Assembly: GCA_046594005.1 (NCBI GenBank) | Contig: JBKJQM010000293.1 | Span: forward strand, 1 to 32,945 | From: Mycobacteriales bacterium | GTDB lineage: Bacteria > Actinomycetota > Actinomycetes > Mycobacteriales > SCTD01 | Reading direction: 5' to 3' | DNA length: 32,945 nucleotides | Shown: piece after piece, positions 1 through 32,945 of the stretch | How the letters are laid out: every line of letters begins with the position of its first letter | Numbering within the stretch: position 1 is the stretch's first letter | Position numbers and translations under genes: made by a program | The notes under the pieces: generated by a model | Database searches by the model: none | What the model was told of the DNA's origin: nothing | The model's input: the letters and a program-made list of their open reading frames with translations, nothing else

Positions 1-405
1 CCGGTCGCCGTTCACCACCGGATCACCAGCAGAACCGACCTGCATCCCCGATAACACGTACGTCCGCACCGCCGGCCGCTCCACGAACGACCCCCTCGAC
101 GACGTCGACGGCACACCGTCTACCGGCAGCGCCACGGCAGGGGCCGCCGGGGCGGACACGGCCACCGGCGTCACCCTGGTCCGGTGGCCGTGCCGCCAAG
201 GGGCGAAGGACCGGCGCGGTGGCGCCGACCGAGCGGCCGACGTGGACGTCCCGGAGATCGCGGACGTTGCGGAGAGGGAGGGGGCGTCGGGCGTCGGAAC
301 CCCGGAGGCAGCTCGGTCCGCCAACGCAGCCGATCCGACGGCGGTCGAGGCATGCACCACAGCGAGGGCGAGCACGAGGACGACACGGCGTGACGATGCG
401 GTCAT
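1..405 (-). CDS. Partial CDS (5' part, runs off the left edge): putative secreted protein with an N-terminal signal peptide
   Basis: Absent from the ORF track because no stop lies inside the window. ATG at 405..403, and the frame stays open to position 1 (135 codons). The translation starts MTASSRRVVLVLALAVVHASTAVGSAALA (basic n-region, hydrophobic core, Ala-rich cleavage-like site), followed by a Ser/Thr/Ala/Pro-rich stretch. Third codon positions are nearly all G/C. No convincing RBS. Confidence 0.4.
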   Translation of the reverse strand, partial: MTASSRRVVLVLALAVVHASTAVGSAALADRAASGVPTPDAPSLSATSAISGTSTSAARSAPPRRSFAPWRHGHRTRVTPVAVSAPAAPAVALPVDGVPSTSSRGSFVERPAVRTYVLSGMQVGSAGDPVVNGDR

Positions 406-472
406 GTGGGACGAGTCGGTGCACGCGCGGCTGACCGGTTCGCCTGATCGGGTGATGCAAACGGGCATCTCG

Positions 473-1690
473 TCAGCGCCGCCGAGCCGCGAGCGCCTGG
501 TAGTCGTCCTGCACGCGCTGGAGCGACCCGGGGAAGGACCAGCGCGACGTCGCCCAGTCCTGGGCCAGGATGCCGACCTCCGTCATCGCCGCTGGGTGCG
601 TGAACGCCTCGACGATGCTGTCGGCCATCTGCGTGGGATCTTCGGTGACTGCCCACAGCGCACCGGGCGGGGCGTGTCCCTCGATCCCCTGTGCGGCGTT
701 CGGGGTCGCGACGACCGGCAGACCGCAGCGCAGCGCCTGAGCGACCTTGAACTTCAGGCCGCCCCCCACGAACATCGGCGCGACGAACAACGACGCCTGG
801 CTGTAGTACGGCAGGAGGTCCGGCACCTCGCCCGTGACCTCGACGCCGCCGGCGGATGCGGCCGCCGCACGAAGAGCGTCGGGCGGTCCCGCGCCCGCGA
901 GCACGAGGCGTCCATCCGGGACAGCTGTGCGCACCAGTGGCCAGACCCGCTCCAGGAACCACAGTGCTCCGTCGGCGTTCTCGCGTCTCCACAGGGCTCC
1001 GGCGAACAACGCGGACCGTGCCTGCCGTTGCGACGTCGTGGGCACAGGTTCATCGATCCACGGGTCGATGACCCGGACCGGGGTACTGATCCCCAGCCCA
1101 CGCAGGAGGAGCTCGTCCTCGCCCTTGAACACGAGCACCAGGTCGGCGTCCCGCAGACCCTGCGCCTCGGCCCGGCGCGGCAACGGCGCGGTCAGCAGCC
1201 CGAGCACGCGCCGGTATCCCGTCGCAAACTCCCGCAGGCGTCGCGCATTCGCCTCGATGTCGACGTCGTGCTCGACGACGCTGACCGGGGTCTGCACGCC
1301 CGCGCGCCGCAGCTCGGTGGCGAAGCGCGCGTACTCCGGCCAGTGCAGCTCCACCACGTCGGCTCGACCGGCGCGTTCCACGAGGCCGGCGGCGCGTACC
1401 GCACGCAGGCTCTCCGCGGTGGGCCCGGGCGGCGCCCCCATGGCGCGGCGGTACGCGGCATCTGCCAACCACTGCCGGCGGCTGCGGTGCCCCAGTCGCA
1501 ACGGTGCGATGACGACGTCCATCCAGTCGGGGACGTCGGCTGCGTGGTCGGCAGTGTCCGGCGACTCGGGCACGATCAGGGTGACCCGGTGCCGCTCGGC
1601 CAGCGCCTGCAGGTGCCGGAGCAGGTAGAGGCCGCCCGCGTGCAGCACGCCCTCGTACGGCGCGTAGGGGGCCACGGCCAGCACGTGCAC
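473..1690 (-). CDS. Glycosyltransferase, GT-B fold (GT4-like)
   Basis: The track ORF is 473..1834. I place the start at the GTG at 1690, preceded by GGGAGG (the reverse complement reads gaagggaggttccGTG). The N-terminus VHVLAVAPYAPYEG... and the C-terminal FVAPMFVGGGLKFKVAQALRCGLPVVATPNAAQG are typical of group-1 glycosyltransferases. Confidence 0.85.
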   Translation of the reverse strand: MHVLAVAPYAPYEGVLHAGGLYLLRHLQALAERHRVTLIVPESPDTADHAADVPDWMDVVIAPLRLGHRSRRQWLADAAYRRAMGAPPGPTAESLRAVRAAGLVERAGRADVVELHWPEYARFATELRRAGVQTPVSVVEHDVDIEANARRLREFATGYRRVLGLLTAPLPRRAEAQGLRDADLVLVFKGEDELLLRGLGISTPVRVIDPWIDEPVPTTSQRQARSALFAGALWRRENADGALWFLERVWPLVRTAVPDGRLVLAGAGPPDALRAAAASAGGVEVTGEVPDLLPYYSQASLFVAPMFVGGGLKFKVAQALRCGLPVVATPNAAQGIEGHAPPGALWAVTEDPTQMADSIVEAFTHPAAMTEVGILAQDWATSRWSFPGSLQRVQDDYQALAARRR

Positions 1691-1749
1691 GGAACCTCCC
1701 TTCGTCAGGCTCTTCCTACCTCCATCGCACGTCGGTGCACGGCGGACGG

Positions 1750-3162
1750 TCAGACGTCGGTGGCGAGCGCCAACGCCCGCCAGTCCGCTCCGAGGCCGTC
1801 CCGGGTCCACCACCGGGCAGCGACGTGGTCCCACGGAGACTCCCAGTCCACGGCGTCACCACCCGCGTCCCTGACGAGCTGGGCGTGCAGCAGCCGCATC
1901 GACGCCTGATAGCCGAAGGCGAGACCTGCCAGCGCACCTGCCTGCAACGGGGGGACACCGACCGTGCGGAGGTACCTCGCGACCGTGCGCAGGAACCACG
2001 GACTCTGCGCCTCCCGCCCCGCGCACAGGCTCAGGACGTACGTAGCCCTGGTCGCCGCTCCCCCGGGCGCGTAACGGGACGCCAGAGCGCCGCACAGCAG
2101 CGGCAGGAGGTCCGCCAGGGGCGGGCCGCCCTGGAAGGAGGTCTCCCAGTCGAGGACCCAGCACGAGGTGCCGTCCACGTGGATGTTGAAGGCGGCGCCG
2201 AGGTCCCCGTGCACCAGGATGCCCGGCACCCCCGACAGCGGTTGCGCGGCGCCAGGGAGCCCCCCGTACAGGTCGGCCAGCGCGAGGGAGCGGGGTTGGT
2301 ACGCGGGCACGGCCGTCGCCGCAGCCAGCCGTCCGAGCCACGCGGCGAGGGCCTCCAGGAGCGGGAGCAGCCGACTCGTGGGCGGCCGTTCTGCCAGCAG
2401 GTCGGCGAGCGGGCGCCCGCGGACAGCGGACTCGCAGGTCCACCCGAAGGGGCCGGCCAGACCGGACCCGAGCGGCTGGGGCACCGGCGCTCCGCACCCT
2501 GCGCTGTGCACGCCCCGCAGGACCTCCTGCTCGTGCAGGCCACGCGGATGCTCGGCAGGGCGGCTGACCTTGAGCACGCGGTCGGGTGGCGCCCCGTGGC
2601 CCGAGCCGAGGAGCAGCACCGGGCGCCGGCGGGGGCCGCCACCCCCTGCCAGCAGCCATGCGGTGGTGGCACCCACCGTCGCGGCCAGGGCTGGAGGGCC
2701 CGCGGCCCTCGATCCGACGACCAGCTGCCGTCGGCCCCCGAGCGTGCGGCGCACAGCGGCCACGCCGGCAGCGCGGACGCGAGCCCTGCCGGCCTCGGCC
2801 CGCGCGCGCCGGACGACGGGAGCGTCATCACGGCTGAGCAGAACAGCCCCGCCGGCCCCCGGGGTGACCGACCAGCGGTGCAGGTGGTAGCCGGCAGCAG
2901 CCAGCTCACCGTTGTCGTCGCCGTCGAGCAGGACGGTCTCCGCCCCGCTCGCCACCCCCTCCGCGACGGAGCTGGTGAGAACCACCGAGCCGGCCCCTCC
3001 CGTCCCGCCACTCGGGATCCCCCAACCCGCCGCTGCCGCGAGGCACTCCGCCGCCACCGCGCTGTCACAGGCCACGGCATCCAGGCTCGTCGGCAGGACC
3101 GGTCCCAGCAGCAGGAGGGACCCCCATGGCAGAGTCGGCGCTCCCCTGGGCATCTCAGGCAT
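1750..3162 (-). CDS. Aminoglycoside/choline-kinase-fold (APH-like) phosphotransferase with an N-terminal region of about 170 aa of unknown function
   Basis: The track ORF is 1750..3447, but its 5' end overlaps the upstream gene that stops at 3183. The first ATGs after that are at 3162 and 3153. Kinase-fold motifs: VLKVSR (putative Lys), ILVHGDLGAAFNIHVD (HGD..N catalytic loop) and WVLDWE (metal-binding Asp). Confidence 0.7.
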   Translation of the reverse strand: MPEMPRGAPTLPWGSLLLLGPVLPTSLDAVACDSAVAAECLAAAAGWGIPSGGTGGAGSVVLTSSVAEGVASGAETVLLDGDDNGELAAAGYHLHRWSVTPGAGGAVLLSRDDAPVVRRARAEAGRARVRAAGVAAVRRTLGGRRQLVVGSRAAGPPALAATVGATTAWLLAGGGGPRRRPVLLLGSGHGAPPDRVLKVSRPAEHPRGLHEQEVLRGVHSAGCGAPVPQPLGSGLAGPFGWTCESAVRGRPLADLLAERPPTSRLLPLLEALAAWLGRLAAATAVPAYQPRSLALADLYGGLPGAAQPLSGVPGILVHGDLGAAFNIHVDGTSCWVLDWETSFQGGPPLADLLPLLCGALASRYAPGGAATRATYVLSLCAGREAQSPWFLRTVARYLRTVGVPPLQAGALAGLAFGYQASMRLLHAQLVRDAGGDAVDWESPWDHVAARWWTRDGLGADWRALALATDV

Positions 3163-3182
3163 GCGCCGTCGTGCGCCGCTCG

Positions 3183-4028
3183 TCAACCACGGATCCCACC
3201 GTCGCGGGGGACCCGTGGCCGCCGCAGCCACGCCTGCGGGGCCCAGACGCGCCGGCGGGCGCGGTGCAGGTCGGTGATGTCGCGCAGACCCGCGATGCGC
3301 ACCTCCTGGGCCAGGACCGCCTCCTGTGCACTGCGGTCGTACGCCCCCCCGACGGGCGCCAGGTGCAGGATGCCCACCGCATCGACCACACCGAGCCGCA
3401 GCCCTGCACTGCGTGCTGCTTGCCACCAGCGCACCTCCACCCCCCACCCCATGTCCAGGTCCTCGGGGAGGGGGAGCAGGACCTGCTGGGCGGCAGCCGA
3501 GAGCACCACCACGGGCCCCTGCTCGACGTAGTCGACCTCACGGCTGAAGAGGAGTGCGCGGCGCCTGGTGAACGGCCAGCTGGAGTTGCTGCGCGCCAGG
3601 TGCGCCGGCTGGAACACGTCCAGGCCGGTGCGGTGACCCGCGTCGACGAGCATCGCCAGGTCGCCGACGACGAAGCGCACGTCGTCGTCGACCAGGACGA
3701 GCCCGCCGCCACGCTGTCCCGGTGGCAGCCCCGCGACCAGCCGGTTGAGCAGTGCCAACCTGGTGCCCGGTCCCGTGCCGAACGTCACGGGTTCGAGATC
3801 TGCCGGCACAGCACCGTCCAGGCTCCACAGGCGCACGCTGCACCCGGGAAGCTGCTTGATCAGGTCGCGCACGACGTGGGCGTTGCGCGACCGGTAGACG
3901 CAGATGAGACCTGTCTGCGTGGGGCGGGCCCCTGGGTCGAGTCCCAGGCGGCTCGGATCCACGAGGGCAGCCGCGTCCCAGGCCGAGCGTCTCGCCTTGC
4001 CGACGTGGGCGCGCAGTGACCCGCGCAC
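3183..4028 (-). CDS. DUF707-like GT-A-fold protein (uncharacterised putative glycosyltransferase)
   Basis: GTG start at 4028, 4 nt after the stop of the upstream GT4. LVLVDDDVRFVVGDLAMLVDAGHRTGLDVFQPAH, YVEQGPVVVLSAAA, DMGWGVEVRW and LGVVDAVGILHLAPVGG match from memory the conserved blocks of DUF707 (PF05212). This has not been verified by an HMM search. Confidence 0.6.
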   Translation of the reverse strand: MRGSLRAHVGKARRSAWDAAALVDPSRLGLDPGARPTQTGLICVYRSRNAHVVRDLIKQLPGCSVRLWSLDGAVPADLEPVTFGTGPGTRLALLNRLVAGLPPGQRGGGLVLVDDDVRFVVGDLAMLVDAGHRTGLDVFQPAHLARSNSSWPFTRRRALLFSREVDYVEQGPVVVLSAAAQQVLLPLPEDLDMGWGVEVRWWQAARSAGLRLGVVDAVGILHLAPVGGAYDRSAQEAVLAQEVRIAGLRDITDLHRARRRVWAPQAWLRRPRVPRDGGIRG

Positions 4029-4031
4029 TGC

Positions 4032-5258
4032 TCAGCGGGCCACGGTCAGCGCGGAGGACAGCGCGTCCAGCAGAGCGCGCTCGACGTGCTCGGGCTGGAA
4101 GTGCCCGAGCAGGTGCTGGTGCCCGGCTGCTCCGATGCGGCGCGCCGCCTCCGGATCCATCAGGAGCTCGGCGCAGGCATCCGCGAGCGCGGCGGCGTCC
4201 TCCCGCACGAGCAGGTGCTCGCCGTCCCGGGCATCAAGGCCTTCGCAGCCGAGCGGCGTCGTCACGACGGGCACGGAGTAGGCGAACGCCTCGAGGATCT
4301 TGACGCGCGTGCCGCCACCGAAGCGGATCGGCGCCAGCGACACGGCTGCGCGACGCAGTTCGGGCGCCATCTCCTCGACAGGCCCCACCACGTCAACACC
4401 TGCCGCGTCGCGCACGTCGCGGGGCAGGAGGTCCGCGCCGTGCCCCACGATGCGCAGGCGCGCCGCAGGGACGCTGCGGCGCAACGCCGGCAGCACCTCG
4501 GTGGCTGCGAACACAGCCGCGTCGGCATTCGGTGCGTAGGTGAAGGTGCCGACCATGAGGACGGTGGCTGTCGCCCCGTCCGGCTGCAGGACGCGCTCCT
4601 GGCCGGCCGCGTAGCCGTTCGGGACCACGTGGACACGTGCTCCTCCGCCGAGGCGTTCACGGTCGAGCTCGCTGCAGACGAGCACAGCATCTGCGGTGCG
4701 CAACGCCAGATCCTGAGCCCGCTGCCACAGCGGCAGCTCGACCCGACGCTGGAACCGCTTGACCCGACCGCCGCTCGAGGCTGCCGGGCCGAGGTCGAGG
4801 AAGGCGCGTCCCTTCGCGGTCTCGACGTCGTCCAGGTCGATCACCACGCGCGCTCCGCGTACGTAGCGGCCCAGGCTCAGTGCGTGGTCGAGCGACCCGA
4901 ACCACACCAGGTCGTAGGGTCTGCGACTCCAGGCCCGCAGCACACGGCGGACGATCCCCCAGCGGACGACACCCACCTGCCAGGGGACGCGCCGCAACGC
5001 GGAGGCGAGCATCGCCCGAGGGCGCCGGCGCAGTCCGGGGTCGATCAGGGTCGCGCGGCGGACGGTACAGCCTGGTGGCAGGAAGTCCTCTGGAGGACCT
5101 CCTGCCGCCACCACCAGGACGTCGAGCTCAGCGCCGGACACCAGCAACGCGCTGAAGGTCGCCGAGGCACGGCGCCGCTTCCCGCTGTCCACGGGCCACG
5201 GACGGTCCGGCAGCGTCACGAGCACCCGGCGGCCGGCCGCCGCTGCAGGGTGCACCAC
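4032..5258 (-). CDS. Glycosyltransferase, GT-B fold (GT4-like)
   Basis: 408-aa ORF. The N-terminus RRVLVTLPDRPWPVDSGKRRR and the C-terminal IRFGGGTRVKILEAFAYSVPVVTTPLGCEGL are GT4-like. The start may be the GTG at 5258 or the GTG at 5225 (VLVTLPD). Confidence 0.85.
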   Translation of the reverse strand: MVHPAAAAGRRVLVTLPDRPWPVDSGKRRRASATFSALLVSGAELDVLVVAAGGPPEDFLPPGCTVRRATLIDPGLRRRPRAMLASALRRVPWQVGVVRWGIVRRVLRAWSRRPYDLVWFGSLDHALSLGRYVRGARVVIDLDDVETAKGRAFLDLGPAASSGGRVKRFQRRVELPLWQRAQDLALRTADAVLVCSELDRERLGGGARVHVVPNGYAAGQERVLQPDGATATVLMVGTFTYAPNADAAVFAATEVLPALRRSVPAARLRIVGHGADLLPRDVRDAAGVDVVGPVEEMAPELRRAAVSLAPIRFGGGTRVKILEAFAYSVPVVTTPLGCEGLDARDGEHLLVREDAAALADACAELLMDPEAARRIGAAGHQHLLGHFQPEHVERALLDALSSALTVAR

Positions 5259-5387
5259 GGCCGCATGCTAGCTGAGCGACCTACCAGCCGATCACTCCCC
5301 GCTCGTCGCACCGGCGGCCCTCGACGCGCAGCACGCCTCGGCACGGACCGCGACGGAGCACCGAGCGCAGGCGCAGGCGGGCCGCGT

Positions 5388-6956
5388 TCACAACCGGCGC
5401 GGCTCCTCCGCCGCCCGGACAGCGCGGGTGAGCGGCCGGACGAGGACCCCCAGACGCAGGGGCAGCGCTCCTGCCAGCCAGGCAGCGTCAGCCGTGTCGA
5501 GCAGCGGCATGCCGACGAGGCCCAGAGCCCACGCCGCGGCGGCGAACACCAGCACCGTGGCTGCGCCTCCTGCAAGCACGCCGGGAAGTCCGCCTGCGGC
5601 CACCGCGGCCGCACCGGACACGCCGGCGAGGCCGCTTGCCGCAGCGCCCGCGCACCAACCGCGCGGGTCCAAGGGTGCGCGTCCGAGCGACCGCCAGGTC
5701 AGCGCGACCAGCACGACTGCTGCAGCGCCCTGCGCGGCCAACGTGGTGACGACCGCACCGCTTGCGCTGAAGCGAGGGATGAGCGCCAACGCCAGCGAGA
5801 TCTCGACCACGGCCCCCACGAGCCCCGCAGCTATGGGCAGTCTCAGCAGCCCGCGACCGGACCAGTAGGACGTGGCCAACCGGCCCGCGGGTATGAGCAC
5901 GGCACCCAGTCCGATCACGCGCGTGAGGTCCGCGGCTTCGGCGAACGCCTCGCCGTAGACGGCGAGGACGACAGCGGGTCCCACCGTCACGATCAGTGCC
6001 GTGAGCGGCAGCGACAGGAGCACGGTGACGCGCATCGCGCGCACGAAGGCCTCCTGGGAGCGCGCGGTGTCGCCCGTGCCCGAGGCAGCGGCTACCGCCG
6101 GCATCGCTGCGCCTGCCAGGGCAGCAGGCAAGGTCACGGCCGCTGTGACCAGCATGGCTGCCACGGAGTAGTGCGCGATCGCCGTGCCCGACTGGTAGGC
6201 GCCGAGGAAGAGGATCTCCAGGCGGCCGCTGACGATCTGGGCCAGTGCAGCTCCCGCTGCAAAGACCAGCCAAAGCCGGCGCATGCCTTGCCGCGGGAGA
6301 CCCGGTCCACGCGGCGCGCGAGTGCTGCGGGCTTCGCTGCGCAGGAGCAGCAGGAGCACGGCGCTGGCCGCCGCCGCCGCAAGGAAGATTCCGGCCACCC
6401 CGAGCCCGCCGAGCAGCGCCGCGATGCCCAGGACGACCGCAAGGATCTGCGTCACGAGCCGCCGGCGAGCAACCGGCGCCCATCCGTCTCGGGCGATCGA
6501 GCGACTTGACCAGGCCCAGCACAGGGCGTCCAGCGCGACGGTGGCCGCCATGGCCAGCCACGCGGCGGCGAGCTGGCCCCGGAGCAGTCCGACACCGATC
6601 AGCACGGCCGCCACGGCCGCCCCGGCGGACAGGTGCGCCCACAGCGACCAGCGCTGGAGGGCAGCGAGGCCTGCCGGGTGGCTGGCGTGCGCGGCCGAGA
6701 GCGACCGGATCGAGGCGTCGGTGAGCGAGGTGAGGAGCAAGGCGCTCAAGAGGGTGCCCGTGAAGGCCACGAGGCTCTGCTGTCCGAGCAGCTCGGGCCC
6801 CAGCACACGGCCTGCGACGACGGACAGGCCGGCTGTGGCCAGGAACGGCACGAGGGTGCTGGCCGCCACCCACATTCCGGAGGCAAGGATCGCCCGGCGT
6901 CCTGGCGGCAGCCCGGGCGGCGGCTGCGGGTCCGCGTACGCCCCGCCGAGCGTCAC
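5388..6956 (-). CDS. wzx: Polysaccharide flippase, MOP/Wzx family
   Basis: Only the C-terminal 522 codons of track ORF 5388..8240 look like a protein (about 12-14 hydrophobic helices). The GTG at 6956 overlaps the TGA of the upstream gene (GTGA, 6953-6956). An ATG further inside (MWVAAST) is an alternative start. Confidence 0.8.
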   Translation of the reverse strand: MTLGGAYADPQPPPGLPPGRRAILASGMWVAASTLVPFLATAGLSVVAGRVLGPELLGQQSLVAFTGTLLSALLLTSLTDASIRSLSAAHASHPAGLAALQRWSLWAHLSAGAAVAAVLIGVGLLRGQLAAAWLAMAATVALDALCWAWSSRSIARDGWAPVARRRLVTQILAVVLGIAALLGGLGVAGIFLAAAAASAVLLLLLRSEARSTRAPRGPGLPRQGMRRLWLVFAAGAALAQIVSGRLEILFLGAYQSGTAIAHYSVAAMLVTAAVTLPAALAGAAMPAVAAASGTGDTARSQEAFVRAMRVTVLLSLPLTALIVTVGPAVVLAVYGEAFAEAADLTRVIGLGAVLIPAGRLATSYWSGRGLLRLPIAAGLVGAVVEISLALALIPRFSASGAVVTTLAAQGAAAVVLVALTWRSLGRAPLDPRGWCAGAAASGLAGVSGAAAVAAGGLPGVLAGGAATVLVFAAAAWALGLVGMPLLDTADAAWLAGALPLRLGVLVRPLTRAVRAAEEPRRL

Positions 6957-8266
6957 GCGACGTCGACCAGAGCCGGCAGCGGGGGCAGGCGGGGCGGAGC
7001 CGGACCGGCCGGCTGGGTGTTCCTGAGCAGCAGCGCCACGACCGCGAGGGCACCGGTGACCGGCACCAGGCGACCTTGCGTCCAGTACAGGTAGCGCGGC
7101 AGCTCCAGCACGCCGACGAAGACGACCGGGTAGGCCAGCAGCCCGACCACCGCTCCGTCCCGGAAGAGCACCCACAGCCGCCCCAGCAGCAGTCCGGCCA
7201 CGAGCATGAAGAGCAGACCACCGACAGTGCCGAAGTCCACGAAGGGTGAGCAGATGCCGCAGGGGTTGTTGAACTCGGGGTTGGTGTGCGCCCGCAGCAC
7301 CTGCGCATACACCTCGGTCGCGCTGCGCCCGGTCAACCGGGTGTAGAGGTCGAGCTGCGCGATGCCCGGCGCCGTCCAGAAGGCTTCCAGGCTGAAGTAG
7401 GGCAGCCGACCCGGGAAGTGCCCGAACTGGAGCTGCGCTGCGCCGTTGTTGTACGCGGTGGCGTAGTACCCGGCGAGGCGGTCGACGACGAACTCCGGGT
7501 AGGACGACGTGGTCCGGGTGCGGAAGAAGGTCCAGCTCCGCGAGTACTCGAAGATGCCGAACAGGACGACGAGACCGGGTAGTCCCACGGCCGGTGCCAA
7601 CGCCGCGCGCAGGTCGCCCCGGCGTTGTCGCGCCACCGCGACGACCAGGATGAAGGGCACCACCACCTCGATGAGCGCGAGTCGCTCGGTGAGGTAGAAG
7701 GCGCGCAGCAGCCCGAGCACGACGACGACGGCCATCCTGCGCGCGACGAGCGCCTGCCGGCCGCTCGTCCAGCACAGCGCGGCCAAGGTGCTGTACGCCA
7801 CCCCCAGCTGGGTGAACGACGTGATGCCGGCTATCGGAGCGAAGGCCCTCTCGATGTCGCCGGAGAAGTTGTCCTGCTGCGTCAGCGCAGACAGGAGCAC
7901 GCCCGGTGAGGCGCCGCGCAGGGCGCCCGCAGCCCCCAGGCACACGTAGCCGAACATCGTCAGCCCGAAGCACACCGCAGCGGCGCGCTCCAGCACGTCG
8001 AGCTGCGCGGAGTCCAGGGCGGCCCACCGGTCCGGCCAGCGCCGTGGAGCTGCTGCCAGAGCGACGAGCACGCCCAGGAGCAGCGTGCCTGCGGCGGCGG
8101 CGAACAGCAGGCTCGTCGTGTCGTCGAGCAGACGCGGCGTTCGGTAGAGCAGCCGGAAGCTCAGGTCCGAGGTCGACCAGGCCAGCCAGATGGACACCGG
8201 GAGGACGAGGAGCAGACCGCCGACAGGGGACGCCCACCACAGACCGTGGGCCGGTCCCCGGCTCAC
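6953..8266 (-). CDS. Polytopic membrane protein, oligosaccharide repeat-unit polymerase (Wzy-like)
   Basis: 437 aa and multi-TM, with a large loop containing YSRSWTFFRTRTTSSYPEFVVDRLAGYYATAYNNG. It sits between a co-polymerase gene and the flippase gene. Its start overlaps the upstream stop (8263-8266). Confidence 0.65.
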   Translation of the reverse strand: MSRGPAHGLWWASPVGGLLLVLPVSIWLAWSTSDLSFRLLYRTPRLLDDTTSLLFAAAAGTLLLGVLVALAAAPRRWPDRWAALDSAQLDVLERAAAVCFGLTMFGYVCLGAAGALRGASPGVLLSALTQQDNFSGDIERAFAPIAGITSFTQLGVAYSTLAALCWTSGRQALVARRMAVVVVLGLLRAFYLTERLALIEVVVPFILVVAVARQRRGDLRAALAPAVGLPGLVVLFGIFEYSRSWTFFRTRTTSSYPEFVVDRLAGYYATAYNNGAAQLQFGHFPGRLPYFSLEAFWTAPGIAQLDLYTRLTGRSATEVYAQVLRAHTNPEFNNPCGICSPFVDFGTVGGLLFMLVAGLLLGRLWVLFRDGAVVGLLAYPVVFVGVLELPRYLYWTQGRLVPVTGALAVVALLLRNTQPAGPAPPRLPPLPALVDVA

Positions 8267-10167
8267 TGCCTGGCGCTCTGCTGCAGCGGGTCGAGGGCTC
8301 CGACGGCCGCGGTCACGTCCGGCGACTCATCAGACGTGCCCGCGGCAGCTGTCGGCTCGTCCCCAACCAGTGGTGGTGCAGCCTCTTCGACCGGCCGCGT
8401 GCTGCTCGGTCCGGTCCTTCGCCCGGCGCGCCGGGCCCAGGATCCGGCCGTGGCGGCGGCAGGTGCCTGCTGCACGGCCTCGACCGCGGGTGGCTGCTCG
8501 ACGGCTTCGACGATCGCAGGTGGCTGCTCGACGGCTTCGACCGCGGGTGCCTGCTCGACGGCCTCGACCGCAGGTGGCAGCTCGACGGCGTCGACCGCGG
8601 GTGCCTGCTCAGGCGCTGCATCGGCAGCGTCGGCGCTCGGGCCCAGGTCCTGCGGACCGCCCGGCAGCGCCGGCGACTGCTGCGGGTCCCGGGACCGGCG
8701 CAGGCCTGCCACGCGTGCACCGAGGCGGTGCGCCCGGCGGGGGTGGACGAGGAGCGCGCCGAGCAGGGGGATCGCCTGCCGCTCGAACATCTGCTGGACC
8801 GTCTCGACGTCGGCGCGGTGGGTGACGTAGCGACCCACGACCAGCACCGCACCGCCCGCTCGCTCGGCGAAGTCCACTGTCGTCGTCGAGTCCGACAGGG
8901 ACGGCGCGTCGACCACGACGGTCATGCCCGTGCCGATGCACGCGTCGAGCAGCCCCTGCGCCGACAGCTCCCGCAGCAGCAGGCGGTCACCGTCGCCCGG
9001 CCCTCGGGCCAGCACGAGGACGCCGGGGACGCTGCTCGACACGGCAGAGGCGAAGACGTCGCCAGGCGTCAGGATGCCGGTCGGCGCCGTCGTGAGACCC
9101 CGGTCGGCCCCGGCGACGCCCAGCTTGTGGGCCGCGGTCCCGTCGCGCCCCTGGATCACGTCGGCCGCCAGCACGAGGAGCACGTCCGAGCGCTCGGACA
9201 GGCACACGGCCGCCGCGGCCGCCGTGAAGCTCGTGCCGACTCGCGACGTCGCGCCGAGCAGGACCAGGACGCCGCCACGGCCGGGCCGGACGAGCTGCGC
9301 GACGAGCAGCCGCAGCGCCCTGGCTGCAGGCCCCTGCCCGGCGAAGTCCTCGAGCCCCCCGGAGTGGTGACGCAGCTCCGGGTGCAGGACCGGGAAGCCC
9401 CCGCCGGCGAGGTCTGCCCCCGAGCGCACCCGTCGCGTCAGCCGGTTGACCAGCATGAGGAGAAGGACTGCGAGGACCGCGCCGACGAGCGCGCCCAGTG
9501 CGCCGTCCCGTGTGACGGGCGGGACGCCGCCGCCACTGGCAGTGGGTGCTTGCACCACGGTCACCGACTGCTGCACGTCCGCCGTGGCCCGGTAGAGCCC
9601 GCTGCGCACCGCGAGCAGCCGGCCGTACTCGCCCCGCAGGGCGGACGCGCCCAGGCCATCGTCAGACAAGCTCTTCTCGAGGCGGCTGAGCTCTCCGTCC
9701 ACGATCGCCGCGGCCCGGTCGACCTGTGCCCGCAGGCGGGCCTCGCGATCAACCGAGTACGCGGCGATGACGGCTTGGACGGAGGACAGCGCGCGCGCCG
9801 ACGTCGCTGCCTCTGCGGTGACGCTGACGATGGTGCTTGACCCCACCTGCACCGCCGTGTAGCTCACGGGCTCGGAGCCACCCAGACGCTTCTCCACGTC
9901 CCGGTGCAGGCTCGGTCCGCTCAGGACGATGAGCTCGCTCTGCACCATCGCCGTCGGGTCCTCCTGAGGCGCCGGCACGTCCTGGTCGAGGGCGGACGGC
10001 AGCGCGACCGAGATGACCGCCTTGGCGCTCGGGAGCTGAGGATGTGCGCGAGCCGCTGCGAGGCCAGCAGTCCCTCCGAGCAGGCCACCGACGAGCAGGA
10101 AAACGAGCAGGACCAGCGGCCGTGGCCGCGCCGGCTGCAGGCGTGACGCCGTGTTCGCCACAGCCAT
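8263..10167 (-). CDS. Polysaccharide co-polymerase (Wzz-type, 2 TM plus coiled periplasmic region) fused to a BY-kinase-like P-loop domain and a repetitive C-terminal tail
   Basis: Start chosen at the ATG at 10167, preceded by AGGGAGG. The track start at 10257 adds 30 codons with visibly lower GC3. TM1 is PLVLLVFLLVGGLLGG and TM2 is LGALVGAVLAVLLLMLV. The P-loop region reads LGATSRVGTS (no Lys), and the Walker B-like motif is MTVVVDAPS. The tail contains PAVEAVEQ repeats. Confidence 0.75.
   Translation of the reverse strand: MAVANTASRLQPARPRPLVLLVFLLVGGLLGGTAGLAAARAHPQLPSAKAVISVALPSALDQDVPAPQEDPTAMVQSELIVLSGPSLHRDVEKRLGGSEPVSYTAVQVGSSTIVSVTAEAATSARALSSVQAVIAAYSVDREARLRAQVDRAAAIVDGELSRLEKSLSDDGLGASALRGEYGRLLAVRSGLYRATADVQQSVTVVQAPTASGGGVPPVTRDGALGALVGAVLAVLLLMLVNRLTRRVRSGADLAGGGFPVLHPELRHHSGGLEDFAGQGPAARALRLLVAQLVRPGRGGVLVLLGATSRVGTSFTAAAAAVCLSERSDVLLVLAADVIQGRDGTAAHKLGVAGADRGLTTAPTGILTPGDVFASAVSSSVPGVLVLARGPGDGDRLLLRELSAQGLLDACIGTGMTVVVDAPSLSDSTTTVDFAERAGGAVLVVGRYVTHRADVETVQQMFERQAIPLLGALLVHPRRAHRLGARVAGLRRSRDPQQSPALPGGPQDLGPSADAADAAPEQAPAVDAVELPPAVEAVEQAPAVEAVEQPPAIVEAVEQPPAVEAVQQAPAAATAGSWARRAGRRTGPSSTRPVEEAAPPLVGDEPTAAAGTSDESPDVTAAVGALDPLQQSARQ
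8467..8610 (-). repeat. In-frame tandem repeat, five units of 27 nt (one of 30 nt) plus a partial unit, encoding (A/P)PAVEAVEQ
   Basis: On the + strand the units start at 8467, 8494, 8524, 8551 and 8578, with a partial unit at 8605. The consensus is ctgctcgacggcttcgaccgcgggtgg. The repeat lies inside the 3' end of the co-polymerase CDS. Confidence 0.9.
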
Positions 10168-10253
10168 GTCAGAGCCTCCCTGTGCGGGCCTGCACCAGCC
10201 GCGTCCCCGCGGCACGAGGCTACCGGGAAGCGGCGCATCTCGGACGTCGACGC

Positions 10254-11150
10254 TCACCCCTCCGGCGGCACCGGCGGCGGGGGACGCCAGTGCGCGGCCC
10301 GGACGTCGCCGAAGGGCCGCTCACGCAGCCCCTCGAGGCGACCGAGCAGCCGTGCCCGCGCGAGCCGCAGGGAGAGCGTCGGGGACGGGTCGTGCGCGAG
10401 CGCGCGCACAACCGGCCCGGCCAGGATCCGGAGCCGCGCCGCCAGGGGGTAGTCGTGCAGGCCGTAGACGCGGCCCGTCCCGCGGGCGTACGCCCTGTGC
10501 TTGGCGACGTACTCCGACGCGGTGAGGCCCCGACGCTCGCCGGATGCCCAGACGCCGACGTCCGGCCTGCTCACCACCCGGCCACCGCTGCGCAGCACCG
10601 TGAGCAGCAGGTCGGTCCCCTCCCCGGACCCCCAGGGGGACCCGCACCCGGTGCCCAGGTCCTCCCGGAACCCGCCCGCCTGGAGAAAGCACTCCCGGGT
10701 GACGAAGGTGGCTGGCTCCACCGCCAGCCAGACGGTGCGGGCGTCGAGCGGCTGCCCGGCTCCCGGCAGGACGAAGCGGGGGCCGTCCGGGTCCGCGAGC
10801 GTCGCGGCAAGTGCCGCCGGCCGGTCCGGGCCGCAGAAGGCCGCGGCGACCGCCGCCAGGCTGTCCGGCGGGTACTCGCAGTCGTCGTTCGGGAAGCACA
10901 GCACGTCGACGCTGTCGCCCAGCACGGCTACAGCGGCGTTCCGGCCGGCGCTGGCGCCACCACGGCTCTCGATGACGGTGACCGGGAACGGGAGCTCGTC
11001 GCACGGCAGGTCGAGCGGGTGCCCGGACTGGTTCGCGACGACGACTGCCGCTGGGACGTGGGTGGACCGGGCGGCCGAGCGCAGCAGGTCGCTCAGGGCC
11101 GGGCGTCCGATGGTGGGCACCGCCAGGCCGAGACGCACGGGGACCGTCAC
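10254..11150 (-). CDS. Glycosyltransferase family 2 (GT-A)
   Basis: Only the C-terminal 298 codons of track ORF 10254..11636 are protein-like. Start at the GTG at 11150 (or 11138). The N-terminus VRLGLAVPTIGRPALSDLL is GT2-like, and the motifs SAGRNAA and CFPNDDCEYP (DxD-like) are present. Confidence 0.8.
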   Translation of the reverse strand: MTVPVRLGLAVPTIGRPALSDLLRSAARSTHVPAAVVVANQSGHPLDLPCDELPFPVTVIESRGGASAGRNAAVAVLGDSVDVLCFPNDDCEYPPDSLAAVAAAFCGPDRPAALAATLADPDGPRFVLPGAGQPLDARTVWLAVEPATFVTRECFLQAGGFREDLGTGCGSPWGSGEGTDLLLTVLRSGGRVVSRPDVGVWASGERRGLTASEYVAKHRAYARGTGRVYGLHDYPLAARLRILAGPVVRALAHDPSPTLSLRLARARLLGRLEGLRERPFGDVRAAHWRPPPPVPPEG

Positions 11151-11297
11151 CGGCGGGGCCGCCCGCAGTCGAGAGTGCGCGGAGCCGCTGCGAGCGTCAC
11201 GTGGTCCGGTGGCCCCTGTGGTCGGTGTGCGCACGGCCGCGCCGCGCGAGCATGGGTGGCGGGACGATATCGCGCGCCCCGGTGGGAGACTCCCGGC
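11151..11297. promoter_or_regulatory. Divergent intergenic region between two GT2 genes (presumed bidirectional promoter)
   Basis: Positional only: a 147-nt gap between back-to-back starts. A GGGAG lies about 10 nt upstream of the GTG at 11298. No -10 or -35 element is called. Confidence 0.3.
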
Positions 11298-12218
11298 GTG
11301 GAACCGAGCCCTCCCCCAGCGGCGGTGAGCGTGGTCGTCTCGACGCTCGACCGACCGGTGCTGCTGGCGCGGTGCCTGGGCGCGCTGCTCGACGGGGTCC
11401 GGCTCCCGACCGAGGTCGTGGTCGTGGACCAGGGCGGCGGCGACGAGGTGGCGGCGCTGCTCGAGGGCTGTCGGCGCACGTCCGACGTGAGGTTCGTCCA
11501 CGTGGTGCAGCGCGAACGCGGCCTGTCGACGAGCCAGAACGCGGGCGTGCGCACGGCGAGCCACGCCGTGGTGGCGGTCGTGGACGACGACTGCGTACCG
11601 GACCCCCGGTGGGTCGAGGTCCTGGAGCGCGAGCACGCTTCCGCGCCGGGGCCCTTGCTGATCACGGGGCGCGTGCTCCCCCTACCGGCCGAGGGAGACC
11701 GCGTCGTCGCGCTGTCCTCGCGCACCTCGCAGGAGCGCCGGCTGCTCCCGCCGGACGCGCTGCCGTGGGACGTGGGCACCGGCGGCAACTTCTCCGTCAC
11801 GCGGAGCGCGTACCTGCAGGTCGGCGGCAACGACGTCAGGCTCGGCACCGGGACTCCCGGCCGCGCCGGCAACGACCTCGACCTGTTCCGCCGCCTGCTG
11901 CGGGCCGGGGTCACCGCGAAGTACGAGCCTGACCTCCTCGTCCTGCACGAACGCGCGACCGTCGCCGAGCACGTCAGCCGTCGCTGGACCTACGGCTTCG
12001 GCGCGGGCGCCTGTGCGGCGCTGTGGCGGCGCCAGGGCGACCCGGACGCGGCGCGCCTCCTCCGGGCGTGGACCGCGATGCGCCTCGGACGCATCCGCAC
12101 GGCGGAGCGGCCGGTCGCGGTCGCCCACGAGCTCCGCGTGCTGGCCGGCACGGTGCACGGGCTCTGGTACGGATGGCGCACAGGACGTCCTGGTGGTCCC
12201 GACCGGGTGTCGCCGTAG
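11298..12218 (+). CDS. Glycosyltransferase family 2 (GT-A)
   Basis: GTG at 11298, in frame with track ORF 10044..12218, whose first 418 codons are a shadow frame. Supporting motifs are VSVVVSTLDRP, VVVVDQGG, STSQNAG, AVVDDDCVPDP and SRRWTYGFG. Confidence 0.85.
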   Translation: MEPSPPPAAVSVVVSTLDRPVLLARCLGALLDGVRLPTEVVVVDQGGGDEVAALLEGCRRTSDVRFVHVVQRERGLSTSQNAGVRTASHAVVAVVDDDCVPDPRWVEVLEREHASAPGPLLITGRVLPLPAEGDRVVALSSRTSQERRLLPPDALPWDVGTGGNFSVTRSAYLQVGGNDVRLGTGTPGRAGNDLDLFRRLLRAGVTAKYEPDLLVLHERATVAEHVSRRWTYGFGAGACAALWRRQGDPDAARLLRAWTAMRLGRIRTAERPVAVAHELRVLAGTVHGLWYGWRTGRPGGPDRVSP

Positions 12219-12559
12219 TGCAGCGCCTTCGCGCGCTCCTCGGACTGTCCTGGGCCTACCCGCGCCGCGCTACCACCGCAGCCGTGCTCGTCGTGGCCTG
12301 CGCCGGCACGTTGCTCGCGCGGGCCCTGCTGCCCCACGCATGGCGGCCACCGGGCGTCGGAGCGGTCCTGCTCGCGTCCGCCGCGTCCTACGCCGCGCTC
12401 CGGGTGGATGCGCACAAGGGCTGGAGCAAGCGCTTCAAGCACGCCGTCCTGGACTGGTTCGGCGGCGACGTGGACGACGTGCAGACCTGGCTGCTGGCGG
12501 CGCTCGCCGGCGGCGCCACCCTGGCCCTGCTGGCCGCCCTGCACAGGGTGCTCGCCTGA
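12218..12559 (+). CDS. Small membrane protein (about 113 aa, about 3 TM), unknown function
   Basis: The GTG at 12218 overlaps the TAG of the GT2 gene by 1 nt (TAGTG). GC3 is very high along the whole frame. Hydrophobic segments are AAVLVVACAGTLLARALL, GVGAVLLASAASYAAL and WLLAALAGGATLALLAAL. Confidence 0.6.
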   Translation: MQRLRALLGLSWAYPRRATTAAVLVVACAGTLLARALLPHAWRPPGVGAVLLASAASYAALRVDAHKGWSKRFKHAVLDWFGGDVDDVQTWLLAALAGGATLALLAALHRVLA

Positions 12560-12614
12560 TGGCACTGCCCGGTCGTGGACGCGGCCGCGCGGCCCCGTGG
12601 GGCATGCTGCGCGC

Positions 12615-13355
12615 ATGGCGGGCGGTCAGGTCGGGAACGGCGTGCTCCCCGTTCGAGTGCTGCGCCGGGTGGTGCGCCGCGGGCTGACGTCGACGACGCA
12701 CGTCCGGACCGGTGCGCCGCAGGTCGCCCTCACCTTCGACGACGGTCCGGACCCCAGGCTGACCCCGCAGGTGCTCGACGTCCTCCGGCGCCACGGGGCT
12801 GCGGCCACCTTCCTGCTCGTCGCCGAACGTGTCCGGAAGCATCCCGAGCTGGCCGCGCGCGTCGTCGCGGAAGGACACGAGGTCGGCCTGCACGGCGACC
12901 ATCACGTGGACATGCGCGGCGGCTCGCTGCGCCAGCAGTTCCGCAGCCTGCGCCGCGGCCGCCGGGACGTGGAGCGGCTGCTGGGCGTCCGCGTGCGCTG
13001 GTTCCGGCCTCCGTACGGCACACAGGAGCCGGAGACGGTCCTGGCCAGCCGCGCGGCGGCCATGCGCCCGCTGATGTGGTCGACGTCCGCGCACGACTGG
13101 GAGCCCGTCACTCTGGAGGCCCAGCTCGCCCACGTGGGCGCGGGGCTCCGGCCGGGAGCGGTGGTGCTGCTGCACGACGGCTCGGCCCGGGTGGCGGACC
13201 CCCCTCCCCCGCCCCCCGCCACACAGCCCGAGCTGCTCGACCGCCTGCTCGGGGTGCTGCACGAACGCGGCCTCGAGGCTGTGACCGTCAGCCGCCTCTG
13301 CGCCTCGGGCCGCCGGACGACCGCTCCCTGGTTCGAGCAGTGGCTGCACCACTGA
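12615..13355 (+). CDS. Polysaccharide deacetylase, CE4 / NodB homology domain
   Basis: ATG at 12615 within track ORF 12408..13355. NodB motifs are present: TFDDGPDP, GLHGDHH, WFRPPYG and VVLLHDG. No signal peptide is visible. The protein contains a PPPPPP run. Confidence 0.85.
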   Translation: MAGGQVGNGVLPVRVLRRVVRRGLTSTTHVRTGAPQVALTFDDGPDPRLTPQVLDVLRRHGAAATFLLVAERVRKHPELAARVVAEGHEVGLHGDHHVDMRGGSLRQQFRSLRRGRRDVERLLGVRVRWFRPPYGTQEPETVLASRAAAMRPLMWSTSAHDWEPVTLEAQLAHVGAGLRPGAVVLLHDGSARVADPPPPPPATQPELLDRLLGVLHERGLEAVTVSRLCASGRRTTAPWFEQWLHH

Positions 13356-14229
13356 GCCGCACGGCCCTGCCACCTGCCCTGATGCAGATGCCCGCGGCTT
13401 CGCGCGGCGCGAGGCGGATGAGCGGGAGCGCCCGGCGCACGGCTGTCCACGGCTGGTCGCGGTGCAGCGCGGTGCGCGCCTCGGCCGCATGGACCCGTCG
13501 CCACGCCTGACGTTCCGTCGGGCCCCCGCGCAGCTCCGGGTGCCTGGCGAAGAAGCCGGCCAGGACGAGCCTCGTGGAGTGCTGGGCGTCCTCCACGGCC
13601 CGCGGGCTGCGCGTGGCCGACGCGTCGTGACGTCGGTAGAAGGTGGCGGTCCCCTCACCGGGGACGGCAGCGGCGTGCTCCAGGCACCGCAGGACGAAGT
13701 CGAAGTCCTGGCGCACCCGCAGGCGCGTGTCCCAGGGCCCGGCTGCGTGCACGACGGCTGCCGGGAAGAGCATCGAGACGTGGCGGCTGTCGAACTCGCC
13801 GAGCAGGCACGACACGGCGATGTGCCCCGCCAGGTCGGACGTGATGCGCTTGGTCGGTCGCAGCTGCTCGTCGCAGACCACCGTGTCCTCGTACGCGATC
13901 GTGGTCGCCGACGCGAGCGCGCGCAGGCGCGCCGTGCTGCCCCGCTCGACGACGTCGTCTGCGTCGACGAACCGCAGGAAGGCGCCGCTCGCCACGGCCA
14001 TCCCGGCGTTGCGGGCGGCCGACACCCCGCCGTGCGGGACCTGCACGTGACGGAGCCGCGCGTCCACCACGTCGCGGAGCAGCTCCGGGACGGGGACGTC
14101 GTTGCCGTCGTCCACCACGATGAGCTCGAGGTCGCAGTCGGGCTGCTCGAGCACGCTCGCCACGGCCTCGAGCAGCCATGGGGGGTGCGGCCGCCAGACG
14201 GGCATGATCAGCGACACGTCGACCGCCAC
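13288..14229 (-). CDS. Glycosyltransferase family 2 (GT-A)
   Basis: The last 313 codons of track ORF 13288..16731. Start at the GTG at 14229. Supporting motifs are VSLIMPVWRPHP, LIVVDDGNDV, SAARNAG and RFVDADDVV. Its 3' end overlaps the convergent deacetylase gene by 68 nt. Confidence 0.8.
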   Translation of the reverse strand: MAVDVSLIMPVWRPHPPWLLEAVASVLEQPDCDLELIVVDDGNDVPVPELLRDVVDARLRHVQVPHGGVSAARNAGMAVASGAFLRFVDADDVVERGSTARLRALASATTIAYEDTVVCDEQLRPTKRITSDLAGHIAVSCLLGEFDSRHVSMLFPAAVVHAAGPWDTRLRVRQDFDFVLRCLEHAAAVPGEGTATFYRRHDASATRSPRAVEDAQHSTRLVLAGFFARHPELRGGPTERQAWRRVHAAEARTALHRDQPWTAVRRALPLIRLAPREAAGICIRAGGRAVRLSGAATARTRERSSGGPRRRGG

Positions 14230-14258
14230 GTCGCGGACCCTACTGCCGCCCGCAGCGG

Positions 14259-16091
14259 TCAGGGAAGGGGCGCCCAGACGCGGACGCCCTCGACGTCGAA
14301 CGCGGGCCCGGGCCGGCTGGCTGCCAGAACGGCGTCGAGCTGCCGGCCGTGCTCCGTCACCACCCAGTCCGTGCTGCGGACCGGCGCCGCGCCTGCAGGC
14401 AGCACGGTCCTGGTGAGGTGACGGCCGAACAGCGGGTACACGAAGCGGACGCGTGTCGCCTCCAGGTCGACGACGAGCGTGGCGTCGTCGGGGACCTGCT
14501 CCAGGAAGCGGTACTCGGGCAGGAAGGTGCGACCGAGGCTGCGATCCACCGCCGGCGCACCGACGAGTGACAGGACACGCCGTGCCGGCAGGGGCGCTGA
14601 ACGAGACGCCGGATCCACCTCGACGAGGACGAGCGAGGCGCCGACGACAGCGAGGACCGTCGTGACCGACTGCACGCCCCGCGCCAGCCGGCCAGGACGG
14701 AGGGACTGGAGCAGCGCGACGATCGCCAGGACGCCCAGTGCCGCGAGCGGCAGGGTGAAGCGCGCCCACCAGCGGTACGGCTGCACCAGGAAGACGGCCA
14801 GCACGGGGACTACCGCCGCCAGCACCGGGCTGCGACGTCGCCACAGCAGGACCACGAACGGCAGGAGCAGCGGCAGCCCGAGCCAGACCCAGAGCGGACC
14901 CAGACCCCCGGAGCGCTGCTGGTAGTCGTACGACCCGTAGCGCCAGGGGGCGAGGTCCGACGCCCAGGACCGGAGGACGGCGACCGGCCACGGCTGGTCC
15001 GCACCGGCGTCCGGTCGCGTGAGCGTGTCGGAGAGGCGCGCCGGCCCCTCCCACACGGTGCGACCACCGGCGCGGATCTGGAACGGGTACAGGGGGTTGC
15101 CGGTGTCCAGTGCGTTGCGCACGTACCACCAGGAGCCGAGCACGGCGACTGCACCGAGCACGCCCGCGAGACAGAGACCGGCGTGCGCGCGCGAGAGCCG
15201 ACCACGCCGCACGTGCAGGCCGGACAGCACTCCGGCCGTCGCCACCAGGGCCACTGCCCACAGCAGCCCGGTCCCCTTGGAGCCGGCGAGCAGACCCGCG
15301 CAGGCGGCGGGGACCGCGAGCCCCGACGCGCGCCCGGTGATCCCGAAGCGCACCAGACCGTGCAGCCCCGACAGCACCAGCGCTGCGGAGATCACGTCGA
15401 CGTACGGCGTGGGCGCCTGCGCAAGCACGGCCGGCGTCAGCACGAACAGGCTCGCGCCGGCGGCGGCGCCGGCGCGTCCCACGCCGGCACTGCGGCCGAG
15501 ACCGGCGACAGCGGTCGCCGCCAGGACCGTCGCCAGCACCTGGACGGTGCCGACGAGGGCGTCGCTGCCGTGCAGGAGGACTGGCCATGCGAACAGCAGC
15601 TCGGGGTTCAGCGGGTAGTACGCACAGCACAGGCTCAGCGGCGAGATGTCCAAGCTCTCCCCCTGCACCCAGGTGGCCACGGTCGTGAGGTGGTAGCTCA
15701 GTCCGTCGTAGGCGTACGGCGGGAGCACCAGCGCGACCAGCAGCTGCCACGACAGAGCCGTCGCCGCCAGGACGAGCAGCAGCCACTGCCAAGGCCGGCG
15801 CCGGAGCGCGGGCCGGGGTGGCCGCCAGACGGGTGCGCGCAGCCCTCCGCGCTGCCGCAGGAGCAGGACCGCCGCTCCCGCCTCCACCGCGTGCGCGGCG
15901 AGCAGCCAGTCGGCACGCAGGTGGCCCGTCAGCCCGATCAGGCCTTCGGCCGCGGTCACCAGCACGACGGCGGCGACCGCCGCGGTGATGCACGCGTCCA
16001 GCGGACCCTCGGGTCGCAGGAGGGCTGCGCCGGCCGCACTGGCGATCAGGACGAGCACGACACCCAGGAGCAGCACCCACGGGCTCGCCAC
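14259..16091 (-). CDS. Polytopic membrane protein, GT-C-fold-like glycosyltransferase (ArnT/PMT-like) with a C-terminal soluble domain
   Basis: 610 aa, with at least 10 hydrophobic helices. The first external loop reads PPYAYDGLSYHL (an acidic residue typical of GT-C enzymes). The C-terminal roughly 130 aa are non-membrane. Confidence 0.65.
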   Translation of the reverse strand: MASPWVLLLGVVLVLIASAAGAALLRPEGPLDACITAAVAAVVLVTAAEGLIGLTGHLRADWLLAAHAVEAGAAVLLLRQRGGLRAPVWRPPRPALRRRPWQWLLLVLAATALSWQLLVALVLPPYAYDGLSYHLTTVATWVQGESLDISPLSLCCAYYPLNPELLFAWPVLLHGSDALVGTVQVLATVLAATAVAGLGRSAGVGRAGAAAGASLFVLTPAVLAQAPTPYVDVISAALVLSGLHGLVRFGITGRASGLAVPAACAGLLAGSKGTGLLWAVALVATAGVLSGLHVRRGRLSRAHAGLCLAGVLGAVAVLGSWWYVRNALDTGNPLYPFQIRAGGRTVWEGPARLSDTLTRPDAGADQPWPVAVLRSWASDLAPWRYGSYDYQQRSGGLGPLWVWLGLPLLLPFVVLLWRRRSPVLAAVVPVLAVFLVQPYRWWARFTLPLAALGVLAIVALLQSLRPGRLARGVQSVTTVLAVVGASLVLVEVDPASRSAPLPARRVLSLVGAPAVDRSLGRTFLPEYRFLEQVPDDATLVVDLEATRVRFVYPLFGRHLTRTVLPAGAAPVRSTDWVVTEHGRQLDAVLAASRPGPAFDVEGVRVWAPLP

Positions 16092-16100
16092 TCCCGGAAC

Positions 16101-16427
16101 CTAGCGCTCCGGCGGCGGCGGTGGCAGACCCACGACGACCAGGCCCCGTACGTGCAGGTCCACGTAGAGGTCCAGGGCGAGTGCCGCGGGGGGGACGGCC
16201 CCGGTGAGGACGACCATCCCCAGGTCTTCGACGCGTTCCAGGGCGGCCGTCACAGCGGCCGTGCCGCTGCTGGCGACCACGACCGCGACCGGCCGTACCA
16301 CCGCGTCGGGCACCTGCAGCCGCGCGCCGAGCAGCCGACGCACCTCGTCGGCCAGCAGGCCGGTCCCTGCGACCTCCACCCGGTCCGCGCCCGGGGGGAG
16401 CGCGGCGAGGACGTCCTGGGCGCTCAC
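16101..16427 (-). CDS. Small protein resembling the C-terminal half of an MDR (zinc-ADH-like) nucleotide-binding domain
   Basis: The GTG at 16427 overlaps the upstream TGA (GTGA, 16424-16427). GC3 is near 100 percent. VAVVVASSGTAAVTAALERVEDLGMVVLTGAV...LHVRGLVVVG parallels AVVIEATGDPAAVGGAVAAARDGGTVVLLGSS...RRVRLVGAHV in the neighbouring gene. Confidence 0.55.
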   Translation of the reverse strand: MSAQDVLAALPPGADRVEVAGTGLLADEVRRLLGARLQVPDAVVRPVAVVVASSGTAAVTAALERVEDLGMVVLTGAVPPAALALDLYVDLHVRGLVVVGLPPPPPER

Positions 16428-18676
16428 GGCCGCGGTCCCGCGAGCTGCACCGGCTGCCGTCCGCCCGTGCGGATGGACCGGTAGACCGCGTCGACGACGG
16501 CCTGCACGGCGAGCCCGTCCGCGGCGGTGACGTCAGGCTGGCGCCCCTCGAGGACGCACGCCGCGAAGCGCTCGACGAAGGCGGTGCGCTCGTCCACCGG
16601 CACGGCCGGGAGCGTGTTCCACCTGCCGGGGAGCAGGCCCGGCAGCGCGCGCTCGGTGTACAGCCGCGGCTCCGGTTCGAGCTGCACGGTGCCGATCTCT
16701 CCCCACAGCTCCAGGCGCGATGCCGGTGCACCGCGCGTGCTGGCCGAGCCGAGCAGCGTGCCGACCGCTCCTCCTTCGAAGCGCACGCTCACCGCGACCG
16801 AGTCCTCCACGTCCCGTCCGGCGGCCTGGCGGGCGACGGCGCTCACCTCCACGGCGTCGCACCCGCTGACGAAGCGGAGCAGGTCCACGTGGTGCGCCAA
16901 GTTCATGATCATGACACCCCCGCCGGCACGGGCCCGGCTGGAACGCCAGTCGGAGGCAGCCCTGCCGGAGAAGCCGCCCTGCCAGTACGACGGTGGCTTG
17001 TCGGCGTGGAAGACGACGGCTGCCCCCTGGAAGGCGCCGAGCGCGCCGGAGCGCACCAGCGCCCGGGCTGCCGCCGGCGCAGCCTCGTAGCGGTAGGGGA
17101 AGCAGACCGACAGCGTCACTCCGGCACGCTCGGCGACCTCGACCGCAGCCAGGGCCGCGGCCAGGTCGACGGCCAGGGGCTTCTCCACCACGATGTGGAG
17201 GCCGGCGAGCGCCGCCTGCTCGACCAGGGGCAGGTGCAGGTCGTGCGGGACGGAGAGCAGGACGGCGTCCACGCGCGCCGGGTCGAGCGCCTGCTCGAGC
17301 GTGGCCACGACCCGCCCGCCGTACTCCGCCGCCACCGCCGCTGCCAGCGCGGGCTCGGTGTCGTGGACGAGGACCAGCTCGGTGTTGGCCGCCCGCGACA
17401 CCGCTCGTGCGTTGCCGGCACCGATGTCGCCACAGCCGACGAGCGCGAAGCGCAGCGGACGACGGGACGGGACCGGCCGCGAGGGCGAGGGTGCAGGGAC
17501 CGTGCCGACCAGAGCGGGCAGCACCGGTCGCTGGGCCGGCGACCGCAGCTGCGACCGCTGGCCGGAGGACAGCAGTCGCCAGTCGAGGTGCGCCGAGCGC
17601 AGACCGCCCTCGGCGAGCCGCCGGTAGACCAGCCCGATCTCCCGGGGGTCCACGGCCTCGCCGGCCAGATCCGCGGCCGGCAGCGTGCCGGCGGCGACGC
17701 CGTCCAGGAAGTCCAGGGCCAGAGCCCGGAAGGGATCGTCCGGCACCCTCTTGGCCTCCGTCGCCAGCGCACTCACGTGGGCGCCCACGAGCCGGACCCG
17801 ACGCTCCTGCAGCTCGGCCACAGGGACGGATCGCGAGACACCCCGGGAGGACCCGAGCAGCACCACGGTGCCGCCGTCCCGCGCCGCGGCCACCGCACCG
17901 CCGACGGCTGCGGGGTCGCCGGTCGCCTCGATGACCACGGCGGCTGCGAGATCCGTCAGCCCGGCCTCCACGAGGCGGAACCCCGCTCCTGACCGGGCCA
18001 CGGTGTCGGCGTGGCGCCCGGTGCGGGCGACGACCGTCAGGGGGCCCGCCCCCGCCTGACGGGCGAGTCGCAGCGCGAGCGCACCGATGGGCCCGCTGCC
18101 GAGCACGCACAGCGGCTCGCCCGGCACGAGCTGCGCCCGGCGCACCCCGTACCCGCTGATGATGGCCAGGTAGACCAGTGCCGCCTGCTCGACGGGGACG
18201 CCGTCCGGCACGCGCACCGCCCAGGCCGCCGGCACGGTCGCCACGGACGCGTGCGGCGCGCGCGGCACCGCCACGAGGTCTCCGACCGACAGCCCCTGGA
18301 CGTCGGGTCCGACGGCGAGGACGTGGCCCGCTCCCGAGTAGCCGGGCCGGTAGGGCAGCTCCGGCTGGGCGTGCGGGAGCCGGAGCCACTGCGCACGCTC
18401 GGTGCCGGGGCTGATCGACGACACCACGAGCTCGACGGTCACCTCGCCAGGGCCGGCCAGCGGCACCTCCACCGGGACCAGCTCGGCGCGGCCGACGCGC
18501 GGCACGAGGACGCCCACGCCGGCGACCGAGCCGCGGCGACCGCGGGTCTGGCGACGAACCCGCACCCAGTCGCGCACCGGACTGCGCGCGACCACGAGGT
18601 CCGGGCCTGTGTACCCCTGACGGATCAGGACCAGGTCGACGGCTCGCCCTGCCAGCTCCTTCGCCCGACTGACCAC
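16424..18676 (-). CDS. Two-domain oxidoreductase: N-terminal MDR/ADH-like domain fused to a C-terminal Gfo/Idh/MocA domain
   Basis: 750 aa. The N-terminal domain has SSISPGTE (no Cys zinc ligands), GYSGAG and VLGSGPIGALA. The C-terminal domain has FALVGCGDIGAGN (Rossmann), VVEKPLA (EKP motif) and MIMNLAHHVD. Confidence 0.85.
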   Translation of the reverse strand: MVSRAKELAGRAVDLVLIRQGYTGPDLVVARSPVRDWVRVRRQTRGRRGSVAGVGVLVPRVGRAELVPVEVPLAGPGEVTVELVVSSISPGTERAQWLRLPHAQPELPYRPGYSGAGHVLAVGPDVQGLSVGDLVAVPRAPHASVATVPAAWAVRVPDGVPVEQAALVYLAIISGYGVRRAQLVPGEPLCVLGSGPIGALALRLARQAGAGPLTVVARTGRHADTVARSGAGFRLVEAGLTDLAAAVVIEATGDPAAVGGAVAAARDGGTVVLLGSSRGVSRSVPVAELQERRVRLVGAHVSALATEAKRVPDDPFRALALDFLDGVAAGTLPAADLAGEAVDPREIGLVYRRLAEGGLRSAHLDWRLLSSGQRSQLRSPAQRPVLPALVGTVPAPSPSRPVPSRRPLRFALVGCGDIGAGNARAVSRAANTELVLVHDTEPALAAAVAAEYGGRVVATLEQALDPARVDAVLLSVPHDLHLPLVEQAALAGLHIVVEKPLAVDLAAALAAVEVAERAGVTLSVCFPYRYEAAPAAARALVRSGALGAFQGAAVVFHADKPPSYWQGGFSGRAASDWRSSRARAGGGVMIMNLAHHVDLLRFVSGCDAVEVSAVARQAAGRDVEDSVAVSVRFEGGAVGTLLGSASTRGAPASRLELWGEIGTVQLEPEPRLYTERALPGLLPGRWNTLPAVPVDERTAFVERFAACVLEGRQPDVTAADGLAVQAVVDAVYRSIRTGGRQPVQLAGPRP

Positions 18677-18699
18677 GCGGTGAGGATGGCACCTGCCGC

Positions 18700-19464
18700 T
18701 CAGCGCCGAAGCAGGCCGGTCGGGAGAGCGGTCGCCGCGCGGACGGCCAGGGACGGCCGCTGCCGCAGCCGCAGCCGCACGGGACGACCGTCCACCAGGA
18801 CCTCGCGCAGACCGGGGCCGACCTCACGGCCGCCAGCGATGTGCTCGGCCCACCACACGTTGGAGGACACGAACTCCAGCGGCTCGACCAGGCGCTGCTC
18901 ACGCAGGGGCTGCGTGCCGTAGGCGGCCAGGGCGCGCTGCAGCTGCGCCTGCGACGACCAGCCCTCGGTGCCCTCGGGGTCCCCGACGTGCTCGCGCGGT
19001 GCACGGGCCGGCGAGTGAGCTGCCTCGAAGTCGTAGGCGCCACGCCCGAAGATGAGCACCAGGTTCCGCTCCGTCTCCAGCATCGAGTCGCTCGCGTGCA
19101 CGCGGTAGCCACCGCCGGTCCAGCGCCGGTACCGCAGGCGCGCGTCGTAGACGTTGGTGTTCAGCACCCGCCGGCCCCGGCCCGTGCGCCGCAGGCCGAA
19201 CCGCGGCCTGGTGTCCTCGACGACCACCGCGAGGAACGGCCCGGTCCCGCAGTGCAGCTCCTTGTCCGACCCCGGTGGAAGCGCGTCGCCGTACATCCTG
19301 GTCAGGCTCCGCGCGAAGCGCTCGTCGGGCGTCCAGGTCACCTCGACGACGTCGAGGACGCGGAAGCGCGTCGCCAGGTCCTCGAGGATCCTGCGCTCCT
19401 GTGCCCGGGCTTCGGACCACACGACGAAGACGTAGCGCGGCCGACGCGCGGCCGTCGTCAGCAT
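18700..19464 (-). CDS. Hypothetical protein; the N-terminal roughly 140 aa show nucleoside-diphosphate-kinase-like motifs and the C-terminal roughly 110 aa are of unknown function
   Basis: ATG at 19464, 4 nt after the upstream stop. The frame is clean and GC3 is high. TGPFLAVVVED and YRVHASDSMLETERNLVLIF resemble the NDK motifs SGPVVAMVWEG and N.IHGSDS.ESA.REI.LWF. This is a by-eye similarity only. Confidence 0.7.
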   Translation of the reverse strand: MLTTAARRPRYVFVVWSEARAQERRILEDLATRFRVLDVVEVTWTPDERFARSLTRMYGDALPPGSDKELHCGTGPFLAVVVEDTRPRFGLRRTGRGRRVLNTNVYDARLRYRRWTGGGYRVHASDSMLETERNLVLIFGRGAYDFEAAHSPARAPREHVGDPEGTEGWSSQAQLQRALAAYGTQPLREQRLVEPLEFVSSNVWWAEHIAGGREVGPGLREVLVDGRPVRLRLRQRPSLAVRAATALPTGLLRR

Positions 19465-19468
19465 CGGG

Positions 19469-20152
19469 TCATCCCGGTCGCCGTACGCACGCGCCGACGA
19501 CGAGGGGCCGTTCGTCGTCCTGCTGGGCGAGCGTGCCGTCCCGCAGGTCCTCGGCCGCGAGCCCGAACAGGAAGGCCCGGCCGGCCAGCCCGTTCCCCAG
19601 TCCGCTGACCTCCGTCACCGACCCCTCCGGGACGACCGTCGAGAGCAGCTGCCGCATGCCGGCCGGCGTCCACCTCCAGAGGTCGTGCGTGCCGTCCACC
19701 CGGCTCAAGCAGGGGACCGTCAGCAGGAGCGCGCCACCCGGGCGCAGGCCGCGCACGAGGTTCGCTACGGCGGTAGCCGGGTCCGAGAGGAACTGCAGGG
19801 TCTGGGTGACCACGGCGGCGTCGTACGACATGGGCGGCAGCGTGAGGGGGTTGCAGAGGTCCCCGACGATGGTCGCTCTCGCGTTCGAGGGGTCGTTGTC
19901 GACGATCTCGACCGCGTCCGCGCCCAGCCGCGAGGCGTAGCGGTCGTCCTTCACCTCGAGCACTCGGCCGCGCACGCAGGACCGGTGGGCCTGCAGGTAG
20001 CGCTCGATGTACCACCGGTCGACAGGGGTCCCGCGTTGGGAACCCCACCGCGTGAGCGCGCGCACGCGACCGAGGGACCCGAAGCGGCCCATGAGCACGA
20101 GCCGCTCGGCGCCGGCCACGTGCTGCACCGCCCTGCGTGCGAGGGTCCTCAC
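19469..20152 (-). CDS. Class I SAM-dependent methyltransferase
   Basis: The GTG at 20152 overlaps the upstream TGA (GTGA). Supporting motifs are GTPVDRWYIERYL, RVLEVKDDRY, DAAVVTQTLQFLSDP and LRPGGALLLTVP. Confidence 0.8.
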   Translation of the reverse strand: MRTLARRAVQHVAGAERLVLMGRFGSLGRVRALTRWGSQRGTPVDRWYIERYLQAHRSCVRGRVLEVKDDRYASRLGADAVEIVDNDPSNARATIVGDLCNPLTLPPMSYDAAVVTQTLQFLSDPATAVANLVRGLRPGGALLLTVPCLSRVDGTHDLWRWTPAGMRQLLSTVVPEGSVTEVSGLGNGLAGRAFLFGLAAEDLRDGTLAQQDDERPLVVGACVRRPG

Positions 20153-21093
20153 GCGTCCGCCCCGCGCCGGCTCCGGAGCCTCCACCGACCCCGAGAGGAG
20201 GCCGGCAGCAGCTCCGCGAGCCGGGCCGCGAGCTCGGCGCCCGACCAGTCCCTCACGTTGAGCCGCGGCAACCGGTGCGCGTCGACGCGGCCGCTCACGG
20301 CGCGCCGCTCGGTGGTGCAGGCCACCGCGCACCCCGCCTCCTGCGACAGACGAGGAGCCAGGTCGCCGACCGCGCGAGCGGTCCCGAAGGGGTAGGCGAA
20401 GGTGGTGACGGGCCGGCCGAGGAGCTGCGAGAGGTCCTGCACCGAGCCGAGGATCTCGGACCGCTGCAGCGCCTCGGACTGGCCGGCCAGCTGGAGGTGG
20501 GTGCGGGTGTGCGCGCCGATCTGCGCGTGCTGCAGGCGGGCGAGCCCGCTGACCTGCTCGTCCGTCATCGAGCGCTCGTCAACGGGCGGGGCGGGCGCGT
20601 CGAGCCGCTGCGCGACCTCCTCGACCACGGCTACCACCTCGTCCGGGGGCAGCGGTCGCAGACGCCGGTGCAGGAAGCGCAGCGAGGTCTCCCGGGCACG
20701 GCTGTCGTTCAGCGCCAGCCACAGGGGACGGCCGGCCACGCGGACGTCGATGCCCTCAGACATCGGCCGGTCCGCCAGGAGGGCAGTGGCCAGCTCGTCC
20801 CACCAGAACGCCCGGCCACCCAGCCGCCCCGTGGTGATGAAGTACGTCGCGGGCAGCCCGGCCTGCTCGAGCACCGGCGCTGCCGTCGTCGCGTTGTCCG
20901 CGTAGCCGTCGTCGAAGGTGATGGCGACCGTCGGGGTGCGACCCGTGCCCATCACCTCCTCCAGGGGCACGACGCAGCCGAGCCTGCCGAGGTGCTCGGC
21001 GTGCTCAGCGAAGCGCTCCGGGTGCACGGCCAGGCCGTAGGGGTCGTTCCGCACCGCTGCGATGCGGTGGTACATGAGGACGACCCCGCTCAC
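20149..21093 (-). CDS. Polysaccharide deacetylase, CE4 / NodB homology domain
   Basis: The GTG at 21093 overlaps the upstream TGA (GTGA). Supporting motifs are VVLMYHRI, AITFDDGYADN, GAHTRTH and FAYPFG. Confidence 0.85.
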   Translation of the reverse strand: MSGVVLMYHRIAAVRNDPYGLAVHPERFAEHAEHLGRLGCVVPLEEVMGTGRTPTVAITFDDGYADNATTAAPVLEQAGLPATYFITTGRLGGRAFWWDELATALLADRPMSEGIDVRVAGRPLWLALNDSRARETSLRFLHRRLRPLPPDEVVAVVEEVAQRLDAPAPPVDERSMTDEQVSGLARLQHAQIGAHTRTHLQLAGQSEALQRSEILGSVQDLSQLLGRPVTTFAYPFGTARAVGDLAPRLSQEAGCAVACTTERRAVSGRVDAHRLPRLNVRDWSGAELAARLAELLPASSRGRWRLRSRRGADA

Positions 21094-21584
21094 CCCGGCA
21101 CCTCGGCGATCCACAACCGGCGGCGACCCCCACCGTGCACGGCGACGACGCGGGTCTGCTCCCGGAGCGCCCGGAGCTCCGGGCCGTCCTCGGACCATGC
21201 GGCCCGGTCCAGCAGCACCAGGAGGCCCGCCGCCCGGCTCGCCGGCAGCACCGCGCGCAGCCTGCCCCGGAGGTCGGCTCCCGGATCGAGCACGACCACC
21301 GTGTCCCACCGTGCAGCCGGCAGCGATGCGCTGCCATCGACCCTCGAGCAGACGGTCACCTCGTGCATGTGCGGGCTCGTCCCGGCGACGTCGACCTCCA
21401 CCGACGGGAGCGCCTGCCGGGCGGCGAGCCCGGCACCCACCACCAGGACGCTCCCCAGGTCGAGGGTGGACAGGGCGCGCCGCAGCAGGCGGCGGTTGGC
21501 CGCCACGTCCCCCACCGGCACGGCGCGCTCTCCCAGCCAGCTGCCGGCGAGCTCGCGCACGAGCGCCCTCGCGCGGAAGGTCAC
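21090..21584 (-). CDS. Small Rossmann/methyltransferase-like protein (164 aa), function unknown
   Basis: The GTG at 21584 overlaps the upstream TGA (GTGA). GC3 is very high. Supporting motifs are SVLVVGAGLAARQ, WDTVVVLDPGADL and LRAVLPASRAAGLLVLLD. Confidence 0.55.
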   Translation of the reverse strand: MTFRARALVRELAGSWLGERAVPVGDVAANRRLLRRALSTLDLGSVLVVGAGLAARQALPSVEVDVAGTSPHMHEVTVCSRVDGSASLPAARWDTVVVLDPGADLRGRLRAVLPASRAAGLLVLLDRAAWSEDGPELRALREQTRVVAVHGGGRRRLWIAEVPG

Positions 21585-22543
21585 CGTGTGCCGTCCCGGA
21601 GCGCGCGGCGCGGGACGGCAGCCAGGAAGAGGGTCGCACGGGCCCTGGTCGAGGCGCGCCGCCCGCTCGCGGCCCGCAGCGCGAGACGGGTGGCACGAGG
21701 ATCCTGCGCGCTCCGGGCCGCGCGCGCGAGGCGCTCGCGCCACTCCTGCTCGGTGCGCTGGAGCTGCCGACGCTGGCGCCTGTCCCGCGCGAGCGGTCGG
21801 CTGTGCTGCAGCACCGCGAGCACGCCCAGGGAGAGCGCCAGCTTGTCGCCCGTCAGGCTCCGCGTGCGGCGGCGGTACTCGTACAGGGGCTCACGGACGA
21901 GCCCTGCGCGGTGTCCGGACAGCAGGAGGCGGAGCCACAGGTCCCAGTCCTCCGCGGACCGAGCACCGTCGCGGTAGCCGCCGGCACGGCGGAAGGCGTC
22001 GGCCCTGACGGCCCCTGCTCCGAGGATGAAGTTGCTCCGCAGGATGCCCAGCTCCTGGTCCTGCGTGCAGAACTCGCGGACGTCGTAGTAGGTCCGCTCG
22101 TCGGGGCGACCGTCGCGGACCACGACGGCGTCCGTCGTGAGCACGGCGAGGTCCGGTCGTGCGGCGGCCGCGGCCGTCAGCGCCGCCGCGCGGCCGGGGA
22201 GCCACACGTCGTCGGCGTCCAGGAGCGCGAGCAGGTCCCCCTGCGCCGCGGCGGCGGCCCGGTTGCGCGCCGTTGCCAGCCCGGCGTTCGGTCCTCGGAC
22301 CAGGCGGATGTGGCGTGCGAAGGGTGCGAGTGCACGGTCGATGTTGTCCGTGGAGCCGTCGTCGCTGACGACGACCTCGTCAGGAGGCGGCGACTGAGTG
22401 AGAAGCGACTCCAGCGCCTCACCGACCGTGTGGGCGCCCTCGTACACCGGCACCAGGACCGACAGCCTGGGTAGCGGGCCGGGCCTGGTGCCGGGCGGCG
22501 GTGCCGGCGCCGAGAGCAGCAGCGGGTCGCGCATCACGGCCAT
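21581..22543 (-). CDS. Glycosyltransferase family 2 (GT-A)
   Basis: ATG at 22543. Supporting motifs are LSVLVPVYEG, VVVSDDGSTD, ATARNRA, LLDADDVW and SAEDWDLWLRL. Confidence 0.85.
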   Translation of the reverse strand: MAVMRDPLLLSAPAPPPGTRPGPLPRLSVLVPVYEGAHTVGEALESLLTQSPPPDEVVVSDDGSTDNIDRALAPFARHIRLVRGPNAGLATARNRAAAAAQGDLLALLDADDVWLPGRAAALTAAAAARPDLAVLTTDAVVVRDGRPDERTYYDVREFCTQDQELGILRSNFILGAGAVRADAFRRAGGYRDGARSAEDWDLWLRLLLSGHRAGLVREPLYEYRRRTRSLTGDKLALSLGVLAVLQHSRPLARDRRQRRQLQRTEQEWRERLARAARSAQDPRATRLALRAASGRRASTRARATLFLAAVPRRALRDGTR

Positions 22544-22653
22544 CCCGCGCCCCGCCTGCGGTCCACGCGCCCATGCTACGAGCGGCCGGCAGCCCGTGGT
22601 GGAATGCGGCGCATGCTCGTCTCCCGCGCCGGCAGCGACGGGGGCCGGCTGCC
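22544..22653. promoter_or_regulatory. Divergent intergenic region (presumed bidirectional promoter)
   Basis: Positional only: a 110-nt gap between back-to-back GT2 genes. It contains two similar words, catgctacgag and catgctcgtc. Confidence 0.3.
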
Positions 22654-24105
22654 GTGACCGCTGCTGACGGCGTGCCGCTGGTGTCGGTCGTCATGCCGTT
22701 CAAGGACACGGCCGAGTTCCTCGAGGAAGCCGCTCAGAGCGCGCTCGACCAGACCTGGGCGTCGACCGAACTCGTCCTCGTCGACGACGGCGGGACCGAC
22801 GGCAGCGACGCAGTGGCCGAGGCCGTACGCGCACGCCACCCCGACCGGGTCCGGGTGGTGTCGCACCCGGGCCGCGCCAACCGCGGGATCGGGGCCAGCC
22901 GCCGGATCGGGTTCGCCGCGGCGCGCGGCGAGCTGCTCGCCAACCTCGATGCCGACGACGTCTGGGAGGTGTGCCACCTGGAGGACCAGGTACGGCTCCT
23001 GCTTCGTTCGCCAGGAGCCGGCGTGGTCCAGGGCCGCGCCTGGCACTGGTGGAGCTGGGCCGACCCGGATCGGCGGGACCTGCTGTTCCCGCCTGCCTTC
23101 GCGCCCGGCGTCGTCGTGCCGGGTGAGCGGGTGGTCGGCGCCGTCCTGCGCAACGGCGGCTACGCCGCCCCGCCGTGCAGCGTGCTGTTCCGGGCCTCGC
23201 TCCTCGGGGACTGGGCAGCGGTCATCGACGACTTCCCGGGGATGTACGAGGACCAGGTGCTGCACTCCGGCCTGCAGCTACGGGCCGGCGTCGTGATCAG
23301 CGGTGCCACCACGGCGTGGTACCGGCAGCACAGCCGGTCGATCAGCGCGCAGCAGCTGCTCCCCGATCCCGCGACCCGCTTCGACCGGGGGCGGCAGGCC
23401 TTCCTCGACTGGCTGGCCCGGCAGCCGCAGCTCGTCAACCCGGACGTGCGCGGGCAGCTGGCGCGCAACCGGCAGGAGCTCCGCGAGCGCTCGCAGCCGC
23501 CGGCGGCGGGACTCGTTCCGCCCCAGCCGGCCGCCCGGCCGGCTCGGCTGGCGCGGCGACTCGGCCGTGGGGCGCGTGCGGCTGCGGCTCGCGGCCGGAC
23601 CGCCGTGAGGACAGCGGACGCGCTCCGCCACGGCGGCTTGCAGCGGCTCGACCGACCCGCCCGCCGGGCCCGGCAGGAACGGCTGAGACTGGTCTTCCAG
23701 CGGCACGGCGCCGACCTGCGCGGTCGGGTCCTGCTGCTGGGTGCACTGGAGGACGTGCCCGTCGAGGTCCGGGCGGCCGCCGGCGAGCACCGTCGTGTCC
23801 CACCGGGGCCAGGCCGGCCTGGCCCGCACCACCCGCTGGCGTCGCTCCGCACCGGCGCCTACGACTGCGTCGTGCTCGTGGCCGACGTGGGAGGCGGCAA
23901 CTGCGGGCCCCACGACCTGCGCCACCTGCGCCGCGTGCTCGCCCCCGGCGGAGTCCTGCTGCTCGTCGCGTCCCCTCCCTACGACGACGTCGAGCGGACG
24001 GCCCGCGAGGTGTTCGACACCGACTGCCTGCACCTGTACTGGCAGGTCTCTCCCGGCCCGCCGGGACGACCGCTGCTCGCGCTTCGAGCTGCTGTTCCGG
24101 GCTGA
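22654..24105 (+). CDS. Glycosyltransferase family 2 fused through an Arg/Ala-rich linker to a C-terminal methyltransferase-like module
   Basis: GTG at 22654 within track ORF 22501..24105. An ATG at 22573 is an alternative start. GT2 motifs are VSVVMPFKD, LVLVDDGGTDGS and NLDADDVW. The tail has RVLLLGALED, YDCVVLVADV and LRRVLAPGGVLLLV. GC3 is lower in the last third, so the frame there is less certain. Confidence 0.75.
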   Translation: MTAADGVPLVSVVMPFKDTAEFLEEAAQSALDQTWASTELVLVDDGGTDGSDAVAEAVRARHPDRVRVVSHPGRANRGIGASRRIGFAAARGELLANLDADDVWEVCHLEDQVRLLLRSPGAGVVQGRAWHWWSWADPDRRDLLFPPAFAPGVVVPGERVVGAVLRNGGYAAPPCSVLFRASLLGDWAAVIDDFPGMYEDQVLHSGLQLRAGVVISGATTAWYRQHSRSISAQQLLPDPATRFDRGRQAFLDWLARQPQLVNPDVRGQLARNRQELRERSQPPAAGLVPPQPAARPARLARRLGRGARAAAARGRTAVRTADALRHGGLQRLDRPARRARQERLRLVFQRHGADLRGRVLLLGALEDVPVEVRAAAGEHRRVPPGPGRPGPHHPLASLRTGAYDCVVLVADVGGGNCGPHDLRHLRRVLAPGGVLLLVASPPYDDVERTAREVFDTDCLHLYWQVSPGPPGRPLLALRAAVPG

Positions 24106-24114
24106 TCGGCCCGC

Positions 24115-25293
24115 TCAGCCGAGCTGCGTGACCCGGAAGGGCACGTCGAGGACGACGGTCCGGTCGCGGACTCGTGCGGGGTCGCCGTGCAGGGTGAAGC
24201 TGGCGGCGGTCTCCTCGTAGTGCACGTTGTCCTCCTTGTCCCCGAGCCAGACACCGAGGGTGTACTCGCCGTGCGCGAGCACCGGCGGCAGGGAGATCTC
24301 GGCGCGGTACCGCCCGACCCCGAAGGCCGCCTCGTGGTTGTGGCTCATGGTCTCGTCCACGACGCGCACGCCGTGGTCGTTCGTGATGAAGATGGAGAGG
24401 TCCAGGCCTACGCGCGGCTCGAGCATCTCGAACTCCACGACCACCGTCAGTGGGTCCTCCCGGAGCAGCGGCCCGTCCCCGCCCTTCGTGGCCCGCACGT
24501 TCACAGCGGTCAGGCGGCCGGCCTCGGAGCCGCCCATGAAGGAGGTCCCGCCGCCGATGAGCTCGTAGCCCGACGTCAGGTAGTCGCGGACGACCTGGTG
24601 GGTCGGGCCGTCGTCGACGACCTGCCCGCGCTCGAGCCAGACGGTGCGCGCGCAGAGCTTGCTGAGGCTGCTCAGGTCGTGGCTGACGAAGACCACCGTG
24701 CGCCCCTCGGCCTCGGCCAGCGACATCCGGCCCAGGCACTTGCGCTGGAACTCGGCGTCGCCGACCGCGAGCACCTCGTCGACGATGAGGATGTCGGGGT
24801 CGAGGTGCGCCGCCACCGCGAAGGCGAGGCGCAGGTACATCCCGCTCGAGAAGCGCTTCACGGGCGTGTCGAGGAAGCGCTCGGTGCCGGCGAAGTCGAC
24901 GATCTCGTCGAAACGGGCGGCCGTCTCCCGCCGGGTCATCCCGAGGATCGCCGCGTTCAGGAAGACGTTCTCCCGGCCGGTGAGCTCGGGGTGGAAGCCG
25001 GTGCCGACCTCGAGCAGAGCCGCGACCCGGCCGCGGGTCCGGCTCACGCCCTCGGTCGGCGTGGTGATGCGCATCAGCACCTTGAGGATGGTGCTCTTGC
25101 CCGCGCCGTTGCGACCGATGAGGCCCAGGGCCTGGCCGTCCGCGACCGCGAAGCTCACGTCCCGCAGCGACCAGAGGTCCCGGTCCTGCGGGCGGTGCCG
25201 CCGGCCGAGCTGGAGCACGGTCTCCCGCAGGTTGCCGCGCTCGCCGAGCCGGTAGCGCTTGCTCAGGTGCTCGACCTGGATGCGGTCGCTCAC
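24115..25293 (-). CDS. wzt: ABC transporter ATP-binding protein for glycan export (Wzt/TagH type) with a C-terminal extension of about 150 aa
   Basis: Walker A GRNGAGKST, signature FSSGMYLRL, Walker B ILIVDE and H-loop FVSHD. The C-terminal domain is beta-rich (VVEFEMLEPRVGLDLSIFITNDHGVRVVDE...YTLGVWLGD). The GTG start directly abuts the wzm stop. Confidence 0.9.
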   Translation of the reverse strand: MSDRIQVEHLSKRYRLGERGNLRETVLQLGRRHRPQDRDLWSLRDVSFAVADGQALGLIGRNGAGKSTILKVLMRITTPTEGVSRTRGRVAALLEVGTGFHPELTGRENVFLNAAILGMTRRETAARFDEIVDFAGTERFLDTPVKRFSSGMYLRLAFAVAAHLDPDILIVDEVLAVGDAEFQRKCLGRMSLAEAEGRTVVFVSHDLSSLSKLCARTVWLERGQVVDDGPTHQVVRDYLTSGYELIGGGTSFMGGSEAGRLTAVNVRATKGGDGPLLREDPLTVVVEFEMLEPRVGLDLSIFITNDHGVRVVDETMSHNHEAAFGVGRYRAEISLPPVLAHGEYTLGVWLGDKEDNVHYEETAASFTLHGDPARVRDRTVVLDVPFRVTQLG

Positions 25294-26118
25294 TCAGATC
25301 ACGTCGGCGAAGGACCGGGAAGCCCGCAGGAAGTACACGACTCCCGCCACGGCGAGCACTACGGCCATGGCCGTGGACACGGCCAGCGTGGCGTCCGGTG
25401 CCGGGCCGGAGACCAGGACGAACCTCCCTAGCTCCAGGACGCCCACCGCCGGGTTGAGCGCGTAGAGGTAGCGGGACGCGCCGTCGAGCGACTGCGCGGA
25501 GTAGGCCACCGGGCTCAGGAACAGGAAAGCCTGCAGGACCGGTGAGACGAGGTGGCGCACGTCCCGGAACCGCACGTTGAGCGCCGCGAGCGCGCAGGTC
25601 ACGCCTAGTGCAGTGAGGGCGAGCAGGGCGAGCCACACGGGCAGCAGCAGGAGGGCCGCTGACGGGGCCACGCCGTACAAGAGGCAGAGCAGCAGCAGCA
25701 GCAGCAGGCCGACGCCGAGGTCGATCATGGGCGGCAGCAGCGAGGCCAGCGGCGCGATGAGGCGCGGGAAGTAGACCTTGGTGATCAGGGAGCTGTTGCC
25801 GACCAGCACCTCGCTGCCCTTGCCGATGCACTGCGACAGGTAGTTCCAGCCGAGCAGACCGGCCAGCGCGAAGACGGGATAGGGCGTTCCACCGGTGTCG
25901 ATGTCCGCCAGCCGGTCGAAGACCAGGGTGAACGCGAGCACCGTGATGACCGGCTGCGCCACCACCCACAGCACGCCGAGCACGGCCTGCTTGTAGCGCA
26001 CCCGCAGGTCGCGGGAGGCGAAGAACAGCACCAGCTCACGGCCTGCCCACAGCTCCGGCAACGACGCCCGAACGCTGGTGCGGGGGCCGTTCTCGAGCCA
26101 CGGCCCCGTCGTCGCCAT
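25294..26118 (-). CDS. wzm: ABC-2 type transporter permease for glycan export (Wzm/TagG type)
   Basis: 274 aa. RDLRVRYKQAVLGVLWVVAQP is the hallmark ABC-2 N-terminal motif. There are 6 hydrophobic segments. Confidence 0.9.
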   Translation of the reverse strand: MATTGPWLENGPRTSVRASLPELWAGRELVLFFASRDLRVRYKQAVLGVLWVVAQPVITVLAFTLVFDRLADIDTGGTPYPVFALAGLLGWNYLSQCIGKGSEVLVGNSSLITKVYFPRLIAPLASLLPPMIDLGVGLLLLLLLCLLYGVAPSAALLLLPVWLALLALTALGVTCALAALNVRFRDVRHLVSPVLQAFLFLSPVAYSAQSLDGASRYLYALNPAVGVLELGRFVLVSGPAPDATLAVSTAMAVVLAVAGVVYFLRASRSFADVI

Positions 26119-26219
26119 TGCCGGAGACTAGCCGCGGCAGCGGAGCGCCGCAGGAGCGGTCGACGGCCGCCGCGACCTCCGTCGTCGTCGGTCTGCGGTC
26201 ACCCGTGTGACGGTCCCGC
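26119..26219. promoter_or_regulatory. Divergent intergenic region upstream of wzm
   Basis: Positional only: a 101-nt gap between the wzm start and the + strand GTG at 26220. Confidence 0.25.
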
Positions 26220-26411
26220 GTGACCGAGATCCCCCTGGTCGTCCTGGCCCACCGCGTGCCCCGGCACGTCGCACGCCTGGTCCAGGCGCTGGCGTCAGAC
26301 GTCAGCCGCTGCTACGTGCACGTCGACGAGGGGTCCCCGGCAGCGGTGCACCGCGAGGTGCGGGAGCTCATCGGCCGCCGGCCGGACGTCCGCCTCCTGC
26401 CGTCCCGCCGG
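26220..26411 (+). pseudogene. Remnant of the 5' end of a GT14-like (core-2/I-branching type) glycosyltransferase gene
   Basis: The GTG at 26220 starts about 64 codons with high GC3: TEIPLVVLAHRVPRHVARLVQALASDVSRCYVHVDEGSPAAVHREVRELIGRRPDVRLLPSRR. This matches the N-terminal pattern of bacterial GT14 proteins (I.YLILAH..P.Q..RL...L......F.HVD..S). After about 26410 GC3 drops and the expected V.WGG.S block is missing. The rest of track ORF 26220..26927 is a shadow of the next gene. Confidence 0.45.
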
Positions 26412-26458
26412 CCACGCGATGACGTGGACGCGCCTGCTGCTCGGCGCCATGATGCCGC

Positions 26459-28162
26459 GTGCCCGCCGCCGCGTTGTCCCGACGCGACGTGCTGCTCGCC
26501 GCCGCCGGGGGCCTGGTCCTTCCCCCCTTGCTGTTCTGGCCCTTGCTGCGCGAGCTCGGGTCCGCGGTACCGAAGGACGTCGGCGACCCGCTGCCCCAGG
26601 CGTGGCAGCTGGCCTGGGGGGGCCATGCACTGCGGTCGCAGCCGCTCGACCTGTTCCAGTCGAACCAGTTCTTCCCCGGCCGCAACACACTGGCGTACTC
26701 GGACTCGCTGCTCGGCTACGCCCCGGCGGGACTGCTGGGCAGCGGCCCCGGCGATGCGGTGCTGCGCTACGACGTGCTCTTCCTCCTCGCCCCTGCGCTG
26801 GCGTTCGCCGCCACGTTCCTGCTGGCACGGCAGCTCGGGCTGGGCCGGAGTGGTGCCGCGGTGGCCGGCGTCGCCTTCGGGTTCTCGCCGTACCGGCTGG
26901 AGCAGTTCAACCACCTGCACGTCCTGAGCAGCGGCGGCATCCCGCTGGCGCTGCTGCTGCTCCTGCGCGGGCACGGTCGCGGTGACCCGCGGACGGTCTT
27001 CGCCGGCTGGGCTGTCACCGCCTGGCAGCTGACGCTCGGCTTCTCCCTCGGCCTGCTGCTCGTCTACCTCATCGGCGGCATCTGGCTGTGGCTGCTTGTC
27101 GAGTGGCTGCGTGACGGACGTCCGGCGCTGACCCGGAGCACTCTCACGGGCCATGTCGCCGGCCTCTCGCTCCTCGCGGGGACGGCGTTCCTGGTCGCCC
27201 AGCCGTACTTAGCAGTCGTCGAGGAGTTTCCCGAGGCGCGACGCACACTCGCGGACACAGCACGCTTCTCCGGGCCGTTGGTGTGGTCCTACCTGTCGGC
27301 GGCGGAGGAGTCGACGCTCTGGGGGCCGCTGACCTCAGGGGCACGACAGCACCTCACCTTCGCGTCCGAGCAGACGCTGTTCCCTGGGCTGACGGTCGTG
27401 CTACTCGGACTGTCTGGCCTGCTGTGGCGCAGAGCGCCGCTCGATCGTCGCCTCCGAGTGTTCCTCGCTGTCGCAGTGACAGCGTGCGCCGCCTTCGCCC
27501 TGGGAACCGCGGCTGAGGGTGCGCGCAGCTTCAGCCCCTACCGGCTGCTGTACGAACTGGCGCCAGGGTTCCAGGCGGTGCGGGTGCCTGGTCGCATCAC
27601 GACGCTGACGACGCTGGGACTGTCGGTGCTGGCCGGCTGCGGTGCCCAGCGGTGGGCCGGTGCCGTCGCCGCACGTTGGCCCCGCCTCGCTCCCTGGGCT
27701 GCCGCCGGCCTGGTCGGGCTCGTGCTGTTCGAGGGCTCTTCACTGCGGACGCAGGACGAGGACCCCGGTTCTTTCCGCACCCCGATCGTGGAGGCCCCTC
27801 CTGTGAGCTTTGCGGACGTCAAGGGGCCGGCGCTGCACCTGCCGGCCGAGCCGGAGGACAACCGTCGCTACCTGCTGTGGTCCACGGACGGTTTCGAGGA
27901 CATGGCGAACGGGCGGTCCAGCCTGGTGCCTCAGCGGTTCCTGGACCTGGTGGAGGGCGCAGCGACCTTCCCGGACCGCGAGTCGGTCGCGCGAGTGCGC
28001 GCCTTCGGACTGTGCACGGTGGCCCTCCATCGTGCGCACCTGGCAGGCACGCCCTGGCAGGCGTGGCAGGACCGCTCCATCCAGGGGCTCGGCATCCGTC
28101 GCACCGTCTGGGAAGACCTGGTCGTCTACGACCTCAATACGCCAGGGGGCGCCTGCCGCTGA
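26459..28162 (+). CDS. Polytopic membrane protein, possible GT-C-like glycosyltransferase with a C-terminal soluble domain
   Basis: GTG at 26459; 567 aa. The first loop reads VPKDVGDPLPQAWQLAWGGHAL, and there are about 10 hydrophobic helices. The last roughly 150 aa are soluble (YLLWSTDGFEDMANGRSS). Confidence 0.7.
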   Translation: MPAAALSRRDVLLAAAGGLVLPPLLFWPLLRELGSAVPKDVGDPLPQAWQLAWGGHALRSQPLDLFQSNQFFPGRNTLAYSDSLLGYAPAGLLGSGPGDAVLRYDVLFLLAPALAFAATFLLARQLGLGRSGAAVAGVAFGFSPYRLEQFNHLHVLSSGGIPLALLLLLRGHGRGDPRTVFAGWAVTAWQLTLGFSLGLLLVYLIGGIWLWLLVEWLRDGRPALTRSTLTGHVAGLSLLAGTAFLVAQPYLAVVEEFPEARRTLADTARFSGPLVWSYLSAAEESTLWGPLTSGARQHLTFASEQTLFPGLTVVLLGLSGLLWRRAPLDRRLRVFLAVAVTACAAFALGTAAEGARSFSPYRLLYELAPGFQAVRVPGRITTLTTLGLSVLAGCGAQRWAGAVAARWPRLAPWAAAGLVGLVLFEGSSLRTQDEDPGSFRTPIVEAPPVSFADVKGPALHLPAEPEDNRRYLLWSTDGFEDMANGRSSLVPQRFLDLVEGAATFPDRESVARVRAFGLCTVALHRAHLAGTPWQAWQDRSIQGLGIRRTVWEDLVVYDLNTPGGACR

Positions 28163-28165
28163 CCA

Positions 28166-28475
28166 CTACCGGGCCGCGAAGTAATTGGCCTCGGGGTGAT
28201 GGGCAACGATCGCCGACGTCGGCTGCTCGGGAGTCAGCTGGAAGCCCTCCCTCACCTCGACGCCGATCCCCTCGCACTCCAGCACGGCCGCGACCTTGGT
28301 CGGGTCCTCGACGTCCGGGCAGGCCGGTGGCCCCACACGTAGCGGGCGCCGCGGTGCTCGAACGTCGAGATCCCCGAGAGGTCGCGCTTCCTCGTCGGCG
28401 CAGCCGAGCTCGGCGCGCACCCGGGCATGCCAGAACTCCGCCAGCGGCACCGGCAGGTCTTGCAACTCGCGGTAC
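28166..28475 (-). pseudogene. Decayed copy of the 3' end (last roughly 100 codons) of metH
   Basis: Track ORF 28166..28465 translates to ...LAEFWHARVRAELG...PACPDVEDPTKVA...GFQLTPEQPTSAIVAHHPEANYFAAR. This parallels the intact metH end: LAEFWHARVRAELG...YPACPDVEDQTKVA...EFQLTPEQSTSAIIAHHPEAKYFAAR. My hand alignment with 31638 onward gives about 20 mismatches in the first 160 nt, then a 1-nt deletion near 28329 and a 2-nt deletion near 28387. The codons between the two deletions are frameshifted. Confidence 0.9.
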
Positions 28476-28479
28476 GCGC

Positions 28480-28692
28480 GTGCCTGTGCTGAGCCTGCTC
28501 GCGTCGCGCCTTCTGCAGTGGTCCGGCCTGGTCTCCTACGCGGTGTTCCTGTGGCACGAGCCGCTGATCTGGTCCCGGCGGCGGCACGGCTGGACCTCCG
28601 CCGGTCGGCTGGGGTTCGGACTGGCGCTGCTCCTGACGGCGTGCACGGTCGTTCCCATCGCGCTCTTCAGCTGGCGACTGGTCGAGAGGCCG
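28480..28692 (+). pseudogene. C-terminal remnant (about 70 codons) of an acyltransferase family 3 (OafA/YrhL-type) gene
   Basis: LSLLASRLLQWSGLVSYAVFLWHEPLIW...LLLTACTVVPIALFSWRLVERP matches the conserved AT3 C-terminus (G.iSY.iYLwH.P ... s.rlvE.P). No upstream AT3 body exists; the frame abuts the metH remnant at about 28476-28480. Confidence 0.6.
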
Positions 28693-28699
28693 GCGGGTG

Positions 28700-29065
28700 A
28701 CGGGCAGGAACGAGACACCGGGGACCCTCGGCGCAGCCACCCGTGCGCAGCCGGCGACTTCAGCGGACGCGACGCCCGACGGCGGGTCCGCCATCACGCT
28801 GGACCCGGACGGGTCGACGCCGAGCCGGCCCGCGACGGTCGAGTAGGGCGGTCGGGCTTGCCGATCAGCACGTCGTCGCCGGCCAGCGTCAGCGCGAACG
28901 GCCCGACCCCTGGGCGCGGCCCGCGTCGACCAGCACGCGTAAGACGACCCACACCAGCGCCACCGGCAGCCCCTCGGGATCGTGTGCTCAGAGGAGCTCA
29001 CCAGCGGCCGGCATCCGCGACGACAGGTGCCATACCAGGGCGAGTCAGGAGCATCCGTCCCAGGG
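28700..29065 (-). pseudogene. Decayed copy of the 3' half of the HAD hydrolase gene found intact at 30896..31561
   Basis: The - strand reads PPYSTVAGRLGVDPSGSSVMADPPSGVASAEVAGCARVAAP, against the intact PEPYLTAAARLGVVPSRCVVLEDSPSGVASGEAAGCAVVAVP. Further upstream it reads MPAAGELL*AHDPEGLPVALVWVVLRVLVDA, against MPGVADLLSELDGQGVPMALVSSSYRVLVDA. There is an in-frame TGA at 28988-28990 and a 1-nt deletion near 28915. The boundaries are approximate. Confidence 0.8.
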
Positions 29066-29095
29066 GTCACAGTTCTGTGGCCCACGTGGCCTGTC

Positions 29096-30784
29096 ATGAA
29101 TGGGCAACAGAGCGTAACGTCTGCATTTGCCCGGCTTGTGAGCCCTGGGGGGGACGTGTTCGGATCGGGGCGGTTGCGCGTCGCCGGCGACGGCGCTGAC
29201 GTCGGCGGCTGGCTCAGTGCGACCTCGGCTGCCACCGAGGCCGAACCCGGGCAGCGCGCCGGGGGCCCCGCGCGCCACCGGGTGCTCGACCTCGACCGTG
29301 GGTTGGACCTTGACTGCCTGCGTCCGGCGAGCAACTCGAACAGGCCCGTCGCGCCGTCCTCCGCAAGCCCGGAGTCGCCGGTCCTCGATGTCGACACGGA
29401 CGTCGTCACCGAGCGAGCTGACCGAGCACCTTGGTTCGCGAGGTTCGGCTCCGGCCTGGTGCTCGCAGGGCTGGACATCTCCACGGCCACCACCGTGGGG
29501 ACGATGGTCGTCGTCGGGACCGGTCAGCCGCTCCGCGTCGTCGCGATGTCCCTGGGACTCGTGCTCAGCTTCCGCGCGACGGGGCTGTACCGGCGCCGGC
29601 TGTCCTTCTCCGCCCTCGACGATGCGCCGTTCCTCGTCGGGGGTGCGCTGCTCGCCACTGCTGGGGTGCTTGCCGTAGCGCTGATGCAGGGGCAGGCCAT
29701 CACGCCGCAGGGAGCAAGGGACGCCGGCTTCCTCGTCACGGTCCTGGTCAGCGCCTTGCTGCTGGAGCGCACGATGACGTACTGGGGGCTGCGTCGCTGC
29801 CGTCGCGCCGGGCTGTTCTGCGAGCGCGCTCTCGTCATCGGTGCCGGCCACGTCGGCCAGCGGCTCGTGCGGAACCTGCAGGAGCACCTCGAGTACGGCC
29901 TGGTCCCGATCGGTTTCCTCGACTCACACCCCCGCGTGGGCACCGCAGACGAGCTCCCCGCCCCGGTGCTGGGCGGCTACTCGAAGCTGGCGGACGTCAT
30001 CCGCGAGTACCGCATCACGAGGGTCATCGTCGCGTTCAGCGCCGTCCGCGAGGCGGGGCTGGTCGACGTGCTGCGCACGTGCGACCGGCTCGACTGCGAG
30101 CTCTCCTTCGTACCGCGGCTCTTCGAGCTCCACCGCCGGACCCGGTCCATGGACGAGGTCTGGGGCCTCCCGCTCATGCACATGCGCCGCGCCCCCTTCC
30201 GCTCCTTCTCCTGGCGGCTGAAGCGCGTCTTCGACATCGTCATGGCTGCGACGGGCCTGCTGCTGCTCGCGCCGGTGCTCGCTGCGTGCGCCCTGCTGGT
30301 CCGTCTCGAGAGCGGGCCGGGCGTGCTGTTCCGTCAGGAGCGGGTCGGGTTGGACGAGCGACCGTTCCAGATCCTCAAGTTCCGCACCCTGCGTCCCCTG
30401 GACGACGATGAGGCCGCGGTGCGCTGGACCGTGTCCGGCGATCCACGCATCGGGCCGGTCGGGCGCCTCATGCGCACGACCTCGCTCGACGAGCTGCCCC
30501 AGCTCTGGAACATCCTGACGGGCCGCATGAGCGTGGTGGGGCCGCGTCCTGAGCGGCGCCACTTCGTCAGCCAGTTCTCCAGCCACGTCCCGCGCTACAC
30601 CGCCCGGCACCGCGTTCCAGCGGGCCTGACGGGCTGGGCCCAGGTCCACGGCTTGCGCGGCAACACCTCCATCGAGGAGCGCGCGGTCTTCGACAACGCC
30701 TACGTGGAGAACTGGTCTCTCTGGGGCGACGTCAAGATCGTGCTGCGGACAGCCGGATCGGTGCTGCGCCGCACGGGCGGCTGA
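29096..30784 (+). CDS. Polyprenyl-phosphate sugar phosphotransferase (large WbaP/CpsE-type priming glycosyltransferase)
   Basis: Four N-terminal TM segments, a Rossmann-like middle domain (ALVIGAGHVGQRL) and a catalytic domain with KRVFDIVMA, FRQERVG, KFRTL, DELPQLWNIL and SVVGPRPE. The start is uncertain. The ATG at 29096 is followed by about 14 low-GC3 codons, so the GTG at 29138 or at 29156 is also plausible. Confidence 0.9.
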   Translation: MNGQQSVTSAFARLVSPGGDVFGSGRLRVAGDGADVGGWLSATSAATEAEPGQRAGGPARHRVLDLDRGLDLDCLRPASNSNRPVAPSSASPESPVLDVDTDVVTERADRAPWFARFGSGLVLAGLDISTATTVGTMVVVGTGQPLRVVAMSLGLVLSFRATGLYRRRLSFSALDDAPFLVGGALLATAGVLAVALMQGQAITPQGARDAGFLVTVLVSALLLERTMTYWGLRRCRRAGLFCERALVIGAGHVGQRLVRNLQEHLEYGLVPIGFLDSHPRVGTADELPAPVLGGYSKLADVIREYRITRVIVAFSAVREAGLVDVLRTCDRLDCELSFVPRLFELHRRTRSMDEVWGLPLMHMRRAPFRSFSWRLKRVFDIVMAATGLLLLAPVLAACALLVRLESGPGVLFRQERVGLDERPFQILKFRTLRPLDDDEAAVRWTVSGDPRIGPVGRLMRTTSLDELPQLWNILTGRMSVVGPRPERRHFVSQFSSHVPRYTARHRVPAGLTGWAQVHGLRGNTSIEERAVFDNAYVENWSLWGDVKIVLRTAGSVLRRTGG

Positions 30785-30800
30785 CGTCCTGCCGACGCGG

Positions 30801-30874
30801 CGGCAGCCTCGTCCCTGCCAGGGCTTTCCGGGGCCGCGCCGGCACACGGACGAGGTCGGCGGAGGCGGCTGCCG
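30801..30874. terminator. Imperfect long hairpin between convergent genes (possible bidirectional terminator)
   Basis: cggcagcctcgtcc (30801-30814) pairs with ggacgagg (30848-30855) and ggctgccg (30867-30874). There is an internal bulge and no U-tract. Confidence 0.25.
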
Positions 30875-30895
30875 GGCGTGGACACCGGCTGATGG

Positions 30896-31561
30896 TCAGG
30901 GGCATGACGGCTGCACCAGTGCCCGCAGCGAATCGACGTCCAGCCCCACGAGGGACCCGACCACCACCCGGCGTGGACGCGGCTCGAGCACCACGCCAGC
31001 AATGCTCGGGACCGCGACGACCGCGCAGCCGGCCGCCTCGCCACTTGCGACGCCGGACGGGGAGTCCTCCAGCACCACGCACCGGGAGGGGACCACGCCG
31101 AGCCGGGCTGCCGCCGTGAGGTAGGGCTCGGGGTCCGGCTTGCCGCGGGTCACCTCGTCACCGGCGAGCGTGAACGCGAACGGACCGATCCCGTGGGCCA
31201 GCACCGCGTCGACGAGCACGCGGTACGACGAGGACACCAGCGCCATCGGCACCCCCTGGCCGTCCAGCTCCGACAGCAGGTCCGCGACGCCCGGCATCAA
31301 CGGCAGGTCGCCGGCGAACAGCTCGCGCATCCGGAGCAGCAGCCAGGCCGACGTCTCGGCAACGCGCGCCGCGGTGGCCTCGACCCCGAAGTACGTCAGG
31401 ATCCCGGGCACGGCGACGTCGAGCCGGGTCCCGACGACGCGCGCCTTGACCTCGTCGTCCCACTCGCCGCCGAGCGAGCGCGCGAGCTCGACCTCGGCCA
31501 CGGTCCACAGCGGCTCGCTGTCCACCAGCAGGCCGTCCATGTCCCACAGGACCGCGTCCAC
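30896..31561 (-). CDS. HAD-superfamily hydrolase (beta-phosphoglucomutase/phosphatase-like subfamily IA)
   Basis: Motif I is LWDMDGLLVDSE, motif II is LVSSS, motif III is RGKPDPEPY and motif IV is VLEDSPSGV. Start chosen at the GTG at 31561. The track start at 31582 adds 7 codons with poorer GC3. Confidence 0.85.
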   Translation of the reverse strand: MDAVLWDMDGLLVDSEPLWTVAEVELARSLGGEWDDEVKARVVGTRLDVAVPGILTYFGVEATAARVAETSAWLLLRMRELFAGDLPLMPGVADLLSELDGQGVPMALVSSSYRVLVDAVLAHGIGPFAFTLAGDEVTRGKPDPEPYLTAAARLGVVPSRCVVLEDSPSGVASGEAAGCAVVAVPSIAGVVLEPRPRRVVVGSLVGLDVDSLRALVQPSCP

Positions 31562-31638
31562 TAGCGGCGCACCGCGGTGCACAGGGCGCCGAGGAGCAGC
31601 AGGCCGAGCAGGGTGCGGGGGTCGGTGGTCGTCCCCAC
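31561..31638 (-). CDS. Candidate 25-codon micro-ORF encoding a hydrophobic peptide that bridges metH and the HAD gene
   Basis: GTG at 31638..31636 and TAG at 31563..31561. The peptide is VGTTTDPRTLLGLLLLGALCTAVRR. All 25 sense codons end in G or C. The start overlaps the metH TAG by 1 nt and the stop overlaps the HAD GTG by 1 nt (TAGTG at both ends). Confidence 0.4.
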   Translation of the reverse strand: MGTTTDPRTLLGLLLLGALCTAVRR

Positions 31639-32945
31639 TACCGGGCCGCGAAGTACTTGGCCTCGGGGTGATGGGCGATGATCGCCGACGTCGACTGCTC
31701 GGGCGTGAGCTGGAACTCCTCGCTCAGCTCGACGCCGATCCGGTCCCACTCCAGCAGCTCGGCGACCTTGGTCTGGTCCTCGACGTCGGGGCAGGCGGGG
31801 TAGCCCCAGGCGTAACGGGCGCCGCGGTGCTCCAGCTTGAGGATCCCGGACAGGTCGCGCGCGTCCTCGTCGCCGAAGCCCAGCTCGGCCCGCACCCGCG
31901 CGTGCCAGAACTCCGCCAGCGCCTCGGTCAGCTGCACGGACAGGCCGTGCAGCTCGAGGTACTCGCGGTAGGAGTCCTTGGCGAACAGGTCGCCGGCGAC
32001 CTCGCTCACCCGGCGGCCCATGGTCACGACCTGGAAGGCGACGACGTCGACCTCGCCGGACTCCTGCGGCCGCCAGAAGTCGGCCAGGCACAGCCGCCGG
32101 TCGCGGCGCTGGCGCGGGAAGGTGAAGCGTGCCCGCTCGTCGCCGGTGGAGGAGTCCAGCACGATCAGGTCGTCGCCCTTGGAGACCGCCGGGAAGTACC
32201 CGTGCACGACGGCGGCCTGCATGATGCCCTCGGTCTGCACCTGCGACAGCAGGGCGCGCAGCCGCGGCCGGCCCTCGGTCTCGACGAGCTCCTCGTAGGA
32301 GGGGCCGGCGCCGGCGCGCGAGCCGCGAAGCCCCCACTGGCCGAGGAACAGCGCCCGCTCGTCGATCCACGAGGCGTAGTCGGCCAGCGCGATGCCCTTG
32401 GTGATCCGCGAGCCCCAGAAGGGCGGTTCGGGGATGCGGTTGTCGGTCGCCACGTCCGAACGGCCGGCCGGCTCGTCGGAGGCCTCGTCGGCCTCCCGGG
32501 CCGCGCGCGACTCCGCGATCGCCCGGGAGCGCGCATGACGCGCCTTGCGCTCGTCGTCCTTGGCCTGCTGCTCCGCCGAGGCCTCGGGGGTCACGAGGCC
32601 GCGCTTCTCGCCCATCAGCTGGTCCATCAGGCGCAGGCCCTCGAAGGCGTCGCGCGCGTAGGTCACCCGTCCGTCGAACACCTCGTCGAGGTCCTGCTCG
32701 ACGTACGCCCTGGTGAGCGCCGCCCCGCCCAGGATGACCGGGTAGTTCGACGCCATCCCGCGGGAGTTCATCTCCAGCAGGTTCTCCTTCATGATCACCG
32801 TCGACTTGACGAGCAGCCCGGACATGCCGATGACGTCGGCGCCGTGCTCCTCGGCCGCCTCCAGGATGGCGTTGACCGGCTGCTTGATGCCGAGGTTGAC
32901 CACGGTGTAGCCGTTGTTGGACAGGATGATGTCGACGAGGTTCTT
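31638..32945 (-). CDS. metH: Cobalamin-dependent methionine synthase, 3' part (end of the B12-binding domain plus the AdoMet activation domain); 5' end outside the window
   Basis: The frame is open to the right edge (KNLVDIILSNNGYTVVNLGIKQ...). Supporting motifs are GADVIGMSGLLVKST and, in the activation domain, FWGSRI, RFTFPRQ, RGARYAWGYPACPD and IIAHHPEAKYF. Confidence 0.95.
   Translation of the reverse strand, partial: KNLVDIILSNNGYTVVNLGIKQPVNAILEAAEEHGADVIGMSGLLVKSTVIMKENLLEMNSRGMASNYPVILGGAALTRAYVEQDLDEVFDGRVTYARDAFEGLRLMDQLMGEKRGLVTPEASAEQQAKDDERKARHARSRAIAESRAAREADEASDEPAGRSDVATDNRIPEPPFWGSRITKGIALADYASWIDERALFLGQWGLRGSRAGAGPSYEELVETEGRPRLRALLSQVQTEGIMQAAVVHGYFPAVSKGDDLIVLDSSTGDERARFTFPRQRRDRRLCLADFWRPQESGEVDVVAFQVVTMGRRVSEVAGDLFAKDSYREYLELHGLSVQLTEALAEFWHARVRAELGFGDEDARDLSGILKLEHRGARYAWGYPACPDVEDQTKVAELLEWDRIGVELSEEFQLTPEQSTSAIIAHHPEAKYFAAR

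Follow-up and report, generated by a model that had tools for sequence, protein, structure and literature searches.

Known systems related to the target

Nucleoside diphosphate kinase (NDK, PF00334; e.g., E. coli Ndk 2HUR, the M. tuberculosis enzyme 4ANC and Dictyostelium 1NDP) is usually seen as a single-function housekeeping fold. In these enzymes the Lys of the K-P-D/N motif and Asn115 contact the ribose 3'-OH and the phosphates. Non-catalytic NDK-like domains, also diverged NDK folds in multi-domain, non-housekeeping proteins, include the C-terminal domain of RP2, which is not known to be a kinase, and axonemal group II NME proteins. A second kind of reference system is provided by DxD domains of the Pol-beta-type nucleotidyltransferase/LicD-like group. 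LicD-type enzymes decorate glycans with phosphate-linked groups.

In polysaccharide export, WbdD of E. coli O9a is a kinase plus methyltransferase that acts as chain terminator in an ABC-transporter-dependent O-antigen pathway; what it makes is recognized by Wzt through a carbohydrate-binding module (PMC3482155).

The window analyzed here is the whole 32,945-nt stretch of DNA from a Mycobacteriales bacterium (GC 73.8%). It contains a gene for a 254-aa protein, here called the target, that shares the α/β fold of NDK and sits in a glycan cluster (Table 1). Its likeness to WbdD is one of apparent working arrangement only. Both belong to an ABC-2 (Wzm/Wzt) glycan pathway in which Wzt has a C-terminal extension, and both pair a phosphotransfer protein (putative in the case of the target) with a SAM methyltransferase. 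Other members of the target's family are fused to or adjoin ePK-like kinases, and the family occurs within giant polymerase/terminator fusions. In contrast, there is no homology to WbdD; the target lacks an ePK-like domain (neither Pkinase nor APH), and no coiled-coil ruler was seen. The methyltransferase of the window gave no match to the PDB, WbdD included. The partner kinase of the relatives matched generic protein kinases there, with WbdD absent among the best 60 of 158 matches. Homology of the methyltransferase or of the partner kinases to WbdD was rejected, as no sequence relationship is detectable in these searches.

Table 1. Positions of the target gene, its domains and residues, and neighboring genes in the 32,945-nt window.
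Feature	Position	Strand	Evidence
Target gene, 254 aa: NDK-like domain (N-terminal), degenerate second domain, basic C-terminal tail	18700..19464	minus	ORF list and codon check, GC3, homologue clusters, AlphaFold model
NDK-like domain, residues ~9-150	19015..19440	minus	Foldseek PDB top 50, P0082 result, hhalign E=3e-5
Trp16 codon, invariant, directly after strand 1 at the NDK K-P-D/N Lys site	19417..19419	minus	Column counts and model
Trp44 codon, second invariant Trp	19333-19335	minus	Column counts
Basic residues Arg92, Arg109, Arg113	19126..19191	minus	hhalign register and column counts
His123 codon CAC, predicted phospho-acceptor	19096..19098	minus	Alignment to E. coli NDK His117; His in 230/230 family sequences
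Glu130 codon, His+7, in the helix after the His strand	19075..19077	minus	Glu in 229/230
Asn134, aligned with the NDK His-partner Glu (His+11)	19063-19065	minus	hhalign register
Second domain, residues ~155-238	18751..19002	minus	Column counts of near versus far relatives, long-form consensus, model elements
Arg-rich C-terminal helices, residues 239-254	18703..18750	minus	Model helices 239-246 and 249-253, lower pLDDT
Class I SAM methyltransferase, ~227 aa, longest ORF to 20332	19469..20152	minus	Pfam Methyltransf_11 5.5e-7
Fusion of MDR/ADH-type dehydrogenase and GFO/IDH/MocA oxidoreductase, 750 aa	16424..18676	minus	Pfam and NCBIfam
Polysaccharide deacetylase, upstream end approximate	20149..21050	minus	Polysacc_deac_1 6.4e-18
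Wzt-like ATPase with C-terminal extension, ABC-2 exporter	24115-25293	minus	ABC_tran 2.3e-20
Wzm-like permease, ABC-2 exporter	25294-26127	minus	ABC2_membrane 4.3e-14
ABC-2 exporter as a whole	24115..26127	minus	

The gene and its fold

The ORF list and a codon check place the start ATG of the target at 19464-19462 and the stop TGA at 18702-18700 on the minus strand; a plus-strand reading of 18700-19464 was rejected. Since GC3 is 0.91 in the correct frame and 85 clusters of close homologues were found, the target is a real gene. That it is real and also has an NDK-like fold is nearly certain.

A first-pass annotation, made from the sequence alone, had seen no obvious glycan-pathway family signature in the product and had likened its N-terminal half to NDK. 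Searches of Pfam, NCBIfam and PDB sequences with the single target sequence gave no match, in keeping with the first remark, and the NDK pattern holds at the level of the fold beyond chance in profile, hhalign and Foldseek comparisons. Two independent AlphaFold models with pLDDT of about 90 were compared with the PDB by Foldseek, one of the target (90.6) and one of the relative P0082 (413 aa, 33% identical to the target), and the top 50 matches of each were all NDKs. For the target these had probabilities of ~1.0 and TM scores to the target of 0.47-0.59; for P0082 the TM score reached 0.64. Axonemal NME-type chains were among the Foldseek matches. The family profile had a sole match in the PDB, E. 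coli NDK (E=0.67), in the register that the annotation had proposed. Aligned by hhalign with five NDKs over 72 columns, the family has its His on theirs (probability 73%, E=3e-5); these five sequences served as a comparison profile only, and the register is concordant with the independent PDB alignment of the family profile. Profile search, structure prediction and fold comparison, which were among the checks that the annotation had suggested, all point to an NDK-like fold.

The motifs quoted in that annotation are present and lie on predicted elements of the domain. In order, the model has strand 10-15 (YVFVVW), helix 17-33 (which includes ILEDLATRF), strand 35-43, helices 48-58 and 67-72, strand 77-83 (FLAVVVE), a β-hairpin at 89-102, helix 103-115, strand 122-124 (RVH) and then helix 128-139. 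As modeled, this domain is related to nucleoside diphosphate kinase but has diverged far from it.

Predicted active-site residues

The target shares with NDK the His on strand 4, a Ser/Thr two residues after it, equivalents of Arg87 and Arg104, and an acidic helix after the His. H123 corresponds to His117 of E. coli and S125 to Ser119, so that the His and Ser of the phospho-histidine site are retained as first claimed. By hhalign, R92 is aligned with E. coli Arg87 and K/R109 with Arg104, the NDK phosphate-binding arginines (Arg88 and Arg105 in human NDK numbering). Column counts for 230 family sequences show R92 in 204/230, K/R109 in 230/230 and Ser/Thr at position 125 in 229/230. R113, also found in 230/230, is specific to the family of the target, and Y58 and K68 are invariant or nearly so. 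The constraint on H123, R113, E130, Y58, K68, K/R109 and S/T125 is also seen within the short subfamily to which the target belongs. The RP2 and NME domains are eukaryotic, whereas in the target neither the His nor the charged residues around it vary across the family, and the context is that of bacterial glycan synthesis.

Other features differ from NDK. Identity is ~15%, and the Kpn-loop region appears in the model as a β-hairpin and helix. The 'KPD' lysine is missing, as first noted; instead, a Trp (W16, in 223/223 non-gap positions) follows strand 1, its equivalence to NDK Lys12 being taken from secondary-structure position and not from superposition. W44 is found in 227/227 non-gap positions. 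The position aligned with NDK Asn115 is Tyr120 in the target and His in 136/230 relatives. The Glu at His+11, which in NDK forms a hydrogen bond with the catalytic His, is replaced by Asp or Asn in the family (at position 134, 143 of 230 sequences have D and 83 have N), and there is an extra invariant Glu at His+7. Asn is the residue of the target where this His-partner Glu aligns, an observation that speaks against a glycan-phosphotransfer reading. The Pfam NDK model (PF00334) did not match the target at E<=1, and just 2 of 38 relatives reached E=0.15. Of the original NDK interpretation, then, the fold, the His and the Ser stand; Lys12 (now Trp), Asn115 (now Tyr) and the Pfam model do not agree with it, and His+11 (now Asn) may not. 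Because several defining features are missing and the Pfam model is unmatched, the family is, on sequence criteria, distinct from NDK and non-canonical.

A large family in glycan loci

The family comprises 1174 clusters at 50% identity and is spread across ten or more bacterial phyla as well as giant viruses. Its members are annotated as "hypothetical" everywhere, and it has neither a name nor a Pfam or NCBIfam model. No copies were found in annotated plasmid and phage collections, and literature searches on NDK-like domains taking part in the synthesis of polysaccharides or O-antigen returned nothing relevant. All the loci examined are glycan clusters, and the family is dedicated to glycan assembly. 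It also differs from NDK, with its housekeeping context, in that a second domain is always present.

Typical members have ~400 aa and consist of the NDK-like domain, an HxDxD...D domain and a helical tail. Fusions to GT2, GT1/GT4, deacetylase, methyltransferase, TPR and Pkinase/APH domains have been observed, and some members lie inside giant multi-domain polymerase/terminator polypeptides. Protein-kinase-like, methyltransferase and glycosyltransferase domains are frequent, either as fusion partners or next to the family member. The same two-domain module occurs in 'glycosyltransferase' proteins of giant viruses. A class of ~610 aa carries a fused ePK-like kinase whose HRD..N/IDF loop is intact, and in other cases such a kinase is encoded by the next gene; fused kinases were called at E<=1e-30 only, weaker profile matches to the second-domain tail being spurious. 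The fusion of a bona fide kinase in many relatives is an observation against glycan phosphotransfer by the NDK-like module, since a second glycan kinase looks redundant and the module may then have a non-primary role. The partnership of the family with ePK-like kinases and methyltransferases is an observation in favor of it.

The target represents a short form of an actinobacterial subfamily in which the acidic triad has been lost, and this short form is derived. The part after the NDK-like domain, first described as unplaceable, turned out to be a degenerate, shortened copy of the conserved second domain of the family. It keeps the motif G165-x-x-G168-W169, and D/N202-x-W204-W205 is specific to the subfamily. 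The HxDxD...D triad present in the ~400-aa majority is represented in the target by P195, E197 and R232. Of the forms of <300 aa, 87/93 keep 0-1 of the acids; of those of 560-720 aa, 41/47 keep 2-3. With the triad lost in the short form, any catalysis there must fall to the NDK-like site.

In its motif pattern, the long forms' second domain resembles Pol-beta-type nucleotidyltransferase/LicD-like DxD domains. The long forms share G-x-x-G, a helix, an H-x-D-x-D strand, a later D strand and a helical H...K region. However, no profile or PDB match was obtained at any threshold, the Gly motif and DxD lie farther apart than in the classical signature, and the second domain of the target is entirely without the acidic triad. 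Reading 'HGDIDLLVEN' as a kinase-like catalytic loop was rejected; its spacing is unlike HxDxxxxN and no conserved Asn is found there. A profile of the isolated second domain matched nothing in the PDB or Pfam, and NCBIfam searches with six full-length family members gave only kinase matches, on the fused member. The Foldseek PDB lists for the target and the 413-aa model were filled by NDKs, with no second-domain match visible. Matches in BFVD were giant-virus fusion proteins only, with no functional label.

Gene neighborhood

The target gene had been described as tightly packed between a methyltransferase and a two-domain oxidoreductase inside a glycan cluster, and the gaps bear this out: 4 nt separate the stop of the upstream methyltransferase from the target ATG, and 23 nt separate the target stop from the GTG of the downstream 750-aa fusion oxidoreductase. 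The target gene is a constant member of glycan clusters. The two neighbors, whose co-occurrence with homologues of the target had been proposed as a check, behave differently. A methyltransferase is present in 9/9 subfamily loci and adjoins the target-gene homologue in 6/9; its homologue does so in L005, L039, L040, L041 (in inverted order) and L042. The fusion oxidoreductase occurs in 5/9 loci (the window, L003, L039, L040 and L041) and adjoins only in the window and L039, and a tight functional linkage of it to the target was rejected on these counts.

A conserved block of GT2-GT2-small ORF-deacetylase-methyltransferase-target recurs with its genes in unchanged order in L039, L042 and L001. 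The 392-aa Wzt of the window matches Wzt_C at 2e-5 and 25.1 bits, below the Pfam cut-off of 30.4; a Wzt_C match is recorded for the homologous Wzt of L039. That the window and its close relatives have a Wzt of 392 aa extended by a Wzt_C-like part speaks for the glycan-phosphotransfer reading; the Wzt_C match below the cut-off, three subfamily loci with no long Wzt nearby and one relative in a Wzx/Wzc-type locus speak against it. A profile search over the six-frame translation found no kinase partner in the window, and the actinobacterial subfamily of the window has none.

Possible functions

The best guess is that the target is a phospho-histidine transferase acting on a glycan, perhaps contributing a phosphate-type modification together with the methyltransferase; its probability is put at roughly 0.4. 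The components of this reading differ in strength. Catalytic phosphotransfer of some kind through the His is the favored view, a reasonable inference because of the invariant residues. A glycan or glycan precursor as the substrate is a tentative assignment, somewhat short of an even chance, and a (methyl-)phosphate cap made with the methyltransferase is doubtful.

In this reading the protein is cytoplasmic, and residues 1 to ~150 form a very diverged NDK fold with the phospho-histidine apparatus still in place: His123 on strand 4, the Ser/Thr at +2, the two aligned phosphate-binding Arg/Lys, and invariant Arg113, Glu130, Tyr58 and Lys68. The NDK residues that hold ribose and γ-phosphate have been replaced, Lys12 by Trp16 and Asn115 by Tyr/His120. 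In the mechanism envisaged, an NTP would phosphorylate His123; with the equivalents of Lys12 and Asn115 missing, a point against this reading, NTP binding is only predicted. The phosphoryl group would then go to an acceptor linked to the glycan instead of to an NDP. The lipid-linked polymer or its terminal residue would offer this acceptor, as a sugar hydroxyl or as a phosphate, and Trp16 and Trp44 may stack on the sugar. The adjoining SAM methyltransferase would next modify the same end. The product, a phosphate or methyl-phosphate type modification, could be read by the exporter's Wzt through its C-terminal domain, so that in function the target would be a counterpart of the chain terminator WbdD. 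A broader proposal would be a phospho-His class on the NDK fold that has sugar-stacking Trps in place of ribose contacts and acts on a glycan end or glycan-linked phosphate, not NDP. In Actinobacteria it would replace the WbdD kinase and cap ABC-exported polymers with the methyltransferase; in other phyla and giant viruses it would be part of a three-site module with a DxD domain and a kinase. In this full form the proposal is speculative and rather unlikely.

Local nucleotide handling is an unlikely alternative, although the best placed of those considered. The domain would interconvert NDP and NTP or remove NDP, as an NDK specialized by location, and this would relieve product inhibition of the GT2/GT4 neighbors and feed sugar-nucleotide synthesis. 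It would account for the NDK fold with its His, Ser/Thr and two Arg/Lys equivalents kept, and for how often the family is fused to GT domains and to kinases, whose reactions set free NDP and ADP, respectively. It is harder to reconcile with an invariant Trp in place of the K-P-D/N Lys, Tyr/His in place of Asn115, a Kpn-loop region rebuilt in the model and an unmatched Pfam NDK model, and it leaves the tight pairing with the methyltransferase unexplained.

A little less likely again is a non-catalytic module that binds nucleotide, phosphate or a glycan end and serves as adaptor, chain-length regulator or recruiter of the methyltransferase or a glycosyltransferase. Loss of the acidic triad in the short form and of canonical NDK residues would fit such a role, and scaffolding is plausible for a family found in giant polymerase/terminator polypeptides. 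Non-catalytic NDK-like domains are known (PMC3124502, PMC13256974). Against it, His123, Arg113 and Glu130 are invariant in at least 229/230 sequences down to ~30% identity, and near-invariance at that distance is an active-site signature, not that of a mere binding surface.

The target might instead be a phosphodiester-forming transferase, which is improbable. Here His123 would attack the β-phosphate of an NDP-sugar or NDP-alcohol, and the resulting His-phosphodiester would pass sugar-1-phosphate or alcohol-phosphate to the glycan, with the DxD domain of long forms holding nucleotide-Mg. Two invariant Trps, possible sugar stackers, in place of the NDK ribose/γ-phosphate contacts, a Mg-type HxDxD...D site beside the NDK-like domain in long forms, and sugar-nucleotide enzymes encoded in the loci are all consistent with this chemistry. 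However, the literature searched gave no precedent for it on an NDK fold, the form in the window has no acidic triad, and the scheme is purely inferential.

A chance ORF with a fortuitous NDK-like motif, for which the many long spurious ORFs on both strands of high-GC windows would speak, is already ruled out by homologue and synteny data (85 close and 1174 representative clusters sharing conserved motifs, conserved synteny), along with the GC3 value and the confident AlphaFold model.

If glycan phosphorylation by the target is correct, it would be a new enzyme class for carbohydrate chemistry and could account for the marking of chain ends for ABC export beyond the WbdD paradigm of proteobacteria; the target may be a novel type of phosphate-transfer enzyme for sugar polymers. 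The family is a large unnamed branch of the NDK fold with an invariant catalytic-type His, within loci for glycan polymerases, terminators and exporters, and it therefore points to an unrecognized step in the tailoring of cell-surface polysaccharides. Even with another function, its definition would improve the annotation of many capsule, O-antigen-like and cell-wall polymer clusters.

The C-terminal tail

The Arg-rich helices at the C-terminus of the target possibly contact the membrane or a partner. In some relatives, as the alignment of P0021, P0029 and P0031 shows, this tail is replaced by an extension of ~150 aa with hydrophobic stretches.

Gene and fold

The gene under study runs on the minus strand, which the first-pass annotation, otherwise right in describing it, left unstated. 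An ORF and codon check places its ATG at 19464 and its TGA at 18702-18700, giving 254 aa; the plus-strand translation is meaningless. Third-position GC is 0.91 (73.8% GC for the window), and GGGA lies immediately 5' of the ATG. This is a real gene, and a chance ORF is excluded. The tight packing noted earlier is confirmed: 4 nt separate the stop of the upstream SAM methyltransferase from the ATG, and 23 nt separate the stop from the GTG of the two-domain oxidoreductase.

The protein had been described as lacking a family signature, and single-sequence searches of Pfam, NCBIfam and PDB sequences indeed gave no match. A database search returned 85 homologue clusters (Geodermatophilus among the sources), all named 'hypothetical'. 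In an alignment of 38 homologues, I26, F34, W44, Y58, G73, D84, R113, G119, V122, H123, E130, G165 and W169 are invariant. The sole PDB sequence match of this profile is E. coli nucleoside diphosphate kinase (NDK), a weak one (E=0.67) in the register first proposed by eye; 2 of the 38 relatives scanned reach Pfam NDK at E=0.15. An AlphaFold model of the protein from the same alignment (pLDDT 90.6, pTM 0.86) was compared with the PDB by Foldseek, and the best 50 matches are all NDKs (probability ~1.0, TM to the target 0.47-0.59). A second model, of a 413-aa relative (P0082, 33% identical, separate alignment, pLDDT 90.4), retrieves NDK-type chains only (TM up to 0.64, rmsd ~3.2 A). Comparison of the 38-member alignment by hhalign with five canonical NDKs, which served as a profile only, gave a probability of 73% (E=3e-5, 72 columns). 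In this register H123 corresponds to catalytic His117 (E. coli numbering), S125 to Ser119, R92 to Arg87, K/R109 to Arg104, Y120 to Asn114 and N134 to Glu128, the partner of the His. On the profile match, the Foldseek lists for both models and hhalign, NDK likeness is therefore well supported at the level of predicted fold. The NDK-like pattern perceived on first pass is borne out to that extent, together with its His register.

Membership of the NDK family proper is not supported. The protein does not match the Pfam NDK model. Where NDKs have a Lys after strand 1 (the KPD lysine, correctly reported as absent), the family has an invariant Trp. The NDK Asn114/115 position holds Tyr in the target and His in most relatives, and the Kpn-loop region is modelled as a beta-hairpin (89-102) and a helix (103-115). 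The protein resembles an NDK in its predicted fold and probable phospho-His chemistry, but it fails on four of the defining NDK features that were tested.

Family extent and conservation

When 1.84 billion representatives were searched exhaustively with a profile, 1174 clusters matched at E<=1e-3 and 568 at E<=1e-30, with length classes of ~250, ~380 and ~610 aa and giants of up to 3793 aa. A reference-genome scan detected members in Actinomycetota, Saccharibacteria, Clostridia, Bacillus, Paenibacillus, Evansella, Colwellia, Gemmatimonas, Bacteroidota, Chlorobiota, Anaerolineae, Chthoniobacteraceae (Verrucomicrobiota) and others. In a search from the Evansella vedderi member, every named relative is 'hypothetical' or 'uncharacterized'; none carries a precomputed Pfam domain within the module (the NDK-like domain plus a second domain), and the Pfam entries recorded are of partner type (Pkinase, GT2), plus one PF13946 match. 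Annotated plasmid and phage collections contain no copies. Giant viruses do: in BFVD, Catovirus A0A1V0SAX2 and Yasminevirus A0A5K0UAL1, both named 'glycosyltransferase', and Mimivirus LCMiAC01 A0A481Z0W0 match both domains over 400-450 columns, in proteins of 477-863 aa. This suggests exchange of the module between bacteria and the glycosylation systems of Nucleocytoviricota.

H123 and R113 are kept in all 230 aligned sequences and E130 in 229; Y58, K68, W16 and W44 are practically invariant. Without exception K or R occupies position 109, and position 125 is Ser/Thr in 229/230. Within the NDK fold the family forms a branch that is new, large and unannotated, new also in architecture and biological setting; none of the literature searched places an NDK-like domain in the assembly of polysaccharides.

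The second domain

Most members are ~400 aa long. The second-domain consensus of long forms, DL.G..GW.S...LF..LN....YVVLRN...(H.DIDLLV)...(FD.R.VGDGYYD..W)...FY.LLYHAL.HK, follows the NDK-like domain and comprises a Gly motif, a strand bearing HxDxD, a third Asp and a helical portion in which H...K is conserved. The P0082 model runs strand, G-x-x-G, helix, strand, DxD strand, helix, two strands (third Asp) and helices. It is reminiscent, at motif level only, of a pol-beta-type nucleotidyltransferase or LicD-like site; PDB, Pfam and NCBIfam searches gave no match.

The target's C-terminal domain, earlier called unplaceable, aligns with this domain up to about residue 238 and retains G165/G168/W169. 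The triad of acids is replaced by P195, E197 and R232, and the helical tail is absent. The domain is therefore a derived, probably non-catalytic copy, which leaves the NDK-like site as the one intact candidate for an active site in the target. At most one triad acid occurs in 87/93 forms below 300 aa, and two or three in 41/47 forms of 560-720 aa. The short actinobacterial subfamily conserves D/N202-x-W204-W205 instead.

Some members of this short type, among them P0021, P0029 and P0031 (actinobacterial, ~400 aa) and the one at L042, have ~150 further residues at the C-terminus, with hydrophobic stretches and a conserved motif, KxFKHTxxDxxGGxVDDAxTW. This extension may be a membrane anchor and has no relation to the helical tail that the 400-aa class has in other phyla.

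Partners

Co-occurrence with the two neighbours, raised on first pass, was surveyed in the nine subfamily loci with usable flanks (the window, L001, L003, L004, L005 and L039-L042). It holds for the methyltransferase, of which a homologue is present in 9/9 and adjoining in 6/9 (including L041, with inverted order), but less so for the oxidoreductase (5/9, adjoining in 2/9). A deacetylase is present in all nine. In a Gaiellaceae MAG (L008) a polysaccharide deacetylase domain is joined straight onto the module; this fusion and the constant separate deacetylase hint that deacetylation and the module are functionally linked.

Outside this subfamily other partners are the informative ones. The ~610-aa class has a C-terminal protein-kinase-like domain with HRD..N and IDF intact, and in Evansella, Paenibacillus and Colwellia a 241-263-aa Pkinase/APH/Kdo-like kinase is encoded by the following gene, which overlaps or lies 1-4 nt away. 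A true kinase match is fused or adjacent in 11/38 loci; neither the short actinobacterial loci nor the window has one. The module also occurs fused to methyltransferase, GT2 and GT1 (L014), to GT4, kinase, TPR, GT2 and GT1 (L012), to GT2 (L024) or to TPR and GT2 (L020). These partners are building blocks of polymerase/terminator enzymes. In Colwellia sp. C1TZA3 (L015) a Wzx-type flippase and a Wzc-type tyrosine kinase/co-polymerase flank the family gene and its kinase, so the module is not confined to ABC-transporter-dependent pathways.

Possible function

H123 is invariant and in the catalytic position, the Arg, Lys, Tyr and Glu residues around it are likewise invariant or at least conserved, and the NDK ribose and gamma-phosphate contacts are replaced by Trp and Tyr/His. 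The glycan context is obligatory, and the gene pair with the methyltransferase is conserved. His123 would take a phosphoryl group from an NTP and pass it not to an NDP but to an acceptor linked to the glycan, with Trp16 and Trp44 forming part of a sugar-stacking surface. The methyltransferase would work at the same site, and the resulting phosphate or methyl-phosphate modification could be an export signal. What chiefly complicates this scheme is the fusion of many relatives to a genuine kinase, so that the role of the NDK-like module may be not the first phosphorylation but a second step, either transfer onto phosphate, which is native NDK chemistry, or phosphodiester formation.

Local NDP/NTP handling for glycosyltransferases is an unlikely alternative to such phosphotransfer, and a non-catalytic adaptor slightly less probable still. 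A phosphodiester-forming transferase is improbable. The earlier interpretation is partly supported: the fold is firmly assigned and the family large and unnamed, while function, His-dependent phosphotransfer included, is inferential.

E. coli O9a has a chain terminator, WbdD, in which a methyltransferase is joined to a eukaryotic-type kinase; it adds methyl phosphate to the terminal mannose, which the carbohydrate-binding module of Wzt then recognises (PMC3482155). The target resembles it in context only; homology was tested and not found, either for the methyltransferase (no PDB match) or for the partner kinase of relatives (WbdD not among the best 60 of 158 matches).

The glycan cluster

The window carries a glycan cluster of the ABC-transporter-dependent type, with Wzm and a 392-aa Wzt (Wzt_C match sub-threshold), a Bac_transf priming transferase, two GT4 and at least four GT2 genes and two polysaccharide deacetylases.

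Features of the window and of related loci
Locus	Position	Strand	Length (aa)	Feature
Window	3183-4031	-	282	ORF, high GC3; weak DUF707 match only
Window	6953-8326	-	457	ORF, high GC3; no significant Pfam match
Window	8263-10320	-	685	ORF, high GC3; no significant Pfam match
Window	14259-16091	-	~610	Membrane protein; no Pfam match
Window	16101-16427	-	~106	Small ORF
Window	16424-18676	-	750	MDR/zinc-ADH-type + GFO/IDH/MocA fusion
Window	18700-19464	-	254	NDK-like protein
Window	19469-20332	-	287	Methyltransferase, longest-ORF call
Window	20149-21696	-	515	Deacetylase, longest-ORF call
Window	~21050-21580			Small gene (probable)
Window	26453-28162	+	569	ORF, high GC3; no significant Pfam match
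Window	30896-32945	-		HAD-family hydrolase, then B12-dependent methionine synthase (C-terminal part, runs off end); outside cluster
L039	8786-11038		750	Oxidoreductase fusion
L040	842-3094		750	Oxidoreductase fusion
L041	2906-5164		750	Oxidoreductase fusion
L039	11035-13217			Small ORF + membrane protein
L040	3091-5257			Small ORF + membrane protein
L041	1074-2882			Small ORF + membrane protein; weak DUF2142 match
L042	8001-9239			Family member with extension
L008	1823-3511			Module-deacetylase fusion
L015	5068-15961			Wzx to Wzc region

The longest-ORF calls for methyltransferase and deacetylase overlap and are too long. Homologues measure 226-244 and ~300 aa, and L039 and L042 have a separate ~159-aa gene between GT2 and deacetylase; the true starts therefore lie further in, and a small gene is probably hidden there. 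Two distinct sugar dehydrogenase folds in one polypeptide are unusual, and the fusion, whose length is conserved in several related clusters, could supply the window glycan with a keto- or epimerised sugar. It is followed by a conserved pair, the small ORF and the membrane protein, the latter of which may be a GT-C-like extracytoplasmic glycosyltransferase.

Follow-up and report, generated by a model that had tools for sequence, protein, structure and literature searches.

We report that the 32,945-nt stretch of DNA analyzed here (the window), a contig of a metagenome-assembled genome, carries a second, displaced copy of the 3′ end of metH, which we call metH′. It is a non-functional pseudogene relic, homologous to the end of the resident metH gene, truncated at its 5′ side, and joined sharply and head to head to an acyltransferase gene of which only a stump (AT3′) survives (Table 1). 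The relic is old and decayed, and its sequence places it in the small clade of the resident gene. On balance, we favor the reading that metH′ is the scar of an illegitimate, homology-anchored recombination that took place as glycan-locus DNA next to metH was being acquired or exchanged; from the pattern of the remains we infer both the recombination mechanism and an inter-lineage origin of the fragment.

Table 1. Features at and around the two metH ends (positions in the window)
Feature	Position	Strand	Description
orf567	26459..28162	plus	Intact; stop 3 nt from the metH′ stop, convergent
metH′	28163..28480	minus	5′-truncated, frameshifted pseudogene copy: last 105 metH codons, stop (28166-28168), and 3 nt
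metH′ 1-nt deletion	28327..28328	minus	Resident base 31800 absent; in a G run; from alignment blocks
metH′ 2-nt deletion	28388..28389	minus	Resident bases 31862-31863 absent; in a CG repeat; from alignment blocks
metH′ 12-nt (4-codon) deletion	28446..28447	minus	Resident bases 31922-31933 absent; from alignment blocks
metH′/AT3′ junction	28480..28481		Head-to-head fusion of two 5′-truncated relics; uncertainty at most 6 nt
AT3′	28481..28695	plus	Last ~72 conserved codons of an Acyl_transf_3 gene (O-acyltransferase); ~318 N-terminal codons missing
Priming polyprenyl glycosylphosphotransferase	about 29156..30784	plus	CoA_binding_3 and Bac_transf; PF02397, E = 3e-63; TIGR03025, E = 2.4e-116
HAD-IA phosphatase	30896..31561	minus	Core partner of metH; Pfam
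Small ORF	31561..31638	minus	Shortened to 25 codons and stop; TAGTG overlaps with the metH stop and with the HAD start
Resident metH tail	31635..31967	minus	Last 109 codons, stop (31638-31640), and 3 nt

A displaced and decayed end of metH

A BLASTN comparison of positions 28050–28650 with positions 31500–32945 returns a single strong match in direct orientation, in which 272 of 333 positions are identical (82%, E = 1e-83). The same repeat was recovered independently by a repeat search of the window, as three collinear families (D2, D6, and D5) with spacings of 3,472, 3,473, and 3,475 nt, so that start-to-start distances lie between 3,472 and 3,475 nt and the two copies flank 3.15 kb of DNA. 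These results bear out the initial annotation, which had described a copy of the metH 3′ end on the same strand about 3.47 kb from the real one and had proposed such a comparison, naming a lack of significant similarity as the outcome that would count against it. The limits of the copy can now be given more closely: similarity had been thought to stop at about 28476, and it runs to 28480, where the unrelated remnant on the opposite strand, correctly noted at the time, proves to be AT3′. Both copies have the stop codon and three further bases in common, as had been claimed; the bases themselves read cca on the plus strand (TGG in the sense of metH) and not cac. The sequence ccactaccgggccgcgaagta is found at 28163 in metH′ and at 31635 in the resident gene. 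Identity rises to 88% over the 165 nt closest to the stop, a value that fits the hand estimate of about one mismatch per 8 nt in that part. The two tails share exact stretches of 18–20 nt, the stop region included, the longest being 20 nt. We considered recent gene conversion or crossover between the two copies and rejected it, as there is no high-identity block and no exact match longer than those 20 nt.

The two frame-breaking deletions that had been placed by hand near 28329 (1 nt) and 28387 (2 nt) are confirmed within two nucleotides of those positions, and a further deletion of 12 nt, or four codons, had gone unnoticed. Between the 1-nt and 2-nt deletions, 61 nt (RDLSGI..HRGARYVWGH) are out of register with their flanks, which is the scrambling of the RGARYAWGY codons that had been described. 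Because the two deletions sum to three, the register is restored beyond them, and an ORF of 99 codons (28166..28465, minus strand) stays open across the region. When the indels are repaired, the translation matches PF02965 (E = 8e-15) at profile positions 163–256 of 273, and the fragment thus corresponds to part of the Met_synt_B12 activation domain.

Several lines of evidence show that the fragment is dead. It retains ~105 of roughly 1,180 codons and thus lacks ~90% of the gene; upstream of the tail, the remainder has been replaced by the acyltransferase relic on the other strand. Among 57 near-invariant residues (at least 95% conserved in 159 orthologues), 12 are changed in metH′ even after indel repair, versus two in the resident metH. 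Both of the resident changes fall on positions that are also changed in metH′; one is an identical Y-to-H replacement, and at the other the resident has A and metH′ has V. Ten of the replacements at near-invariant residues are unique to metH′. With a partial domain, a frame broken by 1-, 2-, and 12-nt deletions, and conserved residues lost, the fragment does not qualify as a functional MetH or Met_synt_B12 domain. No Rfam family, promoter-like site, terminator-like site, or tRNA gene was found associated with it, and today it has no role beyond forming part of the roughly 1-kb spacer that separates orf567 from the priming transferase gene on the plus strand.

The substitutions tell the same story of decay. 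Compared with the resident gene and its closest relative, the metagenome locus L082, metH′ has 37 unique differences (10, 10, and 17 at codon positions 1, 2, and 3), the resident has nine (0, 1, and 8), and L082 has 13 (2, 1, and 10); 26 substitutions are derived on the metH′ branch and are distributed across all codon positions. At positions 1 and 2 taken together, metH′ has 20 changes in 210 sites (~9.5%), which is roughly the third-position rate of the functional lineages and thus indicates unconstrained drift for about the whole time since the window and L082 split. The third-position excess on the metH′ branch is modest (17 observed versus ~9 expected); it is the only hint of a separate functional phase of metH′ in a donor.

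The junction and its surroundings

The joint between the two relics is sharp to within 6 nt and lies between two unrelated genes, each of which has lost its 5′ part. Homology to metH stops at 28480, and acyltransferase homology starts at residue 10–12 of the query, that is, at nt 28480–28486. A plot of G+C by codon phase (GC3) switches phase at the junction and so shows the same mosaic independently. A near-palindrome, GGTACGCGCGTGCC (28471–28484), spans the joint; it may be a product of chance at such a G+C content, or it may be tied to end joining.

The identity of the stump comes from a phmmer search of 1.84 billion representative proteins, which gave 461 matches. In the best of these (P0241, 430 aa, E = 5.6e-16), residues 317–389 align with query residues 10–81 (nt 28480–28695), and each of the seven full-length matches scanned is an Acyl_transf_3 protein (PF01757). 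By BLASTP, identity is 59%. Searched directly, the stump has no match in Pfam, and in NCBIfam it reaches SucT at E = 0.018. It lacks a complete membrane domain of ~320 positions, retaining only the part that matches residues 317–389 of the ~430-aa members. Its coding GC3 signal is limited to about 28477–28700, and the ~450 nt that follow, up to the priming transferase gene, show no coding signal in codon-phase G+C.

On the other side of metH′ lies orf567, whose homologues of 556–572 aa cover 98%–99% of it and in which no Pfam family is found. The orf567 family is large (1,090 proteins with E <1e-3 among the candidates scored), nearly all of its members being unnamed and without a Pfam domain; a few homologues carry PF19510, many matches come from Solirubrobacterales genomes, and wherever contexts were viewed the homologues sit in glycan loci. 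Judged by its hydrophobic sequence, orf567 is probably a membrane glycan-processing protein. Beyond it come the genes of the Wzm and Wzt ABC transporter and then ~24 kb of genes for glycosyltransferases, deacetylases, a methyltransferase, and an oxidoreductase. The window has a G+C content of 70%–77%, and none of its 29 ORFs scanned belongs to an integrase or transposase family.

The interval between the two metH ends holds the priming transferase gene, convergent with metH and HAD, whose start we place at 29156 because the database copy of the protein has 542 aa. The small ORF between metH and HAD reads VGTTTDPRTLLGLLLLGALCTAVRR; it is shortened relative to its counterparts, which in L082 and L167 are membrane proteins of 95 and 103 aa, respectively. 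Its overlap with the metH stop and the HAD start, in the motif TAGTG, suggests translational coupling, and the true start of HAD is probably the GTG at 31561 rather than 31582. The resident metH itself enters the window with its 3′ 1,308 nt and runs off the contig end at 32945; this portion comprises the B12-binding and Met_synt_B12 domains (TIGR02082 positions 750–1181 of 1182).

The metH flank in relatives and the age of the relic

For comparison we assembled 160 metH loci from scans of genomes and metagenomes with the metH C-terminus. A HAD gene lies no more than 500 nt downstream of metH in 135 of the 153 informative loci, and the synteny of the small ORF and HAD with metH across relatives marks metH, small ORF, and HAD as a core unit. 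The pairing is widespread and not universal: one relative (L166, 10001–10654) has a HAD phosphatase, 76% identical to that of the window, between purD and purB with no metH nearby. After HAD, two relatives (L001 and L167) continue with a PD-(D/E)XK nuclease, an FAA hydrolase, and homogentisate dioxygenase. None of the content of the first 30.8 kb of the window was found in the metH flank of any relative. Since the genes that follow HAD in such relatives are ordinary core genes, the glycan locus, at least 30 kb long, is specific to this lineage at this site. Gene calls and Pfam marks in two of the contigs compared (L081 and L167, ENA contigs ERZ250395xx) are unreliable, as both are full of frameshifts and their metH and glycan genes are split over several frames.

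Glycan genes do occur at the same flank in two other relatives, both metagenome contigs. L115 (1–2928) lacks HAD and has, 36 nt past the end of metH, a convergent Bac_transf gene that is confirmed by Pfam and 51% identical to that of the window; in L086 (11300–13800), a Bac_transf-like gene stands between metH and HAD. It seems that the metH 3′ flank repeatedly attracts glycan genes in this group. A second metH tail within 10 kb was found in none of the 160 loci, and the displaced end is hence not a general att-like phenomenon. We looked for the two arrangements that could have been parental, metH converging on orf567 and HAD–Bac_transf with an intact AT3, and found neither in the 160 metH loci nor in three loci with orf567 homologues (L081, L168, and L169), a sample in which close relatives are very poorly represented. 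L115, where metH converges on Bac_transf, offers an analogous order and no more. No metH lies near the orf567 homologues in those three loci, and neither arrangement is seen around the nearest homologues of Bac_transf (L162–L165) or HAD (L166 and L167). One of the orf567 loci, L168, has an Acyl_transf_3 gene 54% identical to AT3′ about 1.1 kb from its orf567 homologue.

The initial annotation had taken metH′ as the exact meeting point of glycan locus and core genome, and as the footprint of DNA inserted or exchanged beside a conserved gene. The footprint stands: there is a displaced dead copy, a seam between two truncated genes, homology that ends at the metH stop, and glycan genes at the same flank in L115 and L086. 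The boundary does not, as the priming transferase gene and AT3′ intervene between metH′ and the HAD–metH core, and the present boundary between locus and core must therefore lie between 30784 and 30896. What metH′ marks is a seam inside the glycan locus, or else a boundary as it existed in an earlier or donor genome.

The closest relative, L082, is a metagenome contig of only 1.68 kb. The resident metH tail is 92.8% identical to it and at most 82% identical to the 159 other loci, whereas for metH′ the corresponding identities are 82% (resident), 81% (L082), and no more than 74% (the 159 others); the fragment must thus come from the same small clade. Consistent with this, metH′ and the resident share a rare Y-to-H replacement at a 99%-conserved site. 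Informative sites polarized with outgroups leave the branching order flat: four unite the resident with L082, three unite the resident with metH′, and two unite metH′ with L082, with no spatial clustering. The three sequences therefore form a trichotomy, and the relic is old and of the same clade rather than a recent duplicate. Such a trichotomy accommodates an inter-lineage origin and an old duplication in situ equally well. Mismatches between metH′ and the resident number 10, 11, and 25 at codon positions 1, 2, and 3; when polarized, they divide into 8, 8, and 16 on the metH′ side and 2, 2, and 8 on the resident side. These counts do not separate import from decay in place, the sites being few and third-position G/C flips homoplastic. 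Along the resident metH, sliding identity to L082 climbs from 76%–86% to 87%–94% towards the 3′ end, tracking domain conservation, and no mosaic breakpoint is visible in the 1.3 kb present of a gene that is cut by the contig end.

Possible origin of the relic

In the reading that we favor, one end of the event would have been anchored by homology in or near metH, and the other would have been joined illegitimately, as in homology-facilitated illegitimate recombination. The metH tail would thereby have been severed from the rest of metH and linked, by non-homologous joining, to an internal part of an Acyl_transf_3 gene. The event could have run in either of two directions, which suit the data to the same degree. 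In the first, an ancestral metH converged directly on orf567; a piece of ~4–5 kb from a sister lineage, comprising the 3′ part of metH, the small ORF, HAD, Bac_transf, and part of AT3, would have used metH as its anchor, with an illegitimate joint placed 318 nt short of the old stop, and would have displaced the native metH tail. In the second, a large glycan block would have been imported from a sister lineage where it lay directly against metH, carrying the donor's metH tail along, and would have been joined illegitimately inside a resident AT3 gene. The two ends of metH′ are asymmetric: the inner end lies in mid-gene, and the outer end lies 3 nt past the metH stop and directly against the intact stop of orf567. 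This asymmetry is expected if metH′ and orf567 once formed a working boundary that was kept by selection; for a randomly duplicated piece, an end point at stop plus 3 nt would be a coincidence of roughly 1%.

[quoted passage not shown] 2002; Meier and Wackernagel 2003; all as cited in PMC5361080), and it is proposed in PMC5361080 as a source of the orphaned and displaced 3′ ends in Rhs, CDI, and T6SS effector loci. The window resembles such products in its conserved anchor gene, in the non-homologous DNA inserted beside that anchor, in the old 3′ end pushed downstream as a truncated direct repeat, and in a sharp junction that is probably non-homologous. Unlike those loci, it involves a housekeeping gene rather than a polymorphic toxin, and it holds a single relic rather than an array. 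Orphan toxin tips come with immunity genes; the displaced metH end, in contrast, has no useful module and has simply decayed. The setting also differs from that of the systems in which the process is described, this being an uncultured high-G+C actinobacterium in which the mechanism is deduced from its remains. We know of no natural competence in the lineage and of no indication that it is naturally transformable.

A second point of comparison is the switching of surface-polysaccharide loci by way of conserved flanks, as in the pneumococcal cps locus between dexB and aliA and the enterobacterial O-antigen locus between galF and gnd. Here too a variable glycan locus lies beside a housekeeping gene, relatives differ at that place, and gene remnants mark the block boundaries. 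In clean homologous exchange one sequence takes the place of another and no duplicate remains; the window, by contrast, would have had one illegitimate end, leaving a duplicate and a truncated acyltransferase.

The main alternative is that metH′ is an old copy of the resident gene's own 3′ end made in situ, either one end of a segmental duplication later trimmed or filler DNA taken up where a break or deletion arose between orf567 and AT3, which has decayed neutrally since and involves no foreign DNA. We consider this a real possibility, if a less probable one. Copy and source are only 3.47 kb apart and on the same strand, and the identity of metH′ to the resident exceeds that to any of the ~160 other loci, with L082 close behind. 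The three sites that group metH′ with the resident point the same way, and the match between its position 1 and 2 changes and the functional third-position rate is what neutrality since the split would give. In addition, the arrangement in L168 means that orf567 and AT3 could have been parts of one pre-existing locus. Against this, the 318 nt alone are repeated and the sequence outside both copies is unrelated, which excludes a simple tandem duplication; an in-situ copy would also require chance to have set its end 3 nt beyond the stop and to have placed it precisely next to the stop codon of an intact gene. Also unfavorable are the four sites that unite the resident with L082 and leave out metH′, three of which are at well-conserved positions, and the third-position excess on the metH′ branch. 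Tandem segmental duplication was tried as a candidate in its own right and rejected, the shared 318–333 nt having unrelated flanks on both sides, with duplication followed by later replacement still compatible with the data.

A broader claim can be framed: that the 3′ flank of the metH–HAD operon is the standard surface-glycan hot spot of this clade, swapped between species with metH as the anchor, and that metH′ is the dated fossil of one such exchange, ended by an illegitimate joint made, for example, by Ku/LigD end-joining. We put this forward tentatively, and it may well prove too broad. If it were true, the metH–HAD flank of these little-sampled, Frankiales-like soil actinobacteria would act as galF and gnd do around enterobacterial O-antigen loci.

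An artefact of assembly, in the form of a chimera or a false duplication from two related populations co-occurring in the metagenome, is unlikely. The window does span a complete contig of 32,945 nt, its metagenome-derived relatives include noisy assemblies (L081 and L167), and of the two small indels one falls in a G run and the other in a CG repeat. However, the metH/AT3 join offers no shared sequence for an assembler to follow; the 10 unique replacements at near-invariant residues and the 12-nt deletion rule out that metH′ is simply the end of a functional metH from a second population; and orf567, Wzm, Wzt, Bac_transf, and HAD are all full length and free of frameshifts, indicating a clean assembly.

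Still less credible is the duplication of an att site by a site-specific integrative element that targets the metH 3′ end and carries a replacement tail. Elements that integrate in the tRNA, dusA, and guaA manner bring a replacement gene end with them and displace the original one. The window has the corresponding direct repeat of a gene end, one copy belonging to the functional metH and the other out of place and in decay, around a segment of 3.47 kb, with exact 18–20-nt stretches shared between the copies, among them the stop region. Yet no integrase is among the contents of this interval, which are limited to HAD, Bac_transf, and the AT3 stump, and no tRNA gene is present. The would-be insert includes core genes rather than cargo, as synteny with metH extends to the small ORF and HAD in 135 of 153 relatives; recurrent occupancy of the site is not seen, with a second metH tail within 10 kb in 0 of 160 related loci; and the inner end of metH′ is fused to a truncated gene, not to element DNA.

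That the 99-codon ORF is an expressed small paralogous domain, the alternative named in the initial annotation, is the least probable reading of all and did not hold up: although the 2-nt and 1-nt deletions restore the frame and the former third positions retain a G+C content of 94%, the 20 codons that separate the indels are out of register, the domain is partial (profile positions 163–256 of 273) with 12 of 57 near-invariant residues lost, the exact product is not on record, no promoter-like site was found, and at 72% G+C chance alone will produce long open frames.

To a known kind of feature, the pseudogene relic at a recombination seam, metH′ adds an ordinary new instance in an uncultured actinobacterium, with no new mechanism or element. 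Its value lies in what it says about the locus. The scar shows that two or more blocks went into the glycan cluster, and that the block with the priming transferase, on the HAD side, has a history distinct from that of the roughly 28-kb block that ends with orf567. With more genomes of the clade, metH′ would be a handy marker for how and when the locus was exchanged.

For annotation, positions 28163–28700 should be given as two pseudogene relics, metH′ and AT3′, and not as genes, and the long ORFs that cross them should be treated as spurious. Two such open frames, 27652–29199 (plus strand, 515 codons) and 28252–29493 (minus strand, 413 codons), run across both relics and the spacer; they are artefacts of high G+C, with no coding-phase G+C signal along them. 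Elsewhere in the window, at 8454–8622, a 27-nt unit occurs in five copies arranged head to tail, which are 69%–86% identical. They sit within the long ORFs 8263..10257 (minus strand) and 7906..9840 (plus strand) and probably encode a 9-residue peptide repeat in a protein without a Pfam family.

Follow-up and report, generated by a model that had tools for sequence, protein, structure and literature searches.

Gene relics of metH, a HAD phosphatase and an acyltransferase at the edge of an actinobacterial envelope-glycan locus

We analyzed a 32,945-nucleotide (32.9-kb) contig from a Mycobacteriales bacterium, hereafter called the window. Positions 28163–29065 (0.9 kb) consist of fragments of three genes that were probably left by repeated, imprecise recombination at the edge of the adjacent locus, in which one-sided homologous and illegitimate replacements would have been combined. 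The locus is a hypervariable cell-envelope glycan locus, and the scars lie on its metH-proximal edge. The fragments derive from metH, from a gene encoding a HAD-IA phosphatase (HAD) and from an acyltransferase-3 gene (AT3); we refer to them as metH′, HAD′ and AT3′.

Three relics and their intact neighbors

The relevant features of the window are listed below.

24115–25293, − strand: Wzt (Pfam ABC_tran and Wzt_C)
25294–26118, − strand: Wzm (Pfam ABC2_membrane)
26135–28162, + strand: 567-aa gene module, comprising the gene (26459–28162) and a 324-nt upstream region; uncharacterised multi-pass membrane protein
28163–28480, − strand: metH′ pseudogene, last ~110 codons, stop and 3 nt beyond
~28480–28700, + strand: AT3′ relic, acyltransferase-3 residues ~320–388; the N-terminal ~320 and last ~40 residues are lost
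28690–29065, − strand: HAD′ pseudogene, residues ~96–205 and probably from ~78; internal-to-3′ fragment lacking the extreme 3′ end
29096–30784, + strand: PGT, priming polyprenyl-phosphate glycosyl-phosphotransferase, convergent with HAD
30896–31582, − strand: intact HAD-IA phosphatase gene, stop at 30896, C-terminus complete
31561–31638, − strand: micro-ORF, 25 codons and stop, between metH and HAD
31638–32945, − strand: intact metH, C-terminal 421 codons and stop, running off the contig end; B12-binding and activation domains

Read along the − strand, the order is metH, the micro-ORF, HAD, PGT (opposite strand), HAD′, AT3′ (opposite strand), metH′, the 567-aa membrane-protein gene and Wzm/Wzt. 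Nested direct repeats of the metH and HAD 3′ portions had been described in the initial annotation, and blastn confirmed them together with their orientation and order. The metH pair (28163–28480 and 31635–31967) is 81.7% identical over 333 columns (E 1.6e-92), and the HAD pair (28745–28974 and 31023–31257) is 74.6% identical over 236 columns (E 1e-37). Both pairs are direct and nested; each relic lacks its 5′ part, and the intact copy lies toward the metH side. Self-comparison of the whole contig revealed no other internal repeat of comparable strength. The refined breakpoints are 28162/28163, ~28475–28480, ~28690–28700 and ~29031–29065, and those given earlier were off by a few tens of bases at most.

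All three fragments are pseudogene relics, and a frame plot showed no coherent coding frame across 28201–28950. metH′ has lost 12 nt in frame, its −2 and −1 frameshifts compensate each other, and its stop lies 3 nt from that of the convergent 567-aa gene. HAD′ is spread over three reading frames with two frameshifts and one internal stop (tblastn E 2e-22); it is 72–74% identical to relatives at the nucleotide level, and at most 61% identical at the amino acid level to any of 120 homologues. Inspection of the junction showed that the HAD′ 3′ end is fused to AT3′ after a ~170-nt deletion. The AT3′ fragment alone had no Pfam match. By tblastn it aligned with AT3 of two relatives, L083 (65% over 69 aa, E 5e-21) and L174 (52% over 89 aa, E 2e-18), and by blastn it was 72.6% identical to nucleotides 10766–10961 of L083.

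Among otherwise invariant sites, 13.5% were changed in metH′ and 17.9% in HAD′. The private changes of metH′ were distributed 11/11/15 over the three codon positions, as compared with 0/1/10 and 1/3/11 in live orthologues. These comparisons show that the relics are old and neutrally decayed, with 13–18% of invariant sites changed and no codon-position bias. They record ancient events and not ongoing swapping of cassettes in this genome.

It is quite improbable that the relics are kept because they function, either through a peptide encoded by the metH′ frame or with the zone serving as the promoter and 5′ leader of PGT. The compensating frameshifts do hold a 99-codon frame open (28166–28465), the zone makes up all 933 nt that separate the 567-aa gene from PGT, which has the same orientation, and for bacterial junk DNA it has survived rather long, given the extent of neutral decay. 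However, the codon-position spread in metH′ gives no sign of purifying selection, no sigma-70-like promoter or terminator was detected, and neither an Rfam element nor a coding-frame signal was detected. We infer that the zone is now only a spacer and the 5′ region of the PGT gene.

The flanking genes are in better condition. Intact metH matched Met_synt_B12 (4.7e-42) and B12-binding (7.6e-10) in Pfam, and is 86% (nucleotide) and 88.6% (amino acid) identical to metH of L083. HAD matched Hydrolase (3.9e-27) and HAD_2 (1.9e-22) in Pfam and TIGR01509 above its NCBIfam cutoff. Alignment with 23 homologues indicated that it is complete through the C-terminus, and its closest nucleotide match is in L179 (81.6%). 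The micro-ORF is an in-frame internal-deletion derivative of a conserved small membrane ORF of 93–105 aa found in the metH–HAD interval of relatives, as comparison of sequences and translations showed that ~210–234 nt are missing relative to the small ORFs of L083, L174 and L175. Its start codon and the metH stop share bases (TAGTG), as do its stop codon and a GTG at 31561 that is probably the true HAD start, giving a protein of 221 aa instead of the annotated 228 aa.

PGT starts at 29096 (ATG) or at 29156, the latter giving the 542-aa NCBI-source protein P0241. It matched Bac_transf (3e-63; 213 bits, cutoff 27) with CoA_binding_3 upstream of the catalytic domain in Pfam, and scored 390 bits against TIGR03025 (EPS_sugtrans; NCBIfam cutoff 295.6). 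The above-cutoff combination of Bac_transf with a CoA_binding_3-like region assigns the predicted protein to the PGT family. The nearest PGT homologue among the matches listed is 60% identical and lies in an unrelated, transposase-flanked locus. The 567-aa protein had no match in Pfam, NCBIfam or PDB, and its homologues among the matches listed are at most 62% identical and occur in glycan contexts that are not adjacent to metH. Some of these homologues match DUF6044 weakly.

The ancestral junction and cassette variation in relatives

The closest relatives among the matches listed are ~77–82% identical to the window. Because the soil-metagenome relative L083/L084 has the order metH, small ORF, HAD, convergent AT3, Wzm and Wzt, HAD′–AT3′ is the eroded ancestral HAD/AT3 convergent junction, which is intact in L083 and L174. 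The AT3′ segment had been interpreted as an insertion, a reading that its match to this junction contradicts. Instead, the PGT module and the module comprising metH′ and the 567-aa gene are later additions to the ancestral layout. In L083, the AT3–Wzm spacer and two thirds of AT3, on its N-terminal side, stand where the latter module lies in the window. Synteny with L083 breaks at 26134/26135, and it is with Wzm and Wzt (84% and 83% amino acid identity to L083, respectively) that collinearity of the glycan locus with L083, L084 and L174 begins; with L083 it spans 26134 to 17521.

Genome comparison of the metH–HAD neighborhood also revealed different cassettes in relatives at exactly these junctions, in keeping with the exchange of glycan cassettes suggested earlier. 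In L174, an insertion of Wzx-GT1 separates the small ORF from HAD, and an epimerase and GFO are inserted before Wzm. In L179, a DUF2142/PMT glycosyltransferase lies upstream of HAD. No glycan locus follows HAD in L175 and L081; in L001, HAD is absent and metH is directly convergent with an aldolase gene. L084 and L174, which carry different cassettes, co-occur in one sample. L174 and L083 are 95.6% identical over the metH end and small ORF (320 nt) and only 73.6% identical from the HAD start onward. This step is direct evidence that the locus was replaced, metH and the small ORF being the left anchor. Of the two anchor genes originally put forward, HAD behaves more like part of the swapped region than like a conserved anchor.

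The terminal ~330 nt of metH are 91% identical between the window and L083, both of which have the glycan locus, but only ~80–84% identical to genomes without a glycan locus there; upstream of this segment all are alike (~82–86%). This difference is one hint that the metH 3′ end, together with the small ORF and HAD, may be a preferred, recombinase-independent docking point for envelope-glycan modules carrying their own metH/HAD ends, although we regard this as improbable. If true, the essential gene would be ‘healed’ at each insertion, and the ~330-nt metH terminus would travel with the glycan locus.

Origin of the nested repeats

In our model the ancestor had the gene order of L083, and new modules would have entered the window lineage from the metH side. 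Each module would have been acquired by a homologous crossover at metH, the small ORF or HAD, either inside the gene or upstream of it, coupled with an illegitimate join inside a resident gene, a type of homology-facilitated illegitimate recombination known as ‘sequential displacement’. Every such event would bring in the anchor gene intact and displace its truncated resident copy downstream, such that two layers would produce the nested order metH–HAD–PGT–HAD′–AT3′–metH′. In one event, HAD and the convergent PGT would have arrived and the resident HAD would have been cut at residue ~78–96. In a separate event, the AT3′|metH′ joint would have been made as metH′ and the 567-aa gene replaced the 5′ two thirds of AT3. 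Later, small deletions would have taken away ~170 nt at the HAD′/AT3′ ends and ~210 nt, the greater part, of the small ORF. We infer both the one-sided-homology mechanism and the order of events.

Two hallmarks of sequential displacement are present, in that a truncated copy lies downstream of an intact one and varied modules lie beyond a high-identity anchor. The model also predicts that metH′ is older than HAD′; the extents of decay given above are indistinguishable and, if anything, reversed. The matches listed include no donor and no intermediate, such as an intact metH facing the 567-aa gene or a HAD gene facing a PGT; the nearest homologues of PGT and of the 567-aa protein among them lie in unrelated contexts that contain neither metH nor HAD. 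Clear microhomology was not seen at the joints at 28475–28480 and 29031–29065, which are placed to within ~6–35 nt and where decay masks any that existed. Since no scenario manages with fewer than three rearrangements, parsimony does not choose among the histories. The earlier reading of the repeats as recombination scars is upheld, but the proposal that the 3′ end of the target gene was regenerated at each of two events is only one of several equally parsimonious histories.

A less likely explanation is an intragenomic tandem duplication of ~1.7 kb that would include the small ORF and HAD, with metH codon −110 and AT3 residue ~320 as its ends. The small ORF, HAD and AT3 of the second copy would subsequently have been replaced by the 567-aa gene, after which the PGT module would have entered upstream of the first copy of HAD and truncated it. 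The AT3′|metH′ joint has exactly the end-of-segment-to-start-of-segment geometry that a duplication would create, and the even distribution of private changes over codon positions gives metH′ the appearance of a sequence that was never functional elsewhere. Moreover, metH′ fell within a clade with the metH genes of the window and L083 (96% bootstrap), as sister to that of the window (78%), although this grouping fits a closely related donor equally well. At sites that differ between the window and L083, metH′ agrees with the window at 15 and with L083 at 11, which appears close to a trichotomy rather than indicating a clear post-split paralogue. The intermediate was not observed. Two further events are still needed, one of them supplying a third copy of HAD to account for the intact HAD/PGT pair; tandem duplication therefore cannot explain the inner repeat. 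The AT3′|metH′ joint may itself have arisen by tandem duplication.

The absence of an integrase, transposase or tRNA was also verified. Pfam searches with every substantial ORF in the contig identified only glycan-synthesis, transport, HAD and metH domains, with no integrase, excisionase, recombinase or transposase domain, and a search for tRNA and tmRNA genes found none in the contig. GC content is 0.67–0.76 through 27000–32000 and 0.69–0.79 over the contig, and there is no composition break at the breakpoints. Together with the cassette differences among relatives, these results make recombination-driven remodelling much likelier than a classical integrative element, as had been argued. It is very unlikely that one or more site-specific islands targeted and regenerated the 3′ end of metH (and HAD) and later lost the integrase. 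The layout does resemble that of islands inserted by integrases into the 3′ ends of tRNA or protein genes, in which extra DNA is bracketed by direct repeats of the gene 3′ end and the displaced target copy lies on the far side in direct orientation. In contrast to such islands, the repeats here are long (236–333 nt) and divergent (75–82% identity with indels) rather than short identical att cores, the inner relic ends adjoin gene fragments (AT3′ at ~320 and HAD′ at ~78) and not element termini, and the cassette differences of relatives are clean, without att-like repeats.

We consider it most unlikely that the arrangement is an assembly chimera of co-occurring strains joined via the metH/HAD homologies. 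A metagenomic origin is suggested by the nearest GTDB relatives, which are MAGs, and by the location of most homologues on metagenome contigs, and related strains with different cassettes do share a sample. However, the copies differ far too much for an assembly graph to collapse or bridge them, and live strains would not yield relics that are frameshifted, neutrally decayed and without a close sampled intact gene.

Comparison with known replacement systems

The arrangement that we favor, repeated imprecise replacement at the locus edge, has a counterpart in the T6SS effector-immunity arrays of Vibrio cholerae, in which successive displacement by homology-facilitated illegitimate recombination leaves orphans downstream (Kirchberger et al. 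2017, PMC5361080). Rhs C-terminal displacement, as cited in that paper, is of the same kind. Both the arrays and the present locus have a conserved upstream anchor, a new module beside it without involvement of an integrase, and truncated older 3′ pieces pushed downstream in direct orientation in layered rounds. In the arrays, toxin tips or immunity genes are displaced, whereas here it is the 3′ portions of housekeeping-type genes (metH and HAD); the relics are dead and without selective value, there are only two layers, and donors or intermediates were not observed. In addition, the genes carried here serve glycan synthesis, in an uncultured actinobacterium with high GC content.

O-antigen and capsule clusters are replaced via conserved flanking genes, and remnants record their history, as in the Gal-initiated O antigens of Salmonella (PMC3715488); the E. 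coli O antigens have been reviewed on the same theme (PMC7685785). The present locus is likewise a hypervariable glycan locus at a fixed site with a sharp identity drop at its flank, and non-functional remnants in or beside the cluster were used to infer ancestry. It differs in its flank, where metH, the small ORF and HAD take the place of galF, gnd or his, and in that the remnants are nested copies of flank genes rather than wzy or IS remnants. In this glycan locus, moreover, Wzm/Wzt occur together with PGT and with Wzx-, Wzy- and Wzc-like genes.

The type of scar is real but familiar, and the window provides a well-documented example that changes no concept. It indicates that envelope-glycan loci in a poorly sampled lineage of soil actinobacteria diversify in the manner of O-antigen and capsule loci, by exchange at a fixed chromosomal address beside housekeeping genes, with dedicated mobile-element machinery absent and some joins imprecise. 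The scars also show that PGT came to its present position secondarily. The metH–small ORF–HAD–AT3–Wzm interval offers a practical typing marker for glycan loci in Frankiales- and Mycobacteriales-like metagenome bins. Finally, the annotation of the window can be corrected to include three pseudogenes, a truncated small ORF and the probable HAD start.

Gene order in the window and in related loci

The priming polyprenyl-phosphate glycosyl-phosphotransferase (PGT) gene lies in a region of the window (an entire contig of 32,945 bp; GC about 74%) in which relic fragments of methionine synthase (metH′), HAD phosphatase (HAD′) and acyltransferase-3 (AT3′) genes follow intact metH and HAD. Read along the minus strand, the order is as follows.

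Features of the region, in minus-strand order
31638–32945, minus strand: metH, intact, C-terminal 421 codons
31561–31638, minus strand: micro-ORF, 25 codons
30896–31582, minus strand: HAD phosphatase gene, intact
29096 or 29156 to 30784, plus strand (opposite to metH and HAD): PGT gene, with Bac_transf and CoA_binding_3 domains and a TIGR03025 match above cutoff
28745–28974 (part aligned with the intact gene): HAD fragment (HAD′)
about 28480–28700, opposite strand: AT3 fragment (AT3′)
28163–28480: metH 3′ fragment (metH′)
26459–28162, opposite strand to metH: uncharacterised 567-aa membrane-protein gene
beyond the 567-aa gene: Wzm and Wzt ABC-transporter genes, then the remaining glycan locus

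The annotated HAD start, a GTG at 31582 (228 aa), probably lies 7 codons too far upstream. Homologous HADs begin M/V-D-A-V-L-W-D-M-D-G, and the equivalent start in the window is a GTG at 31561, overlapping the stop of the micro-ORF.

Of the relatives sampled, the closest are metagenome bins from soil, of Frankiales and Mycobacteriales type, with only about 77% amino acid identity for metH and HAD among the matches listed. The best match was 77% in the genome scan with metH and 62% in the metagenome scan with Wzt, again among the matches listed. Thus all comparisons were made with relatives at or below about 77–82% identity, none of the same genus. A HAD gene closely followed metH in the majority of 80 loci fetched (73 HAD matches), including those of Streptomyces and Kitasatospora, and this adjacency is old and widespread. 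Five layouts were informative; four are listed here.

Layouts in relatives
L083 (soil metagenome) and L084: metH, 95-aa small membrane ORF, HAD, convergent AT3, Wzm, Wzt, GT2 and onward
L174 (same sample as L084): metH end, small ORF, Wzx, GT1, HAD, convergent AT3, epimerase, GFO oxidoreductase, Wzm, Wzt and onward
L175 and L081: metH, small ORF, HAD, aldolase, PD-(D/E)XK, HgmA, FAA hydrolase, with no glycan locus
L001 (Frankiales bin; 1613–2794): metH directly convergent with a class II aldolase gene, with neither small ORF nor HAD

Because L001 lacks HAD after metH, the group has seen at least one loss of the adjacency. In the fifth layout (L179), a DUF2142/PMT-type glycosyltransferase gene lies directly upstream of HAD; outside the HAD match, a tblastx comparison gave nothing above noise. 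The metH gene of L081 (8394–9694; 83.5% identity to the window) is split over several frames, and spurious ORFs have been called antisense to it. The gene is probably not a real pseudogene but a product of indel errors in long-read assembly, and it was left out of the evidence.

The window was collinear with L083 in six segments.

Nucleotide identity of window segments to L083
metH, 32945–31590: 86%
HAD, 31574–30960: 78%
HAD′, 28972–28689: 72%
AT3′, 28691–28496: 73%
metH′, 28480–28163: 81%
Wzm onward, 26134–17521: 73%

Because of this collinearity, HAD′-AT3′ is identified as the eroded ancestral convergent HAD/AT3 junction, with about 170 nt deleted at the fusion point. Two changes separate the window from L083. 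An extra intact HAD gene and the PGT gene stand ahead of the old HAD, and the first approximately 320 AT3 codons together with the AT3-Wzm spacer are replaced by a segment (26135–28495) made up of metH′ and the 567-aa gene with the 324 nt that precede it. The database call for AT3 in L083 (10453–11928, minus strand; 491 aa) runs antisense through the HAD 3′ end, and its last approximately 60 residues match the antisense of the window HAD. The true L083 protein probably has about the same length as its L174 counterpart, 430 aa; such over-extended gene calls are typical at high GC.

Identity and age of the relics

The initial annotation described nested direct repeats of metH and HAD around the PGT gene. 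Both pairs proved to be real and far above chance, with breakpoints essentially as it had placed them. metH′ aligned with 31635–31967 at 81.7% identity over 333 columns (E 1.6e-92), and HAD′ with 31023–31257 at 74.6% over 236 columns (E 1e-37); a self-comparison of the whole contig returned these two pairs as its sole substantial internal repeats. metH′, HAD′ and AT3′ are pseudogenes. metH′ retains the last approximately 110 codons and the stop codon, but has lost 12 nt and carries frameshifts of −2 and −1. HAD′ comprises residues from about 96, and probably from about 78, to 205, spread over three frames with an internal stop and with the last approximately 20 codons missing. AT3′ matches residues 320–388 of a relative's AT3 (65% identity, E 5e-21). 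A GC3 frame plot revealed no coding frame in 28201–28950, and scans of the relic zone for promoters, terminators, tRNAs and Rfam elements were all empty. The sign of the AT skew across the relics still tracks the former coding strands. That the relics are functional elements is highly improbable.

Phylogenetic analysis placed metH′ in a clade with the metH genes of the window and L083 (96% bootstrap), as sister to the window's own gene with moderate support (78% bootstrap). Its identity was 84.6% to window metH, 83.3% to L083 metH and about 70–72% to the others, and of the sites that distinguish window from L083 metH it shared 15 with the window and 11 with L083. Its 37 private substitutions were distributed 11/11/15 over the codon positions, compared with 0/1/10 and 1/3/11 for the two live genes. 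Because this distribution is even, metH′ has been neutral for most of its separate history. HAD′ allowed no assignment of lineage among 120 homologues: its protein was 54–61% identical to all of them (76–83% for the matching live segment), and the HAD tree gave no resolved placement. Among sites invariant in all live orthologues, 28 of 207 (13.5%) were changed in metH′ and 29 of 162 (17.9%) in HAD′, values that are indistinguishable when used to order the events. By these measures the relics are old, with an age roughly comparable to the separation of the window lineage from L083, and neither could be assigned to a donor. Assembly chimerism was rejected, since no live gene matches these decayed fragments; an artefact of this kind is very unlikely.

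Probable locus replacement and competing explanations

Exchange of whole glycan loci was apparent among the relatives. L174 and L083, contigs from related soil samples, shared 95.6% identity across the final 60 nt of metH together with the small ORF (L174 1–320, L083 9682–10001), an anchor comparison limited to 320 nt. Identity fell to 73.6% from the HAD start on (L174 3128–5069, L083 9976–11892), was 76.6% in Wzm/Wzt and about 70% further on, and the two contigs differ in the glycan genes that they carry. This identity step, combined with the differing gene content, is the classic signature of locus replacement anchored in a conserved flank, and the pair cleanly illustrates the exchange of a whole locus in the wild population. 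Since identity drops at the HAD start, HAD belongs to the exchanged part and behaves less like the anchor it had been suggested to be.

The initial annotation had also argued from the absence of an integrase, transposase or tRNA, and domain scans of the substantial ORFs and a tRNA scan bore this out: no substantial ORF of the contig contained an integrase or transposase domain, and the contig contained no tRNA or Rfam element. The composition breaks expected at the joints did not appear, as GC ran without discontinuity. An integrase island would carry a recombinase, an att core, a tRNA target and a compositional shift; each was tested and none was found, leaving this explanation with very little credence.

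As the initial annotation had reasoned, simple tandem duplication does not give the nested A-B-x-B′-y-A′; its product is A-B-A′-B′. It was rejected as the whole explanation because the order is wrong and it cannot supply a third HAD copy. Successive one-sided replacements do predict the nested order. Incoming DNA would pair homologously on the metH side and join illegitimately at its far end within a resident gene, so that each event would bring an intact anchor copy and leave a truncated resident copy downstream. A second event with its illegitimate joint upstream of the first scar would then nest inside that scar. We consider the general reading of the layout as a recombination scar to be fairly probable.

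Every scenario that we constructed needs at least three rearrangements and two small deletions. One would involve left-anchored displacement into a genome in which metH was convergent with the 567-aa gene, and another right-anchored import of metH′-567-Wzm into an L083-like genome. In a third, which we regard as rather unlikely, a tandem duplication would create the AT3′/metH′ joint before replacement took place. The data do not give the order of events. Several results count against the preferred model of successive replacements. No donor was found, and its predicted intermediates were absent: intact metH convergent with a 567-aa homologue in the four contexts examined, and HAD convergent with PGT at five copies of the nearest PGT. 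In addition, the joints are too decayed for microhomology to be readable, the two relics show no measurable age difference, and metH′ may, judging by its place in the tree, have arisen as a paralogue of window metH.

The metH terminus itself could be a preferred docking site that needs no recombinase, its last approximately 330 nt travelling with the glycan locus. One hint in favour is that in this stretch (31638–31970, the 333 nt duplicated as metH′), window and L083 metH are 91% identical, compared with about 80–84% to genomes without the locus there. Upstream (31971–32945) the value is 86%, and all four relatives are equidistant. However, the rise vanishes at third codon positions (78% vs 78%). 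We therefore did not count a mosaic breakpoint in metH as evidence, and the docking-site proposal is improbable.

The window locus resembles both flank-anchored glycan-locus replacement and sequential displacement by one-sided homology; it falls outside the class of integrative islands. The successive-replacement mechanism is that of the homology-facilitated illegitimate recombination ("sequential displacement") model, put forward for T6SS effector-immunity arrays of Vibrio cholerae and for Rhs loci (PMC5361080), and gene remnants are well known as historical markers in O-antigen clusters (PMC3715488). The window is thus a further example of a familiar phenomenon in an under-sampled actinobacterial lineage and is no surprise to a specialist. 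What is unusual is that the displaced pieces derive from the flanking genes themselves, being 3′ portions of metH and HAD.

The small ORF and other features of the contig

The micro-ORF is an in-frame internal-deletion derivative of a conserved small hydrophobic ORF of 93–105 aa with no Pfam family, copies of which occur in L083 (9714–10001), L175 (1911–2192) and L174 (3–320). In relatives this ORF lies between metH and HAD, and stop and start signals overlap (TAGTG, TGATG), which suggests that the three genes are translationally coupled.

The 567-aa multi-pass protein had no match in Pfam, NCBIfam or PDB. It has more than 1000 homologues (about 50–62% identity among the matches listed), mostly in glycan loci of soil Actinomycetota and Solirubrobacterales, a few of which weakly match DUF6044 or DUF2079. 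We regard the protein as a candidate for an uncharacterised membrane enzyme of glycan processing.

Two export systems share the contig, a Wzx/Wzy/Wzc-like set (473–10320) and the ABC-transporter Wzm/Wzt system (16424–26118).

Genes of the Wzx/Wzy/Wzc-like set
about 5400–6950: Wzx-like
6953–8326: Wzy-like polymerase (weak TIGR04370 match)
8263–10320: Wzc-like kinase (weak)

The PGT gene is about 20 kb away from the Wzx/Wzy genes, its usual partners. Two weak repeats (E about 1e-6) were also observed: a 41-nt direct repeat (85%; 8459–8499 and 8570–8610) within the Wzc-like ORF, and a 52-nt inverted repeat (81%; 22202–22253 and 22914–22965) around the boundary of two divergent GT2 genes.

Follow-up and report, generated by a model that had tools for sequence, protein, structure and literature searches.

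What is a broken piece of a phosphatase gene doing at the edge of a glycan cluster, a short way from an intact version of the same gene? The original prediction, made for the - strand of positions 28700-29065 in the DNA studied here, was that the interval is a decayed duplicate of a HAD hydrolase gene, covering its 3' half, and that pieces of both core genes flanking the priming transferase of the cluster, metH and HAD, had been copied. Here we consider what the piece is, where it came from and how it may have reached its present place.

The glycan locus and its remnant block

The window, by which we mean the whole stretch of DNA analyzed, is an entire contig of 32,945 nt with a GC content of 73.8% and comes from a soil metagenome. 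Its nearest genomes are MAGs of uncultured Frankiales/Mycobacteriales-type actinobacteria, whose HAD proteins are 64-75% identical. Domain scans of the open reading frames place a polysaccharide biosynthesis cluster at 1-30784, with the HAD gene and then metH beyond it (Table 1); the contig termini fall within the cluster at one end and within metH at the other. Encoded in the cluster are glycosyltransferases of the GT1/GT4 and GT2 types, a Wzx/MurJ-like flippase, a deacetylase and a methyltransferase. The ABC-transporter export genes Wzm and Wzt (24115-26118, - strand) are found together with the Wzx/MurJ-like flippase ORF (5388-8240, -), and a 750-aa ORF (16424-18676, -) fuses zinc-ADH-like and GFO/IDH/MocA oxidoreductase domains. 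The 567-aa protein encoded beside Wzm/Wzt is a multi-pass membrane protein of coding-type composition with zero Pfam or NCBIfam matches, and may be a candidate for an uncharacterized polymerase, ligase or glycosyltransferase-C type enzyme. GC3 is 0.93-0.98 in metH, Wzt and Wzm and 0.85-0.89 in HAD and most of the remaining cluster genes, a variation that could reflect different origins or different expression levels. The N-terminal ~115-137 residues of the priming transferase ORF (29096-29500, +) are of low complexity and lie outside the TIGR03025/WcaJ models. The family model begins at about residue 138 and the start codon may lie downstream of 29096; the non-coding gap beside the HAD remnant is thus of uncertain length.

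Table 1. Features of the window discussed in the text, and independent metagenome contigs that cover the remnant block. Primes mark gene remnants.
Feature	Position	Strand	Description and basis
Wzt	24115-25293	-	glycan cluster
Wzm	25294-26118	-	glycan cluster
567-aa membrane protein gene	26459..28162	+	glycan cluster; stop codon 3 nt from the metH' stop codon
metH' remnant	28163..28480	-	last ~105 codons of methionine synthase plus stop; blastn, PF02965, phylogeny
AT' remnant	28477..28700	+	C-terminal ~70 residues (…SYAVFLWHEPLIW…FSWRLVERP) of an Acyl_transf_3 membrane acyltransferase; HMMER
HAD' remnant	28690..29014	-	homologous to codons 96-205 of the HAD-IA hydrolase; tblastn, blastn, pairwise alignment
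4-nt deletion in HAD', second frameshift	28848..28851	-	frame -1 to -3; tblastn, alignment
1-nt deletion in HAD', first frameshift	28909..28911	-	frame -2 to -1; tblastn, alignment
In-frame TGA in HAD'	28988..28990	-	tblastn, alignment, sequence
Lower-GC spacer	29015..29095		HAD' to first in-frame transferase ATG (29096); sequence, composition
Priming polyprenyl glycosylphosphotransferase	29096..30784	+	Bac_transf; TIGR03025 above cut-off
Intact resident HAD-IA hydrolase	30896..31582	-	beta-phosphoglucomutase-like sugar phosphatase family
Intact 3' part of metH	31638..32945	-	435 codons; exits at contig end
X1 contigs	27856-28835; 28817-29765		
X2 contigs	28015-28786; 28766-29153; 29147-29564		

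Between the body of the cluster (1-28162) and the priming transferase, near the metH-HAD pair, lies a block of about 850 bp (28163-29014) made up of three gene remnants, written here as metH', AT' and HAD'. Read along the - strand, the order is metH, HAD, the transferase (in the opposite orientation), HAD', AT' (opposite), metH' and the cluster. The source being a soil metagenome with many related strains, and many partial contigs of lower identity mapping to metH and HAD, such a mosaic might be suspected of being an assembly chimera that combines reads of several related soil actinobacteria. Logan contigs from two independent soil-metagenome runs, X1 and X2 (Table 1), however, bridge every junction with 0-1 differences and at a depth like that of the flanks, so that the mosaic is real DNA, and to an assembly artefact we give almost no weight.

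The HAD piece was delimited by searching the intact HAD protein against the whole window with tblastn, which gave three - strand HSPs beyond the self match, with a summed E value of 2e-14. They cover aa 96-133 at 29014-28901 in frame -2, with an in-frame stop, aa 131-150 at 28910-28851 in frame -1, and aa 153-205 at 28848-28690 in frame -3; every further match in the window had E >= 0.33. In blastn, 28745-28974 aligned with 31023-31257 at 74.6% identity over 236 nt (E 2e-37), and the nucleotide alignment with the resident gene displays three lesions. The homology that had been proposed for this interval is thus borne out, with altered limits: it runs from 28690 to 29014, positions 29015-29065 being unaligned in the pairwise alignment, and at its far end it does not stop at the SPSGVASGEAAGC block but goes on for ~20 residues to PRPRR (aa 205). 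The TGA is where it had been placed. The 1-nt deletion reported near 28915 is also present, at about 28910, and what had been described as a split over two frames is one over three, owing to an overlooked 4-nt deletion at about 28849.

By descent HAD' is a member of the HAD-IA family (PF13419 / TIGR01509), as judged by the tblastn score and by retained motifs, namely motif III (GKPD) and motif IV (D-x-x-x-G; ADPPSGVAS). It is without codons 1-95 and the final 23 codons, and the DxD nucleophile (DMDG in the resident protein, aa 14-17) has no counterpart in a piece that begins at codon 96. Lacking both gene ends, the catalytic DxD included, HAD' is incapable of encoding an enzyme, and its reading frame is interrupted by the TGA and by the -1 and -4 frameshifts. 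It is a disabled, dead gene fragment, much as the description of a truncated remnant from the 3' half of the gene had it, and no present function is expected. Two long ORFs that overlie the block, 28252-29493 (-) and 27652-29199 (+), were rejected as spurious; neither has a Pfam match at E<=10, the frame-specific GC does not support them, and they are the usual artefacts of high-GC DNA.

The second remnant, AT', came to light through its frame-specific GC profile, which pointed to former coding sequence (GC3 ~0.9). Its peptide, …LLQWSGLVSYAVFLWHEPLIW…FSWRLVERP, has no Pfam match on its own and gave no candidates in a word-index protein search. In an exhaustive HMMER search it had 349 matches at E<=1e-3, the best at 3e-16 with 61% identity; the relatives match near the C-terminus of proteins of ~400-430 aa, and all eight that were checked are Acyl_transf_3 proteins (PF01757). 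Neither the N-terminal part of this acyltransferase (AT3) gene nor an intact copy of it is present in the window. AT' and HAD' meet tail to tail at ~28690-28700, each without its last 23-35 codons; they may once have been convergent neighbors whose 3' ends were both lost in one deletion.

The third remnant, metH', is 81.7% identical to 31635-31967 (blastn, E 3e-92) and differs from it by indels of -1, -2 and -12 nt. The homology starts 3 nt past the remnant's own stop codon, and a 56-aa ORF inside it was called by a gene caller (P0156). The earlier remark that the metH remnant is not an isolated accident is well taken, HAD' lying only 200 bp off.

Descent of the HAD and metH remnants

The relationships of HAD' were examined against 80 loci with HAD relatives together with L081, a locus reached through the sole protein-database match of HAD'; the trees were built by neighbor joining with 500 bootstraps, on only ~325 informative nt. 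That sole match, P0001, is the HAD protein of L081, carries PF13419 and PF00702, and has 61% aa identity to HAD', against 57% for the resident protein. Over the 325 aligned nt HAD' is 68.0% identical to the resident gene, 70.5% to that of L081 and 67.7% to that of L077, and the resident gene is itself 81% identical to L081 and 79% to L001. Of the sites that distinguish the resident from L081, HAD' agrees with the resident at 17 and with L081 at 25; the corresponding counts are 25 vs. 22 for L001 and 35 vs. 34 for L077, none of these three differences being significant, and the counts are similarly balanced for six further genomes. In the bootstrap trees HAD' was sister to L077 in 196/500 (39%), to L081 in 79/500 (16%) and to the resident in 21/500.

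The same methods applied to metH' strongly favor the resident gene, and thus evidently have power. Here the remnant is sister to the resident metH in 500/500 bootstraps and shares 30-62 sites with it vs. 9-13 with the orthologues (p 1e-3 to 8e-9). A copy made by segmental duplication should stand phylogenetically nearest the resident gene, as metH' does and HAD' does not. For HAD', the notion of a copied piece of the neighboring core gene therefore fares badly, given the site counts against L081 and the few bootstraps that join it to the resident; judged by sequence comparison, HAD' is a member of the resident's orthologous group, yet of a lineage distinct from that of the resident gene.

The pattern of change in HAD' points the same way. 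Its GC1/2/3 values of 0.80/0.56/0.90 are close to the 0.79/0.54/0.92 of the resident, and the differences between the two are distributed over the codon positions as 0.22/0.29/0.47, with the third-position excess of functional orthologues and some excess at positions 1 and 2. A truncated gene fragment is not under purifying selection. Coding-type composition and third-position excess in a fragment on which selection cannot act imply that most of the divergence arose in a functional gene elsewhere, and most of it is thus older than the inactivation. Changes unique to HAD' at otherwise conserved sites, polarized with outgroups, number 8/18/6 by codon position, which suggests some 10-15% of relaxed decay on top of orthologue-level divergence. 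HAD' is most likely a once-functional diverged allele or orthologue of the metH-linked HAD-IA phosphatase gene. No donor or intact counterpart was found for it in the databases, the fetched loci or the metagenome scan, where nothing exceeded 70.5% nt or 61% aa identity; when the donor arrangement was sought in metagenome contigs with the priming transferase, the best match was 43% identical, and those loci contained no HAD, metH or AT3 gene.

In metH' the lineage-specific changes fall on the three codon positions as 8/9/9, a uniformity indicating neutral decay of ~8%, and the divergence from the resident before that decay was only a few percent. The remnant derives from the resident lineage or from a very close relative, and taken alone metH' could be the product of a local duplication followed by ~8% neutral decay. 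The contrasting phylogeny and patterns of change mean that HAD' and metH' differ in source or in age.

The metH-HAD neighborhood in related genomes

Comparison with the related loci indicates how variable this neighborhood is. The metH and HAD genes are adjacent in L001, L003, L004, L081 and L132. Between them, L005 has a GH16 gene and three GT2 genes (5470-10001), L010 a GH16 gene and at least one GT2 gene (5454-10001), L007 an F420-type oxidoreductase and two GT2 genes (2815-5676), and L077 two priming Bac_transf genes (1199-5131), so that the metH-HAD gap exists in four different states among the relatives. HAD is followed by an aldolase II gene in L007, L077 and L081, and then by PDDEXK_1 in L007 and L081; there is no glycan cluster downstream of HAD in these three loci. 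The metH-HAD neighborhood is a site of recurrent gain and loss of glycan genes in this clade.

Some of these loci are themselves disordered. The second priming transferase of L077 (3390-5078) consists of CoA_binding_3 and two short Bac_transf pieces spread over several frames and runs on into the start of HAD, and the L077 HAD gene is itself recovered as two HSPs; these broken genes could be real pseudogenes or long-read frameshift errors. In the window, the 3' end of the resident metH has its nearest counterparts in L004 and L005 (86%), with L001 well behind at 76%, whereas the resident HAD gene most resembles those of L081 and L001 (79-81%) and is distant from those of L004 and L005 (70-75%). 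This incongruence (30896-32945) hints at recombination between lineages around the boundary of the two genes; sliding-window identity of the resident metH and HAD to the relatives gave a suggestive but noisy incongruence, from which no breakpoint was called. A tblastx comparison of the remnant region with the fetched loci was dominated by compositional noise of GC-rich DNA and was set aside.

Origin of the block

The geometry of the block bears directly on its origin. The offsets from remnant to intact copy are 2283 nt for HAD and 3472 nt for metH, and the order of metH' and HAD' is reversed relative to that of the intact genes, their orientation being the same. A duplicated block should be colinear with its source; the unequal offsets, the reversed order and the unrelated AT3 piece in between make a single segmental duplication impossible. 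At least two events are needed.

We regard HAD' as probably the recombination scar of a diverged HAD allele at the edge of a hot spot for glycan genes. Cassettes of glycan genes would have been exchanged repeatedly at the metH-HAD locus, with one crossover falling in the conserved flank, metH or HAD, and the second end joined illegitimately, through homology-facilitated illegitimate recombination or a similar end-joining/deletion event; each round would then strand a truncated piece of a flank gene of one partner beside an intact copy. HAD' might be the native copy, displaced by an incoming segment carrying HAD and the transferase, or else a passenger on incoming DNA, and a separate event would have stranded metH'; an AT3 gene of an earlier version of the cluster would also have been destroyed. 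It is from the anatomy of the block that we infer this mechanism. The block lies where the conserved flank genes give way to a variable glycan cluster, the same locus differs in gene content among related genomes, and the GC1/2/3 values and third-position excess of HAD' are those of a diverged allele functional until recently.

The simplest competing account is that part of the resident HAD gene was duplicated in situ beside the transferase and then decayed by point mutations and small deletions. HAD' lies only 2.3 kb from the resident gene and in the same orientation, the resident is its top blastn match (74.6% over the best 236 nt), and the neighboring metH' comes from the resident lineage with neutral-looking changes. 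Against this, HAD' shows no greater affinity to the resident than to the orthologues of nine other genomes, and the resident is far closer to L081 and L001 than to HAD', so that the duplication would have to be older than the divergence of all these genomes. Over so long a time, neutral decay would have erased the codon periodicity, yet a GC3 of 0.90 and a GC2 of 0.56 are retained, and it would have equalized the differences among codon positions, which remain strongly unequal; nor are the remnants colinear, with an unrelated AT3 piece between them. In-situ duplication of HAD is accordingly already disfavored, and we consider it improbable.

A different kind of account would have the remnants kept for a function, as direct repeats that allow the transferase to be excised or exchanged or as a promoter or 5' leader of the transferase. 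The transferase is indeed bracketed by the metH'/metH repeats (318 nt at 82-88% identity, including perfectly matching stretches of ~20 nt) and by the HAD'/HAD repeats (230 nt at 75% identity), and HAD' ends 82 bp upstream of the first transferase ATG. These identities are low for RecA-dependent recombination, though, and the same remnants occur in none of the relatives, so conservation offers no evidence. Apparent deletion joints in metagenome contigs turned out to be homologues from other organisms, matching partly the remnant and partly the resident gene, rather than a deletion form of the locus. Scans of the remnant region for Rfam families, promoter consensus or terminator, tRNAs and composition found nothing. 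A retained function of any of these kinds is very unlikely, and we would give an equally slim chance to the particular case in which the paired repeats serve as landing pads for excising or swapping the transferase segment, with or without HAD; were that so, the lineage could heritably turn its surface polysaccharide on or off, or exchange it.

An element integrating at the 3' end of metH was also considered, on account of the many short 'stand-alone' metH activation-domain proteins held in the public protein collection, and was rejected. Both of the contexts checked are artefacts, one protein being cut by a contig end and the other stemming from a frameshifted assembly (e.g. L131 1-363; L132 7494-10408), and the list of short C-terminal metH matches is itself biased by candidate selection; those who mine such fragments should be cautious. 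No integrase, recombinase, IS or other mobile-element genes are among the window ORFs scanned, and scans of the window and region gave no tRNA or att-like repeats; the marks of a site-specific integrating element (an integrase, a tRNA or att site, recurrent stand-alone metH 3' ends) are absent here.

Recombination scars of the kind we favor for HAD' are familiar from other loci. In Yersinia kristensenii O:11 remnants of galF and gnd flank an imported O-antigen cluster, and in Y. pseudotuberculosis the Abe module carries a tyv remnant produced by one homologous and one non-homologous, intragenic crossover (PMC5399914). As in these O-antigen and capsule loci, dead truncated flank or cluster genes lie here at module boundaries, and for the O-antigen remnants the published interpretation is likewise cassette import, with one homologous crossover and a second one within a gene (PMC5399914). 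Unlike the Yersinia loci, ours is in a high-GC soil actinobacterium and is flanked by metH and a HAD phosphatase gene, not by galF/gnd or hemH/gsk; it packs three remnants, the product of at least two events, into 850 bp, and no donor was found.

A second parallel comes from Clostridium botulinum. In type F6 the insert splits topB yet brings a complete topB with it, and remnants of older toxin genes persist; in type E the core gene split in this way, with an intact copy on the insert, is rarA (PMC3673618). There, as here, an intact copy and dead pieces adjoin at a recombination hot spot along with remnants of earlier cargo, a pattern interpreted for topB as several successive rounds of horizontal transfer (PMC3673618). 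The C. botulinum loci differ in having both halves of the split gene, a phage integrase and IS elements, in place of which we see a 3' internal piece only and no mobile-element genes. Homology-facilitated illegitimate recombination, in which one homologous anchor and one illegitimate end join foreign DNA, has been demonstrated in experiments on E. coli conjugation and on a small number of naturally competent species (PMC3240628); it predicts a truncated flank gene beside newly acquired DNA and is a candidate mechanism for junctions of this kind. In being truncated, in having a stop and frameshifts and in lying near an intact gene in the same orientation, HAD' also resembles an ordinary segmental-duplication pseudogene, but it is not phylogenetically nearest to the neighboring gene and is not colinear with metH'.

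The block is thus an ordinary and already well-known kind of genomic scar, with no new mechanism or function. Its three remnants form a small fossil record, in which the glycan locus by metH-HAD would have been rebuilt at least twice, with at least one diverged relative as recombination partner. This would extend the cassette turnover of O-antigen and capsule loci in Gram-negative and Gram-positive pathogens to a poorly studied actinobacterial clade, that of uncultured Frankiales/Mycobacteriales-like soil actinobacteria. For annotation, 28163-29014 is best marked as three pseudogene fragments in place of the long ORFs.
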